Source: a phage | Direction: 5' to 3' (one strand) | Sequence record: PZ452583.1 | DNA: 64,000 bases | Shown here: positions 1 to 64,000 of the stretch, piece by piece | How positions within the stretch are numbered: position 1 is the stretch's first letter | How the letters are laid out: the number at the start of each line of letters is the position of its first letter | The notes under the pieces: model-generated | The model's input: the letters and a program-made list of their open reading frames with translations, nothing else | Database searches by the model: none | Told to the model about the DNA's origin: nothing | Made by a program: the position numbers and the translations under genes

Positions 1-218
1 TTACCAAGAATCAAAGTTTTTAATTCGTATGTATCTCCAGTAAAAAAGTTAGTTAACATTATTTTCCAAGAGAAATCATCAGAAGGACCTTCAGGAGTCA
101 TACAATCTACAAATTCAAATTGTTCTTTATATAAATGCCACTGAAGTTCTTTAGTTTCGATAGCTTTATAGCCGTCGTGATCTTTACCTTTGATGTATGA
201 GTTAAGATTGATTTTCAT
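1..218 (-). CDS. Hypothetical protein, 5' part only (runs off left edge); T4 30.x-region ORF
   Basis: ATG at ~218 preceded by AAGGAGAA SD; open frame to position 1 with no stop; not in ORF track because no stop in window. Confidence 0.5.
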   Translation of the reverse strand, partial: MKINLNSYIKGKDHDGYKAIETKELQWHLYKEQFEFVDCMTPEGPSDDFSWKIMLTNFFTGDTYELKTLILG

Positions 219-292
219 TTTATTCTCCTTTGTTTGTGTAAGATAATACTATCACAAAGGAACCATACTGTAAACAACTTTGTGCAATCTTT

Positions 293-323
293 GGAAAATA
301 AAAAAGGACTCCCGAAGGAGTCC
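293..323 (-). terminator. Rho-independent terminator, GGACUCC-UUCG-GGAGUCC hairpin plus U-run
   Basis: Perfect 7-bp stem with UUCG tetraloop on minus-strand RNA followed by T-run; immediately downstream of ORF 329..547. Confidence 0.7.
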
Positions 324-328
324 TCAAC

Positions 329-547
329 TTATGCTTTCTGCTTACCAAAACGAGAAGCATCATCTCGAAGAACCGCACGTGCTCGGCGCATGATCTTCTC
401 AACAGTTTGATTGATACGAGAGTTCGACCCGCGCTTGTAACCAGCGCGTTTAGAATCACCAACTTTCTTTTCAACTGCTTTCTTTGCTTTAGCTTGTTTT
501 GCCATTATAAATTCTCTTTTAAATGAAAATGCAGGACTTATTGGCAT
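329..547 (-). CDS. Small lysine-rich hypothetical protein (alternative start at ~505 gives 58 aa)
   Basis: ORF track; basic K/R-rich product; followed by terminator; start codon uncertain. Confidence 0.5.
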   Translation of the reverse strand: MPISPAFSFKREFIMAKQAKAKKAVEKKVGDSKRAGYKRGSNSRINQTVEKIMRRARAVLRDDASRFGKQKA

Positions 548-748
548 TGCCTGCGCAAGCCCTCAAGGGGAACATAGGTTTTGAATATTTACCGACAGGA
601 TAACCATAAACCCGTCATCATTCACATTCAAGAGGTACACCATAAAACTGCCGGGGTCTTAAAACTATAATGATTCGCAAATCATTAATCAGACAGTTCG
701 ATGGCTCCTCGATTTTAGCTCACACTAAGGCAGTGAATCTCCAATAAA

Positions 749-997
749 TTACTTCAATGTTACCACAAAGTGACGAACTGCTTTTCGTGCAGCAGAAGCC
801 AGAGGCTTGGCATATTTAAGTTCATCTTTTTCCTGAAGCTCAGCAGCTAATGCAGTTTGAGCAGGATTTAGATGTTTGAAATAACGCAGGATTTCAAGAG
901 CTTCGGCTTCAACATCAATAGATGCGCCATAGTTTTCGTGACCATTATTCCATGCGTTTCGTTGCAGTTCAAGAGCGTGTTGTAATTGTTTAATCAT
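749..997 (-). CDS. rIII: rIII lysis-inhibition accessory protein
   Basis: 82 aa, length and sequence match recalled T4 RIII; position between 30.x and 31. Confidence 0.85.
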   Translation of the reverse strand: MIKQLQHALELQRNAWNNGHENYGASIDVEAEALEILRYFKHLNPAQTALAAELQEKDELKYAKPLASAARKAVRHFVVTLK

Positions 998-1136
998 TTA
1001 AAAATTCTCGTTAGAGATTAAAACTCGGTAGTCACGTTCTTCTGAATTTCATCTTCTTTCGACAGATCTCTCAGTTGTAGACTACCACATAGAATTGTTC
1101 GGTTAACTTATTATTCCGACACCCAATTCATATTAT

Positions 1137-1144
1137 TATTTATA
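1137..1144 (-). promoter_or_regulatory. T4-type late promoter core TATAAATA
   Basis: Exact TATAAATA on minus strand just downstream of gene 31 stop, upstream of rIII. Confidence 0.45.
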
Positions 1145-1480
1145 TCACTTATAAAGACACGGAATAGCTTTATAGTGACAGGTAACGAATTTTTGTTTAA
1201 TTTCTTTTGGCTGCTTAAGACCCAGAGCTACAAAAGGATGCGGAACGTTTCGAATTTGACCAACTGGAAGAGAAGTCAAATCACCAACTTCGCAGAAACC
1301 TTCAGGAACATCAGGACCAACAGAGTGAACTACACACAGTTCAGGAACTTCACCTTGAACACGTTTACCGATAATAAGTCCTGATTCTGTAACTTCTTCA
1401 TCACCGGCTTGTGCAGGTTCAGAAACTAAAATAACATATTCACCGACAGCACGAATTGGTAGCTGTTGTACTTCAGACAT
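1145..1480 (-). CDS. 31: gp31 co-chaperonin (GroES functional homolog for capsid folding)
   Basis: 111 aa; sequence [19 protein letters not shown]... matches recalled T4 gp31; SD AAGGA upstream. Confidence 0.92.
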
Positions 1481-1536
1481 CGTTTTTCCTTTTTGTTAAC
1501 AGATGAATTAATAATAACAAATAATTCTTAAAGCAT

Positions 1537-1845
1537 TTATTTACCAATAAATTGAAGCAAATGCTCAACTTTCATACCATTAACAGAAATCAATTTGTCA
1601 ATAGAAAAACCTCGCCATGCACCAAGCTCAACATCAAACACTGGAATCATGTCAGTAGATTCTTTCCGAGTAGATTCAGTCAATTTACCAGTTTGCATGG
1701 TTGGCATAAAGTCAGCATCGCGAGTACCTTTCATAGTACGAATAGTACCATCAGACTTTTCAAAAACTACGTTTGAAATACCCATGGACAATTTAGTTTT
1801 CAAAATTTCACGAATTGCCACTTTCTGTTCAGTTGTCAGTTTCAT
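1537..1845 (-). CDS. Hypothetical protein (T4 31.1-like)
   Basis: ORF track, 102 aa, compact packing in minus-strand early block. Confidence 0.6.
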   Translation of the reverse strand: MKLTTEQKVAIREILKTKLSMGISNVVFEKSDGTIRTMKGTRDADFMPTMQTGKLTESTRKESTDMIPVFDVELGAWRGFSIDKLISVNGMKVEHLLQFIGK

Positions 1846-2082
1846 TTATTTACCTATTACAGTTTTAATATGAGTTGTTCCACGTTCTTTAAGGGTGGAA
1901 AGTAATTTTTGGCATTTTTCTAAATCAGATTTCCAACTATATGGTCTATCAATACTAGTCCAATCAGTTTTATAATACTGTTTCCATTTAGAGAAAAAAT
2001 ATTTCTTATACTCTACAGCAAACGAGATGTTCTCGTTAGAATAAGAACTAATTGCTGTAAGCTTTACCAAACGAAATTTCAT
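1846..2082 (-). CDS. Hypothetical protein (T4 31.2-like)
   Basis: ORF track, 78 aa, abuts cd. Confidence 0.55.
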   Translation of the reverse strand: MKFRLVKLTAISSYSNENISFAVEYKKYFFSKWKQYYKTDWTSIDRPYSWKSDLEKCQKLLSTLKERGTTHIKTVIGK

Positions 2083-2663
2083 TATTCACCACAGAATTCG
2101 TTGATATTTTCCCAGTTTAACTTATTCAAGTTTTTCTTAGGAACATTAAACACTTCAATACCTGCATTTCGCAGAATATCATCCCAACCAGGTTTATTTT
2201 TATCGTATGTTTCGCAATAAACCAGCTTTTTAATACCAGATTGAGCTATCGCTTTTGCACAATCTGGACAAGGAGAAAGTGTTACATACATAGTAGCACC
2301 TTCAATAGAAGAACCATTTCGTGCAGCAAATAAAATTGCATTTAGTTCAGCATGAATTTCATTTTTAGATGACCATTCCGAGTGAGCACTACGATGTTCT
2401 TTTGCCAAGACAAAACGATCAGTTGAACCAAATGATACACATTCGGGCTTATGACCTTGGATGATAGTATGTTTAGGTTTATTCAGCAACCAACCTTGCT
2501 CGGCGGCATAATCACAACAGTTCACACCACCAGCAGGTGAACCATTATATCCGGTAGAAATAATACGTCCATTCTTTTCAATTACTGCTCCTACCTTCCA
2601 GGAGCAACATTTTGATTCTTGTGATACTAAATATGCAATTTGAAGTACTGTACTCGCTTTCAT
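2082..2663 (-). CDS. cd: dCMP deaminase
   Basis: 193 aa; zinc-binding deaminase motifs HAELNAI and PCPDC; length equals T4 Cd. Confidence 0.93.
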   Translation of the reverse strand: MKASTVLQIAYLVSQESKCCSWKVGAVIEKNGRIISTGYNGSPAGGVNCCDYAAEQGWLLNKPKHTIIQGHKPECVSFGSTDRFVLAKEHRSAHSEWSSKNEIHAELNAILFAARNGSSIEGATMYVTLSPCPDCAKAIAQSGIKKLVYCETYDKNKPGWDDILRNAGIEVFNVPKKNLNKLNWENINEFCGE

Positions 2664-2998
2664 TTCATAATCACCAAATAAGCAGATTTAGCAGTTTCAA
2701 CACGATAAATTTCGTGACGAAGTTTAGTTATACTTTTAATAACAGAACTAATTATATTCTGCCCATCTTTAAAGCGGTTTTTCTTATCAATAAAAATTGC
2801 GCCAACCATCTTTTTGTGAAGCTCAACTGGATACTTCGTCACAATAATAGCATCATATACGGAAGGATGAATACTATTCACCAGAGTGTCATTCATTAAA
2901 GTTATTCTAATGAACTGAGCTGTTTCAGAGTCAAGCGCTCTATGATCGCCAGTATCATTTTCAAGACAATTATCAATTATATCAGTTAAATTCATCAT
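2660..2998 (-). CDS. Hypothetical protein (cd.x)
   Basis: ORF track 112 aa; stop overlaps cd start (ATGA). Confidence 0.6.
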   Translation of the reverse strand: MMNLTDIIDNCLENDTGDHRALDSETAQFIRITLMNDTLVNSIHPSVYDAIIVTKYPVELHKKMVGAIFIDKKNRFKDGQNIISSVIKSITKLRHEIYRVETAKSAYLVIMK

Positions 2999-3234
2999 AG
3001 TACGCCATACACCCTTTGTGCTTCAACTAATCCATCAAAATCCAATTTGAGATGTGTTATTTGATCACCATCACCTGGATTCACAATTACTAATACTGAA
3101 CGAGGAGTTTCGGTAATAACACGAACTGATGTTTCAGGAAATCGTTCAGAAACCTTATTTACCAATTCCTGTGCAAATAGCTTAACTTTTTCTTGGAATT
3201 CTTTAACAGTAATCGGTTTTTCACTTAGCAGCAT
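2995..3234 (-). CDS. Hypothetical protein (cd.x)
   Basis: ORF track 79 aa; early promoter immediately upstream. Confidence 0.6.
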   Translation of the reverse strand: MLLSEKPITVKEFQEKVKLFAQELVNKVSERFPETSVRVITETPRSVLVIVNPGDGDQITHLKLDFDGLVEAQRVYGVL

Positions 3235-3263
3235 TTTGTTTTCCTCATTTGTTTGGTAGAGCT

Positions 3264-3293
3264 ATAATATCACAACTCTACCATAAAGTAAAC
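3264..3293 (-). promoter_or_regulatory. T4-type early promoter (GTTTAC -35, 18-nt spacer, TATTAT -10)
   Basis: Minus-strand read GTTTAC...TATTAT with A/T-rich upstream; upstream of ORF 2995..3234. Confidence 0.6.
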
Positions 3294-3295
3294 TA

Positions 3296-3571
3296 TTAAA
3301 TTGCTTTGAATTCTGCTGTCTGCGATTCAAAACGAATATCGCCTTTGATAACTAGCTCAGCATCAAGACCGAATACAACAATGATATGCGCGGAACCTGG
3401 ATACAACGTAATTGCAATAGAATCCACCTGGTCTGGAAGCAAAGTGTTCAATACATGAGTCACTTGAGCATGGATTCGAAGCTCGGCTGCGTTATCAAGC
3501 TTTTCAAACATGTTATTAGCGATAATTTGGCTAAACACTACTTCTACGATTTTAGAGTAAGTCGGAAACAT
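3296..3571 (-). CDS. Hypothetical protein (cd.x); start corrected to SD-preceded ATG
   Basis: Track ORF 3296..3601; internal ATG at 3571 has GAGGTAAAT SD and overlaps upstream stop. Confidence 0.55.
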   Translation of the reverse strand: MFPTYSKIVEVVFSQIIANNMFEKLDNAAELRIHAQVTHVLNTLLPDQVDSIAITLYPGSAHIIVVFGLDAELVIKGDIRFESQTAEFKAI

Positions 3572-3573
3572 AT

Positions 3574-3774
3574 TTACCTCACATAATTTTCTTCGAGCCA
3601 ATCAATAACATCCAAAGCGTTATCAAAAGTTGAACCATCTACTTTGTCTTCTGTTTCATAATCAAGAACATCTAAACCTACTCTTCCATTAACAATAGGC
3701 CATAAACAAAACAGGTATTTCTTTTCTTTTTCAATTTTATCACAAAGACGATAAATCTTTTCTAGATTATTCAT
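3574..3774 (-). CDS. Hypothetical protein (cd.x)
   Basis: ORF track 66 aa. Confidence 0.5.
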   Translation of the reverse strand: MNNLEKIYRLCDKIEKEKKYLFCLWPIVNGRVGLDVLDYETEDKVDGSTFDNALDVIDWLEENYVR

Positions 3775-3963
3775 AAGTTTTCCACGGTAAAGGCAGTTTA
3801 GTTTTCTTTACTGTTAGTTCAACATCGGGATTCTTTTCTCTTAATTTAAGACATTCCTCCCAAGCTCTGATTTCACTAGTGAAAACACAAAATTGACCAT
3901 TACTAGTACCAACTAAACCGCTATTTACAATAACAATAGCCCAAGTTTCATGATGCAAAGCCA

Positions 3964-3964
<1 letters not shown>
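3767..3964 (-). CDS. Hypothetical protein (cd.x)
   Basis: ORF track 65 aa. Confidence 0.5.
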
Positions 3965-5167
<1,203 letters not shown>

Positions 5168-5171
<4 letters not shown>

Positions 5172-5398
5172 TTATTTTTCTCAACCAATGATTGAATATA
5201 ATCATGTAGGTCTTTAGATGCTTTACCCCACTTATTTTGGTATTCATTTTTAAGATTAGCACGTGATTGAGCTAATAAAACATCATTAGTTGGAGGTAAA
5301 GATTCTAACCGCTGAATCTGGCGTCCATAAATCATTGCAGCCATCTCGGATTCATAAATCAATCCTTTGAGATGTTCAAATTGATGCCACGAAATCAT
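5168..5398 (-). CDS. Hypothetical protein (pseT.x)
   Basis: ORF track 76 aa. Confidence 0.5.
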
Positions 5399-5694
5399 TT
5401 ACATTTATCCTCTTTTAACTCTTGACGATAATAACATATCATAGTTTTCTGGTCATGTACATATCGTTTTACATCATTAAGCCAAATACGAAATTCCTGG
5501 GAATCTTCAAATGGCATACCGACCCAAGCTTTACCATCGATAACTTTAACTTGCCAAGATAGTTTAGCTTCGTCATATGACTTTATTTGCACAGGCCAAT
5601 TGGGATGAACTGTTTCTTTCTTTACTTCTAGAGGCTTTGTAGAACAACCAACTAGAAGACCAATAGATAATATTACTGCTAATAGTTTAATCAT
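5395..5694 (-). CDS. Putative lipoprotein (signal peptide with LVGC lipobox)
   Basis: N-terminal MIKLLAVILSIGLLVGCS, hydrophobic leader plus Cys lipobox. Confidence 0.6.
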   Translation of the reverse strand: MIKLLAVILSIGLLVGCSTKPLEVKKETVHPNWPVQIKSYDEAKLSWQVKVIDGKAWVGMPFEDSQEFRIWLNDVKRYVHDQKTMICYYRQELKEDKCK

Positions 5695-6044
5695 TTAGAA
5701 AGGTCCTGGATGTCTTCTGCGAACTTGTTGAAGGAGTTGTTGATTTGTTTTTCAACCAATCCTGGCTTATGAGCCACCACATCCGCCTTCTTTGCGTCTT
5801 TGCGCAGCTTTTCATTTTCACGCTCAATAGCAGCAATTGCCTCACGATTTTTATTATTCATCGCATCAATATAATTATACTGAATTCGCAAATTATTTAA
5901 TGCTAAAGCGTTTTCATTGGCCGTTTTTGTAATTTCTACAACAGACGTTTCTAATCTTTCAATTTTATTTTTTAAAATTAAAGAAGTTCCGCCCAATGCA
6001 ATTACAATTAATAACAAGCCTGCTGTCGTATTACTTAATTGCAT
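5691..6044 (-). CDS. Membrane-anchored coiled-coil hypothetical protein (pseT.x)
   Basis: N-terminal TM segment AGLLLIVIALGG, charged helical remainder. Confidence 0.55.
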   Translation of the reverse strand: MQLSNTTAGLLLIVIALGGTSLILKNKIERLETSVVEITKTANENALALNNLRIQYNYIDAMNNKNREAIAAIERENEKLRKDAKKADVVAHKPGLVEKQINNSFNKFAEDIQDLSK

Positions 6045-6541
6045 AAAGTTTTAATAACCTCTATAATATCGTCTTGAGAAAGACCGTTAATTAAAATATG
6101 ATGTTCAGCCGGAGATTTAGAAATTTTAAAGCATGCCTCAACATCTTCTGCCATATCCGATGCACTACGATTTGGATTACTAATTCCAAGACGATGCTTT
6201 CCAGTCAAAGGATTAACGATGATATAGCATTTGCAGCTATTGATATGAACATTAGGCTGAGTCTGATTAATGAACACTTCGCAATCATACTTAGCGAGTT
6301 GATTTTCTAAAAAGACTTTCATCTCTTCAACCGCATCAGGAAGCATATCACGGGCTTGCTCAAGACGACGATTTCGATATTCTTTAATGGTCGTTTTCCG
6401 CTTGACTTGCTTAGCTAAATCTTTCTTAAGATCGGTGATATATCCAACTCGACGATTTCCTTTGAATACAGAAATCCCATCTGTAGTATCACCGTATGCT
6501 TCAACGACCATTTCAGTAGTAATAAGCTGCAAATCCATCAT
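6035..6541 (-). CDS. alc: Alc, inhibitor of host transcription on cytosine DNA
   Basis: 167-168 aa; position between pseT block and rnlA as in T4; length match. Confidence 0.8.
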   Translation of the reverse strand: MMDLQLITTEMVVEAYGDTTDGISVFKGNRRVGYITDLKKDLAKQVKRKTTIKEYRNRRLEQARDMLPDAVEEMKVFLENQLAKYDCEVFINQTQPNVHINSCKCYIIVNPLTGKHRLGISNPNRSASDMAEDVEACFKISKSPAEHHILINGLSQDDIIEVIKTLCN

Positions 6542-6569
6542 AAAGTCCTCATGTTATGTTAGTAAGACT

Positions 6570-6599
6570 ACTATAACACAACACGAGGGACTTGTAAAC
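6570..6599 (-). promoter_or_regulatory. T4-type early promoter (GTTTAC / TATAGT)
   Basis: GTTTAC, 18-nt spacer, TATAGT on minus strand upstream of alc. Confidence 0.6.
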
Positions 6600-6602
6600 A
6601 GC

Positions 6603-8190
<1,588 letters not shown>

Positions 8191-8217
8191 AATAAAATGG
8201 GCCTTGCGGCCCACTCC

Positions 8218-9396
8218 TTAAAAGTATTTTTTAAAACTCATCATAACTTTATCATCAACATCATTATCAATCTGTGCTACAAGGTAAGATGACAGTTCTA
8301 CTTCTTGCGGTGCAGATTGAACATTATCAGAATTAAGATATTCACGAATCCAAGGATATGGATGTTTAACCGGAGCATCGGTAATTGGGCATGGAAGACC
8401 GCACTGTTTCATACGAGATACAGTTAAGTAATCAATAAAGCTCCACATGCTATTTGTATTTAATCCAGGAACATCACCATCTTTAAATAAATGAACTGCC
8501 CAATCTTTTTCTTGGCGGTTAACTTCCATGAAAATATCAACTGCTTCTTGTTCACACTCTTTGGCAATTTTAACCCATTCATCACCATCAGTGCCAAGTT
8601 GAAGTTGACGAATAATATATTGTGTACCTTTAAGATGAAGCTGCTCATCACGTGCAATGAACTTCATAATCTTGGCATTACCTTCCATGATTTCCATGTT
8701 TTTATGGAAGTTAAAGGTACATGCGAAAGATACATAAAAACGAATAGCTTCCAATGCATTGATTACATGCAAACAGAGGTAAAGAGATTTCATTAGCTCA
8801 CGCTTCCAATATGTCTCATGCTCTATGGCATCTTCAATAACGTCTTCGTCTGCATTAATTTCTTTTTGGTATTCGATATCAGCTTTAGCGTTTTCCCAAT
8901 AACGAGTTTTAATCAGAACATCATCATAATAACGTCCAATAGATTCAGCACGTTTCATAATAGCTTCATCTAATACAATTTCATCAAATACCTTCGATGG
9001 ATCAGTATAAAGATTTCGCATGATATGTGTATATGAACGGCTGTGAATAGTTTCACTAAAAGTCCATGTAGCAACCCATGTATCAAGACTTGGGTCTGAA
9101 ATTAACGACATAAGTACAGCAGATGGTGCACGACCCTGAATGCTATCCAAAAGTGATTGATACTTCAAGTTGTTAGTAAAAATATCTTGCTGATATTGAG
9201 GAAGCTTGTTAAATTGCGCAGCATCCATCATTAAGTTTACTTCTTCAGGACGCCAGAAAAATGACAACTGCTTTTCGGTTAAATCTTCAAAAACTTTATG
9301 ACGTTGAATATCATAACGCGCAATACCAAGACCTGAACCAAAAAACATAGGTTCTTTTAAAACATCAACTGGATTTGTATTAAAAACTGTGCTCAT
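8218..9396 (-). CDS. nrdB: Ribonucleotide reductase small subunit, intronless
   Basis: 392 aa continuous ORF; di-iron R2 family by position and size; no intron or I-TevIII. Confidence 0.9.
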   Translation of the reverse strand: MSTVFNTNPVDVLKEPMFFGSGLGIARYDIQRHKVFEDLTEKQLSFFWRPEEVNLMMDAAQFNKLPQYQQDIFTNNLKYQSLLDSIQGRAPSAVLMSLISDPSLDTWVATWTFSETIHSRSYTHIMRNLYTDPSKVFDEIVLDEAIMKRAESIGRYYDDVLIKTRYWENAKADIEYQKEINADEDVIEDAIEHETYWKRELMKSLYLCLHVINALEAIRFYVSFACTFNFHKNMEIMEGNAKIMKFIARDEQLHLKGTQYIIRQLQLGTDGDEWVKIAKECEQEAVDIFMEVNRQEKDWAVHLFKDGDVPGLNTNSMWSFIDYLTVSRMKQCGLPCPITDAPVKHPYPWIREYLNSDNVQSAPQEVELSSYLVAQIDNDVDDKVMMSFKKYF

Positions 9397-9447
9397 AAAT
9401 TTTCCGCTTAGTTAATAGTTAGTGACTCGTCCGTGAGTCAAATTATA

Positions 9448-11712
9448 TCATAATTTACAGGATGAACAATCTTCAGCTTTTGGAGTTTCTATTTCATAAT
9501 CATCAGTACCAGAACCATCGCGGGTATTATGATAATAGAAATTTTTTCCGCCAAAATACCAAAAATACAAAAGGTCATCAATCATTATTGACATTGGAAC
9601 CTTTCCTTTTGGAAAAATCTGCGGGTCATAATATGTATTCGCCGAAGCTGATTGACAAACCCATTTCAGCATAATAGCTACCTGCGTAAGATAAGGTTTA
9701 TTACCTTTCTTAGCTAATTTCCATGTATAATCATAGAGGTCTATGTTATGCTCAATATTGGGCACGACTTGATTAAAGGAGCCCTCTTTTGATTCTTTAA
9801 CAGAGACTGGTCCACGTGGAGGCTCGATACCGTTTGTACTGTTAGAAACTTGGGAAGATGACTCACATGGCATAAGTGCTGATAATGTGCTATTACGGAT
9901 GCCAAAGAGCTTAAGGTCTTCCCGCAGCGCCGACCAGTCACAAACGTATTTTGGAGCTGCGATTTGGTCAATCTTTTTATTGTACCAGTCGATAGGTAAT
10001 TCGCCTCGAGACCAACGAGTGTCTGAATAATATTCGCAAGGTCCTTTTTCTTTGGCGAGCTTAATGGATGCTTTAATGAGTCCATACTGTAATCTCTCAA
10101 ATAGTTCATGTGTTAAATCGTTAGCATCTTCATAAGAAGCAAAGTTACTTGCCAGCCAAGCTGCATAGTTGGTAACACCTACACCGAGGTTACGACGCTT
10201 TTTAGCTTTTTCTGCTTCAGGAACTGGATATCCTTGGTAATCCAATAGATTATCAAGAGCACGAACTTGAACTTCTGCCAATTCATTAATTTTATCTTGG
10301 TCTTGCCAGTCAAAATTATCTAGTACGAATGCAGAGAGAGTACACAATCCAATTTCAGCATCAGAACTATTCACATCATTTGTTGGAATAGCAATTTCAC
10401 AGCACAAGTTACTCTGACGAATAGGTGCCTTTTCACGAATAAACGGAGTGTAGTTATTCGTATTATCAATGAACTGCACATAAATCCTTGCTGTTCCTGA
10501 ACGTTCAGTCATGAGCAATTCAAATAGTTCACGGGCTTTAATACGCTTTTTACGAATATTAGGGTCTTTTTCTGCTGCTTCGTATAATTCACGGAAACGG
10601 TCTTGGTCTTTAAAATAAGAATAATAAAGCTCGCCACCCATTTCGTGTGGACTGAACAAAGTAATGTAATCGTTCTTTCCGAATCGTTCCATCATCAAAT
10701 CATTCAGCTGAACACCATAATCCATATGACGAATGCGGTTTTCTTCTACGCCTTTGTTATTTTTCAAAACGAGAAGATTTTCAACTTCCAAATGCCAAAT
10801 AGGATAATAAGCAGTAGCAGCGCCGCCACGAATTCCACCCTGTGAACATGATTTAACAGCAGTCTGAAAATGTTTCCAAAAAGGAATAACACCAGTATGG
10901 CGTACTTCACCCATGCCAATCTTAGAACCTTCGGCACGAATCATACCAACGTTAATACCAATTCCAGCACGTTTAGAGATATATTCAACAATTGAAGCGG
11001 AAGCCTTATTGATAGACTTCAATGAATCACCTGCCTCAATAACAACACATGAACTAAACTGCCGAGTTGGAGTACGGCAACCAGCCATAATAGGAGTTGG
11101 CAATGAAATTTGTCGAGTAGATACTGCTTCATAAAAACGGATAACATGTTTTAATCTATCAACAGGTTCATCTTGATGCAGTGCCATTCCAATAGTCATA
11201 AATGCAAACTGTGGAGTTTCATAAATTTGACCAGTGGTTTTATCTTTAACTAAATATTTTTCTTTTAATTGCATCGCCCCGGAATAAGTAAATTCCATAT
11301 CCCGCTCGTGCTTAATTTTTGATTCTAAAAATGTAATTTCTTCTGCTGAATATTTTGACAATAATTCAGAGTCATATTTACCTGCATTTACACAGTAAGA
11401 AATATGGTCAATAAATGAACGTGGTTCATACTGTCCATAAACATGCTTACGAAGAGCAAACATTAAACAGCGTGCAGCTACATATTGATAATCAGGCTCT
11501 TCAACCGAAATAGAATTCGCAGCGGCTTTAATGACAATAGTCTGAATATCATCAGTTGTCATTCCATCACGGAGATAAGATTTAATATTTTCATATAATT
11601 CATAAGGATCTACTGATGTTCCCTCAGCTGCCCAAGATAAAACTTTAATAATTTTTTGTGGGTCAAAGCTCTGAGAAACACCACTACTTTTGATAACATT
11701 AATTAATTGCAT
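9448..11712 (-). CDS. nrdA: Ribonucleotide reductase large subunit
   Basis: 754 aa, equals T4 NrdA; class I RNR catalytic motifs (NLCCEI, CESS). Confidence 0.95.
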   Translation of the reverse strand: MQLINVIKSSGVSQSFDPQKIIKVLSWAAEGTSVDPYELYENIKSYLRDGMTTDDIQTIVIKAAANSISVEEPDYQYVAARCLMFALRKHVYGQYEPRSFIDHISYCVNAGKYDSELLSKYSAEEITFLESKIKHERDMEFTYSGAMQLKEKYLVKDKTTGQIYETPQFAFMTIGMALHQDEPVDRLKHVIRFYEAVSTRQISLPTPIMAGCRTPTRQFSSCVVIEAGDSLKSINKASASIVEYISKRAGIGINVGMIRAEGSKIGMGEVRHTGVIPFWKHFQTAVKSCSQGGIRGGAATAYYPIWHLEVENLLVLKNNKGVEENRIRHMDYGVQLNDLMMERFGKNDYITLFSPHEMGGELYYSYFKDQDRFRELYEAAEKDPNIRKKRIKARELFELLMTERSGTARIYVQFIDNTNNYTPFIREKAPIRQSNLCCEIAIPTNDVNSSDAEIGLCTLSAFVLDNFDWQDQDKINELAEVQVRALDNLLDYQGYPVPEAEKAKKRRNLGVGVTNYAAWLASNFASYEDANDLTHELFERLQYGLIKASIKLAKEKGPCEYYSDTRWSRGELPIDWYNKKIDQIAAPKYVCDWSALREDLKLFGIRNSTLSALMPCESSSQVSNSTNGIEPPRGPVSVKESKEGSFNQVVPNIEHNIDLYDYTWKLAKKGNKPYLTQVAIMLKWVCQSASANTYYDPQIFPKGKVPMSIMIDDLLYFWYFGGKNFYYHNTRDGSGTDDYEIETPKAEDCSSCKL

Positions 11713-12029
11713 AAGTCCTCAACTTGAAAATCGTCTTTAAACAATCGGTTAACTATATGAGCTATTATATCACCATGACACGGCTTTGGTTTACATGTGC
11801 ATCCTAGTCTCATTCCACGTAAAGGCTCTAAATGTGCTTTAGTTATTTCTCCGGATTTAATTCGACGTATAAAATCTTTTTTGAATAATTCAATGGCAGC
11901 CTCCCGGCTGCCAGCATCTTTACCGACGTAATTTCCCCAAAATGTACCACGGTGAATATTAACATCAAAGTCGGATTTATATTTATTCACTACCCGGCAT
12001 AGACGGCCCGCGCGGTTGTAGATGTTCAT
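11703..12029 (-). CDS. Hypothetical protein (nrdA.1-like)
   Basis: ORF track 108 aa; overlaps nrdA start. Confidence 0.6.
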
Positions 12030-12246
12030 ATTGTTCTTCCGTTAAAACAGTAATATCGTAGTAACAGTCAGAAGAAGTTTTAACTGTGGAAATTTTATTA
12101 TCAAAATACTCACGAGTCATTTTATGAGTATAGTATTTTTTACCATAAATGGTAATAGGCTGTTCTGGTCCTGGAACTTCTAACTCGCTTGGGTTAGGAA
12201 GTGTAAAAAGAACAACGCCAGAAGTATCTTTAAATCGTAAAATCAT
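11983..12246 (-). CDS. Hypothetical protein (nrdA.2-like); start corrected to ATG with GAGGA SD
   Basis: Track start is TTG; ATG MILRF... has SD. Confidence 0.55.
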
Positions 12247-12266
12247 ATATCCTCGCAATAATAAAA

Positions 12267-13127
12267 TTACACCGCCATTTTTCCTTTAATTGGCGGATGA
12301 GATACATAGTTGTTAAGAACAAAATTATGAGGCTTTGCAAATTGACTCAACCAAAATACCTGCGATTCTGTGTCCCATTCATCAAATTCATCTGGAAATT
12401 TTAATTGTAATTCGCATAAATCCATAGGTTCACGACGTAAAATTTCTTTACATTGTTCTACGTGATTCATATAGATATGAGTATTACCACCAGAAAATAT
12501 CAAATCTCCAGGAATAAGATTACACATTTTAGCTACAATATGAACTAACGTAGCATATGATGCAATATTAAATGGAAGACCGAGGAAAACATCTACCGAA
12601 CGTTGATACCACTGCAAATCTAAATAGCCATTACGCACATTAAACTGATAGAACATATGACAAGGCGGTAATGCCATATATTTAAGTTCAGCTGGATTCC
12701 ACGCAGAAACAATTTGACGCCTATCATTTGGCAGTTTTTTAATACGATCAATAACTTCTATAATTTGATCTACACCGCCAAAATCACGCCACTGTTTTCC
12801 ATAAATTGGACCAAGTTCACCGCTATGGTATCCTAAATCTTTTGCTTGATTTTCGTAATTTTCATCCCAGACTGTTTTGCCTTGAATTAATGAATCATGT
12901 TGAATTAATCGCAAATCATTGACATTTGTGCTTCCTGATAAAAACCATATTAGCTCAGCAATGCATGCATTCCAGGCGAGCTTCTTAGTTGTTACTGCAG
13001 GAAAACCTTTAGTTAAATCCCATCGTAATTTAGTACCGAACAAAGCAATTGTTCCTGTGCCTGTTCGATCATCGGTTTCATAGCCATTTTCAAAAATGTC
13101 TTTAATTAAATCTTGGTATTGTTTCAT
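12267..13127 (-). CDS. td: Thymidylate synthase, intronless
   Basis: 286 aa uninterrupted; TS motifs; T4 td carries a group I intron with I-TevI, absent here. Confidence 0.93.
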
Positions 13128-13172
13128 TTAGTACCTTATATAAATTATAATACATTTTATGAAGCTGAATAA

Positions 13173-13520
13173 TCAATACGGTTTAGCATCAAATTTTCTC
13201 TCAATTTCAGGTGTGAAATATAATTCTTTACCGCGTTTGGAAAAGCGACCAATAATATGATAATTATTCTCATCAAACGTGATATTACCAATATCCATAG
13301 CTTTCAACCAAATATCGATATTTCTATCCAGCTTTATGTCAAAATTCCAATACGGAGAACTATTACCGAAAATACTACAAGCGGATTCAGTGAAACAGCT
13401 ACTATAAATCTTATCTTTAGGAACTACTAATTGATAGACACCTTTAATAAACTGAGGACCTTGCCATTTTGGCTGTTTCTCATCTTTTTCTAATAGAATA
13501 GGGTAATAATTAAAATTCAT
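13173..13520 (-). CDS. Hypothetical 115-aa protein between frd and td
   Basis: ORF track; in T4 frd and td overlap directly, so this is extra relative to T4. Confidence 0.55.
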   Translation of the reverse strand: MNFNYYPILLEKDEKQPKWQGPQFIKGVYQLVVPKDKIYSSCFTESACSIFGNSSPYWNFDIKLDRNIDIWLKAMDIGNITFDENNYHIIGRFSKRGKELYFTPEIERKFDAKPY

Positions 13521-13539
13521 ATTTCCGCCGCGCGTTATT

Positions 13540-14362
<823 letters not shown>

Positions 14363-14366
<4 letters not shown>

Positions 14367-14722
14367 ATTACCTCCCACTGAAAGGGGCCAGAAGCAAATC
14401 CGCTATCTTTAATCATTTTAACTAAAGTTACCATTCCTCTGTTAACTGCTTGTGCAATTTCATCAAAAACTTCATCACTATCACCATAAAGATCGCTAAA
14501 AAGTTCTAACACGTTCTTCTGAACTTTTAATTTACAGCCAACAAATTCGCCTACAGTAAATTCGTTTCCACCAATTCCAGCGTAAAACGTAATTACACCA
14601 GTTAACTGTCTTTCACTAGAACATAGGTCGTGTGATAAATTAATATAAGCCGTCCCGGATGCAGTTTTAAGTTGGCAACGAATATTTACTCGAGCAATTC
14701 CAGCTACACGAATGTCAGACAT
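14363..14722 (-). CDS. Hypothetical protein (frd.2-like)
   Basis: 119 aa; GAGGA SD. Confidence 0.6.
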
Positions 14723-14732
14723 AATATTTTCC

Positions 14733-14975
14733 TCAAACAGACTTTTTCACAATTTTCCAATCAGCTTTAAACTGCTCGACGTCAGAATGGTAAATCCAGA
14801 ATCCTGCGCTTTCTCCATCCTCATAAAGAGGGCATCTATCACATTCATCTTCCCATCCCATATCACGCAAAAGATGTTCAGCTTTTTCAACAAGTTCAGA
14901 ATCTTTACCGATGATATTAAAATACCATTTACCTCTAACTTCCGAATCTTTGATGCTCTGACGTTGTAATCTCAT
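14733..14975 (-). CDS. Hypothetical protein (frd.3-like)
   Basis: 80 aa; GAGGAG SD. Confidence 0.6.
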   Translation of the reverse strand: MRLQRQSIKDSEVRGKWYFNIIGKDSELVEKAEHLLRDMGWEDECDRCPLYEDGESAGFWIYHSDVEQFKADWKIVKKSV

Positions 14976-15001
14976 TTTATTCTCCTCAAGTTGATAAGGC
15001 T

Positions 15002-15031
15002 ATAGTATCATTACCATAGCCTGATGTAAAC
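15002..15031 (-). promoter_or_regulatory. T4-type early promoter (GTTTAC / TACTAT)
   Basis: GTTTAC, 18 nt, TACTAT on minus strand. Confidence 0.55.
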
Positions 15032-15033
15032 AT

Positions 15034-15294
15034 TTATTTTTGAATTTTATCGAGCCACTTACCAAGCTTAATCATTTCTTTAGTAGCCTTTTCCATACTT
15101 CTGAACTTAACCAATAGAGGATAGGTATCGACACCCATAACTAAACTGGTTACAAGACTGTGTTCACCCACAAGCCATAATGAATACGTTTGAATATCGA
15201 GTCCGTAATTTCTGTCTTTATGGACCCGTACACCCATCACTTCAAATTTCTCACTAGCTTTTTCTACCGCATCCAGGAAATCATCTTTAGTCAT
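15034..15294 (-). CDS. Hypothetical protein
   Basis: Track ORF 15034..15336; likely start at internal ATG. Confidence 0.5.
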   Translation of the reverse strand: MTKDDFLDAVEKASEKFEVMGVRVHKDRNYGLDIQTYSLWLVGEHSLVTSLVMGVDTYPLLVKFRSMEKATKEMIKLGKWLDKIQK

Positions 15295-15295
15295 A

Positions 15296-15682
15296 TTAGG
15301 CCTTAAAAGTTTTTCGCAAAAGTTCAATGATTTCATCTACATTGTTTTCATCAACAATGCAGTGAATTTTTGTTACGTCATAAACCTTGTCTTCGACTTT
15401 ATCTTCTTCAGAAGTTGGTTCTTTATATTCGCGGAAACAATAAAACTCTTCTTCACTAAGTTCAAAATAATCATCACCCATACCATCATCATTATAGATT
15501 TCACCGTTAGCACAAATGATTTCGGTTACATAATCAAAGCCATCTAAACTTAATATTGATTTAACTTCAAACCAACCACCATTTTCTTGAATGATGCCGA
15601 CCATATTAGCATTTGATGAACTAATATCAATGAAAGATTTAATACGGTGTGGATTTAACTCATATTTTTTGCCGATTTCCAT
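15296..15682 (-). CDS. Hypothetical acidic protein
   Basis: Track ORF 15296..15697; ATG MEIGKK has GAGGAAAA SD. Confidence 0.55.
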   Translation of the reverse strand: MEIGKKYELNPHRIKSFIDISSSNANMVGIIQENGGWFEVKSILSLDGFDYVTEIICANGEIYNDDGMGDDYFELSEEEFYCFREYKEPTSEEDKVEDKVYDVTKIHCIVDENNVDEIIELLRKTFKA

Positions 15683-15727
15683 TTTGATTTTCCTCATTTT
15701 AATAGGGGCTTAATAGCCCCTTGATAA

Positions 15728-15954
15728 TTATTGTTCAATCAGTCCCATGTAAAATTCTGCGTCTTCAGAATCCATGCCATCACAATATTCATTAGCCATA
15801 AAGCGGGTGAGGTCTTCAAGAGGACCTTCAACAACAATTTGAATACTCCAAAATTTAGAATCTTGCACACTTGTGATACTAAGTTCAGGATAACGATTAC
15901 GAATAATCTCTTCAATATATTCAAAATCAACAATGTCAATATCAACTTTAGCCA
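15728..15954 (-). CDS. Hypothetical acidic protein
   Basis: Track ORF to 16018 spans the promoter; [12 protein letters not shown] has AGAGGA SD. Confidence 0.55.
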
Positions 15955-15998
15955 TATTATTTTCCTCTTTAATCATCAGCAGTATTGCCGATAGTTGT

Positions 15999-16028
15999 AT
16001 AGTACCATGGAAGGACAAGGATGTAAAC
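15999..16028 (-). promoter_or_regulatory. T4-type early promoter (GTTTAC / TACTAT) with conserved leader
   Basis: GTTTAC, 18 nt, TACTAT; shares leader motif with 33141 and 36779 loci. Confidence 0.6.
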
Positions 16029-16050
16029 CGTTTTGTGAAAAAAATTTTTG

Positions 16051-16078
16051 AAATAAAAAGGGGACCTCTAGGGTCCCC
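16051..16078 (-). terminator. Rho-independent terminator downstream of gene 32
   Basis: GGGGACC/GGUCCCC stem plus U-run on minus-strand RNA, right after gene 32 stop. Confidence 0.7.
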
Positions 16079-16100
16079 AATTAATTAGTAATATAATCTA

Positions 16101-17009
16101 TTAAAGGTCATTCAAAAGGTCATCCAGGTCCGTGTCATCAGCACTAGATGAACTACCAGAGCTTGAGCTCATAAAATCATCTTCAGTTTTTGTATTGAAG
16201 TCATCAACATTGAATGCATCCAAATCATCAGCAACTTTATCAGCTTTCTTAGCAGCAGTTGCAGCAGCACCGCCCATCACAGCAGTTCCCATAACTTGAC
16301 CGAATTTAGTGCTCAGTTCTTCAAACGATTTGAATTTATCTTTAGAAGTCATTTCAGAAAGGTCAACCATTTGTTCGAACAGTTCTTTCTGGAAAGATTC
16401 ATCGTCAATGTTTGGAATCGCAGATTGATTCAGGAATTTAGATTCATCGTAGTTACTAAATCCAGAAACTTGTTTAACTTTCAGTACAAAGTTAGCACCT
16501 TCCCACGGACAAGTTACATCAACCGGAGTTTCACCCATTTCAACATCAACTGCAATCATTGCGTTGATTTTATCCCAGATTTTCTTACCGAAACGGTATT
16601 TAAATACTTTACCTTCATTTTCTGGAGCAGCTGGGTCTTTTACTACAAGAATGTTAGCCCAGTAAGAAGTTTTACGTTTAACAAGACTGTACTCTTTATT
16701 GTCAGTGTTGTACAAATCATTTTTACTGATGTACTGACATACTGGACAAGAATCGTAATCACCGTGGGTAGATGAGCAATTTTCGATATACCATTTACCG
16801 TTTTTCTTGAAACCGTGATTTACAAGAATTGCGAATGGTGCTTGTTCATCATTTTTAGACGGAAGAAAACGAATTACTGCTTGACCGTTACCCGCATTGT
16901 CGAGTTTCAGTTTCCACTCGCCTTTATCTTCAGAAGAAAAACCACCTTTATTTCCAGCCAATTTAGCCATTTGTGCAGCGAGTTCAGCAGTAGATTTACG
17001 TTTAAACAT
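16101..17009 (-). CDS. 32: gp32 single-stranded DNA-binding protein
   Basis: 302 aa; sequence [23 protein letters not shown]... matches T4 gp32; acidic C-terminal tail. Confidence 0.95.
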
Positions 17010-17092
17010 TTTTATTTCCTTTTTAATTTAATTAACAGTTGGTGCTATGACGATGTATGACCTCATAGCTGGTCAGTGAGATAATTATAATC
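17010..17092 (-). promoter_or_regulatory. Gene 32 5' leader (translational operator region in T4)
   Basis: A/T-rich leader upstream of gene 32; autoregulatory function in T4 is established knowledge, structure not verified here. Confidence 0.4.
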
Positions 17093-17100
17093 TATTTATA
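17093..17100 (-). promoter_or_regulatory. T4-type late promoter TATAAATA upstream of gene 32
   Basis: Exact TATAAATA on minus strand ~85 nt upstream of gene 32 ATG. Confidence 0.55.
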
Positions 17101-17108
17101 ATAAGCAA

Positions 17109-17762
17109 TTAATACTTACAAGATTTCACAGTTTCAATAAAAACTTTTTTAGCTTCCTGTGAATCAATATTTAAAATTTTTCTATAAGCCTTTAATTTTA
17201 TAGAATAATTATTCCAGACTAAATTATCAGTCTGTTCATCATGTTTATCAATTATATTTAAAAACGAATCAAGCAAGATAAACGTCTCAAACGAAATTAT
17301 ATTTGATTGAAGTAGTTTAAAAATATAACTTGATTGAACTTTTGGATTATACTCAAAAATTTCTTTAAAAGCAGAAACTTCAACTTTTTTACTAAAATAA
17401 TAAATGTTGCGAATATCTTCTTCAAACTTAAATTTAATTTGCTTTAAGCGTCCGATATATTCACGATAAAACACAAGTGCATCAGCGTCAGAGATGTCAC
17501 CAATCCAAGCATCTTGGTTAGCAACCAAATTACTTATAAAGATTAAAGCAAGTTCCTTTAATTTATATTTTTCTGATAACTTCTGGAAAAAATACTTATC
17601 CCTTCGCTTTTGATAAGCGGCATCAGACACCCGCATGCACCAATTATACTTAATAACATCATACTTTCCATTCATATGTTGTTTTATCATTAAGTATAAT
17701 TTATAAACTGATTTACCATCAATATATCTTTCACCACCAGCAGGCATGCGGAGTTTAATCAT
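17109..17762 (-). CDS. 59: gp59 helicase loader
   Basis: 217 aa, equals T4 gp59; position between 33 and 32. Confidence 0.9.
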   Translation of the reverse strand: MIKLRMPAGGERYIDGKSVYKLYLMIKQHMNGKYDVIKYNWCMRVSDAAYQKRRDKYFFQKLSEKYKLKELALIFISNLVANQDAWIGDISDADALVFYREYIGRLKQIKFKFEEDIRNIYYFSKKVEVSAFKEIFEYNPKVQSSYIFKLLQSNIISFETFILLDSFLNIIDKHDEQTDNLVWNNYSIKLKAYRKILNIDSQEAKKVFIETVKSCKY

Positions 17763-18097
17763 AGTAGAAAATCTAATGTATTAGTTTTTTCACAACGAAC
17801 AACAGAAGGACGTAAAAGATTTTCGTCAATGGCTTCTGACTGAATTTTTTCAATTATACCCGAAGGAATAAATTTAGCAAATTGAGTTTCAGGAATAGAA
17901 TTTTCTTCCAAGAATGCTGTCGTAGCTTCAAGATAACTCATTCCAAACTCTTCTACCATTTTTTCAATAATAAATCCATTTTCTTGACGATCAAGAAGCT
18001 TTGCGATTTCATCTTTTTCCTTTTTAAGGGAAAGTTCTTTTTCTGAAAGCCCGGCCTCATCGACCGGGCGAATATCATTTAGAGAAAACTGTGTCAT
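17759..18097 (-). CDS. 33: gp33 late transcription co-activator
   Basis: 112 aa from ATG; track start is TTG; position as in T4. Confidence 0.85.
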   Translation of the reverse strand: MTQFSLNDIRPVDEAGLSEKELSLKKEKDEIAKLLDRQENGFIIEKMVEEFGMSYLEATTAFLEENSIPETQFAKFIPSGIIEKIQSEAIDENLLRPSVVRCEKTNTLDFLL

Positions 18098-18344
18098 AAA
18101 GTTCAACTACCTCTTCAGTTTCAGCTTCAAACACATCACGGTTATCTTTATGATACAAAGCTAATAGACGATTAAACATCTTACCATCAACGCCAAGTTC
18201 ATCTTTAGCACGAATTCGAATATCTTTAATCAGTTCATTATAACCGGAAATTTTCAGTTTATGATCAGATGCTTCTTTAATAAATTTAGCCAAGTCTTCG
18301 CCGTGGATAGCTTCATCAAATTCAACCATTTCTTTTTTAGCCAT
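18075..18344 (-). CDS. dsbA: DsbA double-stranded DNA-binding protein
   Basis: 89 aa, equals T4 DsbA; position between rnh and 33. Confidence 0.85.
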   Translation of the reverse strand: MAKKEMVEFDEAIHGEDLAKFIKEASDHKLKISGYNELIKDIRIRAKDELGVDGKMFNRLLALYHKDNRDVFEAETEEVVELYDTVFSK

Positions 18345-18352
18345 TATTCACC

Positions 18353-19270
18353 TCAAAATTCATTAATGCTATTAGTTAATTTAGAAAGACCCGCTTTTAC
18401 AAAATATGAATAAATTTTGCCACGCGGTGGTAATTTATATGAATTATAGTAATTCACAATGTTTGAAGCAATATTATCAGGAATATAATCAAAATCAATT
18501 AGAACTAAATTTTCTTTATAACGATTATATTCAGATTCTGTGAGAAGCACCTTAGCTTGCTCACGGTCATTAGCAATAGCTTCAACGATTGAAGTTTTCA
18601 TTGAAGGAGTTCGTTCACCTTCAACTTTGGTAAACCAAAAGTCAGATCGTACTTTAACTGAAGCAACGTTATCCTTTTTGTCACCCTTAAGGATTTTAGT
18701 CATACAGTCAATTTCAGCAGAACCGCTTTTAATTTTAACCCATTTCTTATGCATCGGCGACCATTGCTTAACATTTGGATATTTGTGAAGTTGAGTAAAG
18801 TCACCATCCGATGAAATGATTAAAATCTTGTGTCCTTCTAAAGAGAACTTTTTAACAAGAACAGCAATGTGGTCATCTGCTTCATACTTATCAATATCCA
18901 TAACAATGTATGGCATATAAGCTTTCAATTCATCTATAACTTTATGGCTGGATTCAAAATAACCTTCCCAGTCCCAAGTAGATTCTTCTCGTGCTTTTCC
19001 ACGGTTTTTCTTATAATAATACGCGAAATCACGACGCCAGTATCCAGATTTCGCGTTATCAATACACAGTACAATTTTAGTGTATCCAAGAGTTTTTGCT
19101 TTTTTGACATTAAACTTAATTGAGTTCAATATCAAATGACGAACCATTGATAAATTAATTTTTTCTTTATCTGGGAAGTTTACTAAAGCAGTTGAAAGCG
19201 CAATTTGACTAAAGTCAATAAAGCAAATTCCTTCTTTATAATCTTCATCCAACATCATTTCTAAATCCAT
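18353..19270 (-). CDS. rnh: RNase H (5'-3' exonuclease, FEN family)
   Basis: 305 aa from ATG MDLEMMLDED... with GAGG SD; matches T4 RNase H. Confidence 0.92.
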   Translation of the reverse strand: MDLEMMLDEDYKEGICFIDFSQIALSTALVNFPDKEKINLSMVRHLILNSIKFNVKKAKTLGYTKIVLCIDNAKSGYWRRDFAYYYKKNRGKAREESTWDWEGYFESSHKVIDELKAYMPYIVMDIDKYEADDHIAVLVKKFSLEGHKILIISSDGDFTQLHKYPNVKQWSPMHKKWVKIKSGSAEIDCMTKILKGDKKDNVASVKVRSDFWFTKVEGERTPSMKTSIVEAIANDREQAKVLLTESEYNRYKENLVLIDFDYIPDNIASNIVNYYNSYKLPPRGKIYSYFVKAGLSKLTNSINEF

Positions 19271-19299
19271 ATGAACCTCGTTCAATTAGTGAGATTTCT

Positions 19300-19329
19300 A
19301 TTATATACCATCCAAATCTTAAAGTAAAC
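19300..19329 (-). promoter_or_regulatory. T4-type early promoter (GTTTAC / TATAAT) for rnh
   Basis: GTTTAC, 18 nt, consensus TATAAT on minus strand. Confidence 0.65.
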
Positions 19330-19332
19330 AAG

Positions 19333-19340
19333 TATAAATA
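19333..19340 (+). promoter_or_regulatory. T4-type late promoter TATAAATA for gene 34
   Basis: Exact TATAAATA ~35 nt upstream of gene 34 ATG. Confidence 0.7.
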
Positions 19341-19374
19341 CTTATTATTGAAAACACAATAGGAGCCCGGGAGA

Positions 19375-22300
19375 ATGGCCGAGATTAAAAGAAAGTTCAG
19401 AGCAGAAGATGGTCTGGACGCAGGTGGTGATAAAATAATCAACGTAGCTTTAGCTGATCGTACCGTAGGAACTGACGGTGTTAACGTTGATTACTTAATT
19501 CAAGAAAACACAGTTCAACAATATGATCCAACTCGTGGATATTTAAAAGATTTTGTAATCATTTATGATAACCGCTTTTGGGCTGCTATAAATGATATTC
19601 CAAAACCAGCAGGAGCTTTTAATAGCGGACGCTGGAGAGCATTACGTACAGATGCTAACTGGATTACGGTTTCATCTGGTTCATATCAATTAAAATCTGG
19701 TGAAGCAATTTCGGTTAACACTGCAGCTGGAAATGACATTACGTTTACTTTACCGTCTTCTCCAATTGATGGTGATACTATCATTCTCCAAGATATTGGA
19801 GGAAAACCTGGAGTTAACCAAGTTTTAATTGTAGCTCCAGTGCAAAGTATTGTAAACTTTAGAGGTGAACAGGTACGTTCAGTACTAATGACTCATCCAA
19901 AGTCACAGCTAGTTTTAATTTTTAGTAATCGTCTGTGGCAAATGTATGTTGCTGATTATAGTAGAGAAGCTGTAATTGTAACACCAGCGAATACTTATCA
20001 AGCGCAATCAAATGATTTTATCGTACGTAGATTTACTTCTGCTGCACCAATTAATGTTAAACTTCCAAGATTTGCTAATCATGGCGATATTATTAATTTC
20101 GTTGATTTAGATAAACTGAATCCACTTTATCATACAATTGTTACTACATACGATGAAACGACTTCAGTACAAGAAGTTGGAACTCATTCCATTGAAGGCC
20201 GTACATCAATTGACGGTTTCTTGATGTTTGATGATAATGAGAAATTGTGGAGATTGTTTGACGGGGATAGTAAAGCGCGTTTACGCATTATAACGACTAA
20301 TTCTAATATTCGTCCAAACGAAGAAGTTATGGTATTTGGTGCGAATAACGGAACAACCCAAACAATTGAGCTTCAGCTTCCAACTAATATTTCTGTTGGT
20401 GATACTGTTAAAATTTCCATGAATTACATGAGAAAAGGACAAACAGTTAAAATCAAAGCTGCCGGTGAAGATAAAATTGCTTCTTCAGTTCAATTACTGC
20501 AATTCCCAAAACGCTCAGAATATCCGCCTGAAGCTGAATGGGTTACAGTCCAAGAATTAGTTTTTAACGGTGAAACTAATTATGTTCCAGTTTTACAACT
20601 TGCTTATATTGAAGATTCTGATGGAAAATATTGGGTTGTACAGCAAAACGTTCCAACTGTCGAAAGAGTAGATTCTTTAAATGATTCTACTAGAGCAAGA
20701 TTAGGCGTAATTGCTTTAGCTACACAAGCTCAAGCTAACGTCGATTTAGAAAATTCTCCACAAAAAGAATTAGCAATTACTCCAGAAACATTAGCTAACC
20801 GTACTGCTACTGAAACTCGTAGAGGTATTGCAAGAATAGCAACTACTGCTCAAGTGAATCAGAACACCACATTCTCTTTTGCTGATGATATTATCATCAC
20901 TCCTAAAAAGCTGAATGAAAGAACTGCTACAGAAACTCGCAGAGGTGTTGCAGAAATTGCTACTCAGCAAGAAACAAACGCAGGAACAGATGATACAACC
21001 ATCATTACTCCTAAAAAGCTTCAAGCTCGTCAAGGTTCTGAATCATTATCTGGTATTGTAACTTTTGTATCTACTGCAGGTGCTACTCCAGCTTCTAGCC
21101 GTGAATTAAATGGTACGAATGTTTATAATAAAAACACTAATAATTTAGTTGTTTCGCCAAAAGCTTTGGATCAGTATAAAGCTACTCCAACACAGCAAGG
21201 TGCAGTAATTTTAGCAGTTGAAAGTGAAGTAATTGCTGGTCAAAGTCAAGAAGGATGGGCAAATGCTGTTGTAACGCCAGAAACGTTACATAAAAAGACA
21301 TCAACTGATGCAAGAATTGGTTTAATTGAAATTGCTACGCAAAGTGAAGTTAATACAGGAACTGATTATACTCGTGCAGTCACTCCTAAAACTTTAAATG
21401 ACCGTAGAGCAACTGAAAGTTTAAGTGGTATAGCTGAAATTGCTACACAAGTTGAATTCGACGCAGGCGTCGACGATACTCGTATCTCTACACCATTAAA
21501 AATTAAAACCAGATTTAATAGTACTGATCGTACTTCTGTTGTTGCTCTATCTGGATTAGTTGAATCAGGAACTCTCTGGGACCATTATACCCTTAATATT
21601 CTTGAAGCAAATGAGACGCAACGTGGTACACTTCGTGTAGCTACACAAGTTGAAGCTGCTGCAGGAACATTAGATAATGTTTTAATAACTCCTAAAAAGC
21701 TTTTAGGTACTAAATCTACCGAATCGCAAGAAGGTGTTATTAAAGTTGCAACTCAGTCTGAAACTGTGACTGGAACGTCAGCGAACACTGCTGTATCTCC
21801 AAAAAATTTAAAATGGATTGTGCAGAGTGAACCTACTTGGGCAGCTACTACTGCAATAAGAGGTTTTGTTAAAACTTCATCTGGTTCAATTACATTCGTT
21901 GGTAATGATACAGTCGGTTCTACCCAAGATTTAGAACTGTATGAGAAAAATAGCTATGCGGTATCACCATATGAATTAAACCGTGTATTAGCAAATTATT
22001 TGCCATTAAAAGCAAAAGCTGCTGATACAAATTTATTGGATGGTCTAGATTCATCTCAGTTCATTCGTAGGGATATCGCACAGACGGTTAATGGTTCACT
22101 AACCTTAACCCAACAAACGAATCTGAGTGCCCCTCTTGTATCATCTAGTACTGCTACGTTTGGTGGATCAGTTTCGGCAAATAGTACATTAACTATTTCT
22201 AATACTGGAACGGCAACTCGTCTGATTTTTGAGAAAGGACCTCAAACTGGAACTAACCCAGCACAGACGATGACTATCAGAGTTTGGGGAAATCAGTTTG

Positions 22301-23244
22301 GTGGCGGATCAGATACAACGCGTTCTACTGTATTTGAAGTTGGTGATGAAACATCTAATCACTTTTATTCTCAACGTAATAAAGATGGGAATATAACGTT
22401 TAGCATTAATGGTACTGTGATGCCAATAAATGTTAACGCTTCAGGCACGTTAAATGCGAATGGCGTTGCAACATTCGGTCGTTCAGTTACAGCCAACGGT
22501 GAATTCATTAGCAAGTCTGCAAATGCTTTCAGAGCAATTAGTGGTGATTACGGATTCTTTATTCGCAATGATGCTGCTAATACCTATTTTATGCTCACTG
22601 CATCCGGTGATCAGACTGGCGGATTTAATGGATTACGTCCTTTGTCTATTAATAATGCATCTGGCCAAGTAACGATTGGTGAAAGCTTAATCATTGCCAA
22701 AGGTGCTACTATAAATTCTGGTGGTTTAACTGTTAACTCGAGAATTCGTTCTCAAGGTACTAAAACATCTGACTTATATACCCGTGCGCCAACATCTGAT
22801 ACTGTAGGATTCTGGTCAATTGATATTAACGATTCAGCCACTTATAACCAGTTCCCGGGTTATTTTAAAATGGTTGAAAAAACTAATGAAGTGACTGGAC
22901 TTCCGTACTTAGAACGTGGCGAAGAAGTTAAATCTCCTGGTACACTGACACAGTTTGGTAACACACTTGATTCGCTTTACCAAGATTGGATTACTTATCC
23001 AACGACACCAGAAGCGCGTACCACTCGCTGGACACGTACATGGCAGAAAACCAAAAACTCTTGGTCAAGTTTTGTTCAGGTATTTGACGGAGGTAACCCT
23101 CCTCAACCATCTGATATCGGTGCTTTACCATCTGATAATGCTACAATGGGGAATCTTACTATTCGTGATTTCTTACGAATTGGTAATGTTCGCATTATTC
23201 CTGACCCAGTGAATAAAACTGTTAAATTTGAATGGGTTGAATAA
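19375..23244 (+). CDS. 34: gp34 long tail fibre proximal subunit
   Basis: 1289 aa, equals T4 gp34; internal repeated motifs; SD GGAG. Confidence 0.95.
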   Translation: MAEIKRKFRAEDGLDAGGDKIINVALADRTVGTDGVNVDYLIQENTVQQYDPTRGYLKDFVIIYDNRFWAAINDIPKPAGAFNSGRWRALRTDANWITVSSGSYQLKSGEAISVNTAAGNDITFTLPSSPIDGDTIILQDIGGKPGVNQVLIVAPVQSIVNFRGEQVRSVLMTHPKSQLVLIFSNRLWQMYVADYSREAVIVTPANTYQAQSNDFIVRRFTSAAPINVKLPRFANHGDIINFVDLDKLNPLYHTIVTTYDETTSVQEVGTHSIEGRTSIDGFLMFDDNEKLWRLFDGDSKARLRIITTNSNIRPNEEVMVFGANNGTTQTIELQLPTNISVGDTVKISMNYMRKGQTVKIKAAGEDKIASSVQLLQFPKRSEYPPEAEWVTVQELVFNGETNYVPVLQLAYIEDSDGKYWVVQQNVPTVERVDSLNDSTRARLGVIALATQAQANVDLENSPQKELAITPETLANRTATETRRGIARIATTAQVNQNTTFSFADDIIITPKKLNERTATETRRGVAEIATQQETNAGTDDTTIITPKKLQARQGSESLSGIVTFVSTAGATPASSRELNGTNVYNKNTNNLVVSPKALDQYKATPTQQGAVILAVESEVIAGQSQEGWANAVVTPETLHKKTSTDARIGLIEIATQSEVNTGTDYTRAVTPKTLNDRRATESLSGIAEIATQVEFDAGVDDTRISTPLKIKTRFNSTDRTSVVALSGLVESGTLWDHYTLNILEANETQRGTLRVATQVEAAAGTLDNVLITPKKLLGTKSTESQEGVIKVATQSETVTGTSANTAVSPKNLKWIVQSEPTWAATTAIRGFVKTSSGSITFVGNDTVGSTQDLELYEKNSYAVSPYELNRVLANYLPLKAKAADTNLLDGLDSSQFIRRDIAQTVNGSLTLTQQTNLSAPLVSSSTATFGGSVSANSTLTISNTGTATRLIFEKGPQTGTNPAQTMTIRVWGNQFGGGSDTTRSTVFEVGDETSNHFYSQRNKDGNITFSINGTVMPINVNASGTLNANGVATFGRSVTANGEFISKSANAFRAISGDYGFFIRNDAANTYFMLTASGDQTGGFNGLRPLSINNASGQVTIGESLIIAKGATINSGGLTVNSRIRSQGTKTSDLYTRAPTSDTVGFWSIDINDSATYNQFPGYFKMVEKTNEVTGLPYLERGEEVKSPGTLTQFGNTLDSLYQDWITYPTTPEARTTRWTRTWQKTKNSWSSFVQVFDGGNPPQPSDIGALPSDNATMGNLTIRDFLRIGNVRIIPDPVNKTVKFEWVE
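20776..21780 (+). repeat. 34: Internal protein-level repeats within gene 34
   Basis: Recurring motif ITPKKL-x-R/T-ATE-TR/S-RG/G-IAEIATQ-x-E-x-NAGTDDT at least five times in translation. Confidence 0.7.
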
Positions 23245-23252
23245 GAGGTATT

Positions 23253-24368
23253 ATGGAAAAATTTATGGCAGAGTTTGGACAAGGATATGTCCAAACGCCA
23301 TTTTTATCGGAAAGCAATTCAGTAAGATATAAAATAAGCATAGCGGGTTCTTGCCCGCTTTCTACAGCAGGACCATACGTTAAATTTCAGGATAATCCTG
23401 TAGGAAGTCAAACATTTAGCGCAGGCCTTCATTTAAGAGTTTTTGACCCTTCCACCGGAGCGTTAGTTGATAGTAAATCATATGCTTTTTCGACTTCAAA
23501 TGATACTACATCAGCTGCTTTTGCTAGCTTCATGAATTCTTTGACAAATAACAGAATTGTTGCTATATTAACTAACGGAAAGGTTAATTTTCCTCCTGAA
23601 GTAGTATCTTGGTTAAGAACAGCAGGAACGTCTGCTTTTCCATCTGACTCTGTATTGTCAAGATTCGACGTATCATATGCTGCTTTTTATACTTCTTCTA
23701 AAAGAGCTATTGCATTAGAGCATGTTAAACTGAGTAATAGAAAAAGCACAGATGATTATCAAACTATTTTAGATGTTGTATTTGACAGTTTAGAAGACGT
23801 CGGAGCTACCGGGTTTCCAAGAAGAACGTATGAAAGCGTTGAGCAATTTATGTCAGCGGTTGGTGGAACTAATAACGAAATTGCAAGATTACCAACTTCA
23901 GCTGCTATAAGTAAACTCTCTGATTATAATTTAATTCCTGGTGACGTTCTTTATCTTAAAGCCCAGTTATATGCCGATGCTGATTTACTTGCGCTTGGAA
24001 CTACAAATATATCTATCCGTTTTTATAATGCATCTAATGGATATATTTCCTCGACACAAGCTGAGTTTACTGGACAGGCTGGGTCTTGGGAATTAAAGGA
24101 AGACTATGTAGTTGTTCCAGAAAATGCAGTTGGATTTACGATATATGCACAGAGAACTGCTCAAGCGGGACAAGGCGGTATGCGAAATTTAAGCTTTTCT
24201 GAAGTATCAAGAAATGGCGGCATTTCAAAACCTGCTGAATTTGGCGTCAATGGTATTCGTGTTAATTATATCTGTGAATCTGCTTCACCTCCGGATATAA
24301 TGGTACTTCCTACGCAAGCATCGTCTAAAACTGGTAAAGTGTTTGGGCAAGAATTTAGAGAAGTATAA
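23253..24368 (+). CDS. 35: gp35 tail fibre hinge protein
   Basis: 371 aa; position after 34. Confidence 0.9.
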   Translation: MEKFMAEFGQGYVQTPFLSESNSVRYKISIAGSCPLSTAGPYVKFQDNPVGSQTFSAGLHLRVFDPSTGALVDSKSYAFSTSNDTTSAAFASFMNSLTNNRIVAILTNGKVNFPPEVVSWLRTAGTSAFPSDSVLSRFDVSYAAFYTSSKRAIALEHVKLSNRKSTDDYQTILDVVFDSLEDVGATGFPRRTYESVEQFMSAVGGTNNEIARLPTSAAISKLSDYNLIPGDVLYLKAQLYADADLLALGTTNISIRFYNASNGYISSTQAEFTGQAGSWELKEDYVVVPENAVGFTIYAQRTAQAGQGGMRNLSFSEVSRNGGISKPAEFGVNGIRVNYICESASPPDIMVLPTQASSKTGKVFGQEFREV

Positions 24369-24373
24369 ATTGA

Positions 24374-24400
24374 GGGAGCCTTCGGGTTCCCTTTTTCTTT
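24374..24400 (+). terminator. Rho-independent terminator after gene 35
   Basis: GGGAGCC-UUCG-GGUUCCC hairpin followed by T-run. Confidence 0.65.
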
Positions 24401-24407
24401 ATAAATA
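24400..24407 (+). promoter_or_regulatory. T4-type late promoter TATAAATA for gene 36
   Basis: Exact TATAAATA ~25 nt upstream of gene 36 ATG. Confidence 0.7.
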
Positions 24408-24430
24408 CTATTAAAATAAAGGGGCATACA

Positions 24431-25096
24431 ATGGCTGATTTAAAAGTAGGTTCAACAACCGGAGGCTCTGTCATTTGGCATCAAGGAAATTTTCCATTGA
24501 ATCCAGCCGGTGACGATGTACTCTATAAATCATTTAAAATATATTCAGAATATAATAAACCACAGGCAGCTGATAACGATTTCGTTTCTAAAGCTAATGG
24601 TGGTACTTATGCATCAAAGGTAACATTTAACGGCGGCGTCCAAGTCCCGTATGCTGTAAACAACACAAACCCATGCGGTATTTATCCAGGTAACGGTGAT
24701 AATGCTACTTTTGCTGTAGCAAATATTGATATTGTTTCGTGGAATGGTATTGGTTTTAAATCATCGCAAGGTTCAGCAGCCCGAACTGTTGTAATTAATG
24801 CACGTAATGGTGATATTAATACAAAAGGTGTTGTGTCTGCGGCAGGTCAAGTAAGAAGTGATGCAGCTGCTCCTATAGCAGCGAATGACCTTACTAGAAA
24901 GGACTATGTTGATGGAGCAATAAATACTGTTACAGCAAATGCGAACTCTAGAGTGTTGCGTTCTGGCGACACTATGATAGGTAATTTAACCGCGCCAAAC
25001 TTTTTCTCACAGAATCCTGCGTCTCAACCTTCACATGTTCCACGATTTGACCAAATCGTAATTAAGGATTCTGTTCAAGATTTCGGCTATTATTAA
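24431..25096 (+). CDS. 36: gp36 long tail fibre distal connector
   Basis: 221 aa, equals T4 gp36. Confidence 0.9.
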   Translation: MADLKVGSTTGGSVIWHQGNFPLNPAGDDVLYKSFKIYSEYNKPQAADNDFVSKANGGTYASKVTFNGGVQVPYAVNNTNPCGIYPGNGDNATFAVANIDIVSWNGIGFKSSQGSAARTVVINARNGDINTKGVVSAAGQVRSDAAAPIAANDLTRKDYVDGAINTVTANANSRVLRSGDTMIGNLTAPNFFSQNPASQPSHVPRFDQIVIKDSVQDFGYY

Positions 25097-25104
25097 GAGG
25101 ACTT

Positions 25105-28100
25105 ATGGCTACTTTAAAACAAATACAATTTAAAAGAAGCAAAACTGCAGGTCAACGTCCTGCTGCTTCAGTATTAGCCGAAGGTGAATTGGCTATAAAC
25201 TTAAAAGACCGTACTCTTTTTACTAAAGATGACTCGGGAAATATTATTGATTTAAGCATTACCGCTGGCGGTAATATTAGTGGAAATATCACTCAAACTG
25301 GCGATTATACACAGACTGGAAAATTTAATTTAATTGGTCCGCAAATTGTAGCAAGCGGTGGATATATTGAGTTTAATTATCGTACTACTGGAAGTGGGGC
25401 TTGGTCCGGTCAACACACTGCAAAAGCTCCAATTTTTGTAGATTTAAGCTCAGCTACTTCCACATCTGAATATAATCCTATAATTAAACAGCGCTTTAAA
25501 GATGGAACTTTTTCATTAGGTACTTTAGTTTCTGAAGGTTCGTTGAAGATTCATTATATTGATGAAACTGGTCAATCTAAATATTGGACATTTGCGCGCT
25601 CAGGTAATTTTCAAGTTGATTCTGGTAATTTATTAGTATCTGGTGGGTATTTAGTCGCTCAGAGTAATATTGAAACAAGAACAGGTTCTTTGATTGGTCC
25701 ATCTGTTGTAACTAAAAATATTTCATTTGATACGAAAGCGTTTGGACAATACGATTCGCAGTCATTAGTTCAATATGTTTATCCTGGAACTGGTGAAACA
25801 AACGGAATTAATTACCTTCGTAAATTCCGTGCAAAATCTGGTGGTACGATTTATCATGAATTAGCTTCTGCACAAACCGGAAAAAGTGATGAACTGTCTT
25901 GGTGGACCGGTAATACAGCCGTTAATAAACAAATGGGCCTTCGCAATGATGGGTCTTTAGTGTTGCGACGCTCACTCGCAATTGGTACAATTACAACAGA
26001 TGAAAACATTAATAATTACGGCTCCACTGGAGCAATGGGTGAATGCTATATAGTCATTGGAGATGCCGCAACTGGTGTATCATATAAAAGATCTGGTGTA
26101 TATGATTTAGTTGCTAATGGTCTTTCTATCGCGTCTATTACTCCTGACAGTTTCCGTAGTACTCGTAAAGCATTATTTGGACGTTCAGAAGACCAAGGCG
26201 GAACATGGAATATGCCTGGAACGAACGCTGCGCTTTTATCAGTTCAAACACAAGCTGATGGAAACTCTGCCGGTGATGGTCAAACCCACATTGGATATAA
26301 TTCTGGCGGTAAAATGAATCATTATTTTCGTGGTACTGGTCAGATGAATATCAATACCCAACAAGGTATGGAAATTAATCCAGGACTGTTGAAACTAACA
26401 ACCGGTACAAACAATGTAATGTTCTATGCTGATGGCGGTATTACATCTGTTAAGCAGCTTTCAATTTATAACGGCGTATATTTAGCAGCCAATAATTCTA
26501 CTGCTGGGCTAACATTCGCTCCAACTACTACAATTGATGGTACTAAGCAAATTTTGTGGGAAGGTGGTAAGCGTGCTGGTCAGAATAAAAGCTATGTAAC
26601 TGTTAAAGCGTGGGGTAATTCATTTAACGCATCTGGCGATCGTAATCGTGAAACAGTTTTTGAAGTAGCTGACGGACAAGGTTATTATTTTTATTCCCAA
26701 CGCGTAGCCCCAAGCGGCTCAGAAACTACTGGTCCTGTTGTAACCCAGTTTGCTGGAGCTGTTAATGCTAGAGGAAGTATTATTACTGACGGAAGTTTTA
26801 AAGTTAATGGATTAAGCACTTTAGTCGGTAATGTTACCATGTCTAATGGTTTGTTTGTCCAAGGTGGTTCTTCTATTACTGGACAAGTTAAAATCGGCGG
26901 AACTGCAGATGCATTAAGAATTTGGAATGCTGAATACGGGGCTATTTTCCGTCGTTCTGAAGATAAGCTTTATATTATTCCAACTCCGCAGAATGCTGGT
27001 GAATCAGGTGGTATTTCTAATTTACGTCCGTTCTATATTACATTAAGTACTGGTAAAGTTTCCATGGTTCATGATGTAGATATCGGCGGCGGTAGATTTA
27101 AAGTAGAAGTGGCTGGAACTACGGCTGGTCAACGTATTATAGTTAATGCAGCGAGCGATGCTATTAGAATAAATGCTCCAACACAAGAGTCTTCTAACTT
27201 CATTCAAGGACGTAAGGCTGATGTGAATAAATGGTATTTGGGTATTGGCGATGGCGGCAACGTCGTTCGTATGCACAGCTACACATATTCACATGGTATT
27301 GCATTAAATTCTGATTCTGTCGATATTACTAAGCCTCTTAAAGTCGGAAACGCCCAACTAGGAACTGACGGTAATATTACCAATGGTTCAGGAAACTTTG
27401 CCAACTTAAATACCACGTTAAATCGTAAAGTTAATTCTGGATTTATTACTTATGGAGCAACCTCTGGATGGTATAAGTTTGCAACAGTAACAATGCCACA
27501 ATCCACTTCGACAGTCTTCTTTAAAATAGTTGGAGGTTCTGGATTTAATAGCGGATTATTCACACAATGTAATATTGCTGAAATTGTTTTACGTACTAGT
27601 AATGAAAGACCTGCTGACTTAAATGCTGCATTATACACAAGAACAATTGGAGCTGCATTTAAAGATATTGCAGTTAATAACGTCTCTGGAGATACATATG
27701 ACATTTATGTTTCTGCTGGAACATATTGTAATCAATTAGCTTGTGAGTGGTCATGTACCGAAAATGCTACTGTTAGTGTTATTGGTATTAACTCATCTAC
27801 ACAATCACCTGTAGATGCTCTTCCAGATACAGCAGTTAACGGTCAAGTTGCTAATGTTCTTAATAACTTAGTTGATCGCGGTAAAGTTAAGCGTTATGAA
27901 GCCGATTCTGAAATAGCTATTAATAACCAAACCGGTATTCGTATCAGAAGCAACAGCGATAAAACTGGTTCTGTTGCTACAATGCTACGAAATGATGGCG
28001 GTAGTTTTTATATTCTGTTTACAGATAAAAATGCCACCGATGGCGCAGCAACTGTTAATGGTGATTGGAATAGTAAACGTCCTTTCGCAATTAACTTAAC

Positions 28101-28866
28101 AACCGGCGAAGTGATGATGAATAACGGCATAGCTGTTCGCAGCGCTGCTTTATTCTATAATAGCATAAACGTCAAAGATAATGGTTCTATTAACTTTGAT
28201 AAATCAGGCGCTAACCCGAGAAATATGAGAATATTTCATGCTGGCGATGCTTCTCGCGGTAACCGTATTGAAATTGCCGATGAAACTAACTATATTGCTT
28301 ACTTTGAAAAAACACCAGGTGGAGCTAATCGCTTTGTAGTAAATAATGCTACTGTAGCTGGTGTTAATCAAATGAATTCATTTGGTATTAACATCAATAA
28401 CGCACTTGGTGGAAATAGTATAGCGTTTGGCGATAATGACACTGGTATTAAGCAAAATGGCGATGGATTATTAGACATATATGCGAATGGTGTACAGACT
28501 TTCCGTTTCCAAAACGGTGATTTGTACTCATACAAAAATATAAATGCTCCAAACGTTTATATTCGTTCTGATATTCGTTTAAAATCTAACTTCAAACCTA
28601 TCGAAAATGCACTTGATAAAGTTGAAAAACTTAACGGTGTCATTTACGATAAAGCTGAATATATCGGTGGAGAGGCAATTGAAACTGAAGCGGGTATTGT
28701 GGCTCAAACGTTACAAGACGTTTTACCAGAAGCTGTCCGTGAAACAGAAGACAGTAAGGGTAATAAAATACTCACTGTTTCTTCTCAAGCCCAGATTGCT
28801 CTTCTGGTTGAAGCTGTGAAAACACTTTCTGCTCGTGTAAAAGAACTTGAATCTAAACTTATGTAA
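25105..28866 (+). CDS. 37: gp37 long tail fibre distal subunit with C-terminal autochaperone-like domain
   Basis: 1253 aa; position after 36; C-terminus SDIRLKSNFKPIENALDKVEKLNGVIYD... resembles intramolecular chaperone domains. Confidence 0.9.
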   Translation: MATLKQIQFKRSKTAGQRPAASVLAEGELAINLKDRTLFTKDDSGNIIDLSITAGGNISGNITQTGDYTQTGKFNLIGPQIVASGGYIEFNYRTTGSGAWSGQHTAKAPIFVDLSSATSTSEYNPIIKQRFKDGTFSLGTLVSEGSLKIHYIDETGQSKYWTFARSGNFQVDSGNLLVSGGYLVAQSNIETRTGSLIGPSVVTKNISFDTKAFGQYDSQSLVQYVYPGTGETNGINYLRKFRAKSGGTIYHELASAQTGKSDELSWWTGNTAVNKQMGLRNDGSLVLRRSLAIGTITTDENINNYGSTGAMGECYIVIGDAATGVSYKRSGVYDLVANGLSIASITPDSFRSTRKALFGRSEDQGGTWNMPGTNAALLSVQTQADGNSAGDGQTHIGYNSGGKMNHYFRGTGQMNINTQQGMEINPGLLKLTTGTNNVMFYADGGITSVKQLSIYNGVYLAANNSTAGLTFAPTTTIDGTKQILWEGGKRAGQNKSYVTVKAWGNSFNASGDRNRETVFEVADGQGYYFYSQRVAPSGSETTGPVVTQFAGAVNARGSIITDGSFKVNGLSTLVGNVTMSNGLFVQGGSSITGQVKIGGTADALRIWNAEYGAIFRRSEDKLYIIPTPQNAGESGGISNLRPFYITLSTGKVSMVHDVDIGGGRFKVEVAGTTAGQRIIVNAASDAIRINAPTQESSNFIQGRKADVNKWYLGIGDGGNVVRMHSYTYSHGIALNSDSVDITKPLKVGNAQLGTDGNITNGSGNFANLNTTLNRKVNSGFITYGATSGWYKFATVTMPQSTSTVFFKIVGGSGFNSGLFTQCNIAEIVLRTSNERPADLNAALYTRTIGAAFKDIAVNNVSGDTYDIYVSAGTYCNQLACEWSCTENATVSVIGINSSTQSPVDALPDTAVNGQVANVLNNLVDRGKVKRYEADSEIAINNQTGIRIRSNSDKTGSVATMLRNDGGSFYILFTDKNATDGAATVNGDWNSKRPFAINLTTGEVMMNNGIAVRSAALFYNSINVKDNGSINFDKSGANPRNMRIFHAGDASRGNRIEIADETNYIAYFEKTPGGANRFVVNNATVAGVNQMNSFGININNALGGNSIAFGDNDTGIKQNGDGLLDIYANGVQTFRFQNGDLYSYKNINAPNVYIRSDIRLKSNFKPIENALDKVEKLNGVIYDKAEYIGGEAIETEAGIVAQTLQDVLPEAVRETEDSKGNKILTVSSQAQIALLVEAVKTLSARVKELESKLM

Positions 28867-28867
28867 A

Positions 28868-28885
28868 AGAGGGCTTCGGCCCTCT
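28868..28885 (+). promoter_or_regulatory. Stem-loop AGAGGGC-UUCG-GCCCUCU between genes 37 and 38
   Basis: Perfect 7-bp stem with UUCG loop; no clean U-run, so may be a stabiliser or attenuator. Confidence 0.5.
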
Positions 28886-28896
28886 AAGGATTTTTA

Positions 28897-29682
28897 ATGG
28901 CAATTGTAGGTGTTCCTGGCTGGATTGGTGAATCTGCCGTGAATGAAACTGGACAACGCTGGATGGATGCTGCAATGAAAGCAGTTCGCGTTTCAGTTCC
29001 TGGCTGGATGAGCTCAATGGCTGGACAATCTAAAGAAGTATATTACAGCATTGGTGCTAGCAATTCTTATAATAAAGACACGTTAATAAACTGGATAAAA
29101 GCCCAAGGAAGCACTCCTGTTGTTATTACTATTACAGGAAATATTGTTTCTCAATCTACTGGTGTTCCATGCTTAGATTTTCCTAGCTCATTAACTAATG
29201 CATACGTGACACTTAATATCAATTCAGGCGTGCATGTTTGGGGCCGTGGCGGGAATGGCGGAAATAACTCTGCCGGTGGAGCAGGAGGAACTGCAATAAA
29301 TAATGGAATTGGAACTAGATTGCGTATTAATAACAATGGTGTTATCGCAGGAGGCGGTGGCGGAGGCGGTGGCGGATACTACTCTCCTTTTTCACAAATG
29401 AAATTGACTTTTGGCGGAGGAGGCGGTCGTCCATTTGGTGCTGCTGGCGGGTCTGCTAATATGGAACAAGGAGCTACTGCTGGTACTATTTCTGCACCTG
29501 GTAAAGGGTCTGTCAATGGTATCTATAATGGCGGGAATGGTGGTGATGCCGGAGCTGCAGGAGGTAAATGTAATATTCGTGGTCAAGGATCAGAATATAA
29601 CGGTGGTGCTGCGGGTAAAGCTGTTACTGGTAATGCTCCAACTTGGACTAAAGTTGGCACAATATATGGTTCAAGAGTATAA
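28897..29682 (+). CDS. 38: gp38 receptor-recognising adhesin (T2/K3/Ox2 type)
   Basis: 261 aa; four glycine-rich motifs separated by variable segments; position after 37. Confidence 0.88.
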   Translation: MAIVGVPGWIGESAVNETGQRWMDAAMKAVRVSVPGWMSSMAGQSKEVYYSIGASNSYNKDTLINWIKAQGSTPVVITITGNIVSQSTGVPCLDFPSSLTNAYVTLNINSGVHVWGRGGNGGNNSAGGAGGTAINNGIGTRLRINNNGVIAGGGGGGGGGYYSPFSQMKLTFGGGGGRPFGAAGGSANMEQGATAGTISAPGKGSVNGIYNGGNGGDAGAAGGKCNIRGQGSEYNGGAAGKAVTGNAPTWTKVGTIYGSRV

Positions 29683-29714
29683 TTTTTGAATAAATATCCT
29701 TAAAAGGAGGGTCT

Positions 29715-30371
29715 ATGGCAGCACCTAGAATATCATTTTCGCCCTCTGATATTCTATTTGGTGTTCTAGATCGCTTGTTCAAAGATAACGCTACCGGGAA
29801 AGTTCTTGCTTCCCGGGTAGCTGTCGTAATTCTTTTATTTATGATGGCGATTGTTTGGTATAGGGGAGATAGTTTCTTTGAGTACTATAAGCAATCAAAG
29901 TATGAAACATACAGTGAAATTATTGAAAAGGAAAGAAATGCACGCTTTGAATCTGTCGCCCTGGAACAACTCCAGATAGTTCATATATCATCTGAGGCAG
30001 ACTTTAGTGCGGTGTATTCTTTCCGCCCTAAAAACTTAAACTATTTTGTTGATATTATAGCATATGAAGGGAAATTACCTTCAACAATAAGTGAAAAATC
30101 ACTTGGAGGATATCCTGTTGATAAAACTATGGATGAATATGCGGTTCATTTAAATGGACGTCATTATTATTCCGATTCAAAATTTGCTTTTTTACCAACT
30201 AAAAAGCCTACTCCCGAAATAAACTACATGTACAGTTGTCCATATTTTAATTTGGATAATATCTATGCTGGAACGATAACCATGTACTGGTATAGAAATG
30301 ATCATATAAGTAATGACCGCCTTGAATCAATATGTGCTCAGGCGGCCAGAATATTAGGAAGGGCTAAATAA
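29715..30371 (+). CDS. t: Holin t
   Basis: 218 aa, equals T4 holin; N-terminal TM; strong SD AAGGAGGG. Confidence 0.93.
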   Translation: MAAPRISFSPSDILFGVLDRLFKDNATGKVLASRVAVVILLFMMAIVWYRGDSFFEYYKQSKYETYSEIIEKERNARFESVALEQLQIVHISSEADFSAVYSFRPKNLNYFVDIIAYEGKLPSTISEKSLGGYPVDKTMDEYAVHLNGRHYYSDSKFAFLPTKKPTPEINYMYSCPYFNLDNIYAGTITMYWYRNDHISNDRLESICAQAARILGRAK

Positions 30372-30644
30372 TTATTTGTTCGTATACATCTCTAGATATC
30401 GATATACACCCTCAAAACCCTCGTTGAATTCGTCGATGAGGGTTTTCTTATCTTCTTGAGTTAATTCAGAAACAATTTTACGGAATGAATTCTGATTTAA
30501 TTTTCTACCTTCATGCGTTACTCCAATCTCATTCAGAAATGCAATAAAATTAGCACGATTCTCAACAATATCTTCTCTGGAAAATTTAATCAAAATAGAC
30601 GCAACAGTAATAATTTCACGAACTGTATCAATGTTTTTATTCAT
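30372..30644 (-). CDS. asiA: AsiA anti-sigma70 factor
   Basis: 90 aa; MNKNIDTVREIITVASILIKFSREDIVENRANF... matches T4 AsiA. Confidence 0.95.
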   Translation of the reverse strand: MNKNIDTVREIITVASILIKFSREDIVENRANFIAFLNEIGVTHEGRKLNQNSFRKIVSELTQEDKKTLIDEFNEGFEGVYRYLEMYTNK

Positions 30645-30656
30645 TAACTATACCAC

Positions 30657-30809
30657 TCAATTAGTTGACTTTGTTATAATATCATCAGACGCTTGATTTG
30701 TAAACTGGTCTGTGTTATTTTCTTCAAAAATTTTTTCTACGAATTCCTTGAACGACTTACGTTCCTGAGCTACATTATGCTCGATTACTTTTTCAAGATT
30801 ATGACTCAT
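30657..30809 (-). CDS. Small hypothetical protein (~50 aa)
   Basis: ATG overlaps arn stop (ATGA); not in ORF track (<60 aa). Confidence 0.4.
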   Translation of the reverse strand: MSHNLEKVIEHNVAQERKSFKEFVEKIFEENNTDQFTNQASDDIITKSTN

Positions 30810-31084
30810 TCGAAATAATCTTCAATTTCATAATCATAGACATAAATCATTATAGTTTTTAATACATCATCAATACTTTTTCCTGGAGCTGGAATTACGT
30901 AAAAATATCCTGCTTTTGAGAGGTCTTTATAAGTTCCAATCAAGAAATCATTATTCTCAAGATGTAGTTCTTCAACTAATTCATTAACAATTGAGTGGTA
31001 TAAATTTGGTAGAAACTTATATAGCTTTTCTAGAATATCAATTTTGATTGTGTATTGAACCACGGACTGAGAATCAATAATCAT
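30806..31084 (-). CDS. arn: Arn anti-restriction nuclease (McrBC inhibitor)
   Basis: 92 aa, equals T4 Arn; position adjacent to asiA. Confidence 0.85.
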   Translation of the reverse strand: MIIDSQSVVQYTIKIDILEKLYKFLPNLYHSIVNELVEELHLENNDFLIGTYKDLSKAGYFYVIPAPGKSIDDVLKTIMIYVYDYEIEDYFE

Positions 31085-31167
31085 AGACCTTCCCCTTATG
31101 TTTCTGTTTGCGATTAGATTCTTTAAACGCTTTCTTCTTATCTTTATGAACAGAAGCTTTATTAAAA

Positions 31168-31386
31168 TTATGCTTTGCGACTAAATTGTTCATAGTGCTG
31201 AATTACCTCTCTCAAACATTTGCATGTGAATGAAAACTTTTTAGCTACACCACATTCAAATATATGTTCTCTTAAATCGCGTGTATCCGTATATCCCATC
31301 TCAACAATAAAATGCCGTATTAGATTTTTATCTTTATCATTGAGAGAATTAAAATAATCAGATTTTGAATTAATTTCTCTGGCCAA
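31168..31386 (-). CDS. Hypothetical Cys-containing small protein
   Basis: ORF track 72 aa. Confidence 0.5.
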   Translation of the reverse strand: MAREINSKSDYFNSLNDKDKNLIRHFIVEMGYTDTRDLREHIFECGVAKKFSFTCKCLREVIQHYEQFSRKA

Positions 31387-31666
31387 ATTGAATCACCTTC
31401 AGTTGACGTTTTAGCTCTTTTATCATCTCTTCGTTCATCGCAATATAAAGATCGCGTAAAGCAGGTTTTAGCATGTCATTTATTATAGAACTAAATGGAC
31501 ATACATAATCTTTTCCTACAAGCTTTTTGGTGAATTCCATATCGCAGAACTTAAATCCCGGCTCATTGGTATAAATTCCCCAATTAGTTGACATCATTTT
31601 ATTAGCATATTCCAGTGCCTGGATTTGATTCATAATTCCATCGATTTGAAACTTTTTAATATTCAT
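31370..31666 (-). CDS. Hypothetical protein
   Basis: ORF track 98 aa. Confidence 0.55.
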   Translation of the reverse strand: MNIKKFQIDGIMNQIQALEYANKMMSTNWGIYTNEPGFKFCDMEFTKKLVGKDYVCPFSSIINDMLKPALRDLYIAMNEEMIKELKRQLKVIQFGQRN

Positions 31667-32127
31667 TAGTAAAGGTCCTCAGAGTAAAGTTCTTTTTCAC
31701 TACCACCACGTTCAATACGTACTTGTCCAGCGTAAGTTGCAATAATCATTGCTTCTTCGCGAGTCCAATAATTACTATATTGGTCAATAAACCCTTGGTC
31801 ATCATCACAAACTTGTTGAGTAACTAATTGAGGTTTAACTACATCTAAAACTTCTGCCATATCTTTAGAATAATGACGAGCACCTGGAATAATAAGAGTT
31901 CGTCCATCTTTTAATTTAAAACGGTTGGCTGCACAGACAATTCGTCGTTGATACTTTTGGTTTTCATCCCAATATGCAGTCTGCCAACAGATTTCAGGAA
32001 CTTCTTTTAGAATATCTTCTTCTGTGCATTTATAACCATGCGCTTTAAATTTTTCAGCAAGACTTTCTGGAGTTTCACGAGATAAAGGAACATTCAGCAT
32101 TTTTAAACGATTGATAAATGGGTTCAT
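31666..32127 (-). CDS. Hypothetical protein
   Basis: ORF track 153 aa. Confidence 0.6.
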
Positions 32128-32453
32128 TTAAACCATCCTTTAATACGTTGCCACAAAGTTTTCTGTTGAGCTTTGTTAACACCAATTGAGCGAATAACTG
32201 GTTGAGATTCCTGGAATTCTTTATAATCGGCAAGGTAAATTTCGTAAGCTGCATCTGTAAAGGAACTTATCGCTGCCATGAAATTATTGCGAATACCTAC
32301 TGGAGCATCTTTACTTTCACGAATAATCATGTATTTACCAGTCTTAATCTTTACAATAGTTCCAAGATAAGCTCCATGGTACCAAATATCCCAACCCTCT
32401 TGAGTAGGTTCTGCACAACGACGAAGTTCATTGACAATTTCTAACTTGTTCAT
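32124..32453 (-). CDS. Hypothetical protein (motA.1-like)
   Basis: ORF track 109 aa; overlaps neighbour. Confidence 0.55.
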
Positions 32454-32463
32454 TATTTATTCC

Positions 32464-33099
32464 TCACAGTTCAGATGCTACAGTGATTACAGCTTCAATG
32501 TTTTCTGCCGAGCGTTTAATGTCAAGATACACATTACCGTTTTTAGCGATTTTACATGACATTCCGATATCAGTAAATTTCTGAATATGATGTTCCATCA
32601 TTTTGTATCCAAAAATTCGCATGTTTCCATTGTTGTTAATTTCAAAATTACGAATTCCGTGAGTGCGTTTTTCTAAAATAGCGAGATAGTTACTGCGATA
32701 AGTTTCAACCTTTTTAAGAACAAATCCATTTTCATCTAAAAGTTTTAACATGAGGTCTTTATCTTCTTCCATATCGGAAGTAATCTCGCGAGCTTTACGA
32801 GTTGCTCGTTTTTTCAGTAGTTCCGGAGCATTTTCTTGTGCGTATAAAGTTGCTGCATTTGAAATAATATCCTGAGCTTCACCAGTAATGATTAATCCAT
32901 CACCAGATTTCTCCACCAGGCCTTTTTTAATCAATACCCCAATATTACTATTAACTACTGCGTTACCTAAATCTGGATGCACCTCACGAACTTCTGCAGC
33001 TGTAATGAAATCTTTCTTAGCAATGGTAATTAAAATCGCAGCAGTTTTTTCATTCAGAACATCGTTAGAAGCTTTGATGATGTAAGTTACTTTAGACAT
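32464..33099 (-). CDS. motA: MotA middle-transcription activator
   Basis: 211 aa, equals T4 MotA; sequence MSKVTYIIKASNDVLNEKTAAILITIAKKDFITAAEVREVHPDLGNAV... Confidence 0.93.
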   Translation of the reverse strand: MSKVTYIIKASNDVLNEKTAAILITIAKKDFITAAEVREVHPDLGNAVVNSNIGVLIKKGLVEKSGDGLIITGEAQDIISNAATLYAQENAPELLKKRATRKAREITSDMEEDKDLMLKLLDENGFVLKKVETYRSNYLAILEKRTHGIRNFEINNNGNMRIFGYKMMEHHIQKFTDIGMSCKIAKNGNVYLDIKRSAENIEAVITVASEL

Positions 33100-33140
33100 T
33101 TTCTAATCTCCGTAATTCTGTATCAGTAGTTGATAGTTGT

Positions 33141-33170
33141 ATAGTACCACAGTATGCTTTGGTTGTAAAC
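33141..33170 (-). promoter_or_regulatory. T4-type early promoter (GTTTAC / TACTAT) for motA with conserved leader
   Basis: GTTTAC, 18 nt, TACTAT; leader CAACTATCAACTACTGATA shared with other loci. Confidence 0.6.
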
Positions 33171-33190
33171 CGTTTTGTGAAAAAATTTTA

Positions 33191-33220
33191 AAATAAAAAG
33201 GGAGAGCCGAGGCTCTCCCT
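33191..33220 (-). terminator. Rho-independent terminator
   Basis: GGGAGAGCC-GAG-GGCUCUCCC hairpin plus U-run on minus-strand RNA. Confidence 0.7.
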
Positions 33221-33224
33221 AAAA

Positions 33225-33374
33225 TTACTGCATGACTGTGATAACTGTCATGATAACACGTTGAATTCCGAACGCAAGAAGACCTCCTGCTACGGCTGGA
33301 ACAACGCCTAAACCCGCCAGTAAAATGCTACCAGATACTAATGCAGCGCTTGTAATACCTATGAATGGACTCAT
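33225..33374 (-). CDS. Small hydrophobic membrane protein (49 aa)
   Basis: ATG overlaps gene 52 stop; product MSPFIGITSALLVSGSILLAGLGVVPAVAGGLLAFG...; not in track. Confidence 0.5.
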   Translation of the reverse strand: MSPFIGITSAALVSGSILLAGLGVVPAVAGGLLAFGIQRVIMTVITVMQ

Positions 33375-34699
33375 TTGATTTCCTCTAAATCTTTGGTGTA
33401 TTCTGTAACTACATCAGTAGTTTTCCAATATTCGTTTTCTTCTTTTTTGGCTTTAGCTTCTTCAGCAAGTTTCTTTGCTTCATCGGAAGTCATATGAAAA
33501 ATATTCATTCCAACTAGTTTATCAACATAAGAAGAATACATATCGATTTTCGAAAGTTCTTCGGTCAGTTCTTTACGAGTTTTACCCTGTACAACAATTT
33601 CACCTGAAATTACTTTCTTAATGAAATGTGCCTTGGCAAAAGCTAAACGAAAAGCTGACTCAGTTTCTTTAATTTTATTATCAATTCGTTTTTGGACATA
33701 AGTTTTACGAACTTCAACAAAGTCTTTGATTAAATCAACTACGTTATCGTAAACTTGTAGCTTTCCTTTCTCATTAATAACCGTAATATTCTGAGAACGA
33801 CGCTCAATCAACCCGAAGTCTTTCATAATTTTTGCATGGCGTTCTTCTTCATTATCGCTCAAAGAATATTCTTTACGGAATTTAACTTTAAAGCCAAAAC
33901 CATGCTCACCACAAGCATCATCCCATGTAATGAAGCCTTTATCTTCAAGTGGGTCTAAGATTTTACTCACATAAGTTTCACGATCATACTTATACGGAAT
34001 CTCAGTGATATGCATTTGAGTTCGTGAAGTAAACTTATATGTTCCACGAATTTCATATTGCCCATCAATTTCAACGACTTCACCACGAAATTCTGGGAAT
34101 TCTACCTTCGGTTTAGTTACTTTCTTTCCTTGAAGAGCTTGTAGTACAGCTTTCTTGACAGAAGAAACACTATGAGGAAGAATGTAAGTTGCATAACCAG
34201 TTGCAATACCGGAAACGCCATTAAGAAGAACAGTAGGAATAATAGGCAAATAGAAAGCAGGCGGAATGTGTTCTTTATCTTGATGTACCGGAGCATATTC
34301 AGTATCTTTATATACGTTATAGAAATTTTTACTTACACGAGCAAAAATATAACGACTTGCCGCTGCCTTTTGAACAGTACGAGAACCAAAGTTTCCTTGA
34401 CCATCTAACAGAGGAAAATTATTATTCCAAGTGTTAGCCATCAAAGCACCTGCGTCTTGCGCAGAGTTTTCACCATGATGATATCCAAGGTCCGCTACAC
34501 CACCTGCAATAGAAGCGAGTTTGTGAAACTTATCTTTATTTCCTCGTGCCAAATCAAGAGCTCGAGCAATAACAAATCGTTGAACTGGCTTAAATCCATC
34601 AATCATATTTGGAATGGCACGATTTTCAACCGTGTACATAGCATAAGCCAATGCTTCATTATCAATGATACTTTTTAAATCGCGATTATTCAGTTGCAT
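33371..34699 (-). CDS. 52: gp52 topoisomerase II medium subunit
   Basis: 442 aa, equals T4 gp52; GyrA-like N-terminus. Confidence 0.95.
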   Translation of the reverse strand: MQLNNRDLKSIIDNEALAYAMYTVENRAIPNMIDGFKPVQRFVIARALDLARGNKDKFHKLASIAGGVADLGYHHGENSAQDAGALMANTWNNNFPLLDGQGNFGSRTVQKAAASRYIFARVSKNFYNVYKDTEYAPVHQDKEHIPPAFYLPIIPTVLLNGVSGIATGYATYILPHSVSSVKKAVLQALQGKKVTKPKVEFPEFRGEVVEIDGQYEIRGTYKFTSRTQMHITEIPYKYDRETYVSKILDPLEDKGFITWDDACGEHGFGFKVKFRKEYSLSDNEEERHAKIMKDFGLIERRSQNITVINEKGKLQVYDNVVDLIKDFVEVRKTYVQKRIDNKIKETESAFRLAFAKAHFIKKVISGEIVVQGKTRKELTEELSKIDMYSSYVDKLVGMNIFHMTSDEAKKLAEEAKAKKEENEYWKTTDVVTEYTKDLEEIK

Positions 34700-34703
34700 A
34701 AAT

Positions 34704-34844
34704 TTACCATACTAGTGAATGTAGTGCCATAATAACATCAGAAATGAAAAGCACGACTTGAATTAATCCGAACATTACTCCATAATATAGTGCTACTAAT
34801 AAAGTAGCAAGGGCTAATGAATAGCCCAAGATTTTCTTAATCAT
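34704..34844 (-). CDS. Small hydrophobic membrane protein (46 aa)
   Basis: SD-less overlap chain upstream of gene 52; hydrophobic; not in track. Confidence 0.4.
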   Translation of the reverse strand: MIKKILGYSLALATLLVALYYGVMFGLIQVVLFISDVIMALHSLVW

Positions 34845-34995
34845 TAGTAGATAACAACACAAATGTTAAATATGCACACATACCCTGAGCTAAAGCTTGC
34901 GAAAACACACTGCTGGCATCAATACAGATAGTTAAAACACATGCTACTATCCAACAAATAAATGAAATAACTCCTAATAATTTTGCAATATTCAT
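34837..34995 (-). CDS. ac: Ac-like membrane protein (acriflavine sensitivity), 52 aa
   Basis: Position between stp and 52 as in T4; ~51 aa hydrophobic; GAGGAAAAT SD. Confidence 0.6.
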   Translation of the reverse strand: MNIAKLLGVISFICWIVACVLTICIDASSVFSQALAQGMCAYLTFVLLSTND

Positions 34996-35002
34996 ATTTT
35001 CC

Positions 35003-35083
35003 TCACTGGCGTCCGAAGACGCCTTTAGTTTTAAGATTATTACGATAGAACTGCATCACATGTTCGTTGTGGAAATTACTCAT
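35003..35083 (-). CDS. stp: Stp peptide (activator of PrrC anticodon nuclease)
   Basis: 26-aa product [26 protein letters not shown] matches recalled T4 Stp; not in track. Confidence 0.85.
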
Positions 35084-35526
35084 TAATATGCCTGCAAAAC
35101 GAATTTAAAGTTATCAGCCAACATACGGTTCATTTCTTCAAGTGTTTGATACTCAGAATGATGATTACGAGTAAACGCCAAAGCTAACTGACCTTTACCA
35201 AATCCTGTCGTCAGAGGTTTCATCTTAGAAGCAGGCAGATAAAATACTGTGTATGGAACATTGTTATTTGCAATAGTACGCGCAAGTTGAGACCGGCGTT
35301 GACGAATATGACTTAGAACTGCGCTGAATCCTTGCTTAGAACGCTGATTACCCACATAAAATCGTGCGGATACGCATGAACCATCGAATTCATTTACTAA
35401 AAAGTAAAATCCAGGTTTAGATAAAATATCTTTATGCGGAGTTCCTAAAAACCATTCACCGCCCTTGATTGTACCAATAACAGTAGCTCCTGCATTATTC
35501 AGATCAGTAACAGTCATGTATTTCAT
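35083..35526 (-). CDS. ndd: Ndd nucleoid disruption protein
   Basis: Start at [16 protein letters not shown]... with GAGGA SD; position after stp. Confidence 0.8.
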
Positions 35527-35584
35527 ATTAATTTCCTCTAAATTATTTTCTACTCCAAGGCCGCATGAATACGCGGCCATTAAA

Positions 35585-35800
35585 TTAATCGTCGCAGTCG
35601 ACGCTCAATTCCCAAAACTCTTCTACGGTATAAGTTTCAGTATCATTTTCAATACAGAAACGTTCATTACTGTTATTTGCTAAAGTAGCATTAACTGTCG
35701 GTTTCTCGCTAGTGCTCTTAAGAGGTGAAATACGAATTAACTGATCACCGTTATCTAAACAGAAAATTTCACCAACTTTTACATCTTTAAAGATTTTCAT
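35585..35800 (-). CDS. Hypothetical protein (ndd.x)
   Basis: ORF track 71 aa; GAGGTG SD. Confidence 0.55.
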
Positions 35801-35808
35801 AATTCACC

Positions 35809-35916
35809 TCAAGGAGTATAAAATCCAAATGCAGTTGTTGACCATCCCATCCAATATGGAAAATTTGCGCCAATGTAAAACATAAGAATATAAAACCAAA
35901 TGTTTAGTAAATTCAT
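35809..35916 (-). CDS. Hydrophobic micropeptide (~35 aa)
   Basis: ATG overlaps upstream stop; aromatic/hydrophobic; not in track. Confidence 0.35.
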   Translation of the reverse strand: MNLLNIWFYILMFYIGANFPYWMGWSTTAFGFYTP

Positions 35917-36113
35917 TATTTTACACCATTCCAAATTGTTTCAACTACGGATTTTAAACCATTTTGATGAATATCCATTCCGACTACCGCCATCAAATAG
36001 ATTCCAACTACAACTGAACCTAAGGCAAAAATCAGCATGAAAATGAATAAAGCCGGAAAAATATTATCGAAAAACCATTCAATAAATGTAAAAGCACTGC
36101 GTTTACGCTTCAT
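35916..36113 (-). CDS. Small membrane protein (65 aa)
   Basis: Track ORF to 36134; ATG MKRKRSAF has GAGGAAAAT SD; two predicted TM helices. Confidence 0.55.
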   Translation of the reverse strand: MKRKRSAFTFIEWFFDNIFPALFIFMLIFALGSVVVGIYLMAVVGMDIHQNGLKSVVETIWNGVK

Positions 36114-36120
36114 ATTTTCC

Positions 36121-36234
36121 TCACATAAATCCAAAGTAAACGTTTAATACATCAATCATTAAAACGATTGGGAATATACTCAAAACTACTAGTATTATAA
36201 CTACATTCCATATAGCTTTAACAATCTTTTTCAT
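36121..36234 (-). CDS. Small membrane peptide (37 aa)
   Basis: Track ORF to 36369 spans the promoter; ATG MKKIVKAIWNVV has GGAGGAACAGAAA SD. Confidence 0.5.
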   Translation of the reverse strand: MKKIVKAIWNVVIILVVLSIFPIVLMIDVLNVYFGFM

Positions 36235-36262
36235 TTTCTGTTCCTCCGTAGTTGATAGGGTA

Positions 36263-36292
36263 ATAGTACCACGGAAGAACAGTCTTGTAAAC
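36263..36292 (-). promoter_or_regulatory. T4-type early promoter (GTTTAC / TACTAT)
   Basis: GTTTAC, 18 nt, TACTAT; variant of conserved leader repeat. Confidence 0.55.
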
Positions 36293-36477
36293 AACTTTTT
36301 TAAAAATATTCGTAATAAATGTGAATACCAACTACTACCGCTGAAACCTGTGCAACCCACCACGCGCAAGCAATAAGTACAGAATTCAAAATTTTCATAA
36401 TAACCTCATCACAAAAGTAAATGTTAAACAAATTAATGGAATACTAATTAACCAAACAAAACACCACCATAATGAAC

Positions 36478-36741
36478 TCATAGTTCAATCTCAGCGATTT
36501 TCATTTCATTATTGTTAATAGCATTTTTAAGACTATCCGAAAGAATTACATTCCAGTGGTCATTCATATGACCATTAACTAAGCGTGTAATTTCTTCGGG
36601 AGTTGAAAAATAAGGCTGATCAGACTCCCAATGCGATAATCCTAAGCGAGTATAAATCATGCCTTCATCATCGCTAGAATATTCAACTGACACAAACTCA
36701 TCAGTTATTTTATGTTTAGCGTAATAAAATTTAAATTTCAT
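36478..36741 (-). CDS. Hypothetical protein (ndd.x/denB.x)
   Basis: Track ORF to 36753; ATG MKFKFYY has GGAGAATAAA SD. Confidence 0.55.
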   Translation of the reverse strand: MKFKFYYAKHKITDEFVSVEYSSDDEGMIYTRLGLSHWESDQPYFSTPEEITRLVNGHMNDHWNVILSDSLKNAINNNEMKIAEIEL

Positions 36742-36778
36742 TTTATTCTCCAAATCCGTATCAGTAGTTGATAGTTGT

Positions 36779-36808
36779 ATAGTACCACGGTCCTTGTGGT
36801 ATGTAAAC
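36779..36808 (-). promoter_or_regulatory. T4-type early promoter (GTTTAC / TACTAT) with conserved leader
   Basis: Same -35/-10 and leader as the 33141 locus. Confidence 0.6.
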
Positions 36809-36826
36809 TGTTTTGTGAAAAAATTT

Positions 36827-37384
36827 TTAAATGGAAAGATACCATCCGTTGTAGTTGCTTTTTCTTACAACCTTACGAAGGTCTTCTCTGTCACCGATGA
36901 ACTTCGGAGTGTACTGGATGACACCTGGATGAATTTCTTTAGTGTTGAATATAATTATACAGTCAGCGACTTGATGATTTAGAATGGGCCCTAGATTTAT
37001 TCCAGAACCATATGGATACTCTCCGCTGCATCCTGTTGTTACCGAAATCCAACGTGAGTCAGTTTGATGTGTCTTAACTTCTACGCGAAGCCCACAGTAT
37101 TTTGGATGCGCCAATACATCCCATGCATATGTGTACGGATCATCGACATCTTCTTGACCTTTATTAACATACCCGCTTAACCAATCTGCTACAAAAAACT
37201 CTGCGTACACAGCGATACGACATCTTTCGATAACTTCTGCCTTATCCTGGTTCGGGTTTTGTTTTAAAGAGTATCTTGCTGTATCAGCAATTTTGACCTT
37301 CATTTCATTGGTTAAATCGCTGTTCGATAGAGTAAATGTCGGAATCTGAAATAGTCTCTGCAAACCCGGATTCGTTTTCTGCAT
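36827..37384 (-). CDS. denB: Endonuclease IV
   Basis: 185 aa, equals T4 DenB; position between ndd block and rIIB. Confidence 0.85.
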   Translation of the reverse strand: MQKTNPGLQRLFQIPTFTLSNSDLTNEMKVKIADTARYSLKQNPNQDKAEVIERCRIAVYAEFFVADWLSGYVNKGQEDVDDPYTYAWDVLAHPKYCGLRVEVKTHQTDSRWISVTTGCSGEYPYGSGINLGPILNHQVADCIIIFNTKEIHPGVIQYTPKFIGDREDLRKVVRKSNYNGWYLSI

Positions 37385-37421
37385 TTAAACTTTCCTTTAT
37401 GTCGGAATCATAATTTCTCTT

Positions 37422-37445
37422 AAAACAAAAGGGCCGAAGCCCTTA
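37422..37445 (-). terminator. Rho-independent terminator AAGGGC-UUCG-GCCCUU plus U-run
   Basis: Hairpin with UUCG loop and T-run after ORF 37448..37642. Confidence 0.65.
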
Positions 37446-37447
37446 TT

Positions 37448-37642
37448 TTATTTGAATTGTGCGATTCTTTTCTCTAGACACTCAGCATAAGATTTCATTG
37501 AGATGAACTGTGAAAGCAGCAGTTCTTGCTCAACTGCACTAACCGTTAGAAACTTTGTGCTTTCTAAAAATTTGCTCAGTGCATTAATTTTGAGCATTAA
37601 TTGATCGTATTCTTCTTTTACTCGTGCTTGATAACCTAACAT
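37448..37642 (-). CDS. Hypothetical 64-aa helical protein
   Basis: ORF track; flanked on both sides by the same AAGGGCCGAAGCCCTTA hairpin. Confidence 0.55.
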   Translation of the reverse strand: MLGYQARVKEEYDQLMLKINALSKFLESTKFLTVSAVEQELLLSQFISMKSYAECLEKRIAQFK

Positions 37643-37660
37643 AATTTTCCTTAATATGAT

Positions 37661-37676
37661 AAGGGCCGAAGCCCTT
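37661..37676 (-). promoter_or_regulatory. Intergenic stem-loop AAGGGC-UUCG-GCCCUU at rIIB 3' end
   Basis: Same hairpin as at 37430..37445 but without U-run; overlaps rIIB stop. Confidence 0.5.
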
Positions 37677-38613
37677 ATTTAAATTGTTCAGTAACGTCTT
37701 CAACTACTTCGTATTGGCAGGTACGCATTTTAGCATCGTTGTAATCAATCGGAATTGATACTACATCACGTGGATGTACTTTAACTTTTACAACTCGGCT
37801 GGTTGAACTGCCAAAGTGACGAATATAAGATTTAGAACACACATGCAGACCACGAGAACAAGTTTGTGTATCATCGTCATTCACACGAGTACGCGGCATT
37901 TTAACTACTTTACCAGGACTGTTATCAAAGGTGTTTGAGTGACAGTCAAAGTAGTTGTCACGAACTACTTTCCAAGCATAGAAGTAACCATCTTCTGTAA
38001 TTTCAATATCGTTTGCTACCAAGAAATCAAAGAGTCGAGATACCGCTTTCTGGCTTGGGTTTTCCAGCAGATTTTCCAAGAACGGAAAATAAAATTCAAA
38101 GTTTTCACCTTTTTCCATCGAATCGAGAATACGATCAACTAAACCAGACCGTAATTCGATATTTTGATAGAACAAGCTTCCGCCTTCAATTCGAACATCG
38201 CCGGAAATATATTTTTCAACAGCGCGACGAACATTAATTTTTTGTGCCGCTTCTTCCAACTTATCTGCTACAAGCAGATTAAGAATTTCCTGGAAGTTTG
38301 AATGAGTATTAGGAGTTGCGTTATAAGTTACACCGTCAACAGTAATTGAAATGAATTTTTTAGATGCATTCCAAATAATGTCAGATTTAGCAACTGGAGC
38401 AATAACTGCATCGCTATTAACTTTAATTGTAATATCACCGCTAATAGTAACTTTAGAGCGTTTAGCTTCTTCAGCATTTTTCAAAACACGACGAATTGTG
38501 TCAACCGATACACCTTGCCAATCAGCCAATTCCTGTTGGGTGTAATTACCACTTGAATACAGCTTAACAATTTCAGCTTGTTCGTTTTTGGTCAGGCATT
38601 TAATATTGTACAT
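37675..38613 (-). CDS. rIIB: rIIB membrane-associated rapid-lysis protein
   Basis: 312 aa, equals T4 rIIB; adjacent to rIIA. Confidence 0.93.
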   Translation of the reverse strand: MYNIKCLTKNEQAEIVKLYSSGNYTQQELADWQGVSVDTIRRVLKNAEEAKRSKVTISGDITIKVNSDAVIAPVAKSDIIWNASKKFISITVDGVTYNATPNTHSNFQEILNLLVADKLEEAAQKINVRRAVEKYISGDVRIEGGSLFYQNIELRSGLVDRILDSMEKGENFEFYFPFLENLLENPSQKAVSRLFDFLVANDIEITEDGYFYAWKVVRDNYFDCHSNTFDNSPGKVVKMPRTRVNDDDTQTCSRGLHVCSKSYIRHFGSSTSRVVKVKVHPRDVVSIPIDYNDAKMRTCQYEVVEDVTEQFK

Positions 38614-38624
38614 AATTTTCCTTA

Positions 38625-40802
38625 TTAGGCCGCAAGGGCCTTCATAGTTTTAGCGATTTGGGAAACTTCATCATCACTTAAAGAGTTGCGATAACCGATG
38701 AAGTCGGAAACAATACGGAATTTCTTGGTAAACTCAGCAACCATTTTATCACTATTTTTTGAAGCATTACGTGATAATTCATCAAAGAGATTAGTTACTG
38801 TCCAGATATCATGACCGATGGTATCTTTTCCACCATTGAAATACACACCGCGTAATGAACTAACCATATTACCAAGTCGTGTATATTCTTCAGAAACTTC
38901 ATCTGTACTGAAGTACTTCATCATAAAATCTAGTTCAGGATACTTGATAATTTTATCAATATATCGTTGAGCTGAACTTGAATAACCTACATACTTATCA
39001 TAATCTACATCATCAAAAGCATCTACATATAAATCACGCAAAGCTTCAAAAATACATTGGCACTGACCAAGCTCTTTTACCTTTTTCTGCAAAAGCGGAC
39101 GAATAACATAAAATTCATTAATGCCAATAAGATTAGCCATACGAATCAAAATATTCATAGATGGATGACAAAGTGATGTAGTACCATCCATAGAGAAAAT
39201 ATCAGAACGATGCATATACGCTACATAACCAGTAATTTCATCTGCTTCTGACGTAAGTGTAAATAATTCCTCTTTTTCCCAACGCCCATCTTTAATTTCA
39301 AACTTAAATGCTGTAGCAGCTTTAGGACGAGGAGCTTTACTTTTAACTACCTTTGGAATATAGCTTTTAACTAAAGCTTCAATTTCTGACAAATAATGAA
39401 TGTTAACTTCATCACTTTCAAACATTGCCATAATATCAGGTAGTAAATCAATCTGCGATTCTACTTCCGGATTAATAAACAGAAGACGCTCATTGTGATG
39501 AATATTTAAAGTGTTATTAAATTCACTATCATCTAGCGCATGTGCTAATCCACGGACAATATTAACACGATTTTTAATATTATCAATAACGATATTAATT
39601 TTTGTTGTATTAATACCAAACAGACGATAACTTGACGCAACGGCTGATGTTTCATGACTTTGCTTAATGCGCTTCAGTCGAGGGTCAAGATTTACTTCAT
39701 ACACAACTCCTGCATTGCATAACTTACTGTCAGGTTCAAACATGCTCTGCATCTTTTTATATGACAGATTTTTAGTCGTGAATTTGACTGAATTACTAAT
39801 CATATAATCTCGAGCAGAATACCCCATCTTCATCAATTCACGATATGTGTGACGGGGAGATGTAGATTCTTTAAATCGTTTTACATCTTCATTAAATGCT
39901 TTCTCACTAAGCTCTTTAACTCGTTCAATAATATTTTTACGAGTACGATCATCCAGTGAAAGAGCCTCGCGAGATGGAGCAATATCAAGTGAACCCATTG
40001 GAAACTTAATGTAATTCACTTCATTACGAATGCTTAGCCAGTTACGGTCTCTAATAACACCATCGATAGGATAAACAATACCACCATAGATAGCATATAA
40101 TCCACCACGATCAGGCCAGTATCTTTCTGGATTTACACCGTAATAGTCATCAAAATCCGGAAAATAATCAATTTCGCGGTCAAGACCATTAATAATAGCC
40201 AAATCTTTGAACGGTCGCATGATATAAGAAACTTCATAAGCAAAGTTTCTAAAGTCTTTTTCTTCAACTGGAACTACGATTTCAATACCAGTTTTATCAT
40301 CTGGACCCATTTCTTTTACGAATGTAGGTTTAATTTGTGGACCATCGCCATCCATGTAAGCTACATAACCACGAATTTCACCTTTATGATACGAAGTAAT
40401 ACTAAATGTATCAGTATAACTAAACGGAGATTTAGAACCTAAACCAAATCCGCCAATGAAATCGTTAGATTCAGCCTTAGATGAACTGAAATATGAATTA
40501 TACAGACCAGGAGAATTATCATCACCCTGAATATCAAAATCACTCATACCCGGACCAAAATCTCGGCAAACAAATCGTGGATCTAAACGTCCAGGAACTT
40601 GAATGATAAATTTTTCAGGATTTCCATTGAGTGCATGGGCATCAATCATGTTGGTAATCAATTCACGGACTACTGCGCGAATCTTGTTTGTATACAAATC
40701 AGATGACAGAATTTTAAATACTTTAGGATTTGCTGCGATGCTAAATGCTTTTGATTTAGAACCATTGCCAAGAATTGTTTCTTTTTCAGTGGTGATAATC
40801 AT
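38625..40802 (-). CDS. rIIA: rIIA rapid-lysis protein
   Basis: 725 aa, equals T4 rIIA; N-terminal ATPase-like fold. Confidence 0.95.
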
Positions 40803-40812
40803 AATTTCCTCA

Positions 40813-41016
40813 TTAATTCATATTGCGTTTAATAACTTCAGCAACTTCTAGTAGTTCGTCTTTAGTTGCGGTGTCGGATTGAATTTTATCTCTAATATCT
40901 TTAAAGCGGTTTTTAAATTCTTCGGCTTCTCCCATATCGAAAAAGCGTTGAATGATTCTATATTCTCGATGAACTGCTTTATCAAAAAGTTCTAAATTTA
41001 CTCTATATGATTTCAT
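40813..41016 (-). CDS. Hypothetical protein (rIIA.1)
   Basis: ORF track 67 aa; position as T4 rIIA.1. Confidence 0.6.
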
Positions 41017-41041
41017 TTCAATATCCTCATTTGCCCAATTA

Positions 41042-41071
41042 ATTATACCACATCCTTGTGGTAAAGTAAAC
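41042..41071 (-). promoter_or_regulatory. T4-type early promoter (GTTTAC / TATAAT)
   Basis: GTTTAC, 18 nt, TATAAT on minus strand upstream of rIIA.1 and rIIA. Confidence 0.6.
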
Positions 41072-42891
41072 TACTGGCTCATCCATTCTTTACGAAGGTC
41101 AGCATTATCTCCCATGAGCATTTCAAAAAGCTCTTTCCAGTTCTCAGGAAGTTTAACAACATCATATACTGGATTTTGAATCATCTCACGATATTCAGAT
41201 TTTTCCAAAGAGCCAAGTCCCTTAATATAACGGATGCTATGTTTAGATAGAGCATCTTTAGCACTCTCATATTCAGCGACTGTATAAAACCATTCTTGTT
41301 TTTTACCGACCTGGGCGATGATTACAGGAGTTTTGACAAAGCGAATTCGTCCTTGCTCAAACAATTCTGGCCAATTACTAAAAAATCCGAGCAGAGAAGG
41401 ATAAATGCTTCCTAAACCATCATGGTCAGCATCGGTCATAATAGCAATATTATGATAATTCAAGTTTTCAGCTTTTTCACCAAGAACTAATCCAGTGATT
41501 GCGCAAATATCAAATAGTTCTTTGTTTTTAAGCATATCAGCATATGACATACCCCAACTATTGAGAACTTTACCACGCAATGGATAACCACCATGAAGTT
41601 CTTTATCACGAACATCAATAAGATATCCGATAGCAGAATCACCCTCAGTCAAGAAAAGAGTAGTGTCAGCATCTTTACCACAAAGATTCGCTTTGATATG
41701 TTTATGAACCTTAGCTTTAGAAGCCTTTTTAGCTGCTTTAGTTTCTGCTGCTTTTTCTGCCGCCAATTTACGAGCCAACGCAGCTTCAATAATTGGCATT
41801 AAAATTGCTTCATTATTTAAAATAGCACGTGAAATCTTTTTAGCATCAAGTTGAATATGACTACGAATTTCGCCAAATGGAGAAGTCAAACGCTCTTTAG
41901 TTTGAGAATCAAATCGCATGTTTTTCATATCACGAACAAACATAACGATAGTCAAACATTCTTTAACGCGTGCTTTAGTTACATCAATTTTGAATTTACG
42001 TTTGATTTGTGGAATAAGGTCTTCACAAATATCATCCATAACACAATCAATGTGATGACCACCATTCTTAGTGTGAATGTTATTCACATAAGTTAATTGA
42101 CGAAAACCATCCGGTGAACGACCAACCGCAATAGAACAATTTTCTTGTTCTTGAACAATAGCGTGTTCATCATACTGTCGTGCATATTTCTTAAAATTGC
42201 CCTGAACCTTTTTACCATTAAAGGTAAATTGAATATCAGGATAAACAACAGCAAGTGTCTGGAGACGATCTAGTGTAATATCAAGATAAACCTGAGACAG
42301 CTCATTAGTTTCAAATGACATAAAATCAGGAATGAAAGTAACACGAGTTCCTTTCCATTTTCCAGGAATAGTTTCCCAGGATTTATTTTCCATACCATTT
42401 GAACAACGAACTACAATATTATTTTGACCATCGCCAGTTTCACCGACAAACATCACAGAAAAAATGTTAGTTAAACTAGAACCAACACCATTCATACCGC
42501 CGGTGACGCGTTCTTTATCATCACCGAAGTTACCACCTGCTTTTGGAATAGTCCACGCAGCAACAGGACCAGGAATTTCTTCACCAGTAGGTGTTTTAAC
42601 CATCGCCTGTGGAATACCACGACCGTTATCTTCAACTGTTACTTGATTGTTTTTAATAGTAACATTAATTTTATTTGCGAATTTAAACTTAGTACGAATA
42701 CCTTCATCTACTGAGTTATCGATAATTTCATCAATAAGCTTAACAAGACCAGGTACATACTGAACACTTTCCCATTTACCAAACAGAAAGCGCTCATGCA
42801 TTTCATTAGCAGAAGAGCCAATGTACATGCCACTACGCTTTTTGATATGTTCAATATCGCTCAGAATTTTAATTTCATTCTTAATCATCAC
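41071..42891 (-). CDS. 39: gp39 topoisomerase II large subunit (GyrB-like), unsplit
   Basis: 606 aa continuous; in T4 this is split into genes 39 and 60, so a single ORF is the T2/T6/RB-like state. Confidence 0.93.
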   Translation of the reverse strand: MMIKNEIKILSDIEHIKKRSGMYIGSSANEMHERFLFGKWESVQYVPGLVKLIDEIIDNSVDEGIRTKFKFANKINVTIKNNQVTVEDNGRGIPQAMVKTPTGEEIPGPVAAWTIPKAGGNFGDDKERVTGGMNGVGSSLTNIFSVMFVGETGDGQNNIVVRCSNGMENKSWETIPGKWKGTRVTFIPDFMSFETNELSQVYLDITLDRLQTLAVVYPDIQFTFNGKKVQGNFKKYARQYDEHAIVQEQENCSIAVGRSPDGFRQLTYVNNIHTKNGGHHIDCVMDDICEDLIPQIKRKFKIDVTKARVKECLTIVMFVRDMKNMRFDSQTKERLTSPFGEIRSHIQLDAKKISRAILNNEAILMPIIEAALARKLAAEKAAETKAAKKASKAKVHKHIKANLCGKDADTTLFLTEGDSAIGYLIDVRDKELHGGYPLRGKVLNSWGMSYADMLKNKELFDICAITGLVLGEKAENLNYHNIAIMTDADHDGLGSIYPSLLGFFSNWPELFEQGRIRFVKTPVIIAQVGKKQEWFYTVAEYESAKDALSKHSIRYIKGLGSLEKSEYREMIQNPVYDVVKLPENWKELFEMLMGDNADLRKEWMSQ

Positions 42892-42915
42892 TTATCCTCG
42901 TTTGGTTTCGGGAAT

Positions 42916-42943
42916 ATTATACTCCGGTAATCATAAAGCTAAA
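42916..42943 (-). promoter_or_regulatory. Putative MotA-dependent middle promoter for gene 39
   Basis: MotA-box-like TTTAGCTTTA about 12 nt upstream of TATAAT on minus strand. Confidence 0.45.
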
Positions 42944-42957
42944 GGCCCGAAGGCCTT

Positions 42958-43227
42958 TTATTTAAAACGAATAGTTGAATCCTTAAAGAACAGCCCAGAA
43001 CATACTGTTCCTTCTACTTTCTGCCCGGTAGGTCCAATAGCACGAAATCCAGTATGTTGGAAATCATTTTCAGAGCAACCGAACCAGTTATATCCAGTGA
43101 TTTCAATATTCGTAAAACCACTTGATGATAAAATTTTAGTTGCATTATCAGCATCAGTACATCCTACTAAAGATACTGCTAATACTAATGCTGCGATAGA
43201 ACGATTAATATATTTCATAATTTTCAC
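42958..43227 (-). CDS. Putative lipoprotein (89 aa)
   Basis: Signal peptide with LVGC lipobox. Confidence 0.6.
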   Translation of the reverse strand: MKIMKYINRSIAALVLAVSLVGCTDADNATKILSSSGFTNIEITGYNWFGCSENDFQHTGFRAIGPTGQKVEGTVCSGLFFKDSTIRFK

Positions 43228-43601
43228 TTAAATTTAATAGCTTGAAGAAGACTAATAATTCTCAAGCGACTTCTTTCATCTTTAACTGTAAAGGAAAGAG
43301 GGTCGCCAGATTTCATGGTAATAGTGCATTCAAAATCAAAATCTTCTGTGACTTCTTCGAAGAAGTCAAATTCTTCAGCATAAATTAGAACATTACTCTG
43401 CATACTGTGAAGAATTTTTCCGTTATTTCCAGACGCTGTACTAATCATCGTAACATTATGACCTTTCATATCTTCAACGATAAATTCGCTTGTAGATATT
43501 ACAGCATTAATAGAACCATTCCTATAAATAGCAGACATTAGATATTTCTTTTCTTCGCCTTCGCGAATACGATATTTCTTACCGATTTTAAACATAATCA
43601 C
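43224..43601 (-). CDS. Hypothetical protein
   Basis: ORF track 125 aa. Confidence 0.55.
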   Translation of the reverse strand: MIMFKIGKKYRIREGEEKKYLMSAIYRNGSINAVISTSEFIVEDMKGHNVTMISTASGNNGKILHSMQSNVLIYAEEFDFFEEVTEDFDFECTITMKSGDPLSFTVKDERSRLRIISLLQAIKFK

Positions 43602-43774
43602 CCTTTAAGTAAATCGTAAAAACCACCATTCACATGCTTAGGAGCAGAAGGCCGACGAGTAGACAAACGATGACATTTAGGGCAAACATCATTTTCTCGT
43701 TCAGAAATCTTTTTAATTTTTTCATATTCATGCCCACAATCTTCGGATTGGCATTTATAATCATACATTGGCAT
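43598..43774 (-). CDS. Zinc-ribbon microprotein (58 aa, CxxC...CxxC)
   Basis: ATG with AAGGA SD; product MPMYDYKCQSEDCGHEYEKIKKISERENDVCPKCHRL...; not in track. Confidence 0.5.
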   Translation of the reverse strand: MPMYDYKCQSEDCGHEYEKIKKISERENDVCPKCHRLSTRRPSAPKHVNGGFYDLLKG

Positions 43775-43776
43775 AA

Positions 43777-44202
43777 TTATTCCTTAAAATGAGCTTTCAG
43801 CATCTGATACAAGGACCATGCCTGTTCATTATTTTCAATAGTAACTTTCATGACTGGGAATTCTGTGAAATCTTCTATTTGTTCTTGCTCTTTCTCTTCC
43901 TGCTCTTGCTCTTCAACTGCCTGATATGGATTTTCCACTTCATCAAAGAACCCAGCTTCGTTAGTAGAAAGCCAAATAAAGTTTTCGTCAAGGATATCAC
44001 CATGTGTTGCATATCCAACTGTGCCAGTAGATGTCACAATTTTAGTAGGACGACCAAGATGGTCAACATCTAAAATTTTAAAAGGATGCATACCTAAACG
44101 GCGTGCATAGATTCCGTTATCAGTATGATCTTTAATAAAATTTTCTTGAGCTTGTTTATTTTTAAATTGATACCATTTATTAACTTCAAATCTAATAGCC
44201 AT
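43777..44202 (-). CDS. Hypothetical acidic protein (141 aa; possibly goF/comC-alpha by size and position)
   Basis: ORF track; length equals T4 goF but sequence identity not verified. Confidence 0.55.
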
Positions 44203-44417
44203 TAATAAATTTCCTTCCAGTAAGTTGTGCCATCTTCAGTAATTTCACGAAATACACCGTAAATTGGTTGTTTATCACCAACCTTTTCATACACATAAAC
44301 CGAAGTCAAGTGAGTAAACTTAACGGTATGTTCCTTTTGAACCACTACCAAATCTGGATCAAATAATACATCTTCAAATTCGTCATTAGTGCAATTCTGA
44401 ACAATTTTGCGTTTCAT
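44202..44417 (-). CDS. cef: Cef-like protein (modifier of suppressor tRNAs) by size and position
   Basis: 71 aa, equals T4 Cef; assignment positional. Confidence 0.55.
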
Positions 44418-44430
44418 TACAATTTCCTCA

Positions 44431-44700
44431 TTAATTGAACAGTGGAGCGATACGTTTCAGAAGAGTAGCAGCACCTTTAGCGAATTTTACATCATGAAAA
44501 ACAGTTTCTTCTTCTGTAACAACACGAGCTTTAATGTTTTCACAATCCCAATTTTTGCGAACAATCTTCAAAAGCTGCAGTAAATCTTTACATTCAGCAA
44601 TATCGATAACACATCCACGAGAATCTTCCATTATCGCACGATAACCGTAAGCCATACCATAATCATTGAAAGATTGCTCGATGATAATTAAATTTTCCAT
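44431..44700 (-). CDS. Hypothetical protein
   Basis: Track ORF to 44757; ATG MENLIIIEQ has GGAGAATAAA SD. Confidence 0.55.
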   Translation of the reverse strand: MENLIIIEQSFNDYGMAYGYRAIMEDSRGCVIDIAECKDLLQLLKIVRKNWDCENIKARVVTEEETVFHDVKFAKGAATLLKRIAPLFN

Positions 44701-44722
44701 TTTATTCTCCAAGTTTTTCTGT

Positions 44723-44765
44723 ATCAGTAGTTGATATTGATATAGTACCATAATCAACTACTGAT
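44723..44765. repeat. 13-bp perfect inverted repeat ATCAGTAGTTGAT / ATCAACTACTGAT with 17-nt spacer
   Basis: Read directly; spacer contains a -10-like TGGTACTATA; adjacent A11 homopolymer at ~44781..44791. Confidence 0.7.
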
Positions 44766-44809
44766 GTATATAGTTTTATGAAAAAAAAAAATTTAAACTT
44801 TATGCAAAT

Positions 44810-45229
44810 TTATGCTAAAGCTGCTTCGCACCATTTTTTAATTTGGAATTCAGGAACTACCATGAACTGGCCTGCAAAAACAATATTGTAGAGCTTGACA
44901 CCATCTTCTACCCAACGGTCCGAAATAAAACCAGCGACTTGATTCGTTGTCCATGGAGTTCCATCTGTTGCCGCCGCAATTGTGAATTTATGGTCTTTTA
45001 CAACTAAAACTGAAGAACAAAGTTTCCATTTAAATGCGCGTTCTTCTGGCTCAATGAACTGACTTGAGACATAACCAATGTTACCATCAGCGTCACGAAC
45101 TTTAACCTCGTTACGACCAAAAACTGGATCACTTACAGAAAGAACTTCAACCAGCTTTCCTGCAACTTTAGAACGAGAAGCAACGGATACATATACGTAA
45201 TCACCAGTAGAGAGATTTACAATATTCAT
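44810..45229 (-). CDS. Hypothetical protein, paralog family member A (motB-region)
   Basis: 139 aa; shares N- and C-terminal motifs with 45239..45712. Confidence 0.6.
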   Translation of the reverse strand: MNIVNLSTGDYVYVSVASRSKVAGKLVEVLSVSDPVFGRNEVKVRDADGNIGYVSSQFIEPEERAFKWKLCSSVLVVKDHKFTIAAATDGTPWTTNQVAGFISDRWVEDGVKLYNIVFAGQFMVVPEFQIKKWCEAALA

Positions 45230-45238
45230 AATAATTCC

Positions 45239-45712
45239 TTAAGCTTTACGAGGAGAAGCATAACGAGTGATTTCAGATTCTTCAACAACCCGGAAGTCAC
45301 CTAAGAATACGATATTGTAGAGCTTTTCACCATCTTCAACCCATTGGTCTGTGATGAAGCCACACATCCTATCAGTTTTACTTGGACCAGCGAAATCATC
45401 AATATAATCGAATTCTTCATCAGTTACAAATTCAACGCCTTTACACAACGCCCATTTAAATTGTGTATTAGACTCAGTGGATTCAACTTCTTCAACAGAA
45501 GCAAAATGAGAGCTAACACGAGTTTCCAGAAATTTAGGACTTACGTAAGCGTACTGAGTTTCAGTTTTTCCAGAACTAGGAATGATTCGAACTTTAACTT
45601 CTTTAACACGACCAGTACCATTAGTACGAAGTCCTACCACTTCAACTAGACGACCTGCAGCTTTAGAACGAGATGCAGACGATACACGCTTAATTTCACC
45701 GATAGTAATCAT
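45239..45712 (-). CDS. Hypothetical protein, paralog family member B (possibly motB-like)
   Basis: Track ORF to 45757 overlaps promoter -10; real start likely MITIGEIKR. Confidence 0.55.
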   Translation of the reverse strand: MITIGEIKRVSSASRSKAAGRLVEVVGLRTNGTGRVKEVKVRIIPSSGKTETQYAYVSPKFLETRVSSHFASVEEVESTESNTQFKWALCKGVEFVTDEEFDYIDDFAGPSKTDRMCGFITDQWVEDGEKLYNIVFLGDFRVVEESEITRYASPRKA

Positions 45713-45755
45713 AATTTTTCTCTCTTTGTTGTTAAGATTTATACTCCGCAGGACC

Positions 45756-45785
45756 ATTATACTCTGGTCCCAAGAGTTTGTAAAC
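45756..45785 (-). promoter_or_regulatory. T4-type early promoter (GTTTAC / TATAAT) with flanking 6-bp inverted repeat
   Basis: GTTTAC, 18 nt, TATAAT; GGACCA...TGGTCC brackets the -10. Confidence 0.55.
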
Positions 45786-46222
45786 TAGCTTACACGAACA
45801 TTAATCACTGCGCTACGAGGAACTACAGAGTATTCTCCAGCATGAACTACGTTCAGAAGTTCAACACCATCTTCAATCCACTGATCAGTCACCCATCCAC
45901 CCACAGGATTCGCGAATGGACGACGAATATAAACTGCCTTACACAGCAGATCAGTTGGATCTTCAGGTTTTTCAATTTCTGTCAATAGACTAAAATCTTT
46001 TTCATAAATAATAAGCGATGATACCATTCCATAATAGTTTCTAATTTCAATATACATCATACCGATAAGAATTCCGCTATTAACACTAATAACAGTAAAA
46101 GGATATCCGCCAGTTAAACCAAGAAGTTCACAAAACTTATTATGAGCTGTATTAGACAGTACCGAAAAATTCTTAATTTCATCAAATTTTTTCAATTGAT
46201 AAACAGCATTATTTTTAATCAT
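45785..46222 (-). CDS. Hypothetical protein, paralog family member C
   Basis: 145 aa; C-terminal WVTDQWIEDGVELLNVVHAGEYSVVP shared with members A and B. Confidence 0.6.
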   Translation of the reverse strand: MIKNNAVYQLKKFDEIKNFSVLSNTAHNKFCELLGLTGGYPFTVISVNSGILIGMMYIEIRNYYGMVSSLIIYEKDFSLLTEIEKPEDPTDLLCKAVYIRRPFANPVGGWVTDQWIEDGVELLNVVHAGEYSVVPRSAVINVRVS

Positions 46223-46232
46223 GATTTTCTCT

Positions 46233-46745
46233 TTAATCTAAAGTAATAAAGCCTTTTAATTCGGCATGTGATTTGCGGAACATTACTTGGTGCCCGCCAA
46301 TGATAACTTGATCATCTGGCACTTCATAAATCGCAATGTACATTCCACGATCTTTTAAGTCTTCACGCTCTTCTCGAGTAAACCATCTCATTATATCATA
46401 TTCACTAGCGAAAGCAAAATGATATAATGCAATAAACCACAATGGAATATAATTTTCAATTCGTGAATAATCTTTATTCCATTTAGTTTTAATAGCATCA
46501 TTAGCATTTTCAACTAATAACTTATCATCGTGTGGAATAGGAATACTTTCATGGCTTTCATAATCATTGCTATGATGATGAAATGATGATGAATTAATAC
46601 CGCAAAATTTTAGCCAAGTTCGAGTTTTCATAGAATCAAATCCACGATAAGGAGTTGATTGAACGCATAACTCTTGCCTAATTTTCATTATACCACTATC
46701 ATCATTTAATGCGCTAAACGATGATTCAACACGATAAATTTTCAT
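46233..46745 (-). CDS. Hypothetical protein (170 aa)
   Basis: Track ORF to 46784 spans promoter; ATG MKIYRV has GAGGATAATAAA SD. Confidence 0.55.
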   Translation of the reverse strand: MKIYRVESSFSALNDDSGIMKIRQELCVQSTPYRGFDSMKTRTWLKFCGINSSSFHHHSNDYESHESIPIPHDDKLLVENANDAIKTKWNKDYSRIENYIPLWFIALYHFAFASEYDIMRWFTREEREDLKDRGMYIAIYEVPDDQVIIGGHQVMFRKSHAELKGFITLD

Positions 46746-46772
46746 TTTATTATCCTCAGTAGCTATGGTGTT

Positions 46773-46802
46773 ATAATACCACAACTGACCGAGGAAGTAA
46801 AC
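46773..46802 (-). promoter_or_regulatory. T4-type early promoter (GTTTAC / TATTAT)
   Basis: GTTTAC, 18 nt, TG-n-TATTAT on minus strand. Confidence 0.6.
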
Positions 46803-46808
46803 AACTTT

Positions 46809-47492
46809 TTATCGTTTTGTTGGAAGAGACAGAGGATCGCATTCTTCCTCTGATGGAGCGTCTTCAAGACCCATAGCATAGCGCAAAGCATACTTCATCA
46901 TCAGGATGTCTTTCGCACAGTCATGAATGGAATCATGCGCAACGAATCCATCTAAAGTTCCTTTTGGAAGAGGACACGTAGTCATATCACGAACAAGGAG
47001 AAGTGCTTCAATTCTAGTACGAATGTCGCGTTGATTCCAGAATTTACACGGTTCTAACTTAAATGTATCAAGCTCATTCTCGGAAACGCCGTTAAGACGT
47101 TGAATATCGCGAATGAGATCGACTAAAATTGGAAAATCAAACGACATTCCACGGCACCAGCCTTGAGATTTCCAAGGATCGATATTATGCGCATTGATGT
47201 AATCATTAAATTTTGCAATACCATCGATAGTGCTTACATCTTCATCTGATGGCGCAATATTTTTTCGAGCTTCAGGAGATTGATTCTTCCACCATTCGAT
47301 AGTGCTTTTAGTAAAAAGACGATGTCCTTTTTGGCTTTTTAAATCAAATTTGATTTTAATGCCACGTGAAACTAATTCATCAAATGTTTCAACGACTTCT
47401 GGATTAGGGTCAAAAGCAATTACAGCCAAATCAATAACAGCTGCTTTTTCACCGCTTCCCATTGTTTCAAAATCTATAATAAAATCAAACAT
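46809..47492 (-). CDS. dexA: Exonuclease A (DnaQ-like 3'-5' exonuclease)
   Basis: 227 aa, equals T4 DexA; DEDD-type motifs FIIDFET... Confidence 0.88.
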   Translation of the reverse strand: MFDFIIDFETMGSGEKAAVIDLAVIAFDPNPEVVETFDELVSRGIKIKFDLKSQKGHRLFTKSTIEWWKNQSPEARKNIAPSDEDVSTIDGIAKFNDYINAHNIDPWKSQGWCRGMSFDFPILVDLIRDIQRLNGVSENELDTFKLEPCKFWNQRDIRTRIEALLLVRDMTTCPLPKGTLDGFVAHDSIHDCAKDILMMKYALRYAMGLEDAPSEEECDPLSLPTKR

Positions 47493-47749
47493 TAAATTTT
47501 CCTCGCTAAATCACGAATTTGACCTACAGTATAGTCTTGAATATAAACTTTATTGATAGGCTCATCAATAAATTTTGCCATAGATTCAATGTCTTTTTGT
47601 ATTTCTTCAAGACTGTATACTATCTTTAAAGCTTTTTCGCGAATAGTAATATTTTCAGGACCCTGATTTTCTTCAATGACAGCTTTAACATTTGTCATAA
47701 GAGATTTAAACTGGTACCAACTCAACTCAATCATTAATAATCGCCTCAT
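47492..47749 (-). CDS. Hypothetical protein, tandem paralog 1
   Basis: 85 aa; similar to 47727..47987 (MRRL/MRKL, LEEIQKDI/LEEIERDL). Confidence 0.55.
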   Translation of the reverse strand: MRRLLMIELSWYQFKSLMTNVKAVIEENQGPENITIREKALKIVYSLEEIQKDIESMAKFIDEPINKVYIQDYTVGQIRDLARKI

Positions 47750-47987
47750 AAAGATAGCTAATTTCGCCTAAAACGTAATCATTGATTGTAACAGTTTTCA
47801 CTTCACCACAAAAGAATTCTAACGCAATTAAATCTCGTTCAATTTCTTCTAATTGAAGCATCAACTTACTAGATTCAATTTTTACAGTTTCACGATTTTT
47901 ACCATGAGCAATTTCATAAATTTCGCTAACTTTATCCTGAAGAAGATAAAACTGATCTTTAGTTATTTCCACGAATAGCTTCCTCAA
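47727..47987 (-). CDS. Hypothetical protein, tandem paralog 2
   Basis: 86 aa. Confidence 0.55.
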   Translation of the reverse strand: MRKLFVEITKDQFYLLQDKVSEIYEIAHGKNRETVKIESSKLMLQLEEIERDLIALEFFCGEVKTVTINDYVLGEISYLYEAIIND

Positions 47988-48219
47988 ATTTAATTAGTAA
48001 TTTACAGACACTTTCATCTAGTGTAATTACCGTATCTGTATTACTGTGATATGATTGTTTTTCAATTCGTTTAATTGCTAATATAGTATCACTTATAAGA
48101 TAAAGCTTATGAAGGAGCTCAGCTCCTGTTATCATAACATTAAGATTATCTTGCTTATTAGTATGCTTCCTTATACCATCTATTAGACGATTTAAATATT
48201 TTGAATTGATGTTAATCAT
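47959..48219 (-). CDS. Hypothetical protein (86 aa)
   Basis: ORF track. Confidence 0.5.
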   Translation of the reverse strand: MININSKYLNRLIDGIRKHTNKQDNLNVMITGAELLHKLYLISDTILAIKRIEKQSYHSNTDTVITLDESVCKLLIKFEEAIRGNN

Positions 48220-48225
48220 ATATCC

Positions 48226-49545
48226 TCACACATAAAATACGTCATAACGACCACGGGTAACACCAACATAAAGAAGTTGTTGAGCTAGTTCAGCATCTGC
48301 ATAATGAATACAAGGCGTATAAATGAAAGCACGGTCTACAGACATACCCTGAGCTTTATGGAATGTTGATGCAGGAAGTGCTTTCACTTTACTAAACTGT
48401 GATTTAGCATCCCAAAAATCACTCCACGGAGCTTTTCCGCCTTTGTTCCAATTTTTATAAGTTTCTGCCGTTTTACCTAAAAATAGGTTAAACTTATATA
48501 GCTCTTCATCAGATGAAATTATTTTAATCTTTTCACGATAATATTCATCATCGCCGTAAGTTTCTACTGTTAAATCCCAATGACGAATTAAGTATTCTCC
48601 AGGAACACCACGAGCTTTAACAAACGTCGATGTATACTCTGCTTCTATAATACGAACTAATTGTCCATTATTAAAAATAATTTCTGACACAGGCTTTCCG
48701 TCAATTTTATATGTTTTAATTAATGGTTCCTGCATTACAATAATTTCACCGACAATAAAATCTTTATCAGTTTCAAAAATCTTTTTACGAATAATGCTAT
48801 TTAACTTGTCAACAGATTTATTCGTAAATGCCATTACGCGATTTTCAAACAAATCATCTAAAGATTTGACGATTGAAAAATAATTTACCATAAAATCGCG
48901 TAAAGCGGTATCACCAGTAAATCCACGTACTCCATGCCCGTCAACAACTTTATCATAAATCCACTTACCGTTACGAACGTCAGTAGCTACATCAATAATA
49001 GGAGCATTACTGCGTTTAACTTCAGTGAGTTCACACTGATAAAAATCTTTATGTGTAAAGAATGGACTGATATAAGCAGTGTTTTCTCCTGGGTCAACAG
49101 GTCTAATTTGCTTATTATCACCTATTCCAATTATAGTACACCATGGCGGGATAGTTGAAAGCAGAATTTTAAATAGCTTTCTATCATACATTGACACTTC
49201 ATCGCAGATTAATACTCTGCATTTAGCTAAATCTGGTACTTCCTTCTGCTCAAAGAGGACATTTTCTTCATATGTTACCGGGTTAATTTTGAGAATACTG
49301 TGAATAGTACTCGCTTCTTTCCCTGATAGTTTTGAAAGAATCTTTTTAGCTGCATGTGTAGGAGCTGCCAAAATGATACCAGTTTCGCCCGTAGATATTA
49401 AAGCTTCAATGATGAACTTAGTAAGAGTAGTCTTACCAGTACCAGCAGGTCCATTAATAGTTACATGATGTTTCTTTTCTTTAATAGCCCTCATAACAAT
49501 GTTAAAGGCATTTTTCTGGCCTTCAGTCAAATCATCAAATGTCAT
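48226..49545 (-). CDS. dda: Dda DNA helicase (SF1B)
   Basis: 439 aa, equals T4 Dda; Walker A GPAGTGKTT. Confidence 0.93.
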   Translation of the reverse strand: MTFDDLTEGQKNAFNIVMRAIKEKKHHVTINGPAGTGKTTLTKFIIEALISTGETGIILAAPTHAAKKILSKLSGKEASTIHSILKINPVTYEENVLFEQKEVPDLAKCRVLICDEVSMYDRKLFKILLSTIPPWCTIIGIGDNKQIRPVDPGENTAYISPFFTHKDFYQCELTEVKRSNAPIIDVATDVRNGKWIYDKVVDGHGVRGFTGDTALRDFMVNYFSIVKSLDDLFENRVMAFTNKSVDKLNSIIRKKIFETDKDFIVGEIIVMQEPLIKTYKIDGKPVSEIIFNNGQLVRIIEAEYTSTFVKARGVPGEYLIRHWDLTVETYGDDEYYREKIKIISSDEELYKFNLFLGKTAETYKNWNKGGKAPWSDFWDAKSQFSKVKALPASTFHKAQGMSVDRAFIYTPCIHYADAELAQQLLYVGVTRGRYDVFYV

Positions 49546-49853
49546 CGTAAATTCCCTGCAATTGGTATACTAACAATACGCCCAGTATCTAAAATTCGCC
49601 GATATAATCTTTGTGTGTCTACATCAGGCTTAACATGTTTAACTTCTATTTTATTAAACCAAAACTTGCGTGGAGTCTCAACTAATCTTGGAATTCCCTT
49701 ACCTAAAGCTAATCGATACTGCTCTTTAAGAGTAGTAAATACTTTATCAGCAATATTCCATTCAAAAAATACAGCAGGACGATGTTCATCAAGCGGAACT
49801 GGCGCCGTAAATCCGTCTTTGTCTCGGTAAACTATCGCATATACATAAACCAT
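49542..49853 (-). CDS. Hypothetical protein (dda.1)
   Basis: ORF track 103 aa; overlaps dda start. Confidence 0.6.
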   Translation of the reverse strand: MVYVYAIVYRDKDGFTAPVPLDEHRPAVFFEWNIADKVFTTLKEQYRLALGKGIPRLVETPRKFWFNKIEVKHVKPDVDTQRLYRRILDTGRIVSIPIAGNLR

Positions 49854-49854
49854 A

Positions 49855-50601
49855 TTATCCTCGGATAAGTTTAAAAATTGAACAATTCAGCGGATATCCT
49901 CTTTTCAGTTTAAGTTTATCAATAAAAGACAAGTTTTGATACCGCTCTACACCTTGAATAATTTTATCACACATATCATATTGCATTTCTGCTTCTGACA
50001 ACTTTTTCACAGTTTTCCAATCCGAGCCTTTAAGAAGAACGTTCAGTTTAACAACTTCAGCGCCTTCTGCTATGCGAGAACCATCAATACGAGCTTTAAG
50101 TGCTATAATTCTTAGCTTAATGTCAGAGGTCTGTTTTGATTTAGAAAGCTGAGAAATGTGTTCAATTCGGTTTTCACGTTTTTTCTGTATAGCTTTAATT
50201 TGATTATAAGTCTTTTTGATTTTAGCCCATTTCTTTTCATCTAAATTTAGTTTATGAACTTTTTTCGCAGATGAACGACCAATTCGCAAAGCAAACAAAT
50301 CACGTTTTTCAATTAACTCCTCTAAAGTATAATCAGAACGAAATGTATTATACTTTTTCTTTACTGCAATAACGTTCCCTTTAATGTATCCAATGTTATT
50401 ATCAAAACGTTCTAATGATAATTTCTCTCCTTCAATACGATTATCAAAAGGTTCTCCCGAGTAAGCGCAAACTTTTTGGTCTAAAATGTTCTTAATGTAA
50501 TTGAAGTCTAAGTTAAAATCTTTAGAACGTCTTTTTGCAGATGCCTGAGTATGCTCTAAACGACGTTTAATTTTACGAATTTGGTTATTAGACAGCTTCA
50601 T
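49855..50601 (-). CDS. srd: Srd-like protein (sigma-related host takeover factor) by position
   Basis: 248 aa basic protein between dda.1 and modA as in T4; sequence identity not verified. Confidence 0.6.
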   Translation of the reverse strand: MKLSNNQIRKIKRRLEHTQASAKRRSKDFNLDFNYIKNILDQKVCAYSGEPFDNRIEGEKLSLERFDNNIGYIKGNVIAVKKKYNTFRSDYTLEELIEKRDLFALRIGRSSAKKVHKLNLDEKKWAKIKKTYNQIKAIQKKRENRIEHISQLSKSKQTSDIKLRIIALKARIDGSRIAEGAEVVKLNVLLKGSDWKTVKKLSEAEMQYDMCDKIIQGVERYQNLSFIDKLKLKRGYPLNCSIFKLIRG

Positions 50602-50637
50602 ATTTTTCTCACATCTTACGGACGGTTAACTACTTAT

Positions 50638-50667
50638 ACTATAACATTTTTACTTTAACTTGTAAAC
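50638..50667 (-). promoter_or_regulatory. T4-type early promoter (GTTTAC / TATAGT)
   Basis: GTTTAC, 18 nt, TATAGT upstream of srd. Confidence 0.55.
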
Positions 50668-50724
50668 AACTTTATGTAAAAATGCTTTAAAAATTTCATG
50701 GTATAATGAATCTAAGTCCTTCCA

Positions 50725-51327
50725 TTATAGATTAAATCCTTCAAAATCAAGAGTATAGATAGTGTATGTTGAATACTTTTTGTACTCATATCTATCTGCA
50801 ATTCTAAATACACTTCCAGCTGGTATCATTACTTCTTGTTCATCTGAAACTAATTCCATATTACGATAACGATGGCTATCCGGAAACTTAAAGTTTGGAT
50901 TGTATTCTTTACAGCGTAGAGCTTTTATAGCATACTCCTGGAAATTGAATACCATAGGAGCTTTGAATTCAAAAATAACTTGTGTGTTATACTCTAAACC
51001 GGAAGCAAAATGTAGAGCTATATTTTTATCATATGAAGCTGATACGACTTTATCAAATGTAATAATATCAATTCCTTGATTTAACACCTGCTTAGTCTCA
51101 GCTGGAACACCTCTCCAAAGAGGTTTATCGTTTGGAACCAAACGAGATTTGATTATTTCATTTAACCAAGTATGGTCATCTGGTTTATTAGTAATACAAT
51201 GAATTAAAAGTTCAATTTCAGATAAATTAAACCCTTCAGAAAGCAATTCTTCACGAATAGAAGCACGCACCGATGCATCCATTGATTTTATTTTAAAATC
51301 TTTTAGTTGCATTATTGAGTATTTCAT
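50725..51327 (-). CDS. modA: ModA ADP-ribosyltransferase
   Basis: 200 aa, equals T4 ModA; ART-like R-S-E features; adjacent paralog modB. Confidence 0.85.
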   Translation of the reverse strand: MKYSIMQLKDFKIKSMDASVRASIREELLSEGFNLSEIELLIHCITNKPDDHTWLNEIIKSRLVPNDKPLWRGVPAETKQVLNQGIDIITFDKVVSASYDKNIALHFASGLEYNTQVIFEFKAPMVFNFQEYAIKALRCKEYNPNFKFPDSHRYRNMELVSDEQEVMIPAGSVFRIADRYEYKKYSTYTIYTLDFEGFNL

Positions 51328-51947
51328 TCAACTACCTCAATATCATAAACTTTAAATGTTCCAAATGAATCGTGTAATTTTTCTTTTGAAATAGAAGTTA
51401 TTCTATACTTTCCAATTGGAATCATCCATTCTTGTTCATGTACAATCATCATTAAGTTATCAGTACGCTCTGAATCTAATCCATCAGTGTCTTCATACGT
51501 GTACTTAAACTCAGTATTAGGAGAAGAAAGTATAATATCGCTGATATGGTCAGAGTAATTAAAAGCTTTATCAGTTTTTAAACGAAGTATTGTTTCAGTG
51601 AAATATTCAGCATAAGAAAAAGAACACGCTGTATGCAAACTAGTAGTAAATGAATCTACCCTGTTCGTTGAAAACACTTCTCCAACTTGTAAATCTTTAA
51701 TAAGTTCTTTTGTCGATTTTGATATACCACGATATAACTGATAAGGCGATTTAGTTAAATGCTTTTTAATGATTTTATTCAACTGCCTATGAATAGCTTC
51801 ATTCTTTTTGGCTTCCATACATTGCCAAAGAACAGACTGCTCAAAGTCAGTAAATTTTTCACAGACTTTTTTATACATATCATATTGAAAATCAACGCTT
51901 TCAGCTTTTATAGATAACTGTTCAACATCTGCAGGATTAATAATCAT
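51324..51947 (-). CDS. modB: ModB ADP-ribosyltransferase
   Basis: 207 aa, equals T4 ModB; paralog of ModA. Confidence 0.85.
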   Translation of the reverse strand: MIINPADVEQLSIKAESVDFQYDMYKKVCEKFTDFEQSVLWQCMEAKKNEAIHRQLNKIIKKHLTKSPYQLYRGISKSTKELIKDLQVGEVFSTNRVDSFTTSLHTACSFSYAEYFTETILRLKTDKAFNYSDHISDIILSSPNTEFKYTYEDTDGLDSERTDNLMMIVHEQEWMIPIGKYRITSISKEKLHDSFGTFKVYDIEVVE

Positions 51948-51973
51948 GATAGCCTCCGTATACTTCAGAAGCT

Positions 51974-52003
51974 ATCATATCATCGTTAGAAAGGAAAGTA
52001 AAC
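51974..52003 (-). promoter_or_regulatory. T4-type early promoter (GTTTAC / TATGAT)
   Basis: GTTTAC, 18 nt, TATGAT upstream of modB. Confidence 0.55.
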
Positions 52004-52014
52004 AACTTTTTAAA

Positions 52015-52197
52015 TTATTTTGCCCAGGGAGCCCAAGGCGGAGGGTCAAGATGGTATGAAGCCAGTTCTTCTAGAAGAGCATCTGGGGCTTCAATTCCAT
52101 AATTCTGTAATACTATACGGTATTCTTTCTTATAATCACTAGAATCATTCTGGATATTCGTAGAATGATTATCTTCTAACATCTCAAATAAATCCAT
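52015..52197 (-). CDS. Hypothetical protein
   Basis: ORF track 60 aa. Confidence 0.45.
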   Translation of the reverse strand: MDLFEMLEDNHSTNIQNDSSDYKKEYRIVLQNYGIEAPDALLEELASYHLDPPPWAPWAK

Positions 52198-52205
52198 ATT
52201 AATTC

Positions 52206-52676
52206 CTAGCGATAAAAACCAAAGTGACGATTAGCTTCAATGATCTTTCTTTCTTCTTCTGACATTCTCCATCGTAGTCCAACATCAAAATGAGCCCAGA
52301 CCATCTTAACAAATGCATTTATATCTTTAATATCTTCAATAATGAATGTTTTACTTTTAGAAGGTTGACTCGCTAATTTAACTTTATCGTCTTCAAACAT
52401 GTCAAAAAGACCATATTCATGAGCTCTTTTATAGCCTTTAATAGTTAAAGCTTCAGAAGAAGAAAATGGTGAATCTGTATTCTGCAAAATATCTTCAGTA
52501 TGCTTTATAATTAGAATAACATTTTCTGGATATTTTCTTTCTTTTATATCTTTAATTAAAATATCTGGATTTTCTGCTAAAGGAATAATTAATGAGCACT
52601 TTTTATCAAGTGTATTTACTGATTTACCTTCTTTAGACATAAATTCTATTGAATATAATTTTGCTACTTCAATCAT
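52206..52676 (-). CDS. Hypothetical protein
   Basis: ORF track 156 aa. Confidence 0.6.
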
Positions 52677-52833
52677 GTGATTTCCTTTTGCCTACTAATG
52701 GACCGTCAGGAATTTTATTTTCCTGGATATACTTCTCATTTTCTTCCATCATTTTACTGCCAATTTTAAGAAGCAAATCCAATGCTTCATTTGCTTTATC
52801 CTTAGCCTCTTCTAACGTCATGTTCTTGTTCAT
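52669..52833 (-). CDS. Small hypothetical protein (54 aa)
   Basis: ATGA overlap with upstream stop; not in track. Confidence 0.4.
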
Positions 52834-53033
52834 GATTTATCACCATAGATGTCTCTCATCAATTTAAGTGCTGAGCGTTCTAATTTCTTTTCTTTCTCAG
52901 CACTAATCATTGATTTCATCCATTCTTCCGATTCGTTCTGCATTTCTTTATTTGCCTGTTCAACCCAACCATCATCAATATACATTGAGTTTGGTCTATT
53001 GAACCATTCAAGCATTTTCTTCAGAACTTTCAT
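52830..53033 (-). CDS. Hypothetical protein
   Basis: ORF track 67 aa. Confidence 0.5.
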
Positions 53034-53505
53034 TTGTTTTACCTAAAACGATAGTATGGACACCGTCAAATTCATGAATTTTTAGCAAATTTGGATTTAA
53101 ATTATTCCATAAAGAGGTAATAAAATATGATAGCGCACTTTCGTCCGTAATTATAAATTTATTTCCCTTATCAATTTTCCAGTCATATATTGAATCATAT
53201 GAATAGAAGGATAACGGTTTATTATTATAGTATGCTTCAGCAACATCAATATAGTTAGATTTAGTAAATGCTTGAATTGCCATAAATGGAGAATTTTGTA
53301 CAGTTTCAATAATTCCGATCTTTTTAAGTTTTATTTCAACATCTTCTGGAACTGGCATTGAAATAAAATCTTCTACTAGATACATGTCATTGTCATATCT
53401 TTTATCAATCATTACTGCTACTGTAATTGGAACATCCTTGACAAACGCCATACTAATACTATTGATAGACATTTCAAATAAAATCGCTTCCATAATTTTC
53501 CTCAA
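53008..53505 (-). CDS. Hypothetical protein (Mrh-like by size and position?)
   Basis: ORF track 165 aa; start uncertain. Confidence 0.55.
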
Positions 53506-53843
53506 TCACAAGATGTAGATGAACAACCAGAATCACAAGAACTTCCACATGAATCGCCCGTCAATACATGAACAGGAACATTAGTATCATATGAATCAGA
53601 ACTAGACTGTGTATTCTGTGCATTAGATGATGTAGTAGGTACTGACCAGCGCCAAGGATTTTTATAATATTCTTGGGCTTCTTCATAAGTCATAGTAACT
53701 GCTTCTACTGTTCCATCTCCCATATAAACATACTCAACTACAGTTAAAGGAAGGTAGTCATTTGAAATAGGAACTACACCTTCTCCAGGAGTCGTAGAGA
53801 AAAAATCTGTAAAGAAACTTTTAAACCAATTAAAAATAAACAT
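53502..53843 (-). CDS. Hypothetical protein with Cys/Ser-rich C-terminus
   Basis: 113 aa; hydrophobic N-terminus; C-terminal [18 protein letters not shown]. Confidence 0.55.
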
Positions 53844-54049
53844 TACAAAAAGCCTCTTTTGAATTCAACTTGTTTATCGCCATAATCATATCGAATCTCT
53901 GCATTAAATTCAACAGAACCATCTGCGTACATCATAAATGAATGCACGACAACTTCTGTAGACCATGGTTGTAGTTCATATTTCTTCATTACATGTCGTG
54001 AAATGATAATATCTAAATCTTCATTCGGTTTAATCCAACGATTTAACAT
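53843..54049 (-). CDS. Hypothetical protein
   Basis: ORF track 68 aa. Confidence 0.5.
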   Translation of the reverse strand: MLNRWIKPNEDLDIIISRHVMKKYELQPWSTEVVVHSFMMYADGSVEFNAEIRYDYGDKQVEFKRGFL

Positions 54050-54075
54050 AGCGCTCTCCTCTATAAGATAATTCT

Positions 54076-54105
54076 ATTATACCATACTCATTTTGGAAAG
54101 TAAAC
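54076..54105 (-). promoter_or_regulatory. T4-type early promoter (GTTTAC / TATAAT)
   Basis: GTTTAC, 18 nt, TATAAT on minus strand. Confidence 0.6.
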
Positions 54106-54111
54106 CATTTA

Positions 54112-54139
54112 AATGAAAAAAGGACTCCCGAAGGAGTCC
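54112..54139 (-). terminator. Rho-independent terminator after soc, identical to the one at 293..323
   Basis: GGACUCC-UUCG-GGAGUCC plus U-run. Confidence 0.7.
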
Positions 54140-54145
54140 TTGAAT

Positions 54146-54391
54146 TTATTCACCAGTTACTTTCCACAAATCTTCGTTTGCAGTAATCCATTCAGTACGT
54201 TGATTTTCTTCATATACTGTAGAATATGCTGCTTTTTCTGAAGGGAATATCTGGTAATGAGCACCAGAAATTTTGTGAACGTCAGAATAAAGAGGGAAAG
54301 CTACAGAAATTTCCTTTCCTTCAATTTTCTTATTTCCATCTAATTTCTGCTCAAATGTTTTGATATTAACATAACCGCGAGTACTAGCCAT
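54146..54391 (-). CDS. soc: Soc small outer capsid protein
   Basis: 81 aa; MASTRGYVNIKTFEQKLDGNKKIEGKEISVAFPLYSDVHKISGAHYQIFPSEK... matches T4 Soc. Confidence 0.93.
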   Translation of the reverse strand: MASTRGYVNIKTFEQKLDGNKKIEGKEISVAFPLYSDVHKISGAHYQIFPSEKAAYSTVYEENQRTEWITANEDLWKVTGE

Positions 54392-54421
54392 GTAATTCTC
54401 CTTTTATTTAAATTACATGAT

Positions 54422-54429
54422 TATTTATA
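54422..54429 (-). promoter_or_regulatory. T4-type late promoter TATAAATA for soc
   Basis: Exact TATAAATA ~35 nt upstream of soc ATG. Confidence 0.65.
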
Positions 54430-54474
54430 ATAAATTCTCGCGGCTTTTAAGTCGTCGTTTATTTAAACGAGCTA

Positions 54475-54990
54475 TTAATAGCCTCGATCTTGACGAGCGA
54501 AGTTTTCGGCATTTTTCAGATAATAAAGTTTAAAGATTTCTTCAGCTGACATTCCAAGAGCAATGAATTTATTCATGAAAAAGTGAAATTGGTCAATTAG
54601 TTCAAATTTAATTTCAAGTTGATCTTCAGGAGATAAATCTTGAATTTTCTTGGATTGCATTTCAGAATAACGTTTCTTCCAAGGTTTCCATACAGCAGAA
54701 GCTTCTTTTTCACCATTACTCATACCACCAAGAGAAGTATATAGCTCGCGAGTTTCATCTGCGATATAATCGTCTTGGTTTCGCAACCAAGCAAGAACTT
54801 CTCCTGCAGTTTCAAGTGAATCAGGATGACGATTTGTTTCTGGTTTATCATTAGCCAAACGAATCTGTAAATGCCGCTGCATGTCAAGCATAACCTGCAA
54901 TGGGTCAATACTGTGCATAATATACTCAGCATATGCACGATTTGCTTTATCAACACCTTCGATCAAATGAGCACATTCATTAAAGTGAGC
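54475..54990 (-). CDS. 56: gp56 dCTPase/dUTPase
   Basis: 171 aa from ATG MAHFNECAHLIEG...; matches recalled T4 gp56. Confidence 0.9.
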   Translation of the reverse strand, partial: AHFNECAHLIEGVDKANRAYAEYIMHSIDPLQVMLDMQRHLQIRLANDKPETNRHPDSLETAGEVLAWLRNQDDYIADETRELYTSLGGMSNGEKEASAVWKPWKKRYSEMQSKKIQDLSPEDQLEIKFELIDQFHFFMNKFIALGMSAEEIFKLYYLKNAENFARQDRGY

Positions 54991-55053
54991 CATTATTTTT
55001 CCTTTCAATTCATTAATAAGTTAAATAATTATATCATTTGAGTATGTAAGCAA

Positions 55054-56393
<1,340 letters not shown>

Positions 56394-56418
56394 TATATCA
56401 TCCTCAGCAATTTATTTT

Positions 56419-56448
56419 ATAATACCATAACAAGCTGAGAAAGTAAAC
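56419..56448 (-). promoter_or_regulatory. T4-type early promoter (GTTTAC / TATTAT) for the dam-upstream ORF
   Basis: GTTTAC, 18 nt, TATTAT on minus strand. Confidence 0.6.
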
Positions 56449-56483
56449 AAATTTATGATAAATATTAATTTAAAGGAGGACAT

Positions 56484-56684
56484 ATGGTACAAAAATTAAT
56501 GGCACTTGTTAATGCCATAAAAGGTAATAAGAAACGTATAGCTTTTACTATTTCTGCTATGGTAGGAATTTTACTCTGGAACTTTATTTTATCACCTGTT
56601 GCAATTGCACATGGTATTAATATTCCAGTAGTTACTCTTGATACATTCGTAGATTTAGCATTTGCTTTAGTTGGGTTAATTTAA
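56484..56684 (+). CDS. Small hydrophobic membrane protein (66 aa) on the opposite strand
   Basis: Strong SD AAAGGAGGA 6 nt before ATG; hydrophobic; plus-strand island between minus-strand genes. Confidence 0.55.
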   Translation: MVQKLMALVNAIKGNKKRIAFTISAMVGILLWNFILSPVAIAHGINIPVVTLDTFVDLAFALVGLI

Positions 56685-57709
56685 ATCTTGGCATATTTAG
56701 ATAGCCGCATTTTAGCCATCAACCCCTGTGCAATATTATTTTTCATATATTCCATAATTTGTTCAGGGGTTGCACCTTCCTTTCTAATCATATCATTAAC
56801 ATCTTTTGATTTCCAGGGAGATTTATCCCAAAACATAACCCTTTCTCCTGCATCAACTAATTTAGTCATTCGCTTAATAGTGTCAGGATGACGAGGTTCA
56901 TTATCTAAAACCCACACACGTCTATCTTTAAATGGAACAACTTCTAGGTCTAATTGACCACCCGTAATAGCTATACCATTTTCAATAAAAAGTGAATCTA
57001 TAGGTCCTTCTAGAACATATACATCACCATCTTTAACTCGTTCGACTCCATAGATTTTTGTTGCTTCAGGATAAGCTTTGATGGTGATATATTTTTGGGG
57101 AGCATCTTTCTTTAATGCACGTCCTTGAAAAGACTCAGCTTTTCCATTAGCATTATAAATTGGAATAACAAGACGAGGCTCAGGTATTTCCTTTTTATAT
57201 GTTCCCGGTGCTATGCTATTAACTAATTTAGGCCATTCGGTTGTAAACCAAAGATATTTCCATTTATCCTTTGGAATACAACGAGCTTTTACGTATTTTA
57301 TAATTGGATGGTCTTCCGCCAGTTTATCTAATCTAACACATGACGGAAGAGATTTAATTATTTTCTTTTCAGGTTGTTTAGGAAGTTCTTTAGGTTTTTC
57401 TACTGGACGACTTTTACCTTTTTCTTTTCTTATTTCAAAGATATACTCACGATATAAATCAGGTTCAAACTCCTTTAAATATATTCCGATTGGCGCATGA
57501 TAGTTACAGTTATAACAATGAATATTTCCTTCATTATTATCACCATAATACCATCCACGAGCTTTATTCTGGTCGGTTTTTGAATCTCCGCAAACAGGGC
57601 ATCTAAACCGTAATTTAAAAGTTGAACTATTATTTACTTGTGTGAATTTAGGTAAATGGGCTAATGCACGATACGCAAACTCATTATCAATCCAAGGTAT
57701 TGATGACAT
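56681..57709 (-). CDS. 61: gp61 DNA primase
   Basis: 342 aa, equals T4 gp61; N-terminal zinc ribbon CPVCGD...CYNC; TOPRIM region. Confidence 0.93.
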   Translation of the reverse strand: MSSIPWIDNEFAYRALAHLPKFTQVNNSSTFKLRFRCPVCGDSKTDQNKARGWYYGDNNEGNIHCYNCNYHAPIGIYLKEFEPDLYREYIFEIRKEKGKSRPVEKPKELPKQPEKKIIKSLPSCVRLDKLAEDHPIIKYVKARCIPKDKWKYLWFTTEWPKLVNSIAPGTYKKEIPEPRLVIPIYNANGKAESFQGRALKKDAPQKYITIKAYPEATKIYGVERVKDGDVYVLEGPIDSLFIENGIAITGGQLDLEVVPFKDRRVWVLDNEPRHPDTIKRMTKLVDAGERVMFWDKSPWKSKDVNDMIRKEGATPEQIMEYMKNNIAQGLMAKMRLSKYAKI

Positions 57710-57711
57710 TT

Positions 57712-57876
57712 TTACTCTTCTTTTTCTTTAGATTCCTCTTTTTTCTTTTTAGGAATCTGTTCAGGACCTTTATTTACTACAGCACCTGATGTTGTTCCAG
57801 TAGAGATATTTTCAGGATTACCACCTGAATCTCCAGCAACCATATCTTCTTTAATAAATTCTTTATATGTTTTCAT
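57712..57876 (-). CDS. Small hypothetical protein (61.1-like, 54 aa)
   Basis: ATG overlaps upstream stop; K/E-rich C-terminus; not in track. Confidence 0.45.
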   Translation of the reverse strand: MKTYKEFIKEDMVAGDSGGNPENISTGTTSGAVVNKGPEQIPKKKKEESKEKEE

Positions 57877-57877
57877 A

Positions 57878-58234
57878 TTAACCTCTATTCATAAAAGCAT
57901 TAAAAATTTGGTCATCAATAGATGGCGCAGTAATATTTTCTGCATTATTTAGCAAATCATTAATTTCATCGGATAGCATAACACATGTACCTTTATTTCC
58001 TGTAATTGTTACTGCGCAATTACGAACGTTTTCTTTATCAAATTTTAGGTTAATATTTTCGTAGTGAAAATCCTTTAATGCCGAATATATCTTTAAAATG
58101 AAATTGTCTTTTACTACAATAAACCCAACCTCACTATTAAAACGCGGTTCATGGAAACTGTAATAAACCTTTTCATCTATAAAATCGTATGAAATTTTTT
58201 CCATTTTTAAATATGAAAATTCAGAACTACACAT
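57878..58234 (-). CDS. Hypothetical protein (61.2-like)
   Basis: ORF track 118 aa. Confidence 0.55.
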   Translation of the reverse strand: MCSSEFSYLKMEKISYDFIDEKVYYSFHEPRFNSEVGFIVVKDNFILKIYSALKDFHYENINLKFDKENVRNCAVTITGNKGTCVMLSDEINDLLNNAENITAPSIDDQIFNAFMNRG

Positions 58235-58246
58235 ACTAACCTCTAA

Positions 58247-58540
58247 TTACTCACCTACCACTTCAGCGATGATATTTTTGTTATTAAAGTTTTTATCGCA
58301 ATACAGAACATAATTATACTGCATTACACCACCAGACTTAAGCTGTTTTTGCACTTCAGCTTTCATTTCAGGACGATCGCGCTCAACAATATTCATAATA
58401 TCCGCTTCAATTTGAGTTTCAACCTCAGTCTGATCCGCAGTCATAGACCATTCACACAAGTCTTTATCATATCCTGCCATAGCAGGCTGAGCAGCACAAG
58501 AAGACAAAGTAAAAATTGTAGCAAAGATAATTTTTTTCAT
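58247..58540 (-). CDS. sp: Spackle periplasmic protein (superinfection exclusion / lysozyme inhibitor)
   Basis: 97 aa with signal peptide, equals T4 Sp; GAGGAG SD. Confidence 0.8.
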   Translation of the reverse strand: MKKIIFATIFTLSSCAAQPAMAGYDKDLCEWSMTADQTEVETQIEADIMNIVERDRPEMKAEVQKQLKSGGVMQYNYVLYCDKNFNNKNIIAEVVGE

Positions 58541-58568
58541 GATAATCTCCTCAGTAGTTTATGTTTAT

Positions 58569-58598
58569 ATAGTATATCAATTTCCAACAAAAGTAAAC
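58569..58598 (-). promoter_or_regulatory. T4-type early promoter (GTTTAC / TACTAT)
   Basis: GTTTAC, 18 nt, TACTAT upstream of sp. Confidence 0.55.
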
Positions 58599-58600
58599 AG

Positions 58601-58858
58601 TTATTTTAAAACTTCTGCGTAATCACATGTTACAAACTGTTTCTCTAGCTTAACGATTTTACGAAAATACCTTTTATACTGACGAATCTGCCTCTTCGTA
58701 GGACGTACAGCAAACTTAATAAATTCCACTCGACCAAATGGAGGACTTTCTTCTGCTGGAATATCTAACACCAATTCCCACGTATCTGCAATAAGTGCTT
58801 TGAATTGAGTATTTTTCCTGACGTTATACGGAGTAGGTTTAAATAAAACAATATGCAT
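58601..58858 (-). CDS. Hypothetical protein (61.4-like)
   Basis: Track ORF to 58900; ATG MHIVLF has GAGGATAAT SD. Confidence 0.55.
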   Translation of the reverse strand: MHIVLFKPTPYNVRKNTQFKALIADTWELVLDIPAEESPPFGRVEFIKFAVRPTKRQIRQYKRYFRKIVKLEKQFVTCDYAEVLK

Positions 58859-58859
58859 A

Positions 58860-59042
58860 TTATCCTCGGCAATCCACTTCGCACACTTTCTTGTCATCAA
58901 TGAAAGCTTTAACTAATGCTTTATTAACTTCAGCATATTGAGTAGTAGCCCATTGAACGTCATCTTTCATCATTGTGATTTCTTTAGTAAACATGCTTTC
59001 ATTCTTAAACCACCCCATAAAAACTACCTTTACCAATTCCAT
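58860..59042 (-). CDS. dmd: Dmd antitoxin-like protein (inhibitor of host RnlA/LsoA RNase toxins)
   Basis: 60 aa, position immediately upstream of gene 41 as T4 61.5; sequence recalled as Dmd. Confidence 0.75.
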   Translation of the reverse strand: MELVKVVFMGWFKNESMFTKEITMMKDDVQWATTQYAEVNKALVKAFIDDKKVCEVDCRG

Positions 59043-59063
59043 AACAATCTCCTCATTTAACCA

Positions 59064-59093
59064 ACAAGACTACTATACCATAGTCTTGTCAGC
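59064..59093 (-). promoter_or_regulatory. T4-type early promoter (GTTTAC / TATAGT) with 8-bp inverted repeat around -10
   Basis: GTTTAC, 18 nt, TATAGT; CAAGACTA...TAGTCTTG palindrome. Confidence 0.55.
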
Positions 59094-59100
59094 TTGTAAA

Positions 59101-60528
59101 CTAAAATTTTAATTCATTTGCCAAAGCATCTAACTGAGCTCGAGCTGATTCGTTTCTTTGATAGCGATTCTGTTCAGCCTGAATCTGTTGTGAACCTGCT
59201 ACTTCACTCACTTCGGTTGGAGTAGAATCTTGTTCAATTTCTACCCATTTTTGATTTCCTTTTTGAACACCCATCAAAAACTTATTCCATTTATTCTTAT
59301 CGCCATATCGTGATTTGATTTGCTTAATGAGTTGTTGTTCAGCAGCTGCTAGCTCCTCGGTTTCAATGACCGCAAGCATAAAATCAGCTGTTGCTGGAAG
59401 ACCGGCAGATTCTGCAATATCGCTCATGTTAACATCAGAAGAATCCCAAGCTTGTTTACCAACCTGTGCTGCAGTCCAAAGAACAGTTTCGGTTTCAACA
59501 GCCAGAGCACGCAATTCCTCTGCAATAGCTTTAACAGTTGTGTAACTATTTTCTGAATAAACTCGGATGCGACAAGATTTACAAATACCTAGATAGTCGA
59601 CAATAATGATTGTTGGAACAAAATTCTTCTTGAGCTTCAATTCGTTTAAAAGTGATCGAAATGTATTAGCGTCTGCTCCACCAGTAGGATACTGTTTAAC
59701 GATTAAACGACCGAGAGTAGATTTCTCACGCCATTTTTCCATTTTTCCTTTATACTCAGCGTAAGAAATATGCCCATCATCAATATCATCAAGAGAAACA
59801 TCAAGCATATTAGCATCAATACGCTTAGCACAGACTTCTTCTGCCATTTCCATGGAAATGTAAAGAACATTATGTCCGAGCTGCAAATAATCTGCTGCCA
59901 ATGAACACAATCCTAATGACTTACCAACGTTAACTCCAGCCATTAAAACGTTCAGTGTTCCAGTCTCAGCTCCGCCTTTAGTAATTTTGTTTAGAATTCT
60001 GAGTTTAAATGGAACTTTACGAGCTTTATTCATATAAGATAGCCAGCGTGCTTCGTAGTCATCCATCCAATCATGACCAACGTAGCTATCAAATGAAATT
60101 GATAATGCTTGGCGCATGATGTCAGGAATAGCACCAACATCCGGCATTTTCTTATTTCGTTTTTCCGGAGGAAGCTCAGCATTAGTTTGAATTTCGATTA
60201 TTTTAGACGTAGCATTAAACATCGCCCTTTGCTGAACATATTTTTCTGTTTCTTTTATTAACCAGCTGTGGTCTTCCGGAGAATCAGCCAGTTTTGAAAT
60301 AAGTGTTTTTACACCAGAATATTCTGTTTCAGTAAATGAACTATTTTCTAATGCAACATTTAACGCATTAATAGATGGAACGCTATGGTACTCATTAACA
60401 TGAGATTTAATTAATTTGAATGTATTTTTAGCTGGACCACTTTCAAAATATTCTGAATCCATATATGGCCAAACTTTTGAAAAATAAGCTTGATCAAATA
60501 TGAGATGAGAAAGAATAATTTCTACCAC
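59101..60528 (-). CDS. 41: gp41 replicative DNA helicase
   Basis: 475 aa, equals T4 gp41; Walker A GVNVGKS. Confidence 0.95.
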   Translation of the reverse strand: MVEIILSHLIFDQAYFSKVWPYMDSEYFESGPAKNTFKLIKSHVNEYHSVPSINALNVALENSSFTETEYSGVKTLISKLADSPEDHSWLIKETEKYVQQRAMFNATSKIIEIQTNAELPPEKRNKKMPDVGAIPDIMRQALSISFDSYVGHDWMDDYEARWLSYMNKARKVPFKLRILNKITKGGAETGTLNVLMAGVNVGKSLGLCSLAADYLQLGHNVLYISMEMAEEVCAKRIDANMLDVSLDDIDDGHISYAEYKGKMEKWREKSTLGRLIVKQYPTGGADANTFRSLLNELKLKKNFVPTIIIVDYLGICKSCRIRVYSENSYTTVKAIAEELRALAVETETVLWTAAQVGKQAWDSSDVNMSDIAESAGLPATADFMLAVIETEELAAAEQQLIKQIKSRYGDKNKWNKFLMGVQKGNQKWVEIEQDSTPTEVSEVAGSQQIQAEQNRYQRNESARAQLDALANELKF

Positions 60529-60537
60529 ACTTACTCC

Positions 60538-60882
60538 TTAAAAGAATTTAAACTTTTTCTTTGACCTTTTATTAAATGCATCTTGTAGTTGCATTGTAAT
60601 ACATTTTTCTACATGAGGAGCTAACTCAGCTTTTCTTTCTTGGTCAAGAACAGCAAAGTCCATTACAACCTTTCCATCAACCCAATCCAGTTTAGTTACA
60701 TACACTATATGTGTAGAACCATCTTCTAGTTTAATGACAATCTCCTGGATAACATTTTCCATGGCAGATTTAATTATCTTAAGAGACTCATTAAAAAGAC
60801 GTTCTTTTCTTTCTTCTTCCCCCTCCGAAGAGGGGGATTCATCGATAATTTCTAGATCTAAGTCTAAATCATCTTTATTCAT
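60538..60882 (-). CDS. 40: gp40 head-vertex assembly chaperone
   Basis: Position between uvsX and 41; start chosen at ATG with GGAAG SD; track start 60900. Confidence 0.7.
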   Translation of the reverse strand: MNKDDLDLDLEIIDESPSSEGEEERKERLFNESLKIIKSAMENVIQEIVIKLEDGSTHIVYVTKLDWVDGKVVMDFAVLDQERKAELAPHVEKCITMQLQDAFNKRSKKKFKFF

Positions 60883-62056
60883 TAAATTCTTCCATATCAC
60901 TTAACTGCTCGAGGTCAGTTTCTAAATCAGCTGCTGATTTACTTTTACTTTCTGGAGATTTAAATTTTTCAACCTTTGAGTTAATCAATTCATCAACTTC
61001 AGCTTCAACAATTTCATTACTATCAATAGCACCTAACTGATAAGCACGTTTAATAGCATCTCGGAATGGTTGATGCTTAAATAAAGGACCCCAGAATGTA
61101 GTGCAGTTAGTATCTTTTGCACGCCAAGATTTTTCTTCGCGAATCATCTCGCCAGTTTCTTCGTCAAGAAATTCACGAGCATACCAGCCATTTTTAGGTT
61201 TTACAACAAATCCTAATTCTAGAGCCATATCTAACAATCCAGAATAAGGATCGATACCACCGTCAAATTTAACATCAATAAAGAATTTACTTTTTTCTTT
61301 AACGGTACGAGATTTTTCTACATTTAGAACAAATTGATACCCCTGAAGATCAGAACCATCTTTAATCTGGCGCTTACCGATAATGAATACAGTATCAGCC
61401 GAATACATTACGCCTGTACCACCTGTCATCACGGTTTTACTAAACATTTCAATTGTTTCAATTGTATGGTTAACCGCAACACATGGAATGTTTTTAATAC
61501 TAAAATAAGGAGTAACAATACGGAATAATGACTTCAGTGATTTAGCACGAGTCATATCTGCCACAGATTTTTCATTCAAGGCATCTTCCGTTTCTTTCTT
61601 AGAAGCCATATTACCGATTGAGTCGATGAATACAATAACCTTTTCACCACGCTCAATAGCTTCAAGCTGATTCACCATATCAATTTTCAGCTGTTCAACT
61701 GACTGAATCGGCGTATGAATTACTCGTTCCGGGTCAACTCCCATGGATCGCAAATAAGCTGGAGTAATACCAAATTCACTATCATAGAATAGACAAACCG
61801 CGTCAGGATATTTGTTCAAATATGCCGCAACCATAGTCAAAGACATATTTGATTTAAAGTGTTTAGAAGGACCTGCAAAAATAGTTAAACCAGACTGCAT
61901 GCCGCCATCAATCGCACCAGAAATAGCAATATTAAGCATTGGAATTTTTGTACGAATTACATCCTTTTCATTAAAGAATTTAGATGTAGTCAGTTCAGCA
62001 GTCATTTTAGAAGTGGAAGCTTTAATCAAACGGGATTTTAAATCTGCAATAGACAT
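60875..62056 (-). CDS. uvsX: UvsX recombinase (RecA-like)
   Basis: 393 aa; RecA fold motifs; C-terminus ...DLETDLEQLSDMEEFNE as T4 UvsX. Confidence 0.93.
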   Translation of the reverse strand: MSIADLKSRLIKASTSKMTAELTTSKFFNEKDVIRTKIPMLNIAISGAIDGGMQSGLTIFAGPSKHFKSNMSLTMVAAYLNKYPDAVCLFYDSEFGITPAYLRSMGVDPERVIHTPIQSVEQLKIDMVNQLEAIERGEKVIVFIDSIGNMASKKETEDALNEKSVADMTRAKSLKSLFRIVTPYFSIKNIPCVAVNHTIETIEMFSKTVMTGGTGVMYSADTVFIIGKRQIKDGSDLQGYQFVLNVEKSRTVKEKSKFFIDVKFDGGIDPYSGLLDMALELGFVVKPKNGWYAREFLDEETGEMIREEKSWRAKDTNCTTFWGPLFKHQPFRDAIKRAYQLGAIDSNEIVEAEVDELINSKVEKFKSPESKSKSAADLETDLEQLSDMEEFNE

Positions 62057-62104
62057 TCATTTTTTCCATAGGCATCATTATATTTTCCTCACTGGTTAAA
62101 GATA

Positions 62105-62135
62105 GAGTAATTATAACACAATAAATTTAGGCATT
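62105..62135 (-). promoter_or_regulatory. Putative middle promoter for uvsX (MotA-box-like plus TATAAT)
   Basis: AATGCCTAA about 11 nt upstream of TATAAT on minus strand; weak match. Confidence 0.35.
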
Positions 62136-62982
62136 AATCAACTGCTATTGGATGAATAGCATTAAACTTATGAAATGCTTCTGATTTTTCTTTACGTGAA
62201 ACGCACATGCGAAGAACCTTTAATGGTTCGTCTTCTTCACCCAACGATTTTCGTTTTTCAATATTAGAAGTTTTCCAACGAGCTTGCTCTGGAAACTCTC
62301 TATTAATCTGCTCAAGCGCTCTATTATGTTTAGAATTACTACGAATTGAACTGCACCCGCCAGGAGCTTGTGCTTTTCCAGATACAACTAGATATTTGAA
62401 CAAGGCCAAATGCGGATAACCTTGATTAATTAAATTGAGAAATGCATACATATCTTCGCATAAATCAATTTTTCCATACCCAATTTGTTCTGTCGTAAGT
62501 TTTCCGAGGTCATACCATGTATTCGTGAATCCATATGAATTTTCACGATAATTACCCCAAGATGAAGTAATTTTAAAAATAGGTAGACGAGCATGGCCAT
62601 GATAATACCCGCAATCCATGGCATCCTCAACATATTGAATCAATTCATAGAACTGTTCACGAGTCAATTGATTGACTTTATCTACGCAACGACGATCATC
62701 TCTTTTTCGCATTGAACTCATACGAATAGTAGTATCATCGTCAATCATCCAGATTCGTTGACCTGCATACATATCGGTAATTGCTTTACGAGTACCGGCA
62801 ATTCCGTTTACATCATCAGGAATAGTTATAATTTTAGCTCTAGACCCATAAGCGTCATGATAAGCTTTTTCTTCATGTTCACGCACTACAATATGCGGTT
62901 CATAATCAGTCGGAAACATATCAAGGGCAGAAACTGCCCTGACACGCTGATAACTTGGAATTACGAATTGAATCATTTCCAC
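62134..62982 (-). CDS. Putative glycosyltransferase at the beta-gt locus (not T4 beta-gt; candidate beta-alpha-glucosyl-HMC glucosyltransferase)
   Basis: 282 aa; GT-A-like FVIPSYQR and acidic WMIDDD motifs; sits between 42 and uvsX but unlike recalled 351-aa T4 beta-gt. Confidence 0.6.
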   Translation of the reverse strand: MEMIQFVIPSYQRVRAVSALDMFPTDYEPHIVVREHEEKAYHDAYGSRAKIITIPDDVNGIAGTRKAITDMYAGQRIWMIDDDTTIRMSSMRKRDDRRCVDKVNQLTREQFYELIQYVEDAMDCGYYHGHARLPIFKITSSWGNYRENSYGFTNTWYDLGKLTTEQIGYGKIDLCEDMYAFLNLINQGYPHLALFKYLVVSGKAQAPGGCSSIRSNSKHNRALEQINREFPEQARWKTSNIEKRKSLGEEDEPLKVLRMCVSRKEKSEAFHKFNAIHPIAVD

Positions 62983-63713
62983 TCACCTTTATAGTCTTTT
63001 TTCACAATATGAGTTTCGCCAGTATTCCACCAATGATCAACCAAGTAAAAATGACGAGAATATACATGAAGACTTCCGACATTCCATATAATAGAACCTG
63101 CTTTATACTGACGAGTTGAATCGCCGGCATTCAAATCAGATACTAATTTATCTAATACGTATTTTTGCCATGCATAATCATTACGGAATCCGAAGACCAC
63201 GTCATTTGAGCGCATGCTTACTACTGCATTGACTTTCTTATCACGAATCAGGTACTGTACTGTATTAGTACACATGAAATCTGACATACCATCTTTATTG
63301 TAGTCAAATTGCATGGATGGACGAGTATAAATCATGATACCACGTCGAGAATCAGGATTTTGACCAAGTTCAGCTAAACACATATCATACTGGGCATAGT
63401 TATCTTCTGACCAAATAGCCCAACCATAATTCGAGTTAATTTCGCCTTTAGAAGATGCTACCTGCTGCCAAATCTTTGGTGTTTCACCTGGAATATCTTT
63501 AACAAACAAGCTCTTAGATTTATACCATTCAAGTTCACGTTGAATGTATTCATCATTAAGAGCGCCAAAAATAAACGGTTCATCTGCTACAAATGATGCG
63601 CCAATAATTTCAATAGTTTTAACACCAGTTTTATCAACTACGAAATCTTTTTCTTTTAATGCAAGCCCCAAATGAAGACGGATTTCTTCAACTGTCATAG
63701 AGTCACTAATCAT
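62973..63713 (-). CDS. 42: gp42 dCMP hydroxymethylase
   Basis: 246 aa, equals T4 gp42; thymidylate-synthase-like fold. Confidence 0.93.
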   Translation of the reverse strand: MISDSMTVEEIRLHLGLALKEKDFVVDKTGVKTIEIIGASFVADEPFIFGALNDEYIQRELEWYKSKSLFVKDIPGETPKIWQQVASSKGEINSNYGWAIWSEDNYAQYDMCLAELGQNPDSRRGIMIYTRPSMQFDYNKDGMSDFMCTNTVQYLIRDKKVNAVVSMRSNDVVFGFRNDYAWQKYVLDKLVSDLNAGDSTRQYKAGSIIWNVGSLHVYSRHFYLVDHWWNTGETHIVKKDYKGEWK

Positions 63714-63720
63714 TTAAACC

Positions 63721-63870
63721 TCAATTGATACATTCATATTTAACTTGTAACAGTAATAAACCCCAACCTAAAATAATAGTTGGAATCATAAGAGGAACCG
63801 TTACACTATAGTATATACTTATTATAATCATCAAGATTAAAAGCAACACTGTTATAATTTTGCTTTTCAT
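63721..63870 (-). CDS. Small membrane protein (imm.1-like, 49 aa)
   Basis: AGAAGGA SD; hydrophobic; not in track. Confidence 0.5.
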   Translation of the reverse strand: MKSKIITVLLLILMIIISIYYSVTVPLMIPTIILGWGLLLLQVKYECIN

Positions 63871-64000
63871 TCCTTCTCTCTGATGATAATTACCTGATTT
63901 GGTTGTGCAGACTTTTTAGTTTCACCCGCAATTGACCAAATAAATGTAATAAACCAACCAATAATTGACCAGTTAAACAGTAAAGATGTGAAAAAGATTC
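63867..64000 (-). CDS. Membrane protein, 3' part only (runs off right edge; imm-like by position)
   Basis: Open frame from window edge ending in TGA overlapping downstream ATG; hydrophobic. Confidence 0.4.
   Translation of the reverse strand, partial: IFFTSLLFNWSIIGWFITFIWSIAGETKKSAQPNQVIIIREKE

Follow-up and report, generated by a model that had tools for sequence, protein, structure and literature searches.

A T2-type long tail fibre tip with a predicted self-cleaving gp37 chaperone and a gp38 adhesin of predicted Tsx specificity

A distal tail fibre module of the T2/K3/T6 type

The window, a stretch of 64,000 nucleotides of phage DNA (sequence record PZ452583.1), carries between positions 25105 and 29682 what is very probably the distal receptor-recognition part of a T2/K3/T6-type long tail fibre from a Tequatrovirus (T-even phage), operating in five steps. 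In this model, which no evidence contradicts, g36, g37 and g38 would be expressed late, and three gp37 chains would fold into the distal half-fibre, with a 99-residue S74 chaperone driving their trimerisation. After folding, Ser1155 and Lys1160 would cut the Arg1154-Ser1155 bond and release the chaperone; virion gp37 would therefore comprise about 1154 residues and end in ...NVYIR. The freshly exposed trimeric gp37 tip would then bind one gp38 monomer via W9, W22 and W37 of the gp38 N-terminal domain. Finally, the C-terminal polyglycine-II sandwich of gp38, built from glycine-rich motifs, would present hypervariable loops to a host outer-membrane protein, the predicted target being the nucleoside channel Tsx. 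Homologues provide the basis for Tsx binding, for cleavage and for the 3:1 stoichiometry. Direct observations were the open reading frames, the family memberships, the conservation of the dyad, the modelled fold of the chaperone and the identity to characterised phages.

The module is thus an ordinary T2-type tail fibre tip, and this reading belongs to the textbook knowledge on such phages. The literature already covers T2 gp37 processing (1986), the function of gp38 as an adhesin, the gp38 structure and the receptor code of gp38, and more than 20 sequenced phages carry near-identical genes. What becomes possible is a precise annotation: gp37 with a self-cleaving S74 chaperone (predicted cut R1154/S1155) and gp38 as an adhesin with predicted Tsx specificity. 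The latter predicts resistance through loss of tsx, which is useful for choosing cocktail phages.

gp37 and its C-terminal chaperone

The gene g37 spans exactly 25105-28866 (+) and encodes 1253 aa, the length given in the initial annotation, whose figure of 1026 aa for T4 gp37 holds as well. Such a length is unremarkable among T2-type phages (T6 994, K3 1243, FriedrichMiescher 1260, PaulHMueller 1302 and T2 1341 aa). The protein is covered over its full length by phrog_1699 (1020 bits); Pfam delimits a Gp34_trimer-like region at aa 508-645 and a gp37_trimer region at aa 686-759, and aa 467-699 match solved T4 gp34 structures. The part predicted to be retained in the virion, aa 1-1154 (25105..28566, +), would form the trimeric distal half-fibre shaft with the C-terminus ...NAPNVYIR.

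It is followed by the C-terminal intramolecular chaperone (Peptidase_S74), aa 1155-1253 plus stop codon (28567..28866, +). Here SDIRLKSNFKPIENALDKVEKLNGVIYD begins at aa 1155, corresponding to nt 28567, and 99 residues remain. A chaperone-like C-terminus of roughly 100 residues from this nucleotide onward had been proposed from the letters of the DNA, and profile match, conserved S/D/K residues, predicted fold and identity to T2 all agree with that proposal. Peptidase_S74 (PF13884) matches aa 1155-1212 of 1253 with E = 3.5e-15 and 56.5 bits against a cutoff of 22, and gp37 of T2 and T6 gives the same match; neither this profile match nor that of gp38 to the GP38 family is due to chance. The S-D-x-x-x-K motif is present as S1155-D-I-R-L-K1160, with the serine first in the domain and the lysine five residues on. 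S74 homologues down to 33% identity keep S1155, D1156 and K1160 without or almost without exception; in an 18-sequence alignment reaching down to 38% identity the lysine is invariant, while serine and aspartate are at least 90% conserved. Ser1155 and Lys1160 are consequently predicted to be the catalytic dyad.

Structure prediction, which had been suggested for this region, led to the same domain. An AlphaFold model of aa 1140-1253 (pLDDT 83.3, pTM 0.70) contains a long terminal helix (model residues 88-113), and the best ten PDB matches found by Foldseek are all intramolecular-chaperone domains (7dc3, 3gw6, 3gud), with E = 1.9e-6 and a TM of 0.71 for 7dc3. A single-sequence run on aa 1090-1253 reached a pLDDT of 52, too low to be informative.

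Concerning release of the chaperone, PMC3157838 reports, with reference to Drexler et al. 1986, that gp37 of T2 and T6 undergoes cleavage before gp38 caps it, and the S16 chaperone cleaves itself at DLNVS/SDRRIKK, which exposes the gp38 docking surface (PMC7917993). The S16 site aligns to NVYIR/SDIRLKS of the window gp37, and the motif aligns likewise to S16 SDRRIK and MyRF (A)DLRAK. Over its last 99 aa, the window gp37 does not differ from T2 and K3 gp37 at any position. Since the C-terminus equals that of T2, and since processing is published for T2 and S16, autoproteolytic release appears likely, with a predicted cut at NVYIR/SDIRLK between R1154 and S1155.

gp38 as a T2-type adhesin

The gene g38 (28897-29682, +; 261 aa) starts 30 nt past the stop codon of the S74-bearing g37. 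Its product matches GP38 (PF05268; 243.2 bits, E = 3.6e-72), Gp38_N (PF21721; 64.8 bits, E = 7.2e-18) and phrog_2056 (E = 2.6e-105). Furthermore, aa 8-259 match the S16 gp38 crystal structure 6F45_D (E = 2.4e-49), and 9V85 is matched as well (E = 1e-33). Similarity of this gp38 to T4 gp38 was looked for and none was detectable. On these sequence grounds the earlier assignment of gp38 as a T2-type adhesin, and not as a T4-type chaperone, is well supported.

Domain names were taken from the alignment to 6F45_D. The N-terminal attachment domain (Gp38_N; aa 1-42; 28897..29022, +) contains W9, W22 and W37, which are invariant in the alignment of T2, T6 and BASEL phages and aligned with tryptophans of S16 gp38. 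A role for the attachment-domain tryptophans is described (PMC6851490), and gp38 is known to sit at the fibre tip in virions of T2 and S16 (PMC3157838, PMC6851490). By analogy, the three tryptophans would plug into the cleaved gp37 tip. The linker and the start of the central beta-helix follow at aa 43-115 (29023..29241, +), a region that is T2/K3-like in the alignment and just 36% identical to T6.

The remaining part, aa 116-261 plus stop codon (29242..29682, +), is the specificity domain, a predicted Tsx-binding polyglycine-II sandwich. Glycine makes up 23% of gp38, and the domain includes a five-glycine run at aa 173-177 and a run of nine at aa 152-160 (nt 29350-29376). The initial annotation had recorded the nine-glycine run correctly, but had counted four glycine-rich motifs. 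With boundaries set from the alignment with T2, T6 and BASEL phages, there are five (about aa 116-131, 151-160, 173-181, 212-223 and 236-245), separated by four hypervariable segments (about aa 132-150, 161-172, 182-211 and 224-235), following the scheme defined by Trojet et al. 2011 (PMC3157838); for the S16 crystal structure ten polyglycine-II helices were counted (PMC6851490). Conservation across the alignment amounts to 67-100% in the motifs, against identities as low as 0-25% in hypervariable segments 2-4. Published gene swaps and point mutants (PMC3157838 among the sources) establish that these segments determine the receptor, which supports the role suggested earlier for the variable parts.

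Tsx as the predicted receptor

The comparison of the variable segments with adhesins of known receptor, as recommended beforehand, revealed identity with Tsx-dependent phages. In total, 260 of the 261 gp38 residues are shared with FriedrichMiescher/Bas39, JK38 and JLBYU22. All 146 positions of aa 116-261 agree with these phages; the sole difference is K28 (R28 in the relatives), which lies in the attachment domain. The receptor is Tsx for Bas39 (BASEL supplementary table) and Tsx/Kdo for JK38 (RB-TnSeq). With a specificity domain that does not differ from that of these Tsx-dependent phages, the window gp38 is predicted to use Tsx as its receptor. In hypervariable segments 2-4 the identity is 77-83% with the classical Tsx phage T6, versus 25-59% with the OmpA phage PaulHMueller and 0-25% with T2. 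One substitution in a hypervariable loop can switch the receptor (Q206L, from OmpF to OmpW), thus near-identity elsewhere would be insufficient on its own; the loops of the window gp38, however, are identical to those of Bas39 and JK38.

The gp37 of the window differs by 2-9% from gp37 of Tsx phages. One might speculate that the gp37 shaft with a JK36-like patch, together with K28 of gp38, alters the fit between fibre and adhesin or adds a second receptor contact. We regard this as very improbable; if true, host range would not be predictable from gp38 identity alone.

Alternative interpretations

Identical gp38 proteins are labelled 'distal long tail fiber assembly catalyst' or 'tail assembly protein' in some database records. 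Taken at face value, such labels would make gp38 nothing but an assembly chaperone as in T4, leaving receptor recognition to the gp37 tip itself. However, the labels are a carry-over from T4 annotation. The adhesin family match described above, the undetectable similarity to T4 gp38 and the match to the S16 adhesin structure, in which gp38 caps gp37, all speak against a pure chaperone. In addition, swapping gp38 changes receptor specificity in close relatives according to the literature, and the window gp37 ends in an S74 domain without a T4-type Collar and needle tip. Such a chaperone role is therefore extremely unlikely. The S74-like domain could in turn be a degenerate remnant that stays uncleaved in the mature fibre. 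Yet its catalytic serine and lysine are intact, its sequence equals the T2 C-terminus that is known to be processed, and in S16 removal of the chaperone is needed for gp38 docking (PMC7917993), which leaves retention with only a slim chance.

Granting a T2-type adhesin that is docked onto a processed gp37, its receptor might still be another protein, e.g., OmpA, OmpF, FadL or OmpC. OmpA-type and Tsx-type gp38 are closely related, and a small number of exchanges may suffice to turn one into the other (PMC12032242); the gp38 of PaulHMueller, an OmpA phage, shows 87% overall identity. Nevertheless, two phages with experimentally established Tsx dependence have exactly this specificity domain, the OmpA and FadL/OmpF examples differ strongly in the hypervariable segments, and the only exchange, K28R, sits in the attachment domain. 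Hence we consider a receptor other than Tsx unlikely, albeit less so than the two readings discussed above.

Comparison with known phages and structures

The g37-g38 gene order is shared with JLBYU22 (OK272484), FriedrichMiescher/Bas39 (MZ501066) and Shigella phage JK38 (MK962755), and the whole 4578 bp of the module are 95-97% identical to these three at the DNA level. For gp37 the identity amounts to 98.1% with the Escherichia phage JLBYU22 and 91.3% with Bas39, which has 7 extra residues near aa 676; in the JK38 record an exact 730-bp tandem duplication splits g37. A 200-bp patch of g37 (26231-26430) is just about 80% identical to JLBYU22, Bas39 and JK38, but 97.7% identical to JK36.

T2 (AP018813) shares the tip: the last 165 aa of gp37 are 93% and the gp38 attachment domain 95% identical. 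In contrast, the middle region of the 1341-aa T2 gp37 is only about 50% identical, and the hypervariable segments of T2 gp38 are unrelated; the receptor of T2 is FadL, not Tsx. K3 (X04747) has an identical 99-aa chaperone. The gp38 of T6 (MH550421) is the classical Tsx adhesin. Its glycine-rich motifs 2 and 3 equal those of the window gp38, but its N-terminal half reaches just 47% identity; in T6 gp37 (994 aa) the tip is different and the chaperone just 41% identical. The window thus pairs a fibre tip and attachment domain of the T2/K3 type with a specificity domain resembling that of T6, as many database phages already do.

The gp37-gp38 complex of Salmonella phage S16 (PDB 6F45) aligns with gp38 over its full length, with tryptophans and polyglycine runs conserved, and its gp37 construct aligns with aa 1097-1251, including the SDxRxK cleavage motif. 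The S16 chaperone comprises 113 aa compared to 99 aa here, and the hypervariable loops of gp38 from S16 and PP01 (PDB 9V85) differ from those of the window; PP01 gp38 binds OmpC (PMC12892980), while the receptor-binding site of S16 gp38 was described as not yet known (PMC6851490). More distantly, K1F endosialidase (3GW6), the GA-1 appendage (3GUD) and the MyRF ICA domain (7DC3) share the Pfam family, the Ser/Lys motif at the domain start and the predicted fold. The passenger upstream of S74 differs, being a T-even fibre shaft in the window and an endosialidase or transcription factor in the 3GW6 and 7DC3 systems. Unlike in these three systems, cleavage of the window gp37 would additionally create a docking site for a separate adhesin. 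T4 gp37 carries Collar and Phage_fiber domains without S74, while the window gp37 carries S74 without Collar. A T4-type distal fibre (gp37 with Collar/needle tip and without S74, 183-aa gp38) was rejected, given that S74 is present and gp38 is unrelated to T4 gp38.

Neighbouring elements

The genes follow the order g34-g35-g36-g37-g38-t, with matching Pfam and PHROG families. The 221-aa product of g36 (24431..25096, +; Phage_T4_gp36, E = 1.8e-43; phrog_1425) is the long tail fibre's distal hinge connector, which links gp35 to the N-terminus of gp37. An exact match to the T4-type late promoter consensus, TATAAATA, lies 24 nt upstream of g36 (24400..24407, +), and a second one at 19333, upstream of g34. 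Based on what is known from T4, the former likely marks the start of a late g36-g37-g38(-t) transcript.

Between g37 and g38, a terminator-like scan detected the GC-rich hairpin AGAGGGC-TTCG-GCCCTCT with a UUCG loop (28868..28885, +; -13.4 kcal/mol, z = -2.1), downstream of which AAGGA, the g38 ribosome-binding site, and a T-run are found. The hairpin is identical in T2, K3, JK38, JLBYU22 and FriedrichMiescher and is labelled a potential terminator in the K3 record. At this position T6 carries another hairpin-forming sequence, GGGGC-TTT-GCCCC.

Organization of the tail-fibre cluster

The initial annotation of the g37-g38 module holds and its reading is supported. As such the module is established knowledge, its genes being near-copies of database entries; the present check contributes the precise position predicted for gp37 cleavage, a corrected count of the gp38 motifs and a named receptor. 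The module belongs to a T-even cluster of long-tail-fibre genes, which is complete, lies on the + strand and is made up of g34 (19375-23244, 1289 aa), g35 (23253-24368, 371 aa), g36 (24431-25096, 221 aa), g37 (25105-28866, 1253 aa) and g38 (28897-29682, 261 aa), with the holin gene t (29715-30371, +) downstream. The coordinates of the initial annotation were exact, as was the length of 1026 aa that it gave for T4 gp37. Among T2-type gp37 proteins, 1253 aa is an ordinary size (T6 994, K3 1243, JLBYU22 1253, FriedrichMiescher 1260, PaulHMueller 1302 and T2 1341 aa). Short ORFs of 61-92 aa inside g37 and g38, located either on the minus strand or in another reading frame, were without support and were rejected.

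The window originates from a Tequatrovirus. Escherichia phage JLBYU22 (OK272484) matches the 4578-bp module over its full length with 97.0% identity, while JK38 (MK962755), QOTSP, A2, teqhal and FriedrichMiescher (Bas39, MZ501066) reach 94-96%. The upstream 24 kb are colinear with Shigella phage Sf22 at 96.6% identity. A deletion of ~9 kb relative to Sf22 was considered and ruled out by local BLAST, which found the window colinear with Sf22; the apparent span of 32.7 kb was an artefact caused by the inclusion of a 54-bp repeat match. This 54-bp stretch (6546-6599) is 98% identical to Sf22 intergenic sequence adjoining an alt-like gene (201-254 of the Sf22 sequence L008), which is ~9 kb from where colinearity would place it, and resembles a short dispersed repeat.

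The C-terminal chaperone of gp37

The initial annotation had likened the last ~100 residues of gp37, from nt 28567 onward, to intramolecular chaperone domains, and both the domain search and the predicted fold bear this out. The motif SDIRLKSNFKPIENALDKVEKLNGVIYD begins at residue 1155 (nt 28567), from where 99 residues follow, and aa 1155-1212 are matched by the Pfam family Peptidase_S74 ('chaperone of endosialidase'; 56.5 bits, cutoff 22, E = 3.5e-15). T2 and T6 gp37 give the same match, whereas T4 gp37 lacks it and has a Collar domain instead. A Ser/Lys dyad is the defining feature of the Peptidase_S74 family. In alignments of S74 homologues, obtained by a database search with aa 1100-1253 that recovered S74-domain proteins down to 33% identity, Lys1160 is invariant, and conservation is at least 90% for Ser1155 and Asp1156. 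The predicted dyad is Ser1155/Lys1160.

Structure prediction, which had been proposed as a check, gave a consistent result. A single-sequence AlphaFold run on aa 1090-1253 was discarded as useless (pLDDT 52), and a usable model required an alignment of 18 sequences (aa 1140-1253, pLDDT 83.3, pTM 0.70). All of its best 10 Foldseek matches in the PDB are intramolecular-chaperone domains; the MyRF ICA domain 7dc3 matches with E = 1.9e-6 and a TM of 0.71, and the chaperones of K1F endosialidase (3gw6) and GA-1 (3gud) are likewise among the matches. When the PDB was searched by sequence alone, the chaperone region recovered S16 gp37 and MyRF, while the endosialidase and GA-1 chaperones were absent and appeared in the fold search only.

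According to Trojet et al. (PMC3157838, citing Drexler et al. 1986), gp37 of T2 and T6 is cleaved before gp38 caps it. In S16 the cleavage site is DLNVS/SDRRIKK (slash, point of cleavage), and removal of the chaperone uncovers the gp38 docking surface (PMC7917993). Because this motif aligns with NVYIR/SDIRLKS of the gp37 studied here, and because T2 and K3 gp37 have exactly the same 99 C-terminal residues (100% identity), we predict that the chain is cut after R1154 and before S1155 (between nt 28566 and 28567), which would leave a mature protein of 1154 residues.

Mosaic structure of g37

Known segments in mosaic arrangement make up g37. A patch of 200 bp (26231-26430, ~aa 376-442) shares 78-82% identity with the three closest phages, which elsewhere here reach 95-100%, while Shigella phage JK36 matches the patch with 97.7%. 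The pattern suggests that a small part of the fibre shaft is a mosaic patch that arose by recombination. Residues 482-726 resemble gp34 aa 949-1163 (27% identity), and solved structures of T4 gp34 in the PDB match aa 467-699.

The stretch directly before the chaperone (28402-28554, aa 1100-1150, from ALGGNSIAFGDNDTGIKQNGDGLLDIYANG to FRFQNG) shows 54-76% identity to proteins of other origin in the two examples checked: an E. coli prophage 'phage tail protein' without S74 domain (P0013, 76%) and a Salmonella tail fibre protein with S74 domain (P0005, 54%). Many further partial matches of this kind were returned by the search with aa 1100-1253, which suggests that fibre-tip modules are exchanged between T-even and temperate phages. 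The JK38 record contains an exact tandem duplication with 730-nt spacing inside g37 (2953-3982 of the locus sequence L002). It causes a frameshift that splits g37 into two annotated CDS and is absent from the window; it is either real or an assembly artefact.

gp38 as a probable tip adhesin

With 23% glycine, a nine-glycine run at aa 152-160 (nt 29350-29376) and a five-glycine run at aa 173-177, gp38 is matched by Pfam GP38 (243 bits, E = 3.6e-72) and Gp38_N (E = 7.2e-18), and by the PHROGs entry 'tail fiber protein; host specificity' (E = 2.6e-105). The S16 gp38 crystal structure (6F45_D) aligns to aa 8-259 (E = 2.4e-49), and the PP01 gp38 receptor-binding domain (9V85) aligns as well. A role as a T4-like chaperone was rejected, as gp38 is without similarity to the T4 chaperone of that name. 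Three tryptophans of S16 gp38 insert into the gp37 tip (PMC6851490); their counterparts here are W9, W22 and W37, which are invariant in the alignment.

An alignment with T2, T6 and BASEL phages divides the C-terminal domain into five conserved glycine-rich motifs (~aa 116-131, 151-160, 173-181, 212-223 and 236-245) and four hypervariable segments, following the definition of Trojet et al. (PMC3157838). The initial annotation had the nine-glycine run right, while its count of four motifs was slightly low, since five are found by this definition. In the S16 structure, the same region forms ten polyglycine-II helices (PMC6851490).

Predicted receptor

At least 99% identity to this gp38 is found in 21 phage records. 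The proteins of FriedrichMiescher, JK38 and JLBYU22 differ solely at residue 28 (K here, R there), within the attachment domain, and residues 116-261 are identical (146/146). T6 is the classical Tsx phage, and its hypervariable segments 2-4 share 77-83% identity with those of the window, compared with 0-25% for T2 and 25-59% for the OmpA phage PaulHMueller. Tsx is the primary receptor of FriedrichMiescher (BASEL supplementary table), and RB-TnSeq gave Tsx/Kdo for JK38 (bioRxiv 10.64898/2026.04.02.716166). Given this identity to Tsx phages and the T6-like hypervariable segments, the comparison with adhesins of known receptor that had been suggested earlier points to Tsx, which we predict to be the receptor of gp38. 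The N-terminal half of gp38 is T2/K3-like (76-95%) and shares just 47% identity with T6. This fits the T2/K3-type gp37 tip, in line with the lock-and-key pairing of both parts described by Trojet et al. (PMC3157838).

Putative promoters and RNA elements

The late-promoter consensus TATAAATA is located upstream of g34 (19333) and g36 (24400), and no such site was found directly before g38. GC-rich hairpins with UUCG tetraloops directly follow g35 (24372-24393) and g37 (28868-28885), the latter immediately 5' of the ribosome-binding site of g38. T2, K3 and the closest relatives share this second hairpin without change, and at the same position T6 carries another sequence able to form a hairpin. 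The K3 database record from the 1980s annotates the equivalent hairpin as a potential terminator; it may terminate transcription, stabilise the RNA or control translation. Within 24000-30600, counts of sigma-70-like promoters and terminator-like elements were not clearly above shuffled expectation, and conservation was limited to the two UUCG hairpins. Rfam gave no match and ARAGORN no tRNA in the window. As judged by consensus match only, a near-consensus sigma-70-type promoter (TTGGCA-18-TATAAT, 11/12) at 29654-29695 overlaps the end of g38, and 3' of it AATAAATA, with one mismatch to the late-promoter consensus, lies ~20 nt upstream of t.

Follow-up and report, generated by a model that had tools for sequence, protein, structure and literature searches.

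The palindrome at 44723-44765 of the window is part of an ordinary, conserved early promoter of the orf89-cef-goF unit, and together with that promoter it probably constitutes a conserved Tequatrovirus early-promoter cassette of the PeSL (promoter-early stem-loop) type, in which the palindrome would act via read-through RNA. The window is the whole stretch of phage DNA that was analysed (sequence record PZ452583.1, 64,000 nucleotides). The element is of a known kind and is conserved from T4 itself. The A-run beside it is a non-coding AT tract, and the locus matters little for the genome. It does provide an example of how a T4 early promoter can lose its -35 sequence and still resemble a full member of its family by its UP, TGn and -10 elements.

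Genomic context of the locus

The window is from a Tequatrovirus, with 99.1% identity to GiZh and 98.5% identity to RB3 in this region. The locus is intergenic, between a MotB paralogue and the orf89-cef-goF genes, and every gene in this part of the window is encoded by the minus strand. The 170-bp cef-motB intergenic region of T4 contains the module too and is orthologous to this locus. The features of the locus are as follows.

44810..45229, minus strand: upstream gene, MotB paralogue of 139 aa (open reading frame list; phrog_1671 MotB-like, E = 1.2e-50; RB3 and GiZh annotation)
44773..44797, minus strand: AT-rich UP-like tract TTTAAA-T11-CATAAAAC, homopolymer included, in register with the AAAATTTTTTCACAAAAC of sister promoters
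44765..44770, minus strand: degenerate -35 hexamer TATACA, placed by in-register alignment with 19 GTTTAC promoters
44753..44765, minus strand: 5' arm, ATCAGTAGTTGAT on the coding strand, within the promoter spacer and upstream of the predicted +1
44741..44750, minus strand: extended -10 TGGTACTATA at the top of the hairpin, the same as the -10 at 33149, 36787 and 16007
44723..44735, minus strand: 3' arm ATCAACTACTGAT, the shared leader motif, with the predicted +1 at its first base
44723..44765, minus strand: hairpin of 43 nt from RNA folding (13 bp, 2x2 internal loop, 5 bp, 3-nt loop)
44700..44710, minus strand: Shine-Dalgarno (SD) region GGAGAAUAAAA, an exact optimal 11-nt RegB/S1 site that begins 13 nt past the hairpin
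44431..44700, minus strand: downstream gene of the promoter, an 89-aa ORF of unassigned function (open reading frame list; phrog_3720; RB3 annotation)
44202-44417, minus strand: cef, after the 89-aa ORF (phrog_1354; RB3 annotation)
43777-44202, minus strand: goF, after cef (phrog_622/goF; RB3 annotation)

The MotB paralogue ends with a stop codon at 44812-44810, and read-through transcripts of this gene would cross the promoter and palindrome. Gene content differs between phages on both flanks. The upstream flank holds motB in T4 and T2 and an additional motB paralogue in the window and RB3, and the downstream 89-aa ORF is intact in some phages and present as an 11-codon remnant in T4 and T6.

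The palindrome and the homopolymer

A preliminary description of this DNA had reported a perfect 13-bp inverted repeat around a 17-nt spacer, a -10-like element inside the spacer and an A-run of about 11, and all three observations were borne out. The repeat reads ATCAGTAGTTGAT at 44723-44735 of the plus strand and its reverse complement ATCAACTACTGAT at 44753-44765, with 17 nt between, and it continues inward to give 20-nt arms that are complementary at 17 of 20 positions around a 3-nt centre. On the minus strand, the coding strand here, the spacer holds TGGTACTATA (44750..44741), and alignment with the promoter family identifies this as a genuine early-promoter -10. The homopolymer is exactly A11 (44781-44791, plus strand), or T11 on the coding strand, upstream of the promoter. 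Read along the coding strand, the order is TTTAAA-T11-CATAAAAC-T-ATATAC-ATCAGTAGTTGAT-TA-TGGTACTATA-TCAAT, followed by ATCAACTACTGAT-ACAGAAAAACTT-GGAGAATAAA-ATG.

The exact arm 13-mer occurs four times in the window, as the two arms and at 33122 and 36760. Both of the latter copies are directly downstream of a TGGTACTATA -10, in agreement with the earlier proposal that one arm is a shared leader motif. Of 200 dinucleotide shuffles of the window, 21 contained a perfect 13-bp inverted repeat with a loop of up to 40 nt, and the window itself has another at 17642; taken by themselves, the perfect arms are therefore no more than mildly unusual. The structure as a whole is clearly non-random.

Promoter architecture

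Transcription is predicted to start at about 44735 (+/-2), the 7th nucleotide after TACTAT, which would give a leader of 35 nt. The extended -10 comprises TG at 44750-44749 and the hexamer TACTAT at 44747-44742, and the SD region comprises GGAG at 44710-44707 ahead of the ATG of the 89-aa ORF at 44700-44698. The palindrome arm had been thought to replace the -35. We found that the arm instead fills the spacer, and that the -35 slot is occupied by (A)TATACA at 17-bp spacing. In T4 numbering this slot is ATATAC at 44771-44766 (-36 to -31), which matches GTTTAC at four of six positions; taken as TATACA, the hexamer lies 17 bp from TACTAT and its final base is the opening base of the 5' arm.

The GTTTAC found at -36 to -31 of T4 early promoters is therefore absent, and the other elements of these promoters are present: an extended -10 (TGn with TAnnnT) and an A/T-rich UP region that is A-rich at -40 to -44. 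CATAAAAC and the T-run are in register with the early-promoter UP region. UP elements of T4 early promoters have been described (Hinton 2010, PMC2988021; Nolan 2006, PMC1524935), and the promoter here fits the published view of T4 early promoters as being of the UP/-35/TGn/-10 kind and of TGn/-10 promoters as needing no contact at the -35 (Hinton 2010, PMC2988021; Nolan 2006, PMC1524935). In a leave-one-out weight matrix this promoter scored 26.5 bits and ranked 10th of 20, and just 18 sites in the window score as high. The -35 contributed -0.6 bits here compared with 10.8 at every other family promoter, and this weakness was offset in the family matrix by a top-scoring TGn/-10 and downstream part, the TGn and -10 (TGGTACTAT) alone scoring 12.3 bits. 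Against the PST/T4 consensus TTTACW-N17-TAYWAT, the -10 matched at six of six positions and the -35 (TATACA) at five of six, with exact spacing. The plain E. coli consensus was matched at 8 of 12 positions, and a simple promoter scan did not return this site. The match of the UP region to the sister promoters was 11.9 bits for the modal A4T6 allele and 3.5 bits for the A3T11 of the window, a rough hint, from a matrix dominated by few sister sequences, that expansion of the T-run weakens the distal UP match.

Other phage promoter classes were considered and rejected. The sequence has no MotA box (TGCTT) near -30, as a middle promoter would have, and it does not contain the TATAAATA of late promoters.

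Predicted RNA structure

The predicted hairpin has an energy of -19.4 kcal/mol in the sense RNA and -16.4 kcal/mol in the antisense RNA, and by stability it ranks in the top nine of the 50-nt structures on the window's minus strand. A 111-nt sense RNA spanning it folded at -24.4 kcal/mol, compared with -11.8 +/- 2.7 kcal/mol for shuffled sequences (z = -4.7, none of 200 as good). The stem is A/U-rich, with G-C at 5 of its 18 pairs, and begins 45 nt past the upstream stop codon. Because the predicted +1 coincides with the start of the 3' arm, the hairpin should be able to form only in read-through RNA; RNA initiated at the promoter is predicted to be unstructured (-2.5 kcal/mol, z = 0.45). An Rfam scan of 44400-45000 gave only a chance miRNA match (E = 0.97; 18 bits, where the gathering score is 89), and therefore no known RNA family is involved.

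Conservation and natural variants

We searched for the 60-nt block that runs from CATAAAAC through the 3' arm and found it in 499 phage records, in 466 of them without change, including T4, T2, T6, RB3 and RB68. Every T4-like contig recovered from IMG/VR and metagenomes also carried the identical block. The same search with a 60-mer from cef returned 122 records, 35 of them identical. The preliminary description had named an identical arrangement in relatives as evidence against its reading, and by that standard the conservation speaks against a local oddity. Such conservation would, however, be expected of any promoter, and the promoter cassette at 46802, which is without this palindrome, is equally conserved.

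The homopolymer departs from this conservation and varies in length: T5 in T4, T6 in most phages including T2 and T6, T7 in RB3, T9 in S1P5QW, T11 in this window, T12 in GiZh, Jbel and one contig, and T13 in one contig. The modal run is 6, and the long alleles occur in two different upstream flank contexts. This range from T5 to T13 agrees with the suggestion that the run is prone to slippage; being non-coding, it has no frame to shift, and we rejected a frameshift-prone coding homopolymer on the grounds that the run is intergenic.

In SholemSchwarzbard, vB_SsoM_113, SA21RB and sutha, A is replaced by G at position 4 of the 5' arm with the 3' arm unchanged, giving a G.U pair in the sense RNA. 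These four isolates differ in source (the USA, South Africa and Thailand, with none stated for the fourth). ERS-1 has the same change plus T to C at the pairing partner, giving G-C, and has its flank signature in common with two of the four. The sole other change inside the hairpin was in IME340, where the apical loop and -10 change from TACTAT to TATTAT. In EC121 the -35 slot is GTATAC, a change towards the consensus. Predicted energies of the sense hairpin were -19.4 kcal/mol for the consensus, -18.7 for G.U and -20.9 for G-C, and the antisense hairpin of the G.U allele was -11.7 compared with -16.4 kcal/mol for the consensus, the G.U allele thus keeping the sense hairpin but not its antisense counterpart. 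These alleles provide a natural series with A-U, G.U and G-C in the stem and T5 to T13 in the UP tract.

None of the 18 pairs is lost in the six distinct natural variants, and one of the pairs occurs as AU, GU and GC. A covariation shuffle control on these six sequences was not significant (162 of 500). Covariation of this stem pair is suggestive only, because the double change is found in one record (ERS-1), flagged UNVERIFIED_ORG, and templated quasipalindrome mutation predicts the same outcome. Loop-anchored scans of IMG/VR and metagenomes for arm variants gave no extra covariation, and also returned unrelated phages that share the -10 string only.

The 5' arm is absent from the sister promoters and from a cassette in the Mosigvirus vB_VIPECOMC06, which is the closest copy without it. 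In this copy the -10, leader and SD are the same, but the -35 is the canonical GTTTAC, the spacer is unrelated and there is no hairpin (-0.8 kcal/mol). We rejected it as an orthologous ancestor, as it sits before a different, unrelated gene; it is a paralogous cassette that illustrates the arm-less state only. Since this copy has GTTTAC, an unrelated spacer and no hairpin, sequence comparison indicates that the 5' arm is derived in the Tequatrovirus cassette and was gained together with the weakened -35. The pattern is consistent with a single inversion-duplication event, and the earlier suggestion that the second arm arose in this way is made plausible by the Mosigvirus copy.

Related promoters in the window

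Approximately 20 T4-type early promoters (GTTTAC-N18-TAnnnT) are present on the minus strand of the window. Three sisters, at 33149, 36787 and 16007, have more than 40 nt in common with this locus and carry the upstream AAAATTTTTTCACAAAAC tract and the extended -10 TGGTACTATA; the leader ATCAACTACTGATAC is common to two of them. Directly upstream of the cassette at 33149 there is also a G/C-rich hairpin with a U-tract. Matches of 72-84%, over stretches of about 50-105 nt, were also found in the T4 msp1, nrdC.10 and ndd promoters, and homologous modules in partial T4 records were annotated as early promoters by their depositors, for example 'early promoter 54.4'.

The preliminary description had taken this for the only early-promoter locus with the palindrome arm in place of GTTTAC, but the locus is not unique. 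Nine of 18 early promoters in the window carry a hairpin that straddles the -10, formed by pairing of the -35-to-+1 segment with the leader (minus strand, at 59101, 52003, 46802, 45785, 44771, 36292, 15031, 6599 and 3293 by a segment-shuffle test). Their z values range from -2.6 to -5.5, with 0-1 of 100 shuffles as good, and the -10 is in or near the loop. At the present locus this pairing beat all 100 segment shuffles (z = -5.2). At four of the nine (52003, 46802, 36292 and 6599) the SD lies within the 3' arm, and the SD-AUG region has a predicted accessibility of 0.47-0.84 when the RNA starts at the promoter but only 0.11-0.42 in read-through RNA. Natural variants of two neighbouring hairpins are in bulges or loops or are compatible with pairing in the sense RNA, with one disruptive exception.

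Proposed role of the hairpin

We propose that host sigma-70 RNA polymerase would use this site as a UP/TGn/-10 promoter with little dependence on the -35. The palindrome would result from the presence, in the spacer, of the first 13 transcribed bases in inverted form. RNA initiated at the promoter would be unstructured because the 5' arm is not transcribed, and read-through RNA from the upstream motB genes would contain both arms and fold into a stable 43-nt hairpin between the cistrons. This hairpin might attenuate upstream transcription, as proposed for PeSL stem-loops, or it might shield the 3' end of motB mRNA after RegB cleavage at the GGAG that lies 13 nt downstream, a cut that would leave the upstream message ending in the hairpin and a short tail. 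The folding model suggests that the hairpin may have this protective role, and the presence of a hairpin predicted to form in read-through RNA only, beside a perfect RegB site, suggests a role in mRNA processing. An attenuator role is doubtful for an A/U-rich stem without a U-tract. Attenuation or 3' protection is favoured over a neutral by-product maintained by mutation. The homopolymer would be part of the upstream AT tract, with a length that drifts by slippage and that could modulate promoter strength only.

More tentatively, the stem may be kept by selection at the RNA level as one case of a general design of T4-type early regions, a possibility we hold to be worth stating but not likely. 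If this were true, about half of the early promoters would lie inside hairpins formed in read-through RNA only, and each such gene would give rise to two mRNA isoforms that meet different fates: a promoter-proximal one, open to ribosomes and RegB, and a read-through one, which would be folded. Folding would mask the SD at four promoters or, as here, separate the cistrons by a protective or attenuating hairpin and a RegB site.

Alternative explanations

The palindrome could be a functionless mutational by-product, the product of an intrastrand template switch during replication by which an ordinary promoter received the complement of the leader in its spacer. Quasipalindrome-templated mutation of this kind was first described in T4 rII. 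We regard a palindrome without function as possible though improbable, and think the same of the accompanying view that the palindrome has persisted through close kinship of the phages, constraint on the promoter and templated correction that keeps the arms matching. Several observations are in keeping with it. The closest arm-less copy differs at about 8 of 13 arm positions together, which suggests one replacement event; the arms are perfect and the inner part is imperfect; a perfect repeat of this length is not very rare by chance, as the shuffles above indicate; the compensatory change in ERS-1 is exactly what templated correction would give; the formal covariation control was not significant; and the promoter block at 46802 is as conserved without this palindrome. 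However, half of the early promoters have non-homologous hairpins at the same position relative to the -10, beyond what shuffles give, and independent accidents on this scale are hard to credit. The G.U intermediate in four differently sourced isolates is also the one compatible with the sense RNA, variation in the neighbouring hairpins avoids breaking pairs, and the allele is close to fixation in the genus even though the event that created the arm weakened the -35 as well.

A second alternative is translational masking, in which the U-run and the CA that follows it would pair with UGGAGAA where the hairpin has its base and hide the downstream ribosome binding site in read-through RNA, so that translation, or cleavage by RegB, would be confined to promoter-proximal transcripts, as with T4 e, soc, 49 and I-TevI. 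Both the MFE and the centroid structure of the 111-nt read-through RNA pair UUUUUCA with UGGAGAA. At the four promoters with the SD in the 3' arm, this region is predicted to be less accessible in read-through RNA, and there is precedent in the systems reviewed by Uzan and Miller (2010, PMC3014915). At the present locus, however, the SD-AUG region was equally open in the two RNAs, with predicted unpaired probabilities of 0.80 in read-through and 0.79 in promoter-initiated RNA (folded from the -35, with the U-run outside the construct). The helix between the U-run and the SD has 7 bp, two of them G.U, and closes large internal loops. The U-run varies in length from 5 to 13 without compensating change, and the same AT tract is present at sister promoters with differing SD context. 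We consider masking unlikely, both as a hidden ribosome binding site and as a restriction of translation and RegB cleavage to promoter-proximal transcripts.

The hairpin is very unlikely to be a Rho-independent terminator of the upstream motB genes. The SA21RB record does carry, over the hairpin, the automatic annotation 'rho-independent terminator; discovered using WebGeSTer', and the stem-loop is stable and lies 45 nt past the upstream stop codon. However, the tail is ACAGAAAAAC, with no U-tract on either strand, the combination of a G/C-rich stem and U-tract that marks an intrinsic terminator is absent, and a scan with a consensus terminator found nothing at the hairpin. A genuine combination of this type is, on the other hand, present just upstream of the sister cassette at 33149.

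Control at the DNA level, with the promoter switched by a cruciform or by a symmetric operator for a dimeric DNA-binding protein, either of them centred at the -10, would account for the perfect 13-bp symmetry around the -10, with arm centres 30 bp or about three helical turns apart, and for the recurrence of the leader 13-mer at two other promoters, but is hardly credible given that sister promoters have a single copy of the motif, that four isolates break the DNA symmetry on one arm in a way an RNA helix tolerates, and that the other hairpins straddling a -10 are unrelated in sequence, which excludes a common protein site. We know of no candidate sequence-specific regulator for this palindrome, and the DNA binding reported for MotB is not sequence-specific.

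Comparison with known systems

A literature search on the promoter and its motifs found no paper describing this particular palindrome or printing its motifs. The closest known class is the PeSL of RB49 and phi1, which consists of an intergenic AT-rich tract, a strong sigma-70-like early promoter, a stem-loop, and an SD and ATG (Arbiol 2010, PMC2839356). Five placements of the stem-loop were described, among them a position between the -35 and -10 and overlap with either of these boxes, and overlap with the -10 is among the commonest; the stem-loop was proposed to terminate or attenuate upstream transcription, and the cassettes to mediate gene shuffling (Arbiol 2010, PMC2839356). PeSLs were subsequently extended to T4 and PST, with the consensus TTTACW-N17-TAYWAT, an AT-rich region upstream and the SD and ATG at the 3' end (Comeau 2014, PMC4122927).

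On sequence and predicted structure, the present element has every structural feature of this class. Its AT-rich tract (44773-44797) is intergenic and within about 12 nt of the stop codon at 44812-44810, its promoter is TATACA-N17-TACTAT at 26.5 bits, its 43-nt hairpin of -19.4 kcal/mol is centred on the -10, and GGAG and ATG are at its 3' end. The sisters at 33149, 36787 and 16007 provide the repetition and the conservation over about 100 bp, and the differing gene content on both flanks provides the link to gene insertions, deletions and exchanges. The likeness to PeSLs thus extends to the composite layout, repetition in the genome, greater conservation than the neighbouring genes and adjoining gene gains and losses, and RB49 and phi1 also have a stem-loop that overlaps the -10. 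There are also differences. The stem here is A/U-rich, without poly-G or poly-C and without a U-tract, whereas the one RB49 PeSL stem for which terminator activity was shown is G/C-rich, and such activity can therefore not be assumed here. The -35 is degenerate, and the stem straddles the -10 and +1, whereas the figure legend for the PST/T4 PeSLs places stems just upstream of the promoter.

Canonical T4 early promoters share with this one the extended -10 TGGTACTAT, the A-rich -40 to -44, the T-rich tract, the spacing and the position before early genes. This promoter differs from them in having ATATAC for the otherwise invariant GTTTAC, a spacer that is an inverted copy of the leader, and a T-run of 11 compared with the modal 6.

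The T4 genes e, soc, 49 and I-TevI have inhibitory hairpins with an internal promoter (reviewed in Uzan and Miller 2010, PMC3014915). As at this locus, the promoter interrupts the hairpin, so that long transcripts fold and promoter-proximal ones do not. Those promoters are late and have the SD or AUG inside the helix, whereas the promoter here is early and its SD is 13 nt outside the helix and predicted to be open; sequestration of the SD or AUG was accordingly not found.

RegB/S1 sites follow the 11-nt single-stranded consensus GGAGRAYARAA, of which GGAGAAUAAAA is the optimal form (Durand 2006, PMC1702504). The SD region here matches this optimum at all 11 positions and is predicted to be unpaired in read-through RNA at a probability of 0.80, and it is one of four optimal sites on the minus strand of the window, with none on the plus strand. 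Like other RegB/S1 sites it is intergenic, predicted to be single-stranded and associated with an early gene; it differs in its adjacent upstream hairpin, which is not part of the described recognition site. Together with the other hairpin-bearing promoters of the window, this locus adds T-even examples of stem-loops that overlap the -10 to the known range of PeSLs.

Hairpins centred on the -10 element at other early promoters

Hairpins centred on the -10 element were identified at eight more early promoters on the minus strand of the window, with z values between -2.6 and -5.5 relative to shuffles of the 5' segment. Their -35 slots lie at the following positions:

59101, minus strand
52003, minus strand
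46802, minus strand
45785, minus strand
36292, minus strand
15031, minus strand
6599, minus strand
3293, minus strand

Only read-through RNA, transcribed from upstream genes across the promoter, can form these hairpins. At promoters 52003, 46802, 36292 and 6599 the Shine-Dalgarno sequence is located within the 3' arm of the hairpin, and is predicted to be less accessible in read-through than in promoter-initiated RNA.

The promoter-straddling hairpin of the main cassette, in phage SA21RB (OL960580.1, 6096-6146), has been labelled a rho-independent terminator by automated annotation, although a U-tract is absent after it. We also observed a second perfect 13-bp inverted repeat in the window, with its first arm at 17642 (plus-strand coordinate) and a loop of 34 nt. 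The optimal RegB/S1 site GGAGAATAAAA is present in four exact copies on the minus strand (44710, 36751, 14985 and 228), each of them forming the Shine-Dalgarno region of a minus-strand early gene, and is absent from the plus strand of the window.

Genes flanking the main cassette

On the coding strand, 10 nt are repeated in tandem (window 44796-44815, GCATAAATTT / GCATAAAGTT), and this repeat coincides exactly with the junction of the extra motB paralogue and the main cassette, the PeSL-type early promoter. The 3' end of T4 motB is GCATAA. The repeat resembles a scar left by an unequal exchange that duplicated motB in tandem.

On the other side of the cassette, the 89-aa phrog_3720 gene is intact in T2, RB3 and the window, and an 11-codon frameshifted remnant of it (MENSLKVLILF*) is found inside the 'cef-motB intergenic region' of T4 and T6:

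T4 (NC_000866), about 6557-6483, minus strand, phrog_3720 remnant
T6 (L005), counterpart of the T4 remnant

An internal deletion of about 200 bp appears to have joined ATGGAAAAT to TCGCTAAAGG, close to the 3' end of the gene.

A shared 17-mer in an unrelated phage group

The 17-mer TATGGTACTATATCAAT is also common to an unrelated phage group, represented by these IMG/VR and metagenome contigs:

L013, L015, L017-L019, L022, L023, L026, L063 and L089

There TTGTTTAAC/TTGTTTAGC comes before it and AAGAACTA...GAGG...ATG after it, and it is apparently a conserved strong promoter 5' of a gene starting MMDNIG.

Stem-loop placement in the sister cassettes

Upstream of two sister cassettes, early promoters sharing long identical stretches with the main cassette, a C run is followed by a T-rich tract (CCCTTTTTATTT):

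33199-33248, upstream of cassette 33149
about 16040-16065, upstream of cassette 16007

For cassette 33149 it forms the last part of a G/C-rich hairpin (GGGAGAGCCTCGGCTCTCCC) directly upstream of the AT tract, and at least two stem-loop placements therefore occur within one promoter sub-family. The 33149 arrangement is the classical PeSL layout, terminator then promoter.

Follow-up and report, generated by a model that had tools for sequence, protein, structure and literature searches.

The three adjacent genes at 44810-46222 of the window (the whole 64,000-nucleotide stretch of phage DNA analysed here) encode proteins of the MotB family which share a C-terminal domain and, as far as can be judged from the sequences, the genes for the 139- and 157-aa proteins are the only whole-gene duplicates among them, whereas the 145-aa gene shares a domain with these two. 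It is highly likely that they represent the published MotB-family genes, with a common C-terminal barrel of about 55-75 residues and with a T4 MotB-like role in the modulation of the nucleoid and H-NS. Patterson-West et al. (2021, PMC7827196) showed that the C-terminal domain is conserved between MotB and MotB.1 and that their N-terminal domains are different, suggested that one of motB and motB.1 may derive from duplication of the other, and described genomes with two motB copies. The family, its common C-terminal domain and the genomes with several copies have therefore all been published before, and the present result is a correct rediscovery, the discovery value of which is small because near-identical phage genomes are already annotated in this way. 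The additions made here are the RB69-type pair of genes in a T4 backbone, the dN/dS values of 0.15-0.23 and the extra G in the T4 motB.1 reference.

The motB cluster and its three genes

The window is from a Tequatrovirus, with 98-99% nucleotide identity to RB3, RB27 and GiZh (also vB_EcoM-S1P5QW) over a 1.8-kb stretch. The three ORFs follow one another in the same direction on the minus strand, at the positions given in the initial annotation (Table 1). The gene order goF - cef - motB cluster - motB.2 - dexA - dda is common to GiZh and T4, and the synteny from cef to dda in the window (cef - motB cluster - motB.2 - dexA - dda) is the T4 arrangement. Comparison with the T4 proteins, which had been proposed as a check, gave identities of 46% for MotB, 79% for MotB.1 (over 116 aa, residues 1-116) and 64-65% for MotB.2, the last value holding also for GiZh MotB.2. 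The neighbouring motB.2 was searched with PF17613 and gave no match; phrog_1106 alone matched. Upstream of motB, the predicted sigma-70 promoter agrees with the consensus at 11 of the 12 positions, and the GiZh annotation has a host-consensus promoter at the same site; motB and the motB-like gene are probably transcribed from this promoter as a single transcript. A conserved hairpin was observed downstream of the motB cluster, and an Rfam search of positions 43000-48000 matched no RNA family. In addition, a GoF-like ORF at 43224-43601 showed a weak match to phrog_2333 (E = 5e-4).

Table 1. Positions of the genes, shared domains and promoter of the motB cluster in the window
Feature	Positions	Strand	Basis
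motB-like gene, second whole-length motB copy, 139 aa	44810..45229	-	ORF, PF17613, phrog_1671
Shared C-terminal domain of the 139-aa protein, residues 66-139	44813..45034	-	alignments
motB, 157 aa, RB69/Mosigvirus-type allele	45239..45712	-	PF17613, T4 MotB alignment, GiZh annotation
Shared C-terminal domain of MotB, residues 84-157, predicted SH3/Tudor-like barrel	45242..45463	-	
Predicted sigma-70 early-type promoter before motB, TTTACA-17-TATAAT	45756..45784	-	consensus match
motB.1, full length, 145 aa	45785..46222	-	T4 MotB.1 identity, phrog_2333
Shared C-terminal domain of MotB.1, residues 87-145	45788..45964	-	alignment, hhalign 99% probability
motB.2, neighbour outside the MotB family, start approximate	46233..46745	-	phrog_1106 only

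The mechanically defined ORF of the middle gene (45239-45757) has 172 aa. Its start is likely the ATG at 45712, giving a product of 157 aa, and this start is favoured because it has a ribosome-binding site (GAGAG) and is aligned with the start of T4 MotB. Judged by position and sequence, the gene is motB, in agreement with the initial annotation, which had noted that the middle copy sits at the site of T4 motB: it lies between cef and dexA in a T4-type early region, and the Pfam family PF17613 ("motB", gathering cutoff of 25 bits) matched residues 1-153 with 141.3 bits. GiZh carries an identical gene, annotated as motB. T4 MotB (NP_049626, PF17613) resembles the window MotB in genome position, in the two-domain layout and in the early promoter upstream, and the two proteins have in common the invariant motifs SRSK...G.LVE (N-terminal domain) and FKW and TDQWVE.G.KLYN.VF (C-terminal domain). 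However, the window MotB belongs to the RB69/Mosigvirus allele class (85% identity to RB69 MotB, P0009), and in the C-terminal domain it is strongly acidic where T4 MotB is close to neutral (+1).

The 139-aa protein is 37% identical to T4 MotB and 39% identical to the window MotB, and matches phrog_1671 with an E value of 1e-50. Its gene starts 9 nt past the motB stop and has its own ribosome-binding site (AAGGA). T4 has no counterpart of this gene; the copy without a T4 counterpart is thus the 139-aa gene and not the outer 145-aa gene. In a tblastn search covering 50,697 GenBank phage records, a MotB-type match was found in 774, about 208 of which also hold a copy with 80% identity or more to the 139-aa gene; among the matches listed, each record had two matching places. 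One motB-type copy only was found in 566 of the 774 records. A scan of IMG/VR with the 139-aa protein gave three loci.

The 145-aa ORF is, on sequence grounds, full-length motB.1 and the orthologue of T4 MotB.1, which is found at the same place upstream of motB and matches the same phrog_2333 (E = 7e-68 for the 145-aa ORF). The match of PF17613 to this ORF is limited to residues 104-139 (36 C-terminal residues), and the region that MotB.1 shares, 40-55 residues, does not include the tip of the long first hairpin of MotB. The window MotB.1 has a complete MotB-type C-terminal domain, whereas the T4 reference protein (119 aa) ends inside the motif. The length of 119 aa is due to one extra G, which is absent from all other T4 genomes, and the T4 reference MotB.1 is probably a truncated artefact of this one extra base. 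If this is true, the natural T4 MotB.1 would be a protein of 143 aa with the full MotB-type domain and an estimated mass of about 16.4 kDa, compared with 13.8 kDa for the 119-aa form, and the published tests using genes synthesised from the T4 reference would have examined a truncated MotB.1. A programmed +1 frameshift in T4 motB.1 was also considered and was rejected because every other T4 genome lacks the extra G.

In pairwise BLASTP with composition-based statistics, the 139- and 157-aa proteins were aligned over the whole length with 39% identity (E = 7e-29), the 139- and 145-aa proteins showed 55% identity across 31 C-terminal residues (E = 2e-11), and the 157- and 145-aa proteins were matched with an E value of 8e-12. 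Profile-profile comparison by hhalign of the MotB-type and MotB.1-type C-terminal domains gave a probability of 99% (E = 4e-18, 39 columns), and all three proteins scored above the gathering cutoff of PF17613 (71.8 bits for the 139-aa, 141.3 bits for the 157-aa and 32.7 bits for the 145-aa protein). The similarity is therefore far above compositional bias, so that the paralogy of the three adjacent ORFs in the C-terminal module, as originally described, is confirmed, and the alternative that the ORFs are unrelated and resemble one another by chance or composition has almost no prospect of being correct.

The 157- and 139-aa proteins have the two-domain MotB architecture (a KOW-like N-terminal domain with SRSK, and the C-terminal domain), and the segment VS(V/S)ASRSK(V/A)AG(K/R)LVEV reported at the N-terminus of the first two ORFs was seen again in the alignment. 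The 145-aa protein lacks this architecture; the comparison of its N-terminal domain with that of MotB by hhalign gave a probability of 0.2%. For this reason a whole-gene triplication, in which MotB.1 would have arisen from MotB by duplication over the full length and subsequent divergence, was rejected. Since the N-terminal domains are unrelated and the C-terminal domains match, the relationship is one of domain sharing and not of triple tandem duplication. The local duplication proposed in the initial annotation accordingly holds for the 139- and 157-aa pair, but not for the 145-aa gene, which is alike only in the last 40-55 residues. The C-terminal motif quoted there holds for the first ORF and the third, but in the middle ORF the sequence is NIVFLG instead of FAG, a one-residue slip. 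An internal duplication was also rejected, since no relation between the N- and C-terminal domains inside each protein was detected by hhalign.

Predicted fold and possible function of the shared domain

An AlphaFold2 model of the 157-aa MotB, obtained with 32 aligned sequences (pLDDT 81), has two beta domains, between which residues 66-82 form a disordered linker. In the predicted model of residues 82-157 alone (pLDDT 93.9), there are five strands, at residues 11-24, 28-45, 48-55, 58-63 and 67-70 in the model numbering, with a short helical turn (64-66) between strands 4 and 5. The five antiparallel strands, the turn between strands 4 and 5 and the structural neighbours are those of an SH3-like small beta-barrel; the helix between strands 3 and 4 and the OB neighbours that characterize an OB fold of the cold-shock type were not found in the predicted model. 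Thus, the shared C-terminal domain is predicted from the model to be an SH3/Tudor-like barrel rather than an OB fold. The likeness to Tudor, chromo, PWWP and KOW barrels, with 15-19% sequence identity, is a resemblance of fold and not family membership, and the first hairpin of the MotB C-terminal domain is unusually long compared with that of these barrels. There was no Pfam Tudor or KOW match on the C-terminal domain, and PF17613 was the sole match when isolated C-terminal domains were compared with Pfam at E <= 10. When the family profile was compared with the PDB sequences, nothing was obtained below E = 1, the family being without a solved structure, and the confident matches (E <= 0.001) in a Foldseek search against viral predicted structures were all to other MotB-family members in T4-like phages and offered no clue to function. 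In the family alignment, W124 is invariant and position 119 is always aromatic; the C-terminal residues that are invariant family-wide are D, W, E, G, L, N and V, none of which is basic.

In the databases, the MotB.1-type C-terminal domain was found to follow N-terminal layouts of several kinds; the proteins have 143-145, 164-169, 177-183 or 245-252 aa, and in the 245-252-aa class the N-terminal unit is doubled. A profile of the C-terminal domain compared with 1.84 billion representative proteins gave only 34 clusters. The convincing matches were all proteins of 43-251 aa, those with checkable context were from T4-like phages, and no sign of a wider family beyond the T4-like phages was seen among these representative proteins. 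Weak repeat-like matches in five long proteins were also obtained and were rejected as a resemblance of the hairpin motif; the two that were scanned are phage tail proteins. At the N-terminus of two distant family members, the Pfam KOW motif was identified, which supports the KOW assignment for the MotB lineage.

The charge of the two domains was calculated for each of the three proteins. In MotB, the N-terminal domain has a pI of 10.4 and a net charge of +7, and the C-terminal domain a pI of 4.4 and a net charge of -7. The corresponding values are 6.55 (net 0) and 4.75 (net -3) for MotB.1, and 4.9 (net -2) and 8.0 (net +1) for the 139-aa copy. The basic character of the N-terminal domain is lost in the 139-aa copy, and this copy is probably a sub- or neo-functionalised variant.

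T4 MotB is synthesised early and abundantly, binds tightly and in a sequence-independent manner to unmodified and modified DNA, and alters the H-NS footprint; 75 host genes were up-regulated, one third of them in the H-NS regulon, overexpression is toxic, and the benefit in burst size is 2-fold (PMC6070864, PMC7827196). H-NS and StpA co-purified with T4 MotB only with DNA present, and no DNA-independent contact with H-NS was detected (PMC7827196). By analogy with T4 MotB, the proteins of the window would be produced from sigma-70 early promoters minutes after infection, and MotB would coat DNA without sequence preference and rearrange the H-NS/StpA-DNA complexes, by which the silencing of the host nucleoid may be disturbed, with a modest gain in burst size. 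The identity of only 46% between the studied T4 protein and the window MotB counts against the transfer of this mechanism. T4 Arn and T7 gp5.5 are similar to MotB in that early relief or alteration of H-NS action has been proposed for them (PMC7827196). However, Arn and gp5.5 bind H-NS directly and have no sequence or fold relation to MotB, which was seen with H-NS only when DNA was present (PMC7827196).

In MotB and the 139-aa copy, a linker connects a KOW/SH3-like N-terminal domain to the C-terminal domain, and MotB.1 has the same C-terminal domain after a different N-terminal domain. In the description of Kim et al. (2025, PMC12152347), the N-terminal domain of MotB.1 is an LSm/SH3-like barrel with GoF and Frd.2 as relatives. 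Most of the DNA affinity could come from the basic N-terminal domain of MotB (pI 10.4), and the shared acidic and aromatic C-terminal barrel could be a common docking module, by which the different N-terminal domains are brought to the same target; the paralogues would then differ in what each of them brings there. The near-neutral charge of the C-terminal domain in T4 MotB (+1) counts against this reading.

An alternative possibility, which we consider rather unlikely, is that the shared C-terminal domain itself binds nucleic acid as a cold-shock-like OB fold and that all three proteins are DNA/RNA binders that differ in their accessory N-terminal domains. A cold-shock-like OB fold of the C-terminal domain was proposed on the basis of HHpred, and the authors of the 2021 study favoured either domain for DNA binding (PMC7827196); furthermore, the domain is slightly basic (+1) in T4 MotB and in the 139-aa copy. 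However, it is acidic in the window MotB (pI 4.4, net -7) and MotB.1 (pI 4.75), and no basic residue in it is kept family-wide.

Within the preferred reading, that of MotB-family proteins acting on the host nucleoid, a more specific role of the barrel can be imagined, although we regard it as quite unlikely: the C-terminal barrel would be a Tudor-like peptide-docking domain and not a DNA binder, directed to one common host target such as a basic stretch in H-NS/StpA or in a different DNA-bound nucleoid protein, and would serve as a portable address label of T4-like phages. The failure to detect a DNA-independent contact between MotB and H-NS argues against H-NS itself as the docking partner. 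If such docking does occur, each of at least four N-terminal layouts (KOW-like, LSm-like, the 180-aa class and doubled LSm-like) would bring an activity of its own to the host nucleoid.

Allele exchange and selection in the motB region

The backbone of the window is T4-type, unlike that of Mosigvirus. The DexA, Dda and Cef proteins are 100%, 98% and 97% identical, respectively, to those of T4, and 68%, 77-79% and 65% identical to those of Mosigvirus loci. MotB, in contrast, is 46% identical to the T4 protein and 75-87% identical to the proteins of Mosigvirus loci, and the 139-aa protein, absent from T4, has 84-92% identity with the second motB copy in Mosigvirus phages. At the nucleotide level, the window at 44805-45730 (to 45961 in some loci) is 81-85% identical to Mosigviruses, with 68-78% in the flanks, and positions 44915-45524 had no nucleotide match in T4. 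This contrast in identity between the pair and its flanks indicates that motB and the motB-like gene are a pair of the RB69-like allele class inside a T4-type backbone. The same cassette of motB and the 139-aa gene is found in the two-copy arrangement of RB69/Mosigvirus (Patterson-West et al. 2021), and RB69 has two motB genes, one motB.1 and a 29-aa remnant (PMC7827196). However, in Mosigviruses a motB.2 homologue lies between the motB-like gene and cef, whereas in the window this place is taken by a phrog_3720 ORF and motB.2 adjoins dexA.

Recombination has also taken place inside the genes, as judged from chimeric MotB proteins in the databases. In P0036 and P0104, an RB69-type or T4-type N-terminal domain is combined with a 139-type C-terminal domain, and P0035 and P0048 are mixtures of T4-type and RB69-type MotB alleles. 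These proteins show that the copies have recombined with each other, and so have the allele classes. On the sequences compared, the diversity of the region is mainly due to the swapping of old, deeply divergent alleles, together with recombination between copies.

The initial annotation had called such local duplication and divergence typical of genes under arms-race selection. In the present study, pairwise dN/dS was calculated by the method of Nei-Gojobori on nine orthologues, a small sample, with no recombination correction, and was 0.15 for the 139-aa gene and 0.23 for motB; the values for goF, cef and dexA were 0.13, 0.04 and 0.02, respectively. In the disordered linker of motB, dN/dS was 0.76, near neutrality, and in the shared C-terminal core it was 0.12-0.14. 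In this sample of nine orthologues, these sequence comparisons indicate purifying selection with a relaxed linker, and a gene-wide signal of an arms race was not detected. The dN/dS comparison among the paralogues, which had been suggested earlier, was also performed but is uninformative because the synonymous sites are saturated (pS 0.52-0.60).

One may still suppose that the copies are kept by an arms race, the paralogues or alleles being tuned by diversifying selection to different host nucleoid proteins or defence sensors. The identity of 46% between T4-type and RB69-type MotB while the flanking genes have 97-100%, the variable copy number and the chimeric alleles P0036 and P0104, and the location in a region of non-essential host-takeover genes (PMC7827196) are consistent with this idea. 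However, the gene-wide dN/dS of 0.15-0.23 is only modestly above that of the neighbouring goF, and no domain exceeded 1 in the pairwise comparison of nine sequences without recombination correction. We therefore regard this explanation as distinctly improbable.

Another explanation, and in our opinion a very unlikely one, is that the C-terminal domain is a module for homo- or hetero-oligomerisation, and that mixed complexes join the DNA-binding N-terminal domains with the LSm-like, putatively RNA-binding ones. The genes are adjacent and probably co-expressed early, the conserved core is the most constrained part (dN/dS 0.12-0.14), and T4 MotB.1 was seen as a monomer and a dimer on non-reducing gels (PMC12152347). 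However, the dimerising T4 MotB.1 was the 119-aa form without most of the C-terminal domain, so that the dimer needs no such domain; furthermore, AlphaFold3 gave no confident homomultimers (PMC12152347), and a single motB-type copy is present in 566 of the 774 records.

The reading of the three genes as MotB-family members acting on the nucleoid therefore remains the preferred one. As for the role of the two domains, the model-based prediction of an acidic SH3/Tudor-like barrel would make the basic N-terminal domain the more likely DNA-binding part. By-products of this analysis may be useful for work on host takeover by T4. The motB region as a whole is a mosaic: old classes of alleles are found across the borders between genera, and chimeras arise by recombination of the tandem copies.

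The extra G in the T4 reference motB.1

Comparison of T4 genome sequences showed that motB.1 of the T4 reference carries one surplus G (GATTGGAAGA vs GATTGAAGA; see the table below), and thus MotB.1 terminates within the conserved C-terminal motif, giving an annotated product of 119 aa ("13.8 kDa"). This extra G was restricted to the two copies of the T4 reference sequence, and it was absent from T4T, MT984581, KJ477684-6, OZ209023/57, OL964735/45, RB55, and RB59, among others. In both of the records examined for annotation (T4T and MT984581), a 143-aa MotB.1 with the complete MotB-type C-terminal domain is annotated. Kim et al. 2025 (PMC12152347) obtained motB.1 by synthesis and cited NC_000866.4; thus, the form assayed in that study was probably the truncated MotB.1.

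Features in and around the motB cluster
Feature	Position	Strand	Remarks
125-aa ORF, GoF paralogue	43224-43601	minus	phrog_622, E 6e-30
~90-aa ORF	44431-44703 (mechanical ORF to 44757)	minus	phrog_3720, E 2e-46; between the motB-like gene and cef
Perfect 13-bp inverted repeat, 17-nt loop	44723-44765	minus-strand RNA	flanked by the 139-aa gene and the following ORF
Extra-G site in T4 motB.1	~45868-45872 (window equivalent)		T4 reference locus L002 3292-3310 = ~7291-7309 of NC_000866.4
motB.2	46233-46745		

Small ORFs and a stem-loop beside the cluster

The GoF paralogue, located less than 1.5 kb from the motB cluster, also showed weak similarity to phrog_2333, the profile of the MotB.1 family (E 5e-4), and to FRD2 of Pfam (E 0.014). 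No counterpart was matched at the same position in T4. The ORF is an additional member of the GoF/MotB.1/Frd.2 small-barrel family.

Five long database proteins (P0245, P0247, P0248, P0250, and P0253; 567-862 aa) each matched the C-terminal-domain profile three to seven times, at its strand-2 hairpin. In a Pfam scan of two of the five, P0245 contained a PTR repeat and P0247 a Phage_tail_C domain; the PF17613 (MotB) score of P0247 was 29.3 bits. The matches of these long proteins probably represent resemblance of a hairpin motif, not homology.

The phrog_3720 ORF is not annotated in GiZh, a near-identical Tequatrovirus relative. T4 retains the region around its start codon, plus a C-terminal remnant of 18 aa (L002:2500-2553), and thus an internal deletion appears to have occurred within this ORF in T4. 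The inverted repeat immediately precedes the ORF's ribosome-binding site, and the stem-loop itself comes after a T-run that varies in length from 5 to 12. The folding energy of the 121-nt region holding the repeat was -26.6 kcal/mol (z = -4.75 vs shuffles), and the stem-loop sequence was 100% identical in T4 and GiZh despite the differing adjacent coding sequence. No Rfam family matched it in a scan of window positions 43000-48000. The stem-loop is not a classical terminator.

Divergence and recombination in the motB genes

The motB.2 product showed just 64-65% identity to the MotB.2 proteins of T4 and GiZh alike, whereas the neighbouring dexA showed 99.6-100% identity. motB.2 is thus a further deeply divergent allele of this hypervariable stretch. 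In Mosigviruses (RB69-type phages), the motB.2 homologue is located on the opposite side of the motB genes, adjoining cef.

Among the motB orthologues of the window and of loci L001 and L003-L009, dS of the C-terminal core (45242-45361) was 0.17, vs 0.42-0.76 elsewhere in the gene. This low value could reflect either recent recombination of the segment or constraint at the nucleotide level. The database MotB proteins include four chimeras: P0035 and P0048 are mixtures of T4-type and RB69-type alleles, and P0036 and P0104 have an N-terminal domain from one allele class and a C-terminal domain from the 139-aa paralogue. Such chimeric proteins would be the expected product of recombination, whether of tandem copies with each other or of one allele with another.

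What the first reader, a model, noticed from the sequence alone, without database searches (positions are those of the whole stretch)
56484..56684. Antisense-oriented small membrane protein inside a minus-strand early block
This 66-aa hydrophobic ORF has one of the strongest SDs in the window (AAAGGAGGA) and is the only plus-strand gene between t and the window end. Its upstream region overlaps the early promoter of the dam-upstream ORF, and its 3' end converges on gene 61. This geometry suits an antisense or late-expressed membrane toxin, exclusion factor or holin-like peptide.
Basis: partly seen in the sequence, partly recalled or inferred. Interest (0 to 1): 0.5.

Follow-up and report, generated by a model that had tools for sequence, protein, structure and literature searches.

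The report
Conserved late T-even small membrane gene
The 66-codon ORF is a real, conserved T-even phage gene (dam.1 in phage T4T, missing from the T4 reference annotation) that encodes a small membrane protein, probably made late in infection and distantly resembling part of a known holin family; its function is untested.

Summary
The ORF at 56484..56684(+) is real. The window is a T2-like Tequatrovirus. The ORF is 'dam.1' of T4T, 'RB69ORF029w-like' in T2, and PHROG family phrog_2024 (unknown function). It is intact but unannotated in the T4 reference. It occurs in 693 phage records, nearly always tail-to-tail with primase gene 61. Between genera it evolves as a protein: pN 0.31-0.39 against saturated pS 0.57-0.75.

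In every T4-like lineage examined, ATAAATA lies upstream of a strong Shine-Dalgarno. This is the T4 late-promoter core, always with a non-T first base, and the motif is depleted elsewhere in the window. T2/T4 homology starts at this motif. AAGGAGG occurs only twice in 64 kb, before holin gene t and before this ORF.

The protein has a basic N-terminus, one clear transmembrane helix and a hydrophobic C-terminal helix. Its conserved core is WNFxxxPxAxxxGxxxPxxxL(D/E). This core shows moderate profile similarity to the last membrane segments of PF11351/phrog_3427 '3TM' holins, but it fails that family's membership criteria.

Best reading: a late-expressed inner-membrane accessory protein, possibly lysis-related. 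The antisense-regulator, toxin and exclusion readings are not supported. It is catalogued but uncharacterised, and of moderate interest.

The parts
56457..56464 (+). GATAAATA: a putative gp55-type late promoter, matching the T4 consensus TATAAATA at 7 of 8 positions with a non-T first base. The predicted RNA start is near 56470.
   Evidence: ATAAATA was found 11-19 nt upstream of the ATG in all 11 T4-like loci examined, preceded by G, A or C and never T. The motif is depleted in the window: 16 copies against 37 +/- 6 expected. T2/T4 sequence homology begins at this motif. The in-window parallel is AATAAATA before holin gene t. Variant late promoters are documented in PMC2988020. No RNA 5' end has been mapped, so the promoter is inferred.
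56472..56480 (+). Shine-Dalgarno sequence AAAGGAGGA, 4 nt before the ATG.
   Evidence: AAGGAGG occurs only twice in the window, here and upstream of gene t. A comparable SD (AAGGAGG, AAGGAG, AGGAGG or GGAGG) is present in all T4-like relatives examined.
56484..56684 (+). Coding sequence of a 66-aa small membrane protein (T4T dam.1, phrog_2024).
   Evidence: phrog_2024, E 1.4e-31. Annotated as dam.1 in T4T and as 'similar to RB69ORF029w; RB32030w' in T2. Found in 693 phage records. Between genera, pN is 0.31-0.39 and pS is 0.57-0.75, giving dN/dS of about 0.1-0.5.
56538..56609 (+). Codons 19-42, the transmembrane helix IAFTISAMVGILLWNFILSPVAIA. It is preceded by a basic cluster (K13, K16, K17, R18).
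   Evidence: Kyte-Doolittle mean 2.01. The AlphaFold2 model has a helix at residues 16-42, mean pLDDT 77.6. The N-terminal tail carries 4-8 K/R and the C-terminal tail 0-2 K/R in most members, which by the positive-inside rule places the N-terminus in the cytoplasm.
56577..56642 (+). Codons 32-53, the conserved family core WNFxxxPxAxxxGxxxPxxxL(D/E).
   Evidence: P38 is invariant, and W32, N33, G44 and P48 are at least 90% conserved in 25 diverse members. This is the segment that aligns with PF11351 holins.
56489..56518 (-). Terminator-like hairpin ATGGCATTAACAAGTGCCAT followed by TAATTTTTGT on the minus strand. It lies about 160 nt downstream of the gene 61 stop and is embedded in codons 2-12 of the plus-strand ORF.
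   Evidence: A terminator is annotated at the same place in Yersinia phage fPS-90. The hairpin is present in Tequatrovirus only, not in Mosigvirus, Gaprivervirus or the more distant lineages.
56419..56447 (-). Sigma-70-like (early-type) promoter TTTACT-17-TATTAT with an upstream TG. It points away from the ORF towards the 186-aa ORF and dam.
   Evidence: It scores 9 of 12, and promoter-like sites in this region are no more frequent than in shuffled sequence, so the assignment rests on its position upstream of 55833..56393.
56681..57709 (-). Gene 61 (DNA primase), the convergent neighbour; the two stop codons overlap by 4 nt.
   Evidence: phrog_47 DNA primase, E 7.9e-107. The same tail-to-tail arrangement is seen in T2, T4, fPS-90, Mosigvirus MM02 and the distant T4-like loci L011, L012 and L029.

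Best explanation
This is a genuine protein-coding gene of T-even phages, the orthologue of T4T dam.1 and a member of phrog_2024.

It is most likely transcribed only late in infection. The promoter would be a gp55-type late promoter, GATAAATA, a non-consensus variant conserved in every T4-like lineage examined. Translation would start from one of the two strongest ribosome-binding sites in the window.

The product is a 66-residue inner-membrane protein. It has a basic cytoplasmic N-terminus, one transmembrane helix, and a hydrophobic, acidic C-terminal helix. That C-terminal helix either lies at the periplasmic face or folds back into the membrane as a hairpin.

The conserved core WNFxxxPxAxxxGxxxPxxxL(D/E) resembles the last membrane segments of PF11351/phrog_3427 '3TM' holins. 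I therefore infer that the protein acts in the cytoplasmic membrane at the time of lysis, as an accessory factor that modulates membrane integrity or holin triggering. It would not be the main holin, because T4 t mutants do not lyse (established knowledge, not tested here).

The 'antisense' geometry is a by-product of a late plus-strand gene sitting tail-to-tail behind primase gene 61.

Shown here: the gene is real, it is conserved, it evolves as a protein, it has membrane character, and the promoter-like motif is conserved. Inferred: late transcription, topology, and any lysis-related role.
For: Identity and distribution:
- phrog_2024, E 1.4e-31; all 25 diverse relatives hit the same family.
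- Annotated as dam.1 in T4T and as a hypothetical protein in T2, SV76, MM02 and others.
- Intact but unannotated in T4 NC_000866.4.
- tblastn finds 693 phage records, 503 of them at 90% identity or more and 190 below 60%.
- Position next to primase is kept in Tequatrovirus, Mosigvirus, Gaprivervirus and the more distant T4-like loci L011, L012 and L029, while the other neighbour varies (dam, the 186-aa ORF, gene 56, or a homing endonuclease).

Coding:
- Between genera pS is 0.57-0.75 against pN 0.31-0.39.
- There is no competing ORF on either strand and no Rfam match.

Late expression:
- ATAAATA lies 11-19 nt upstream of the ATG in all 11 T4-like loci, although the surrounding sequence is not conserved.
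- The motif is depleted in the window, 16 copies against 37 +/- 6 expected.
- T2/T4 homology starts at this motif.
- Gene t (PDB 6pxe, E 5e-107) has the same layout, AATAAATA-N7-AAGGAGG, and AAGGAGG occurs only at these two genes.
- PMC2988020: 32 of 50 T4 late-promoter sites are perfect, 9 have A at -13 and others have single deviations; early and middle transcripts all share one polarity, while late transcripts have either.

Membrane character:
- Kyte-Doolittle profile and charge asymmetry.
- AlphaFold2 helices at residues 2-12, 16-42 and 52-63, mean pLDDT 77.6.

Holin link:
- Seven family members give sub-threshold PF11351 hits at the same part of the profile, best E 0.007.
- phrog_3427 'holin' is hit at E 5e-4 and 2e-3.
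- hhalign of the family against 27 PF11351 holins, seeded by the Paracoccus phage ParKuw1 holin (PF11351 E 6.8e-20, next to an endolysin), gives probability 68%, P 4.7e-5, over 51 columns. The T4-like members alone give 26%, P 7e-4.
- Controls: the reversed profile scores 8-9. Whole-alignment column shuffles average 9 and peak at 15.6, against observed scores of 32.4 and 25.3. Shuffles confined to the aligned block peak at 16.9, against observed 25.9 and 19.6.
Against: - No transcript or protein data exist for this ORF. The one T4 omics study I read counted only NC_000866.4 features, so the ORF was not measured.
- The promoter is a 7-of-8 variant. How active G or C at -13 is in vivo is unknown; PMC2988020 states that the relative strengths of variant promoters have not been determined.
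- The window protein itself has no Pfam hit even at E 1.
- The hhalign probability for the T4-like members alone is only 26%. Membrane segments are prone to spurious profile matches.
- The protein lacks the N-terminal region, the full last transmembrane segment and the basic C-terminal tail of PF11351 holins.
- It is not next to an endolysin gene in T-even phages.
- In prophages, the family member is the last gene of a late-strand block that begins after the tail-tip gene and also holds a DUF2730 protein and, on the opposite strand, a lysozyme gene about 1.4 kb upstream. The same block holds tail-like and homing-endonuclease genes, so this context is ambiguous.
- T4 already has a complete, well-studied lysis system, and no phenotype maps to this interval (own knowledge).
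Confidence: 0.6

Rival explanations
1. It is a real late membrane protein whose role has nothing to do with lysis. Examples would be a membrane-anchored helper of head or DNA-packaging assembly, an inhibitor of a membrane-bound host defence or protease, or protection of the infected cell envelope. On this reading the similarity to holins is convergent: a hydrophobic helix followed by a Pro/Gly turn.
For: The holin similarity is below family thresholds and is weak for the T4-like members alone. The most conserved residues lie at the predicted periplasmic end of the helix and the following loop, which fits a specific protein-protein contact. In temperate phages the family travels with two soluble basic proteins of about 185 and 104 aa, one of which weakly matches a 'minor tail protein' PHROG, and it sits after the tail-tip gene. 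One form lies directly upstream of a RelA_SpoT-domain gene.
Against: No partner or target can be named, and no similarity to any other characterised family was found. Shuffles confined to the aligned holin block never reach the observed score, so the match depends on residue order and not only on composition.
Confidence: 0.25
2. The unit matters mainly as an antisense or convergent-transcription device. Late plus-strand transcription from the GATAAATA motif would run into gene 61 and help shut off primase synthesis late. Alternatively, read-through gene 61 RNA would silence a toxic peptide, as in a type I toxin-antitoxin pair.
For: The two genes overlap tail to tail with no room for a terminator between them. 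No plus-strand terminator-like site was found downstream of the ORF up to 57900. In Tequatrovirus the gene 61 transcript must cross at least 160 nt of the ORF before reaching the terminator-like hairpin. [quoted passage not shown]
Against: Selection acts on the amino-acid sequence, and the family also occurs in same-strand operons in other phages where no antisense partner exists. Minus-strand promoter-like sites inside the ORF are at chance level. The hairpin is genus-specific. In L012 the genes do not overlap, in DK-13 a homing endonuclease separates the ORF from primase, and in UPEC01 a second paralogue does. The single Ldr_toxin hit (1 of 25 members, E 0.1) is noise.
Confidence: 0.08
3. 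It is a superinfection-exclusion or immunity factor in the inner membrane that blocks DNA entry of secondary phages, working like T4 Imm.
For: It is a small inner-membrane protein. In temperate phages the family lies distal to the tail-tip gene, a region that often carries exclusion genes (own knowledge), and a lipoprotein-like ORF lies nearby in L096.
Against: It is on the plus strand with a late-type promoter, whereas the T4 exclusion functions Imm and Sp act within minutes (own knowledge). In the prophages it lies on the late strand with no evident promoter of its own. No sequence similarity to an exclusion family was found.
Confidence: 0.07

Closest known systems
T4T gene dam.1, also labelled RB69ORF029w / RB32ORF030w, PHROG family phrog_2024 (all 'hypothetical protein', unknown function)
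   Same: It is the same gene. The window protein is 98.5% identical to T4T Dam.1, occupies the same position and orientation, and matches phrog_2024 over its full length at E 1.4e-31.
   Different: Nothing differs apart from the upstream neighbour: here it is the T2-type 186-aa ORF, whereas in T4 it is dam itself. The gene is absent from the annotation of the T4 reference NC_000866.4 and of T2 record LC348380.
PF11351 GTA_holin_3TM / phrog_3427 holins (for example the Paracoccus phage ParKuw1 holin; the family is named after the Rhodobacter capsulatus gene-transfer-agent holin)
   Same: They share an ordered motif across a transmembrane helix, a turn and the start of the next helix: (W/Y)x(F/Y)xxxP...LPxxx(L)(D/E)...LxG. 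hhalign aligns 44-51 columns. The 94-97-aa bacterial and prophage members of the family also share the preceding WRxxxGW motif. Both groups are phage membrane proteins.
   Different: The window protein is less than half the length. It lacks the N-terminal amphipathic/acidic region, the complete last transmembrane segment and the basic C-terminal tail. It scores below the Pfam threshold or gives no hit at all, and it is not adjacent to an endolysin. No lysis function has been shown.
T4 holin T (gene t)
   Same: In this window both have a non-T(-13) late-promoter variant followed by AAGGAGG, and these are the only two AAGGAGG sites in 64 kb. Both are N-in membrane proteins with a single clear transmembrane helix.
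   Different: There is no sequence similarity. T is 218 aa with a large periplasmic domain (PDB 6pxe), whereas the 66-aa protein has almost no extramembrane mass.
Type I toxin peptides (Hok, Ldr, TisB and others)
   Same: They are small hydrophobic peptides, and here the ORF is overlapped by RNA from the opposite strand.
   Different: There is no dedicated antisense RNA gene. The family is also found in plain operons in other phages, and there is no significant similarity (Ldr_toxin E 0.1 in 1 of 25 members). The conserved polar, Pro and Gly motif is unlike simple pore-forming toxins.

Membership tests
phrog_2024 / T-even dam.1 family | Full-length profile match | tested here: met
   E 1.4e-31, residues 2-66 against profile positions 1-65 of 65. 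All 25 diverse relatives match the same family.
phrog_2024 / T-even dam.1 family | Conserved position: plus strand, tail-to-tail with primase gene 61 | tested here: met
T4 late gene (gp55/gp33/gp45-dependent) | TATAAATA element about 6-7 nt upstream of the RNA start, with no -35 element needed | tested here: inconclusive
   GATAAATA at 56457-56464 matches 7 of 8 positions. The ATAAATA core is conserved in all 11 T4-like loci. Variants at -13 are documented among the 50 listed T4 late-promoter sites (PMC2988020), but the activity of G or C at -13 is unknown.
T4 late gene (gp55/gp33/gp45-dependent) | Polarity compatible with late transcription only | tested here: met
   The ORF is on the strand opposite to the early block. 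All T4 early and middle transcripts share one polarity (PMC2988020).
T4 late gene (gp55/gp33/gp45-dependent) | Late, replication-coupled, gp55-dependent RNA 5' end | not testable with these tools
   This needs 5' mapping or strand-specific RNA-seq. The published T4 omics study I read counted only annotated features.
PF11351 GTA_holin_3TM / phrog_3427 holin | Score above the Pfam gathering threshold (24.8 bits) | tested here: not met
   The window protein has no hit at E up to 1. The best relative scores 17.3 bits, E 0.007. Three of 25 members hit at E 0.03-0.1.
PF11351 GTA_holin_3TM / phrog_3427 holin | Profile-profile similarity of the membrane core | tested here: inconclusive
   hhalign gives probability 68%, P 4.7e-5 for the whole family and 26%, P 7e-4 for the T4-like members alone. 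These scores exceed the reversed and shuffled controls.
PF11351 GTA_holin_3TM / phrog_3427 holin | About three membrane segments, an N-terminal amphipathic/acidic region and a basic C-terminal tail | tested here: not met
   There is one clear transmembrane helix plus one marginal hydrophobic helix. The protein ends at ...ALVGLI with no basic tail. Compare the holin sequences.
PF11351 GTA_holin_3TM / phrog_3427 holin | Gene adjacent to an endolysin gene | tested here: not met
   The neighbours here are primase and the 186-aa ORF/dam. In the prophages a lysozyme gene lies about 1.4 kb away on the other strand.
PF11351 GTA_holin_3TM / phrog_3427 holin | Holin activity (endolysin release or membrane permeabilisation) | not testable with these tools
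   This needs complementation of a holin-defective phage or induced-expression assays.
Class II holin / pinholin | Two transmembrane domains with N-in/C-in topology, a charged C-terminal tail, and often a dual-start motif | tested here: not met
   The second hydrophobic segment, residues 48-66, is marginal (Kyte-Doolittle 1.86, with two Asp). There is no charged C-terminal tail. The M1...K4...M6 pattern occurs only in Tequatrovirus and is not conserved in Mosigvirus or Gaprivervirus.
Type I toxin-antitoxin | A dedicated antisense RNA gene with its own promoter overlapping the toxin mRNA | tested here: not met
   Minus-strand promoter-like sites in the ORF are at chance frequency. There is no Rfam family match. 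Family members occur in same-strand operons in other phages.
Superinfection exclusion proteins (Imm, Sp, Cor, Llp types) | Early or lysogenic expression, or a lipoprotein/signal peptide, or sequence similarity to such a family | tested here: not met
   The orientation and promoter are late-type. There is no lipobox or cleavable signal peptide in the sequence. No family hits were found.

The most novel reading that the evidence does not exclude
T-even phages carry an overlooked, universally conserved late gene derived from the membrane core of a PF11351-type holin. Its product would tune lysis by interacting in the membrane with holin T or by priming membrane depolarisation. Expression would be kept low by an always non-consensus late promoter, paired with the same very strong ribosome-binding site as gene t. 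That would add a new player to the T4 lysis and lysis-inhibition system, which is regarded as fully catalogued.
Probability: 0.2. Interest if true: 0.65.

Novelty: new variant of a known kind. Interest (0 to 1): 0.4.

Why it matters
T4 is a reference organism for phage biology, yet this gene is missing from its reference annotation. Transcriptome and proteome studies that count annotated features therefore cannot see it.

The gene is retained in every Tequatrovirus, Mosigvirus and Gaprivervirus record that matched, and in more distant T4-like phages, which argues for a function under selection. If the holin relationship is real, it would show two things. First, a holin core can be cut down to about 60 residues and kept alongside an unrelated main holin. 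Second, it would give a concrete new candidate for unexplained aspects of lysis timing and lysis inhibition in T-even phages.

If the holin link is not real, this remains a compact, conserved, late-expressed membrane-protein family of unknown role that is easy to test genetically.

Tried and rejected
- Pfam, NCBIfam and PDB sequence searches on the window protein or the family profile gave nothing significant.
- Foldseek of the AlphaFold2 model against BFVD returned only family members; one of them is labelled 'Holin' in UniProt with no evidence shown. Foldseek against the PDB returned nothing. The afdb50 library was unavailable.
- Literature searches for 'dam.1', 'RB69ORF029w', T4 antisense or unannotated small ORFs, and ribosome profiling found no paper on this gene. 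The Miller 2003 T4 genome review is not held, and a search of the gp55 structure paper for promoter contacts found nothing.
- The search for related loci with the mixed-family alignment failed because no stretch was conserved enough. With subtype A only it returned just 11 loci.
- The minus-strand terminator hairpin inside the ORF was considered as the real reason for conservation. I rejected this because the hairpin is restricted to Tequatrovirus while the protein is conserved far beyond that genus.
- A holin/antiholin dual-start motif (M1...K4...M6) was considered and rejected as not conserved.
- The type I toxin reading was rejected (see the rival explanations).
- A single-sequence AlphaFold2 model of the neighbouring 186-aa ORF was too poor to use, pLDDT 43.
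- Gene neighbourhoods of distant family members were examined to pin down function, but they were ambiguous between lysis and tail or 'moron' regions.
Full report
1. WHAT IS THERE

The window is a T2-like Tequatrovirus. The region 55800-57000 is 98-99% identical to Serratia phage PhiZZ30, Escherichia phage vB_EcoM_112 and T2.

The ORF 56484..56684(+) encodes 66 aa. AAAGGAGGA lies at 56472-56480, 4 nt before the ATG.

Surrounding features on the minus strand:
- Primase gene 61 (56681..57709; phrog_47, E 7.9e-107). Its stop codon overlaps the ORF's stop by 4 nt.
- A 186-aa ORF (55833..56393; phrog_8706).
- dam (55054..55833).

From the end of holin gene t (29715..30371; PDB 6pxe, E 5e-107) to the window end, minus-strand ORFs tile the sequence. 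This is the only plus-strand ORF that sits in a gap of that tiling.

Its 'strongest SD' remark is also correct: AAGGAGG occurs only twice in 64 kb, before t and before this ORF.

2. IT IS A KNOWN BUT UNCHARACTERISED GENE

- The ORF is annotated 'dam.1' in T4T (HM137666).
- It is annotated 'similar to RB69ORF029w; RB32030w' in T2 record MH751506.
- It is 'hypothetical protein' in hundreds of other records.
- It belongs to PHROG family phrog_2024, function unknown.
- It is not annotated in the T4 reference NC_000866.4, which shows a 310-nt gap between dam and gene 61, although the reading frame there is intact.
- It is also not annotated in T2 record LC348380.
- I found no paper that mentions it.
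- The time-resolved T4 transcriptome/proteome study counted only NC_000866.4 features, so it could not have detected this gene (PMC9697503).

3. IT CODES FOR A PROTEIN

tblastn finds the ORF in 693 phage records. Of these, 503 are at 90% identity or more (Tequatrovirus) and 190 are at 44-57% (Mosigvirus and Gaprivervirus).

Between genera, synonymous sites are near saturation (pS 0.57-0.75) while pN is 0.31-0.39, giving dN/dS of roughly 0.1-0.5. Within genera most comparisons give dN/dS of 0.07-0.43; one Gaprivervirus pair reaches 0.73 on very few substitutions.

No alternative ORF of at least 30 aa lies within the ORF's span on either strand, and no Rfam family matches.

An exhaustive HMMER scan of 1.84 billion representative proteins found only 17 clusters, all 33-70 aa long. 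Word-seeded profile searches added two further groups:
- A second T4-like subtype, B, beginning MGTLFYQIWKL..., found in Klebsiella phages and in Gaprivervirus.
- 70-aa and 94-97-aa forms in enterobacterial prophages.

Across 25 diverse members, P38 is invariant and W32, N33, G44 and P48 are at least 90% conserved. The core motif is WN(F/Y/L)xxxPxAxxxGxxLPxxx(L/I)(D/E)...G.

4. SYNTENY

In T2, T4, fPS-90, Mosigvirus MM02 and the distant T4-like contigs L011, L012, L018 and L029, the gene lies tail-to-tail with the primase gene (in the 745-base contig L018 the convergent ORF could not be identified). The gene on the other side varies: dam, the 186-aa ORF, gene 56, or a homing endonuclease.

In Gaprivervirus UPEC01, an A copy and a B copy lie in tandem. 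The B copy is broken in TH40, and in DK-13 a homing endonuclease separates the A copy from primase.

The T2/T4 sequence homology on the upstream side begins at GATAAATA. The conserved unit is therefore motif + Shine-Dalgarno + ORF.

5. EXPRESSION SIGNALS

In all 11 T4-like loci examined, ATAAATA lies 11-19 nt upstream of the ATG and is followed by a Shine-Dalgarno sequence. The flanking sequence is otherwise not conserved. The base before the motif is G, A or C, and never T. Family members outside the T4-like phages lack the motif.

ATAAATA is strongly depleted in the window: 16 copies against 37 +/- 6 in shuffles. This is what one expects if the motif acts as a promoter wherever it occurs.

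The T4 late promoter is TATAAATA at about -10. Of the 50 listed sites, 32 are perfect, 9 have A at -13, and most of the others have a single deviation. Early and middle transcripts all have one polarity, while late transcripts have either (PMC2988020).

Gene t in this window shows the same layout, AATAAATA-N7-AAGGAGG-N4-ATG.

I therefore infer a late promoter with an RNA start near 56470. This is an inference; no RNA end has been mapped. The consistent absence of T at -13 may mean that low expression is selected, which is speculative.

On the minus strand there are two relevant sites:
- A sigma-70-like promoter at 56447..56419, pointing towards the 186-aa ORF and dam.
- A terminator-like hairpin at 56518..56499 followed by a T-run, about 160 nt after the gene 61 stop and inside codons 2-12 of the ORF.

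The hairpin is restricted to Tequatrovirus, so it cannot explain conservation of the ORF across genera.

No plus-strand terminator-like site follows the ORF up to 57900. A late transcript would therefore run antisense into gene 61 for an unknown distance.

6. THE PROTEIN

- The N-terminal 18 residues carry five K/R and no acidic residues.
- Residues 19-42 form a clear transmembrane helix (Kyte-Doolittle mean 2.01).
- Residues 48-66 are hydrophobic (1.86) but contain D53 and D57.
- The C-terminal tail has 0-2 K/R in every family member.
- AlphaFold2 with a 19-sequence alignment gives helices at 2-12, 16-42 and 52-63, mean pLDDT 77.6.

The positive-inside rule puts the N-terminus in the cytoplasm. 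The C-terminal helix is either periplasmic and surface-bound, or folds back to form a hairpin.

7. WHAT IT RESEMBLES

The window protein itself has no Pfam, NCBIfam, PDB or structural match.

Several relatives, however, give repeated sub-threshold hits to one family:
- PF11351 GTA_holin_3TM is hit by 7 members, all at profile positions about 46-117, with best E 0.007.
- It is the only Pfam family hit by more than one of 25 members.
- The PHROG 'holin' family phrog_3427 is hit at E 5e-4 and 2e-3.

To test this properly, I collected 27 distinct PF11351-type holins. They were seeded by the Paracoccus phage ParKuw1 holin, which matches PF11351 at E 6.8e-20 and lies next to an endolysin gene.

hhalign of the dam.1 family against these holins gave:
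- Whole family: probability 68%, P 4.7e-5, 51 aligned columns.
- T4-like members alone: probability 26%, P 7e-4.

Controls:
- The reversed holin profile scores 8-9.
- 150 shuffles of all alignment columns give mean 9 and maximum 15.6, against observed scores of 32.4 and 25.3.
- 150 shuffles confined to the aligned block give maximum 16.9, against observed 25.9 and 19.6.

The similarity therefore depends on residue order and is reproducible, but it remains moderate.

The aligned part covers the transmembrane helix, the turn and the start of the holin's last membrane segment. The T-even protein stops there. It lacks the holin's N-terminal region and its basic C-terminal tail. It is not a member of PF11351 by the family's own criteria. 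At most it is a cut-down relative.

Gene neighbourhoods of non-T4 members are ambiguous. The member is the last gene on the late strand of several prophages. It follows the tail-tip gene, a DUF2730 protein (transmembrane helix plus coiled coil), a divergently oriented lysozyme gene, a GIY-YIG or EndoVII-type endonuclease gene, and two basic proteins of about 185 and 104 aa. In some cases it lies directly upstream of a RelA_SpoT-domain gene.

8. MECHANISM

The best-supported account is a late-expressed small inner-membrane protein. I rate the statement that it is a real, translated late membrane-protein gene at about 0.85.

That it acts in lysis as an accessory, holin-related factor is an inference from three observations: the PF11351/phrog_3427 similarity, the late timing, and the expression signals shared with gene t. 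I rate this at about 0.3. It cannot be the main holin, because T4 t mutants fail to lyse (established knowledge, not tested here).

The overall confidence given for the combined statement is 0.6.

Rival readings are set out with their tests in the rival-explanations section. They are a lysis-unrelated membrane role, an antisense or toxin-antitoxin device, and superinfection exclusion.

9. NOVELTY AND VERDICT

The ORF is already catalogued, so its existence is not new. What this analysis adds:
- A variant late-promoter motif conserved in every T4-like lineage examined.
- The pairing of that motif with the t-type ribosome-binding site.
- The family's reach into prophages.
- The moderate evidence for descent from a holin membrane core.

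This makes it a variant of a known kind (a phage holin-like small membrane protein) rather than something categorically new. Interest is moderate, mainly because the gene is missing from the T4 reference annotation and is straightforward to test.

Noticed in passing
window 55833..56393 (-): A 186-aa ORF lies directly upstream of dam, and its stop overlaps the dam start. It is present in T2-type phages but absent from T4. It belongs to phrog_8706 (unknown function). It gives weak sub-threshold Pfam hits to the DpnII restriction endonuclease (E 0.0099), BanI and HSDR_N, and carries a PD-(D/E)XK-like FDIVIS...IIEIKHQ motif. DpnII cuts GATC, which is the Dam methylation site, so this could be a remnant or relative of a restriction partner of dam. 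It occurs in 164 phage records, including Klebsiella phages at 42% identity. It has no PDB sequence hit, and the single-sequence AlphaFold2 model was unusable at pLDDT 43.
   Followed up: partly
window 29689-29714 and 56457-56483 (+): AAGGAGG occurs only twice in the 64-kb window on both strands: upstream of holin gene t and upstream of the 66-aa ORF. Both sites also have a late-promoter variant with a non-T first base, AATAAATA and GATAAATA respectively.
   Followed up: partly
whole window, both strands: The heptamer ATAAATA is strongly depleted: 16 copies against 37 +/- 6 in dinucleotide-preserving shuffles. This is consistent with selection against stray late promoters. Several copies lie inside ORFs with no downstream gene start.
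   Followed up: no
L010 1995-2192 and 2201-2401 (Gaprivervirus UPEC01); L009 (TH40); L008 (DK-13): Gaprivervirus carries two paralogues of the family in tandem, subtype A followed by subtype B, before primase. The B copy is frame-broken in TH40. In DK-13 it has lost its start, and a homing endonuclease gene lies between the A copy and primase.
   Followed up: partly
L015 129-1383; L095 681-2049; L093 6001-6811: A 96-97-aa form of the family lies directly upstream of a RelA_SpoT-domain ORF (166-352 aa) in Raoultella and other enterobacterial sequences, in one case next to transposase genes. This may be a two-gene cargo or defence-like module.
   Followed up: no
L092 (E. coli NZ_LR882990.1, prophage at yegD); L096/L097; L014; L017: Enterobacterial prophages and related phages carry family members at the end of the late strand. 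The gene set recurs: tail tip, a DUF2730-like protein (transmembrane helix plus coiled coil), a lysozyme gene on the opposite strand, a GIY-YIG or EndoVII-type endonuclease, and two basic proteins of about 185 and 104 aa whose order relative to the member differs between phages. The yegD prophage is in only 25 of 5426 complete E. coli genomes.
   Followed up: partly
window 56489-56518 (-): The terminator-like hairpin for gene 61 transcripts is encoded within codons 2-12 of the plus-strand ORF. It is specific to Tequatrovirus; other genera show no equivalent hairpin at that place.
   Followed up: yes
window 42821..43231 (+): A 136-aa plus-strand ORF overlaps minus-strand ORFs just beyond the 606-aa minus-strand ORF (41071..42891), which I take from memory to be gene 39. 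It is probably spurious but was not examined.
   Followed up: no

Follow-up and report, generated by a model that had tools for sequence, protein, structure and literature searches.

The gene lying between gene 42 and uvsX in the 64,000-nucleotide stretch of phage DNA analysed here (sequence record PZ452583.1, hereafter the window) very probably encodes a beta-glucosyl-HMC-alpha-glucosyltransferase of the T2/T6 type (ba-gt), that is, a small TAGT-family enzyme with a GT-A fold that makes gentiobiosyl-hmC. Such a gene has already been described and is an ordinary occupant of this locus, and there is nothing new in finding it. Its value for the window is one of annotation, as the phage can be called a Tequatrovirus of the T2/T6 type, with ba-gt and a predicted alpha-gt. 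The biological weight of the assignment lies in the second glucose, which alters which host defences act on the phage DNA.

Identity of the gene and its genomic locus

The gene, its two neighbours and the segment that distinguishes the locus from that of T4 are the following (positions in the window):

62134..62976, minus strand: ba-gt (ggt, TAGT) coding sequence, 280 aa plus stop, based on the ORF, the RB51 and T2 annotations, Pfam and PHROG
62973..63713, minus strand: gene 42, dCMP hydroxymethylase, based on the ORF and on the annotated gene 42 in RB51, T2 and T6
60875..62056, minus strand: uvsX recombinase, flanking the cassette downstream, based on the ORF and the annotations in RB51, T2 and T6
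62045..62990, no strand assigned: replacement cassette of 946 bp without a DNA counterpart in T4, based on blastn against T4

At the DNA level, RB51, RB68 and Ac3 have exactly the same ba-gt (100% identity), and 475 phage records match it at an identity of at least 90%. Nearly all of these records belong to Tequatrovirus, from Escherichia, Shigella, Yersinia and Salmonella, and many of them are annotated as beta-glucosyl-HMC-alpha-glucosyltransferase. Given this number of records, together with protein homologues reaching E = 8e-187, the ORF is far beyond what chance would produce. An earlier reading of the window, made from the sequence only, had raised the beta-alpha-glucosyltransferase of T2 and T6 as one possibility, next to "another hypermodification enzyme", and had proposed a homology search against the T2/T6 proteins. 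This search came out in favour of the former, as 4 of 280 positions distinguish the window protein from the T2 enzyme (98.6% identity; R11H, R13G, H40Y and P251S, with the window residue given first) and 5 of 280 distinguish it from the T6 enzyme (98.2% identity), one of the five being an amber codon, apparently stock-specific, of one T6 record. Compared with both T2 and T6, G13R and H40 (Y in T2, N in T6) are private to the window allele, which has R11 and P251 in common with T6, and D55 and R106 in common with T2.

Family assignments point in the same direction. The protein matches the Pfam family PF20691 (TAGT) with 42.2 bits against a cut-off of 27.5, over profile positions 2-205 of 205, and PHROG 842 with E = 8.4e-89. 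Among the Pfam models there was no GT2 match, NCBIfam has no model for the protein, and no solved relative came up when the sequence was searched against the PDB, where the sole matches had E > 1. Considering the identity to the T2/T6 enzymes, the TAGT membership and the GT-A fold (see below), there is no need to invoke another hypermodification enzyme. Winkler and Rueger reportedly cloned the genes of T2 and T6 and determined their sequences in 1993. For RB51, Thomas et al. 2018 listed the protein YP_002853998.1 as a ba-gt homologue with 99% identity, in addition to an a-gt homologue (PMC6024577).

The window has ba-gt between uvsX and gene 42, the latter directly upstream and overlapping it, and genes 41 and 40 come further downstream; T2, T6 and RB51 also have ba-gt in this position. 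The borders of the cassette were defined by blastn of window positions 60801-64000 against T4 positions 20000-28000. Homology to T4 DNA extends up to 62044 (uvsX, 88%) and is found again from 62991 (gene 42, 95%), and in place of the window's 946 bp, T4 has a slot of 1941 bp with segA and b-gt. Using tblastn, neither the T4 segA, located in T4 between uvsX and b-gt, nor the T4 b-gt was found in the window. At this site, ba-gt is the usual gene in T4-like coliphages and T4 is the exception, the common state being an alpha-GT or a beta-GT paired with a TAGT, while the combination of alpha-GT and beta-GT seen in T4 is rare (PMC13216743). On the uvsX side, only 77 nt separate the stop codon of ba-gt from the start of uvsX, and within 62045-62133 there are a TATAAT-like sequence and, for uvsX, a ribosome-binding-like GAGG.

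The alpha-glucosyltransferase that would supply the substrate of the enzyme gave no match when the RB51 a-gt was run against the window by tblastn. An a-gt is present in RB51, whose ba-gt gene is identical, and in relatives this locus lies around 13 kb beyond the end of the window. Within the window positions 44000-64000, no phage record exceeds about 96-97% identity over most of the length, and the ungapped comparison of the window with RB51 breaks down outside ba-gt. The window is thus a mosaic Tequatrovirus relative of RB51, and not RB51 itself.

Start codon, fold and conserved motifs

The translation start and the conserved motifs of the protein involve four further short features:

62977..62982, minus strand: GTG GAA, the two extra codons of the sequence-only reading, judged by their spacing to AAGGTG and by the RB51 and T2 annotations
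62984..62989, minus strand: Shine-Dalgarno-like AAGGTG within the end of gene 42, read from the sequence, with a putative role for the ATG at 62976
62944..62967, minus strand: FVIPSYQR, residues 4-11, N-terminal motif, from the 48-sequence alignment
62734..62742, minus strand: D79-D80-D81, predicted DXD-type metal and UDP-sugar motif, from the alignment and the model

The sequence-only reading had described a gene of 282 aa (62134..62982, minus strand, counted from GTG) between 42 and uvsX, containing FVIPSYQR and WMIDDD. The ORF, its locus and both motifs stand, but the length has to be revised, as judged from the spacing of the translation signals and from the annotated relatives the real start is most likely the ATG at 62976, giving 280 aa. 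This ATG lies 7 nt downstream of AAGGTG, a sequence conserved upstream of ba-gt in T2 and T6, whereas the GTG at 62982 is only 1 nt from it. The RB51 and T2 annotations have the same 843-nt coding sequence of 280 aa, beginning at ATG. The GTG start was therefore dropped, and the codons GTG GAA are probably untranslated. Moreover, the ATG overlaps the stop codon of gene 42 in the sequence ATGA (62973-62976), which suggests a translational coupling of ba-gt with gene 42.

Promoter and terminator scans returned values near the shuffled expectation and were given no weight. Positions 62924-62940 on the minus strand (ba-gt codons 13-18) can form a hairpin with 7 GC-rich base pairs (AGGGCAGTTTCTGCCCT), and a T-rich stretch comes after it. 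This hairpin, flagged as terminator-like by a simple scan, lies inside the 5' end of the ba-gt coding sequence and is conserved in T2 and T6, with GGGGCAG...CTGCCC.

For the structural analysis, 50 family members were collected by profile search and 48 sequences were aligned. An AlphaFold model from the single sequence had a pLDDT of 39.6 and was set aside; the model used was the one based on the 48-sequence alignment, with a pLDDT of 91.9 and a pTM of 0.90. It consists of a single Rossmann-like alpha/beta/alpha domain, like the solved GT-A enzymes, and its structural matches are to GT-A glycosyltransferases only, the nearest relatives being mostly inverting GT2-type enzymes. The GT-A type that the sequence-only reading had assigned is thereby borne out by the model, as well as by the membership in the Pfam TAGT family.

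Within the 48 aligned sequences, D79-D80-D81, R11 and R63 are invariant (48/48), and I6, P7, R32, Y39, T62 and R212 nearly so. GT-A enzymes carry a DXD motif for the metal and the nucleotide sugar after a central beta strand, and in the model the DDD directly follows the central beta strand E74-78. According to alignment and model, D79-D80-D81 is the predicted DXD-type metal and UDP-sugar motif of the enzyme, and from the model we infer a nucleotide-sugar binding role for FVIPSYQR. The TAGT of T6 has been modelled as a GT-A as well, sister to GT2 (PMC13216743).

Proposed reaction and level of second glucosylation

The following reaction path can be proposed for the window phage. The product of gene 42 would make hydroxymethyl-dCMP, to be incorporated into DNA as hmC, and after replication the phage alpha-glucosyltransferase would add an alpha-linked glucose to the hmC. 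By analogy with the near-identical enzymes, ba-gt would then take UDP-glucose made by the host, presumably bound through a divalent metal and the DDD motif, and attach its glucose at the 6-OH of the one already present, yielding gentiobiosyl-hmC. In this step the anomer would be inverted, from UDP-alpha-glucose to a beta-1,6 bond. Such an inversion would fit the bond found in gentiobiose, and most of the nearest structural matches are themselves inverting enzymes of the GT2 type. The second sugar would hide alpha-glucosyl-hmC from defences reading it, such as the Brig1 DNA glycosylase.

The present analysis establishes the orthology, the family, the fold, the motifs and the synteny of the gene; the reaction and the consequences for defence are those published for near-identical enzymes. 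Several published results illustrate these steps. T6 without ba-gt contains only alpha-glucosyl-hmC and is more Brig1-sensitive (PMC11078745), and in T6 without g-gt, around 75% alpha-glucosyl-5hmC was reported (bioRxiv 10.64898/2026.02.25.707755). Gentiobiosyl-hmC itself is resistant to Brig1, yet it is still a target of GmrSD-type systems (PMC11078745; PMC13216743; PMC13390438). In Tequatrovirus phages with an alpha-GT and a TAGT at the site syntenic to the T4 beta-GT, gentiobiosyl-hmC was identified by HPLC/MS (PMC13390438), and by analogy it can be expected in the DNA of the window phage.

Since the locus is the same as that of T4 b-gt, one could think of a beta-glucosyltransferase of the T4 type (GT-B) that has stayed in place while its sequence diverged strongly. 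This explanation is refuted and its probability is negligible, given that the T4 DNA homology ends exactly at the cassette borders, that the model has the single domain of a GT-A and not the two domains of a GT-B, and that BLASTP against the 351-aa T4 beta-gt revealed no similarity (best E = 2.2 over 8 residues), which agrees with the sequence-only reading, where the protein had been described as unlike that enzyme. Another explanation would be a TAGT using a different donor or acceptor, for instance bare hmC or beta-glucosyl-hmC, and leading to a modification other than gentiobiosyl-hmC. Specificity is not readable from the sequence, and a TAGT homologue may accompany an alpha-GT or a beta-GT or stand by itself, which means that the family as a whole has no fixed acceptor (PMC13216743). 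However, a different specificity is very improbable, as the window protein is 98-99% identical to enzymes of known product, those of T2 and T6, the gene context is shared with T2/T6, and a-gt is present in the genome of RB51, where the gene is identical.

The T2-like case, in which the window gene is a ba-gt orthologue that works poorly and leaves the DNA essentially alpha-monoglucosylated with a few percent gentiobiosyl, is also unlikely, albeit to a lesser degree. The difference in gentiobiosyl level between T2 and T6 has been known since the 1960s. The two enzymes are five residues apart (the amber of one T6 record uncounted), and gentiobiosyl-hmC amounts to ~5% in T2 DNA and ~72% in T6 DNA (PMC6024577). 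Related Tequatrovirus phages likewise form two classes of gentiobiosyl content (PMC13390438), and the residues D55 and R106 link the window allele to T2. Against a poor activity stand R11 and P251, both as in T6, the former being invariant in the family and replaced by H in T2 alone, as well as the chemical analyses of ten Tequatrovirus phages, seven of which have around two thirds gentiobiosyl-hmC (PMC13390438). As the extent of the modification varies between phages with nearly identical enzymes, the amount in the window phage is not predictable with certainty. Overall, an enzyme of the T2/T6 type making gentiobiosyl-hmC is the assignment that we retain.

The comparison of alleles also drew attention to codon 11 of ggt. 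In T2 (MH751506, 4096-4098, corresponding to window positions 62944-62946) this codon is CAT, encoding His, while Arg11 is kept by the window, T6, RB32 and all 48 aligned TAGT-family sequences. Of 462 matching records, only SV76 and seven records of T2 have the exact 83-nt T2 allele, and RB32 has the T2 83-nt allele but for a single base of codon 11. From these sequence comparisons, R11H might be a candidate cause of the low gentiobiosyl-hmC content of T2. The broader proposition, that Arg11 determines to what extent a second glucose is added to the DNA, is tentative and we consider it rather doubtful. If true, the window phage would resemble T6, with a gentiobiosyl-hmC share of about two thirds, and a single residue would account for the difference between ~5% in T2 and ~72% in T6.

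The neighbouring codon 10 of ggt (window positions 62947-62949) is an amber TAG instead of CAG in the T6 record MH550421, where the annotated coding sequence is consequently only 261 aa long. CAG is present in the other T6 genome (AP018814 / NC_054907), and the amber allele is exactly matched by no other of 473 records. It is probably a mutation specific to that stock or a sequencing error.

Comparison with known systems

The closest known systems are the ba-gt genes of T2 and T6 (also named ggt or g-gt), which, like the window gene, encode 280 aa, lie between 42 and uvsX and overlap gene 42 by ATGA. The window gene differs from them by the private G13R and H40, and it has kept the R11 that is lost in T2. 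At the level of the Pfam family PF20691, the window protein has IPSYxR, R63 and DDD in common with 47 other members, and its C-terminus extends ~70 residues past the model. In comparison to the TET-associated TAGT enzymes, the hmC in this case would come from a dCMP hydroxymethylase and not from a TET/JBP dioxygenase.

The T4 b-gt, a GT-B enzyme, occupies the same genomic slot, and the use of UDP-glucose and a beta linkage on phage DNA would be common to both, although the two proteins are unrelated in sequence and fold. While the acceptor of T4 b-gt is bare hmC, that of ba-gt would be alpha-glucosyl-hmC, and whereas in T4 the segA homing endonuclease adjoins b-gt, the window is without segA. 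Among the inverting GT2-type enzymes with a GT-A fold, TarP and TarS from S. aureus and the chondroitin polymerase K4CP have only 8-15% identity to the window protein and differ from it in the acceptor, which for the window enzyme would be a sugar on duplex DNA.
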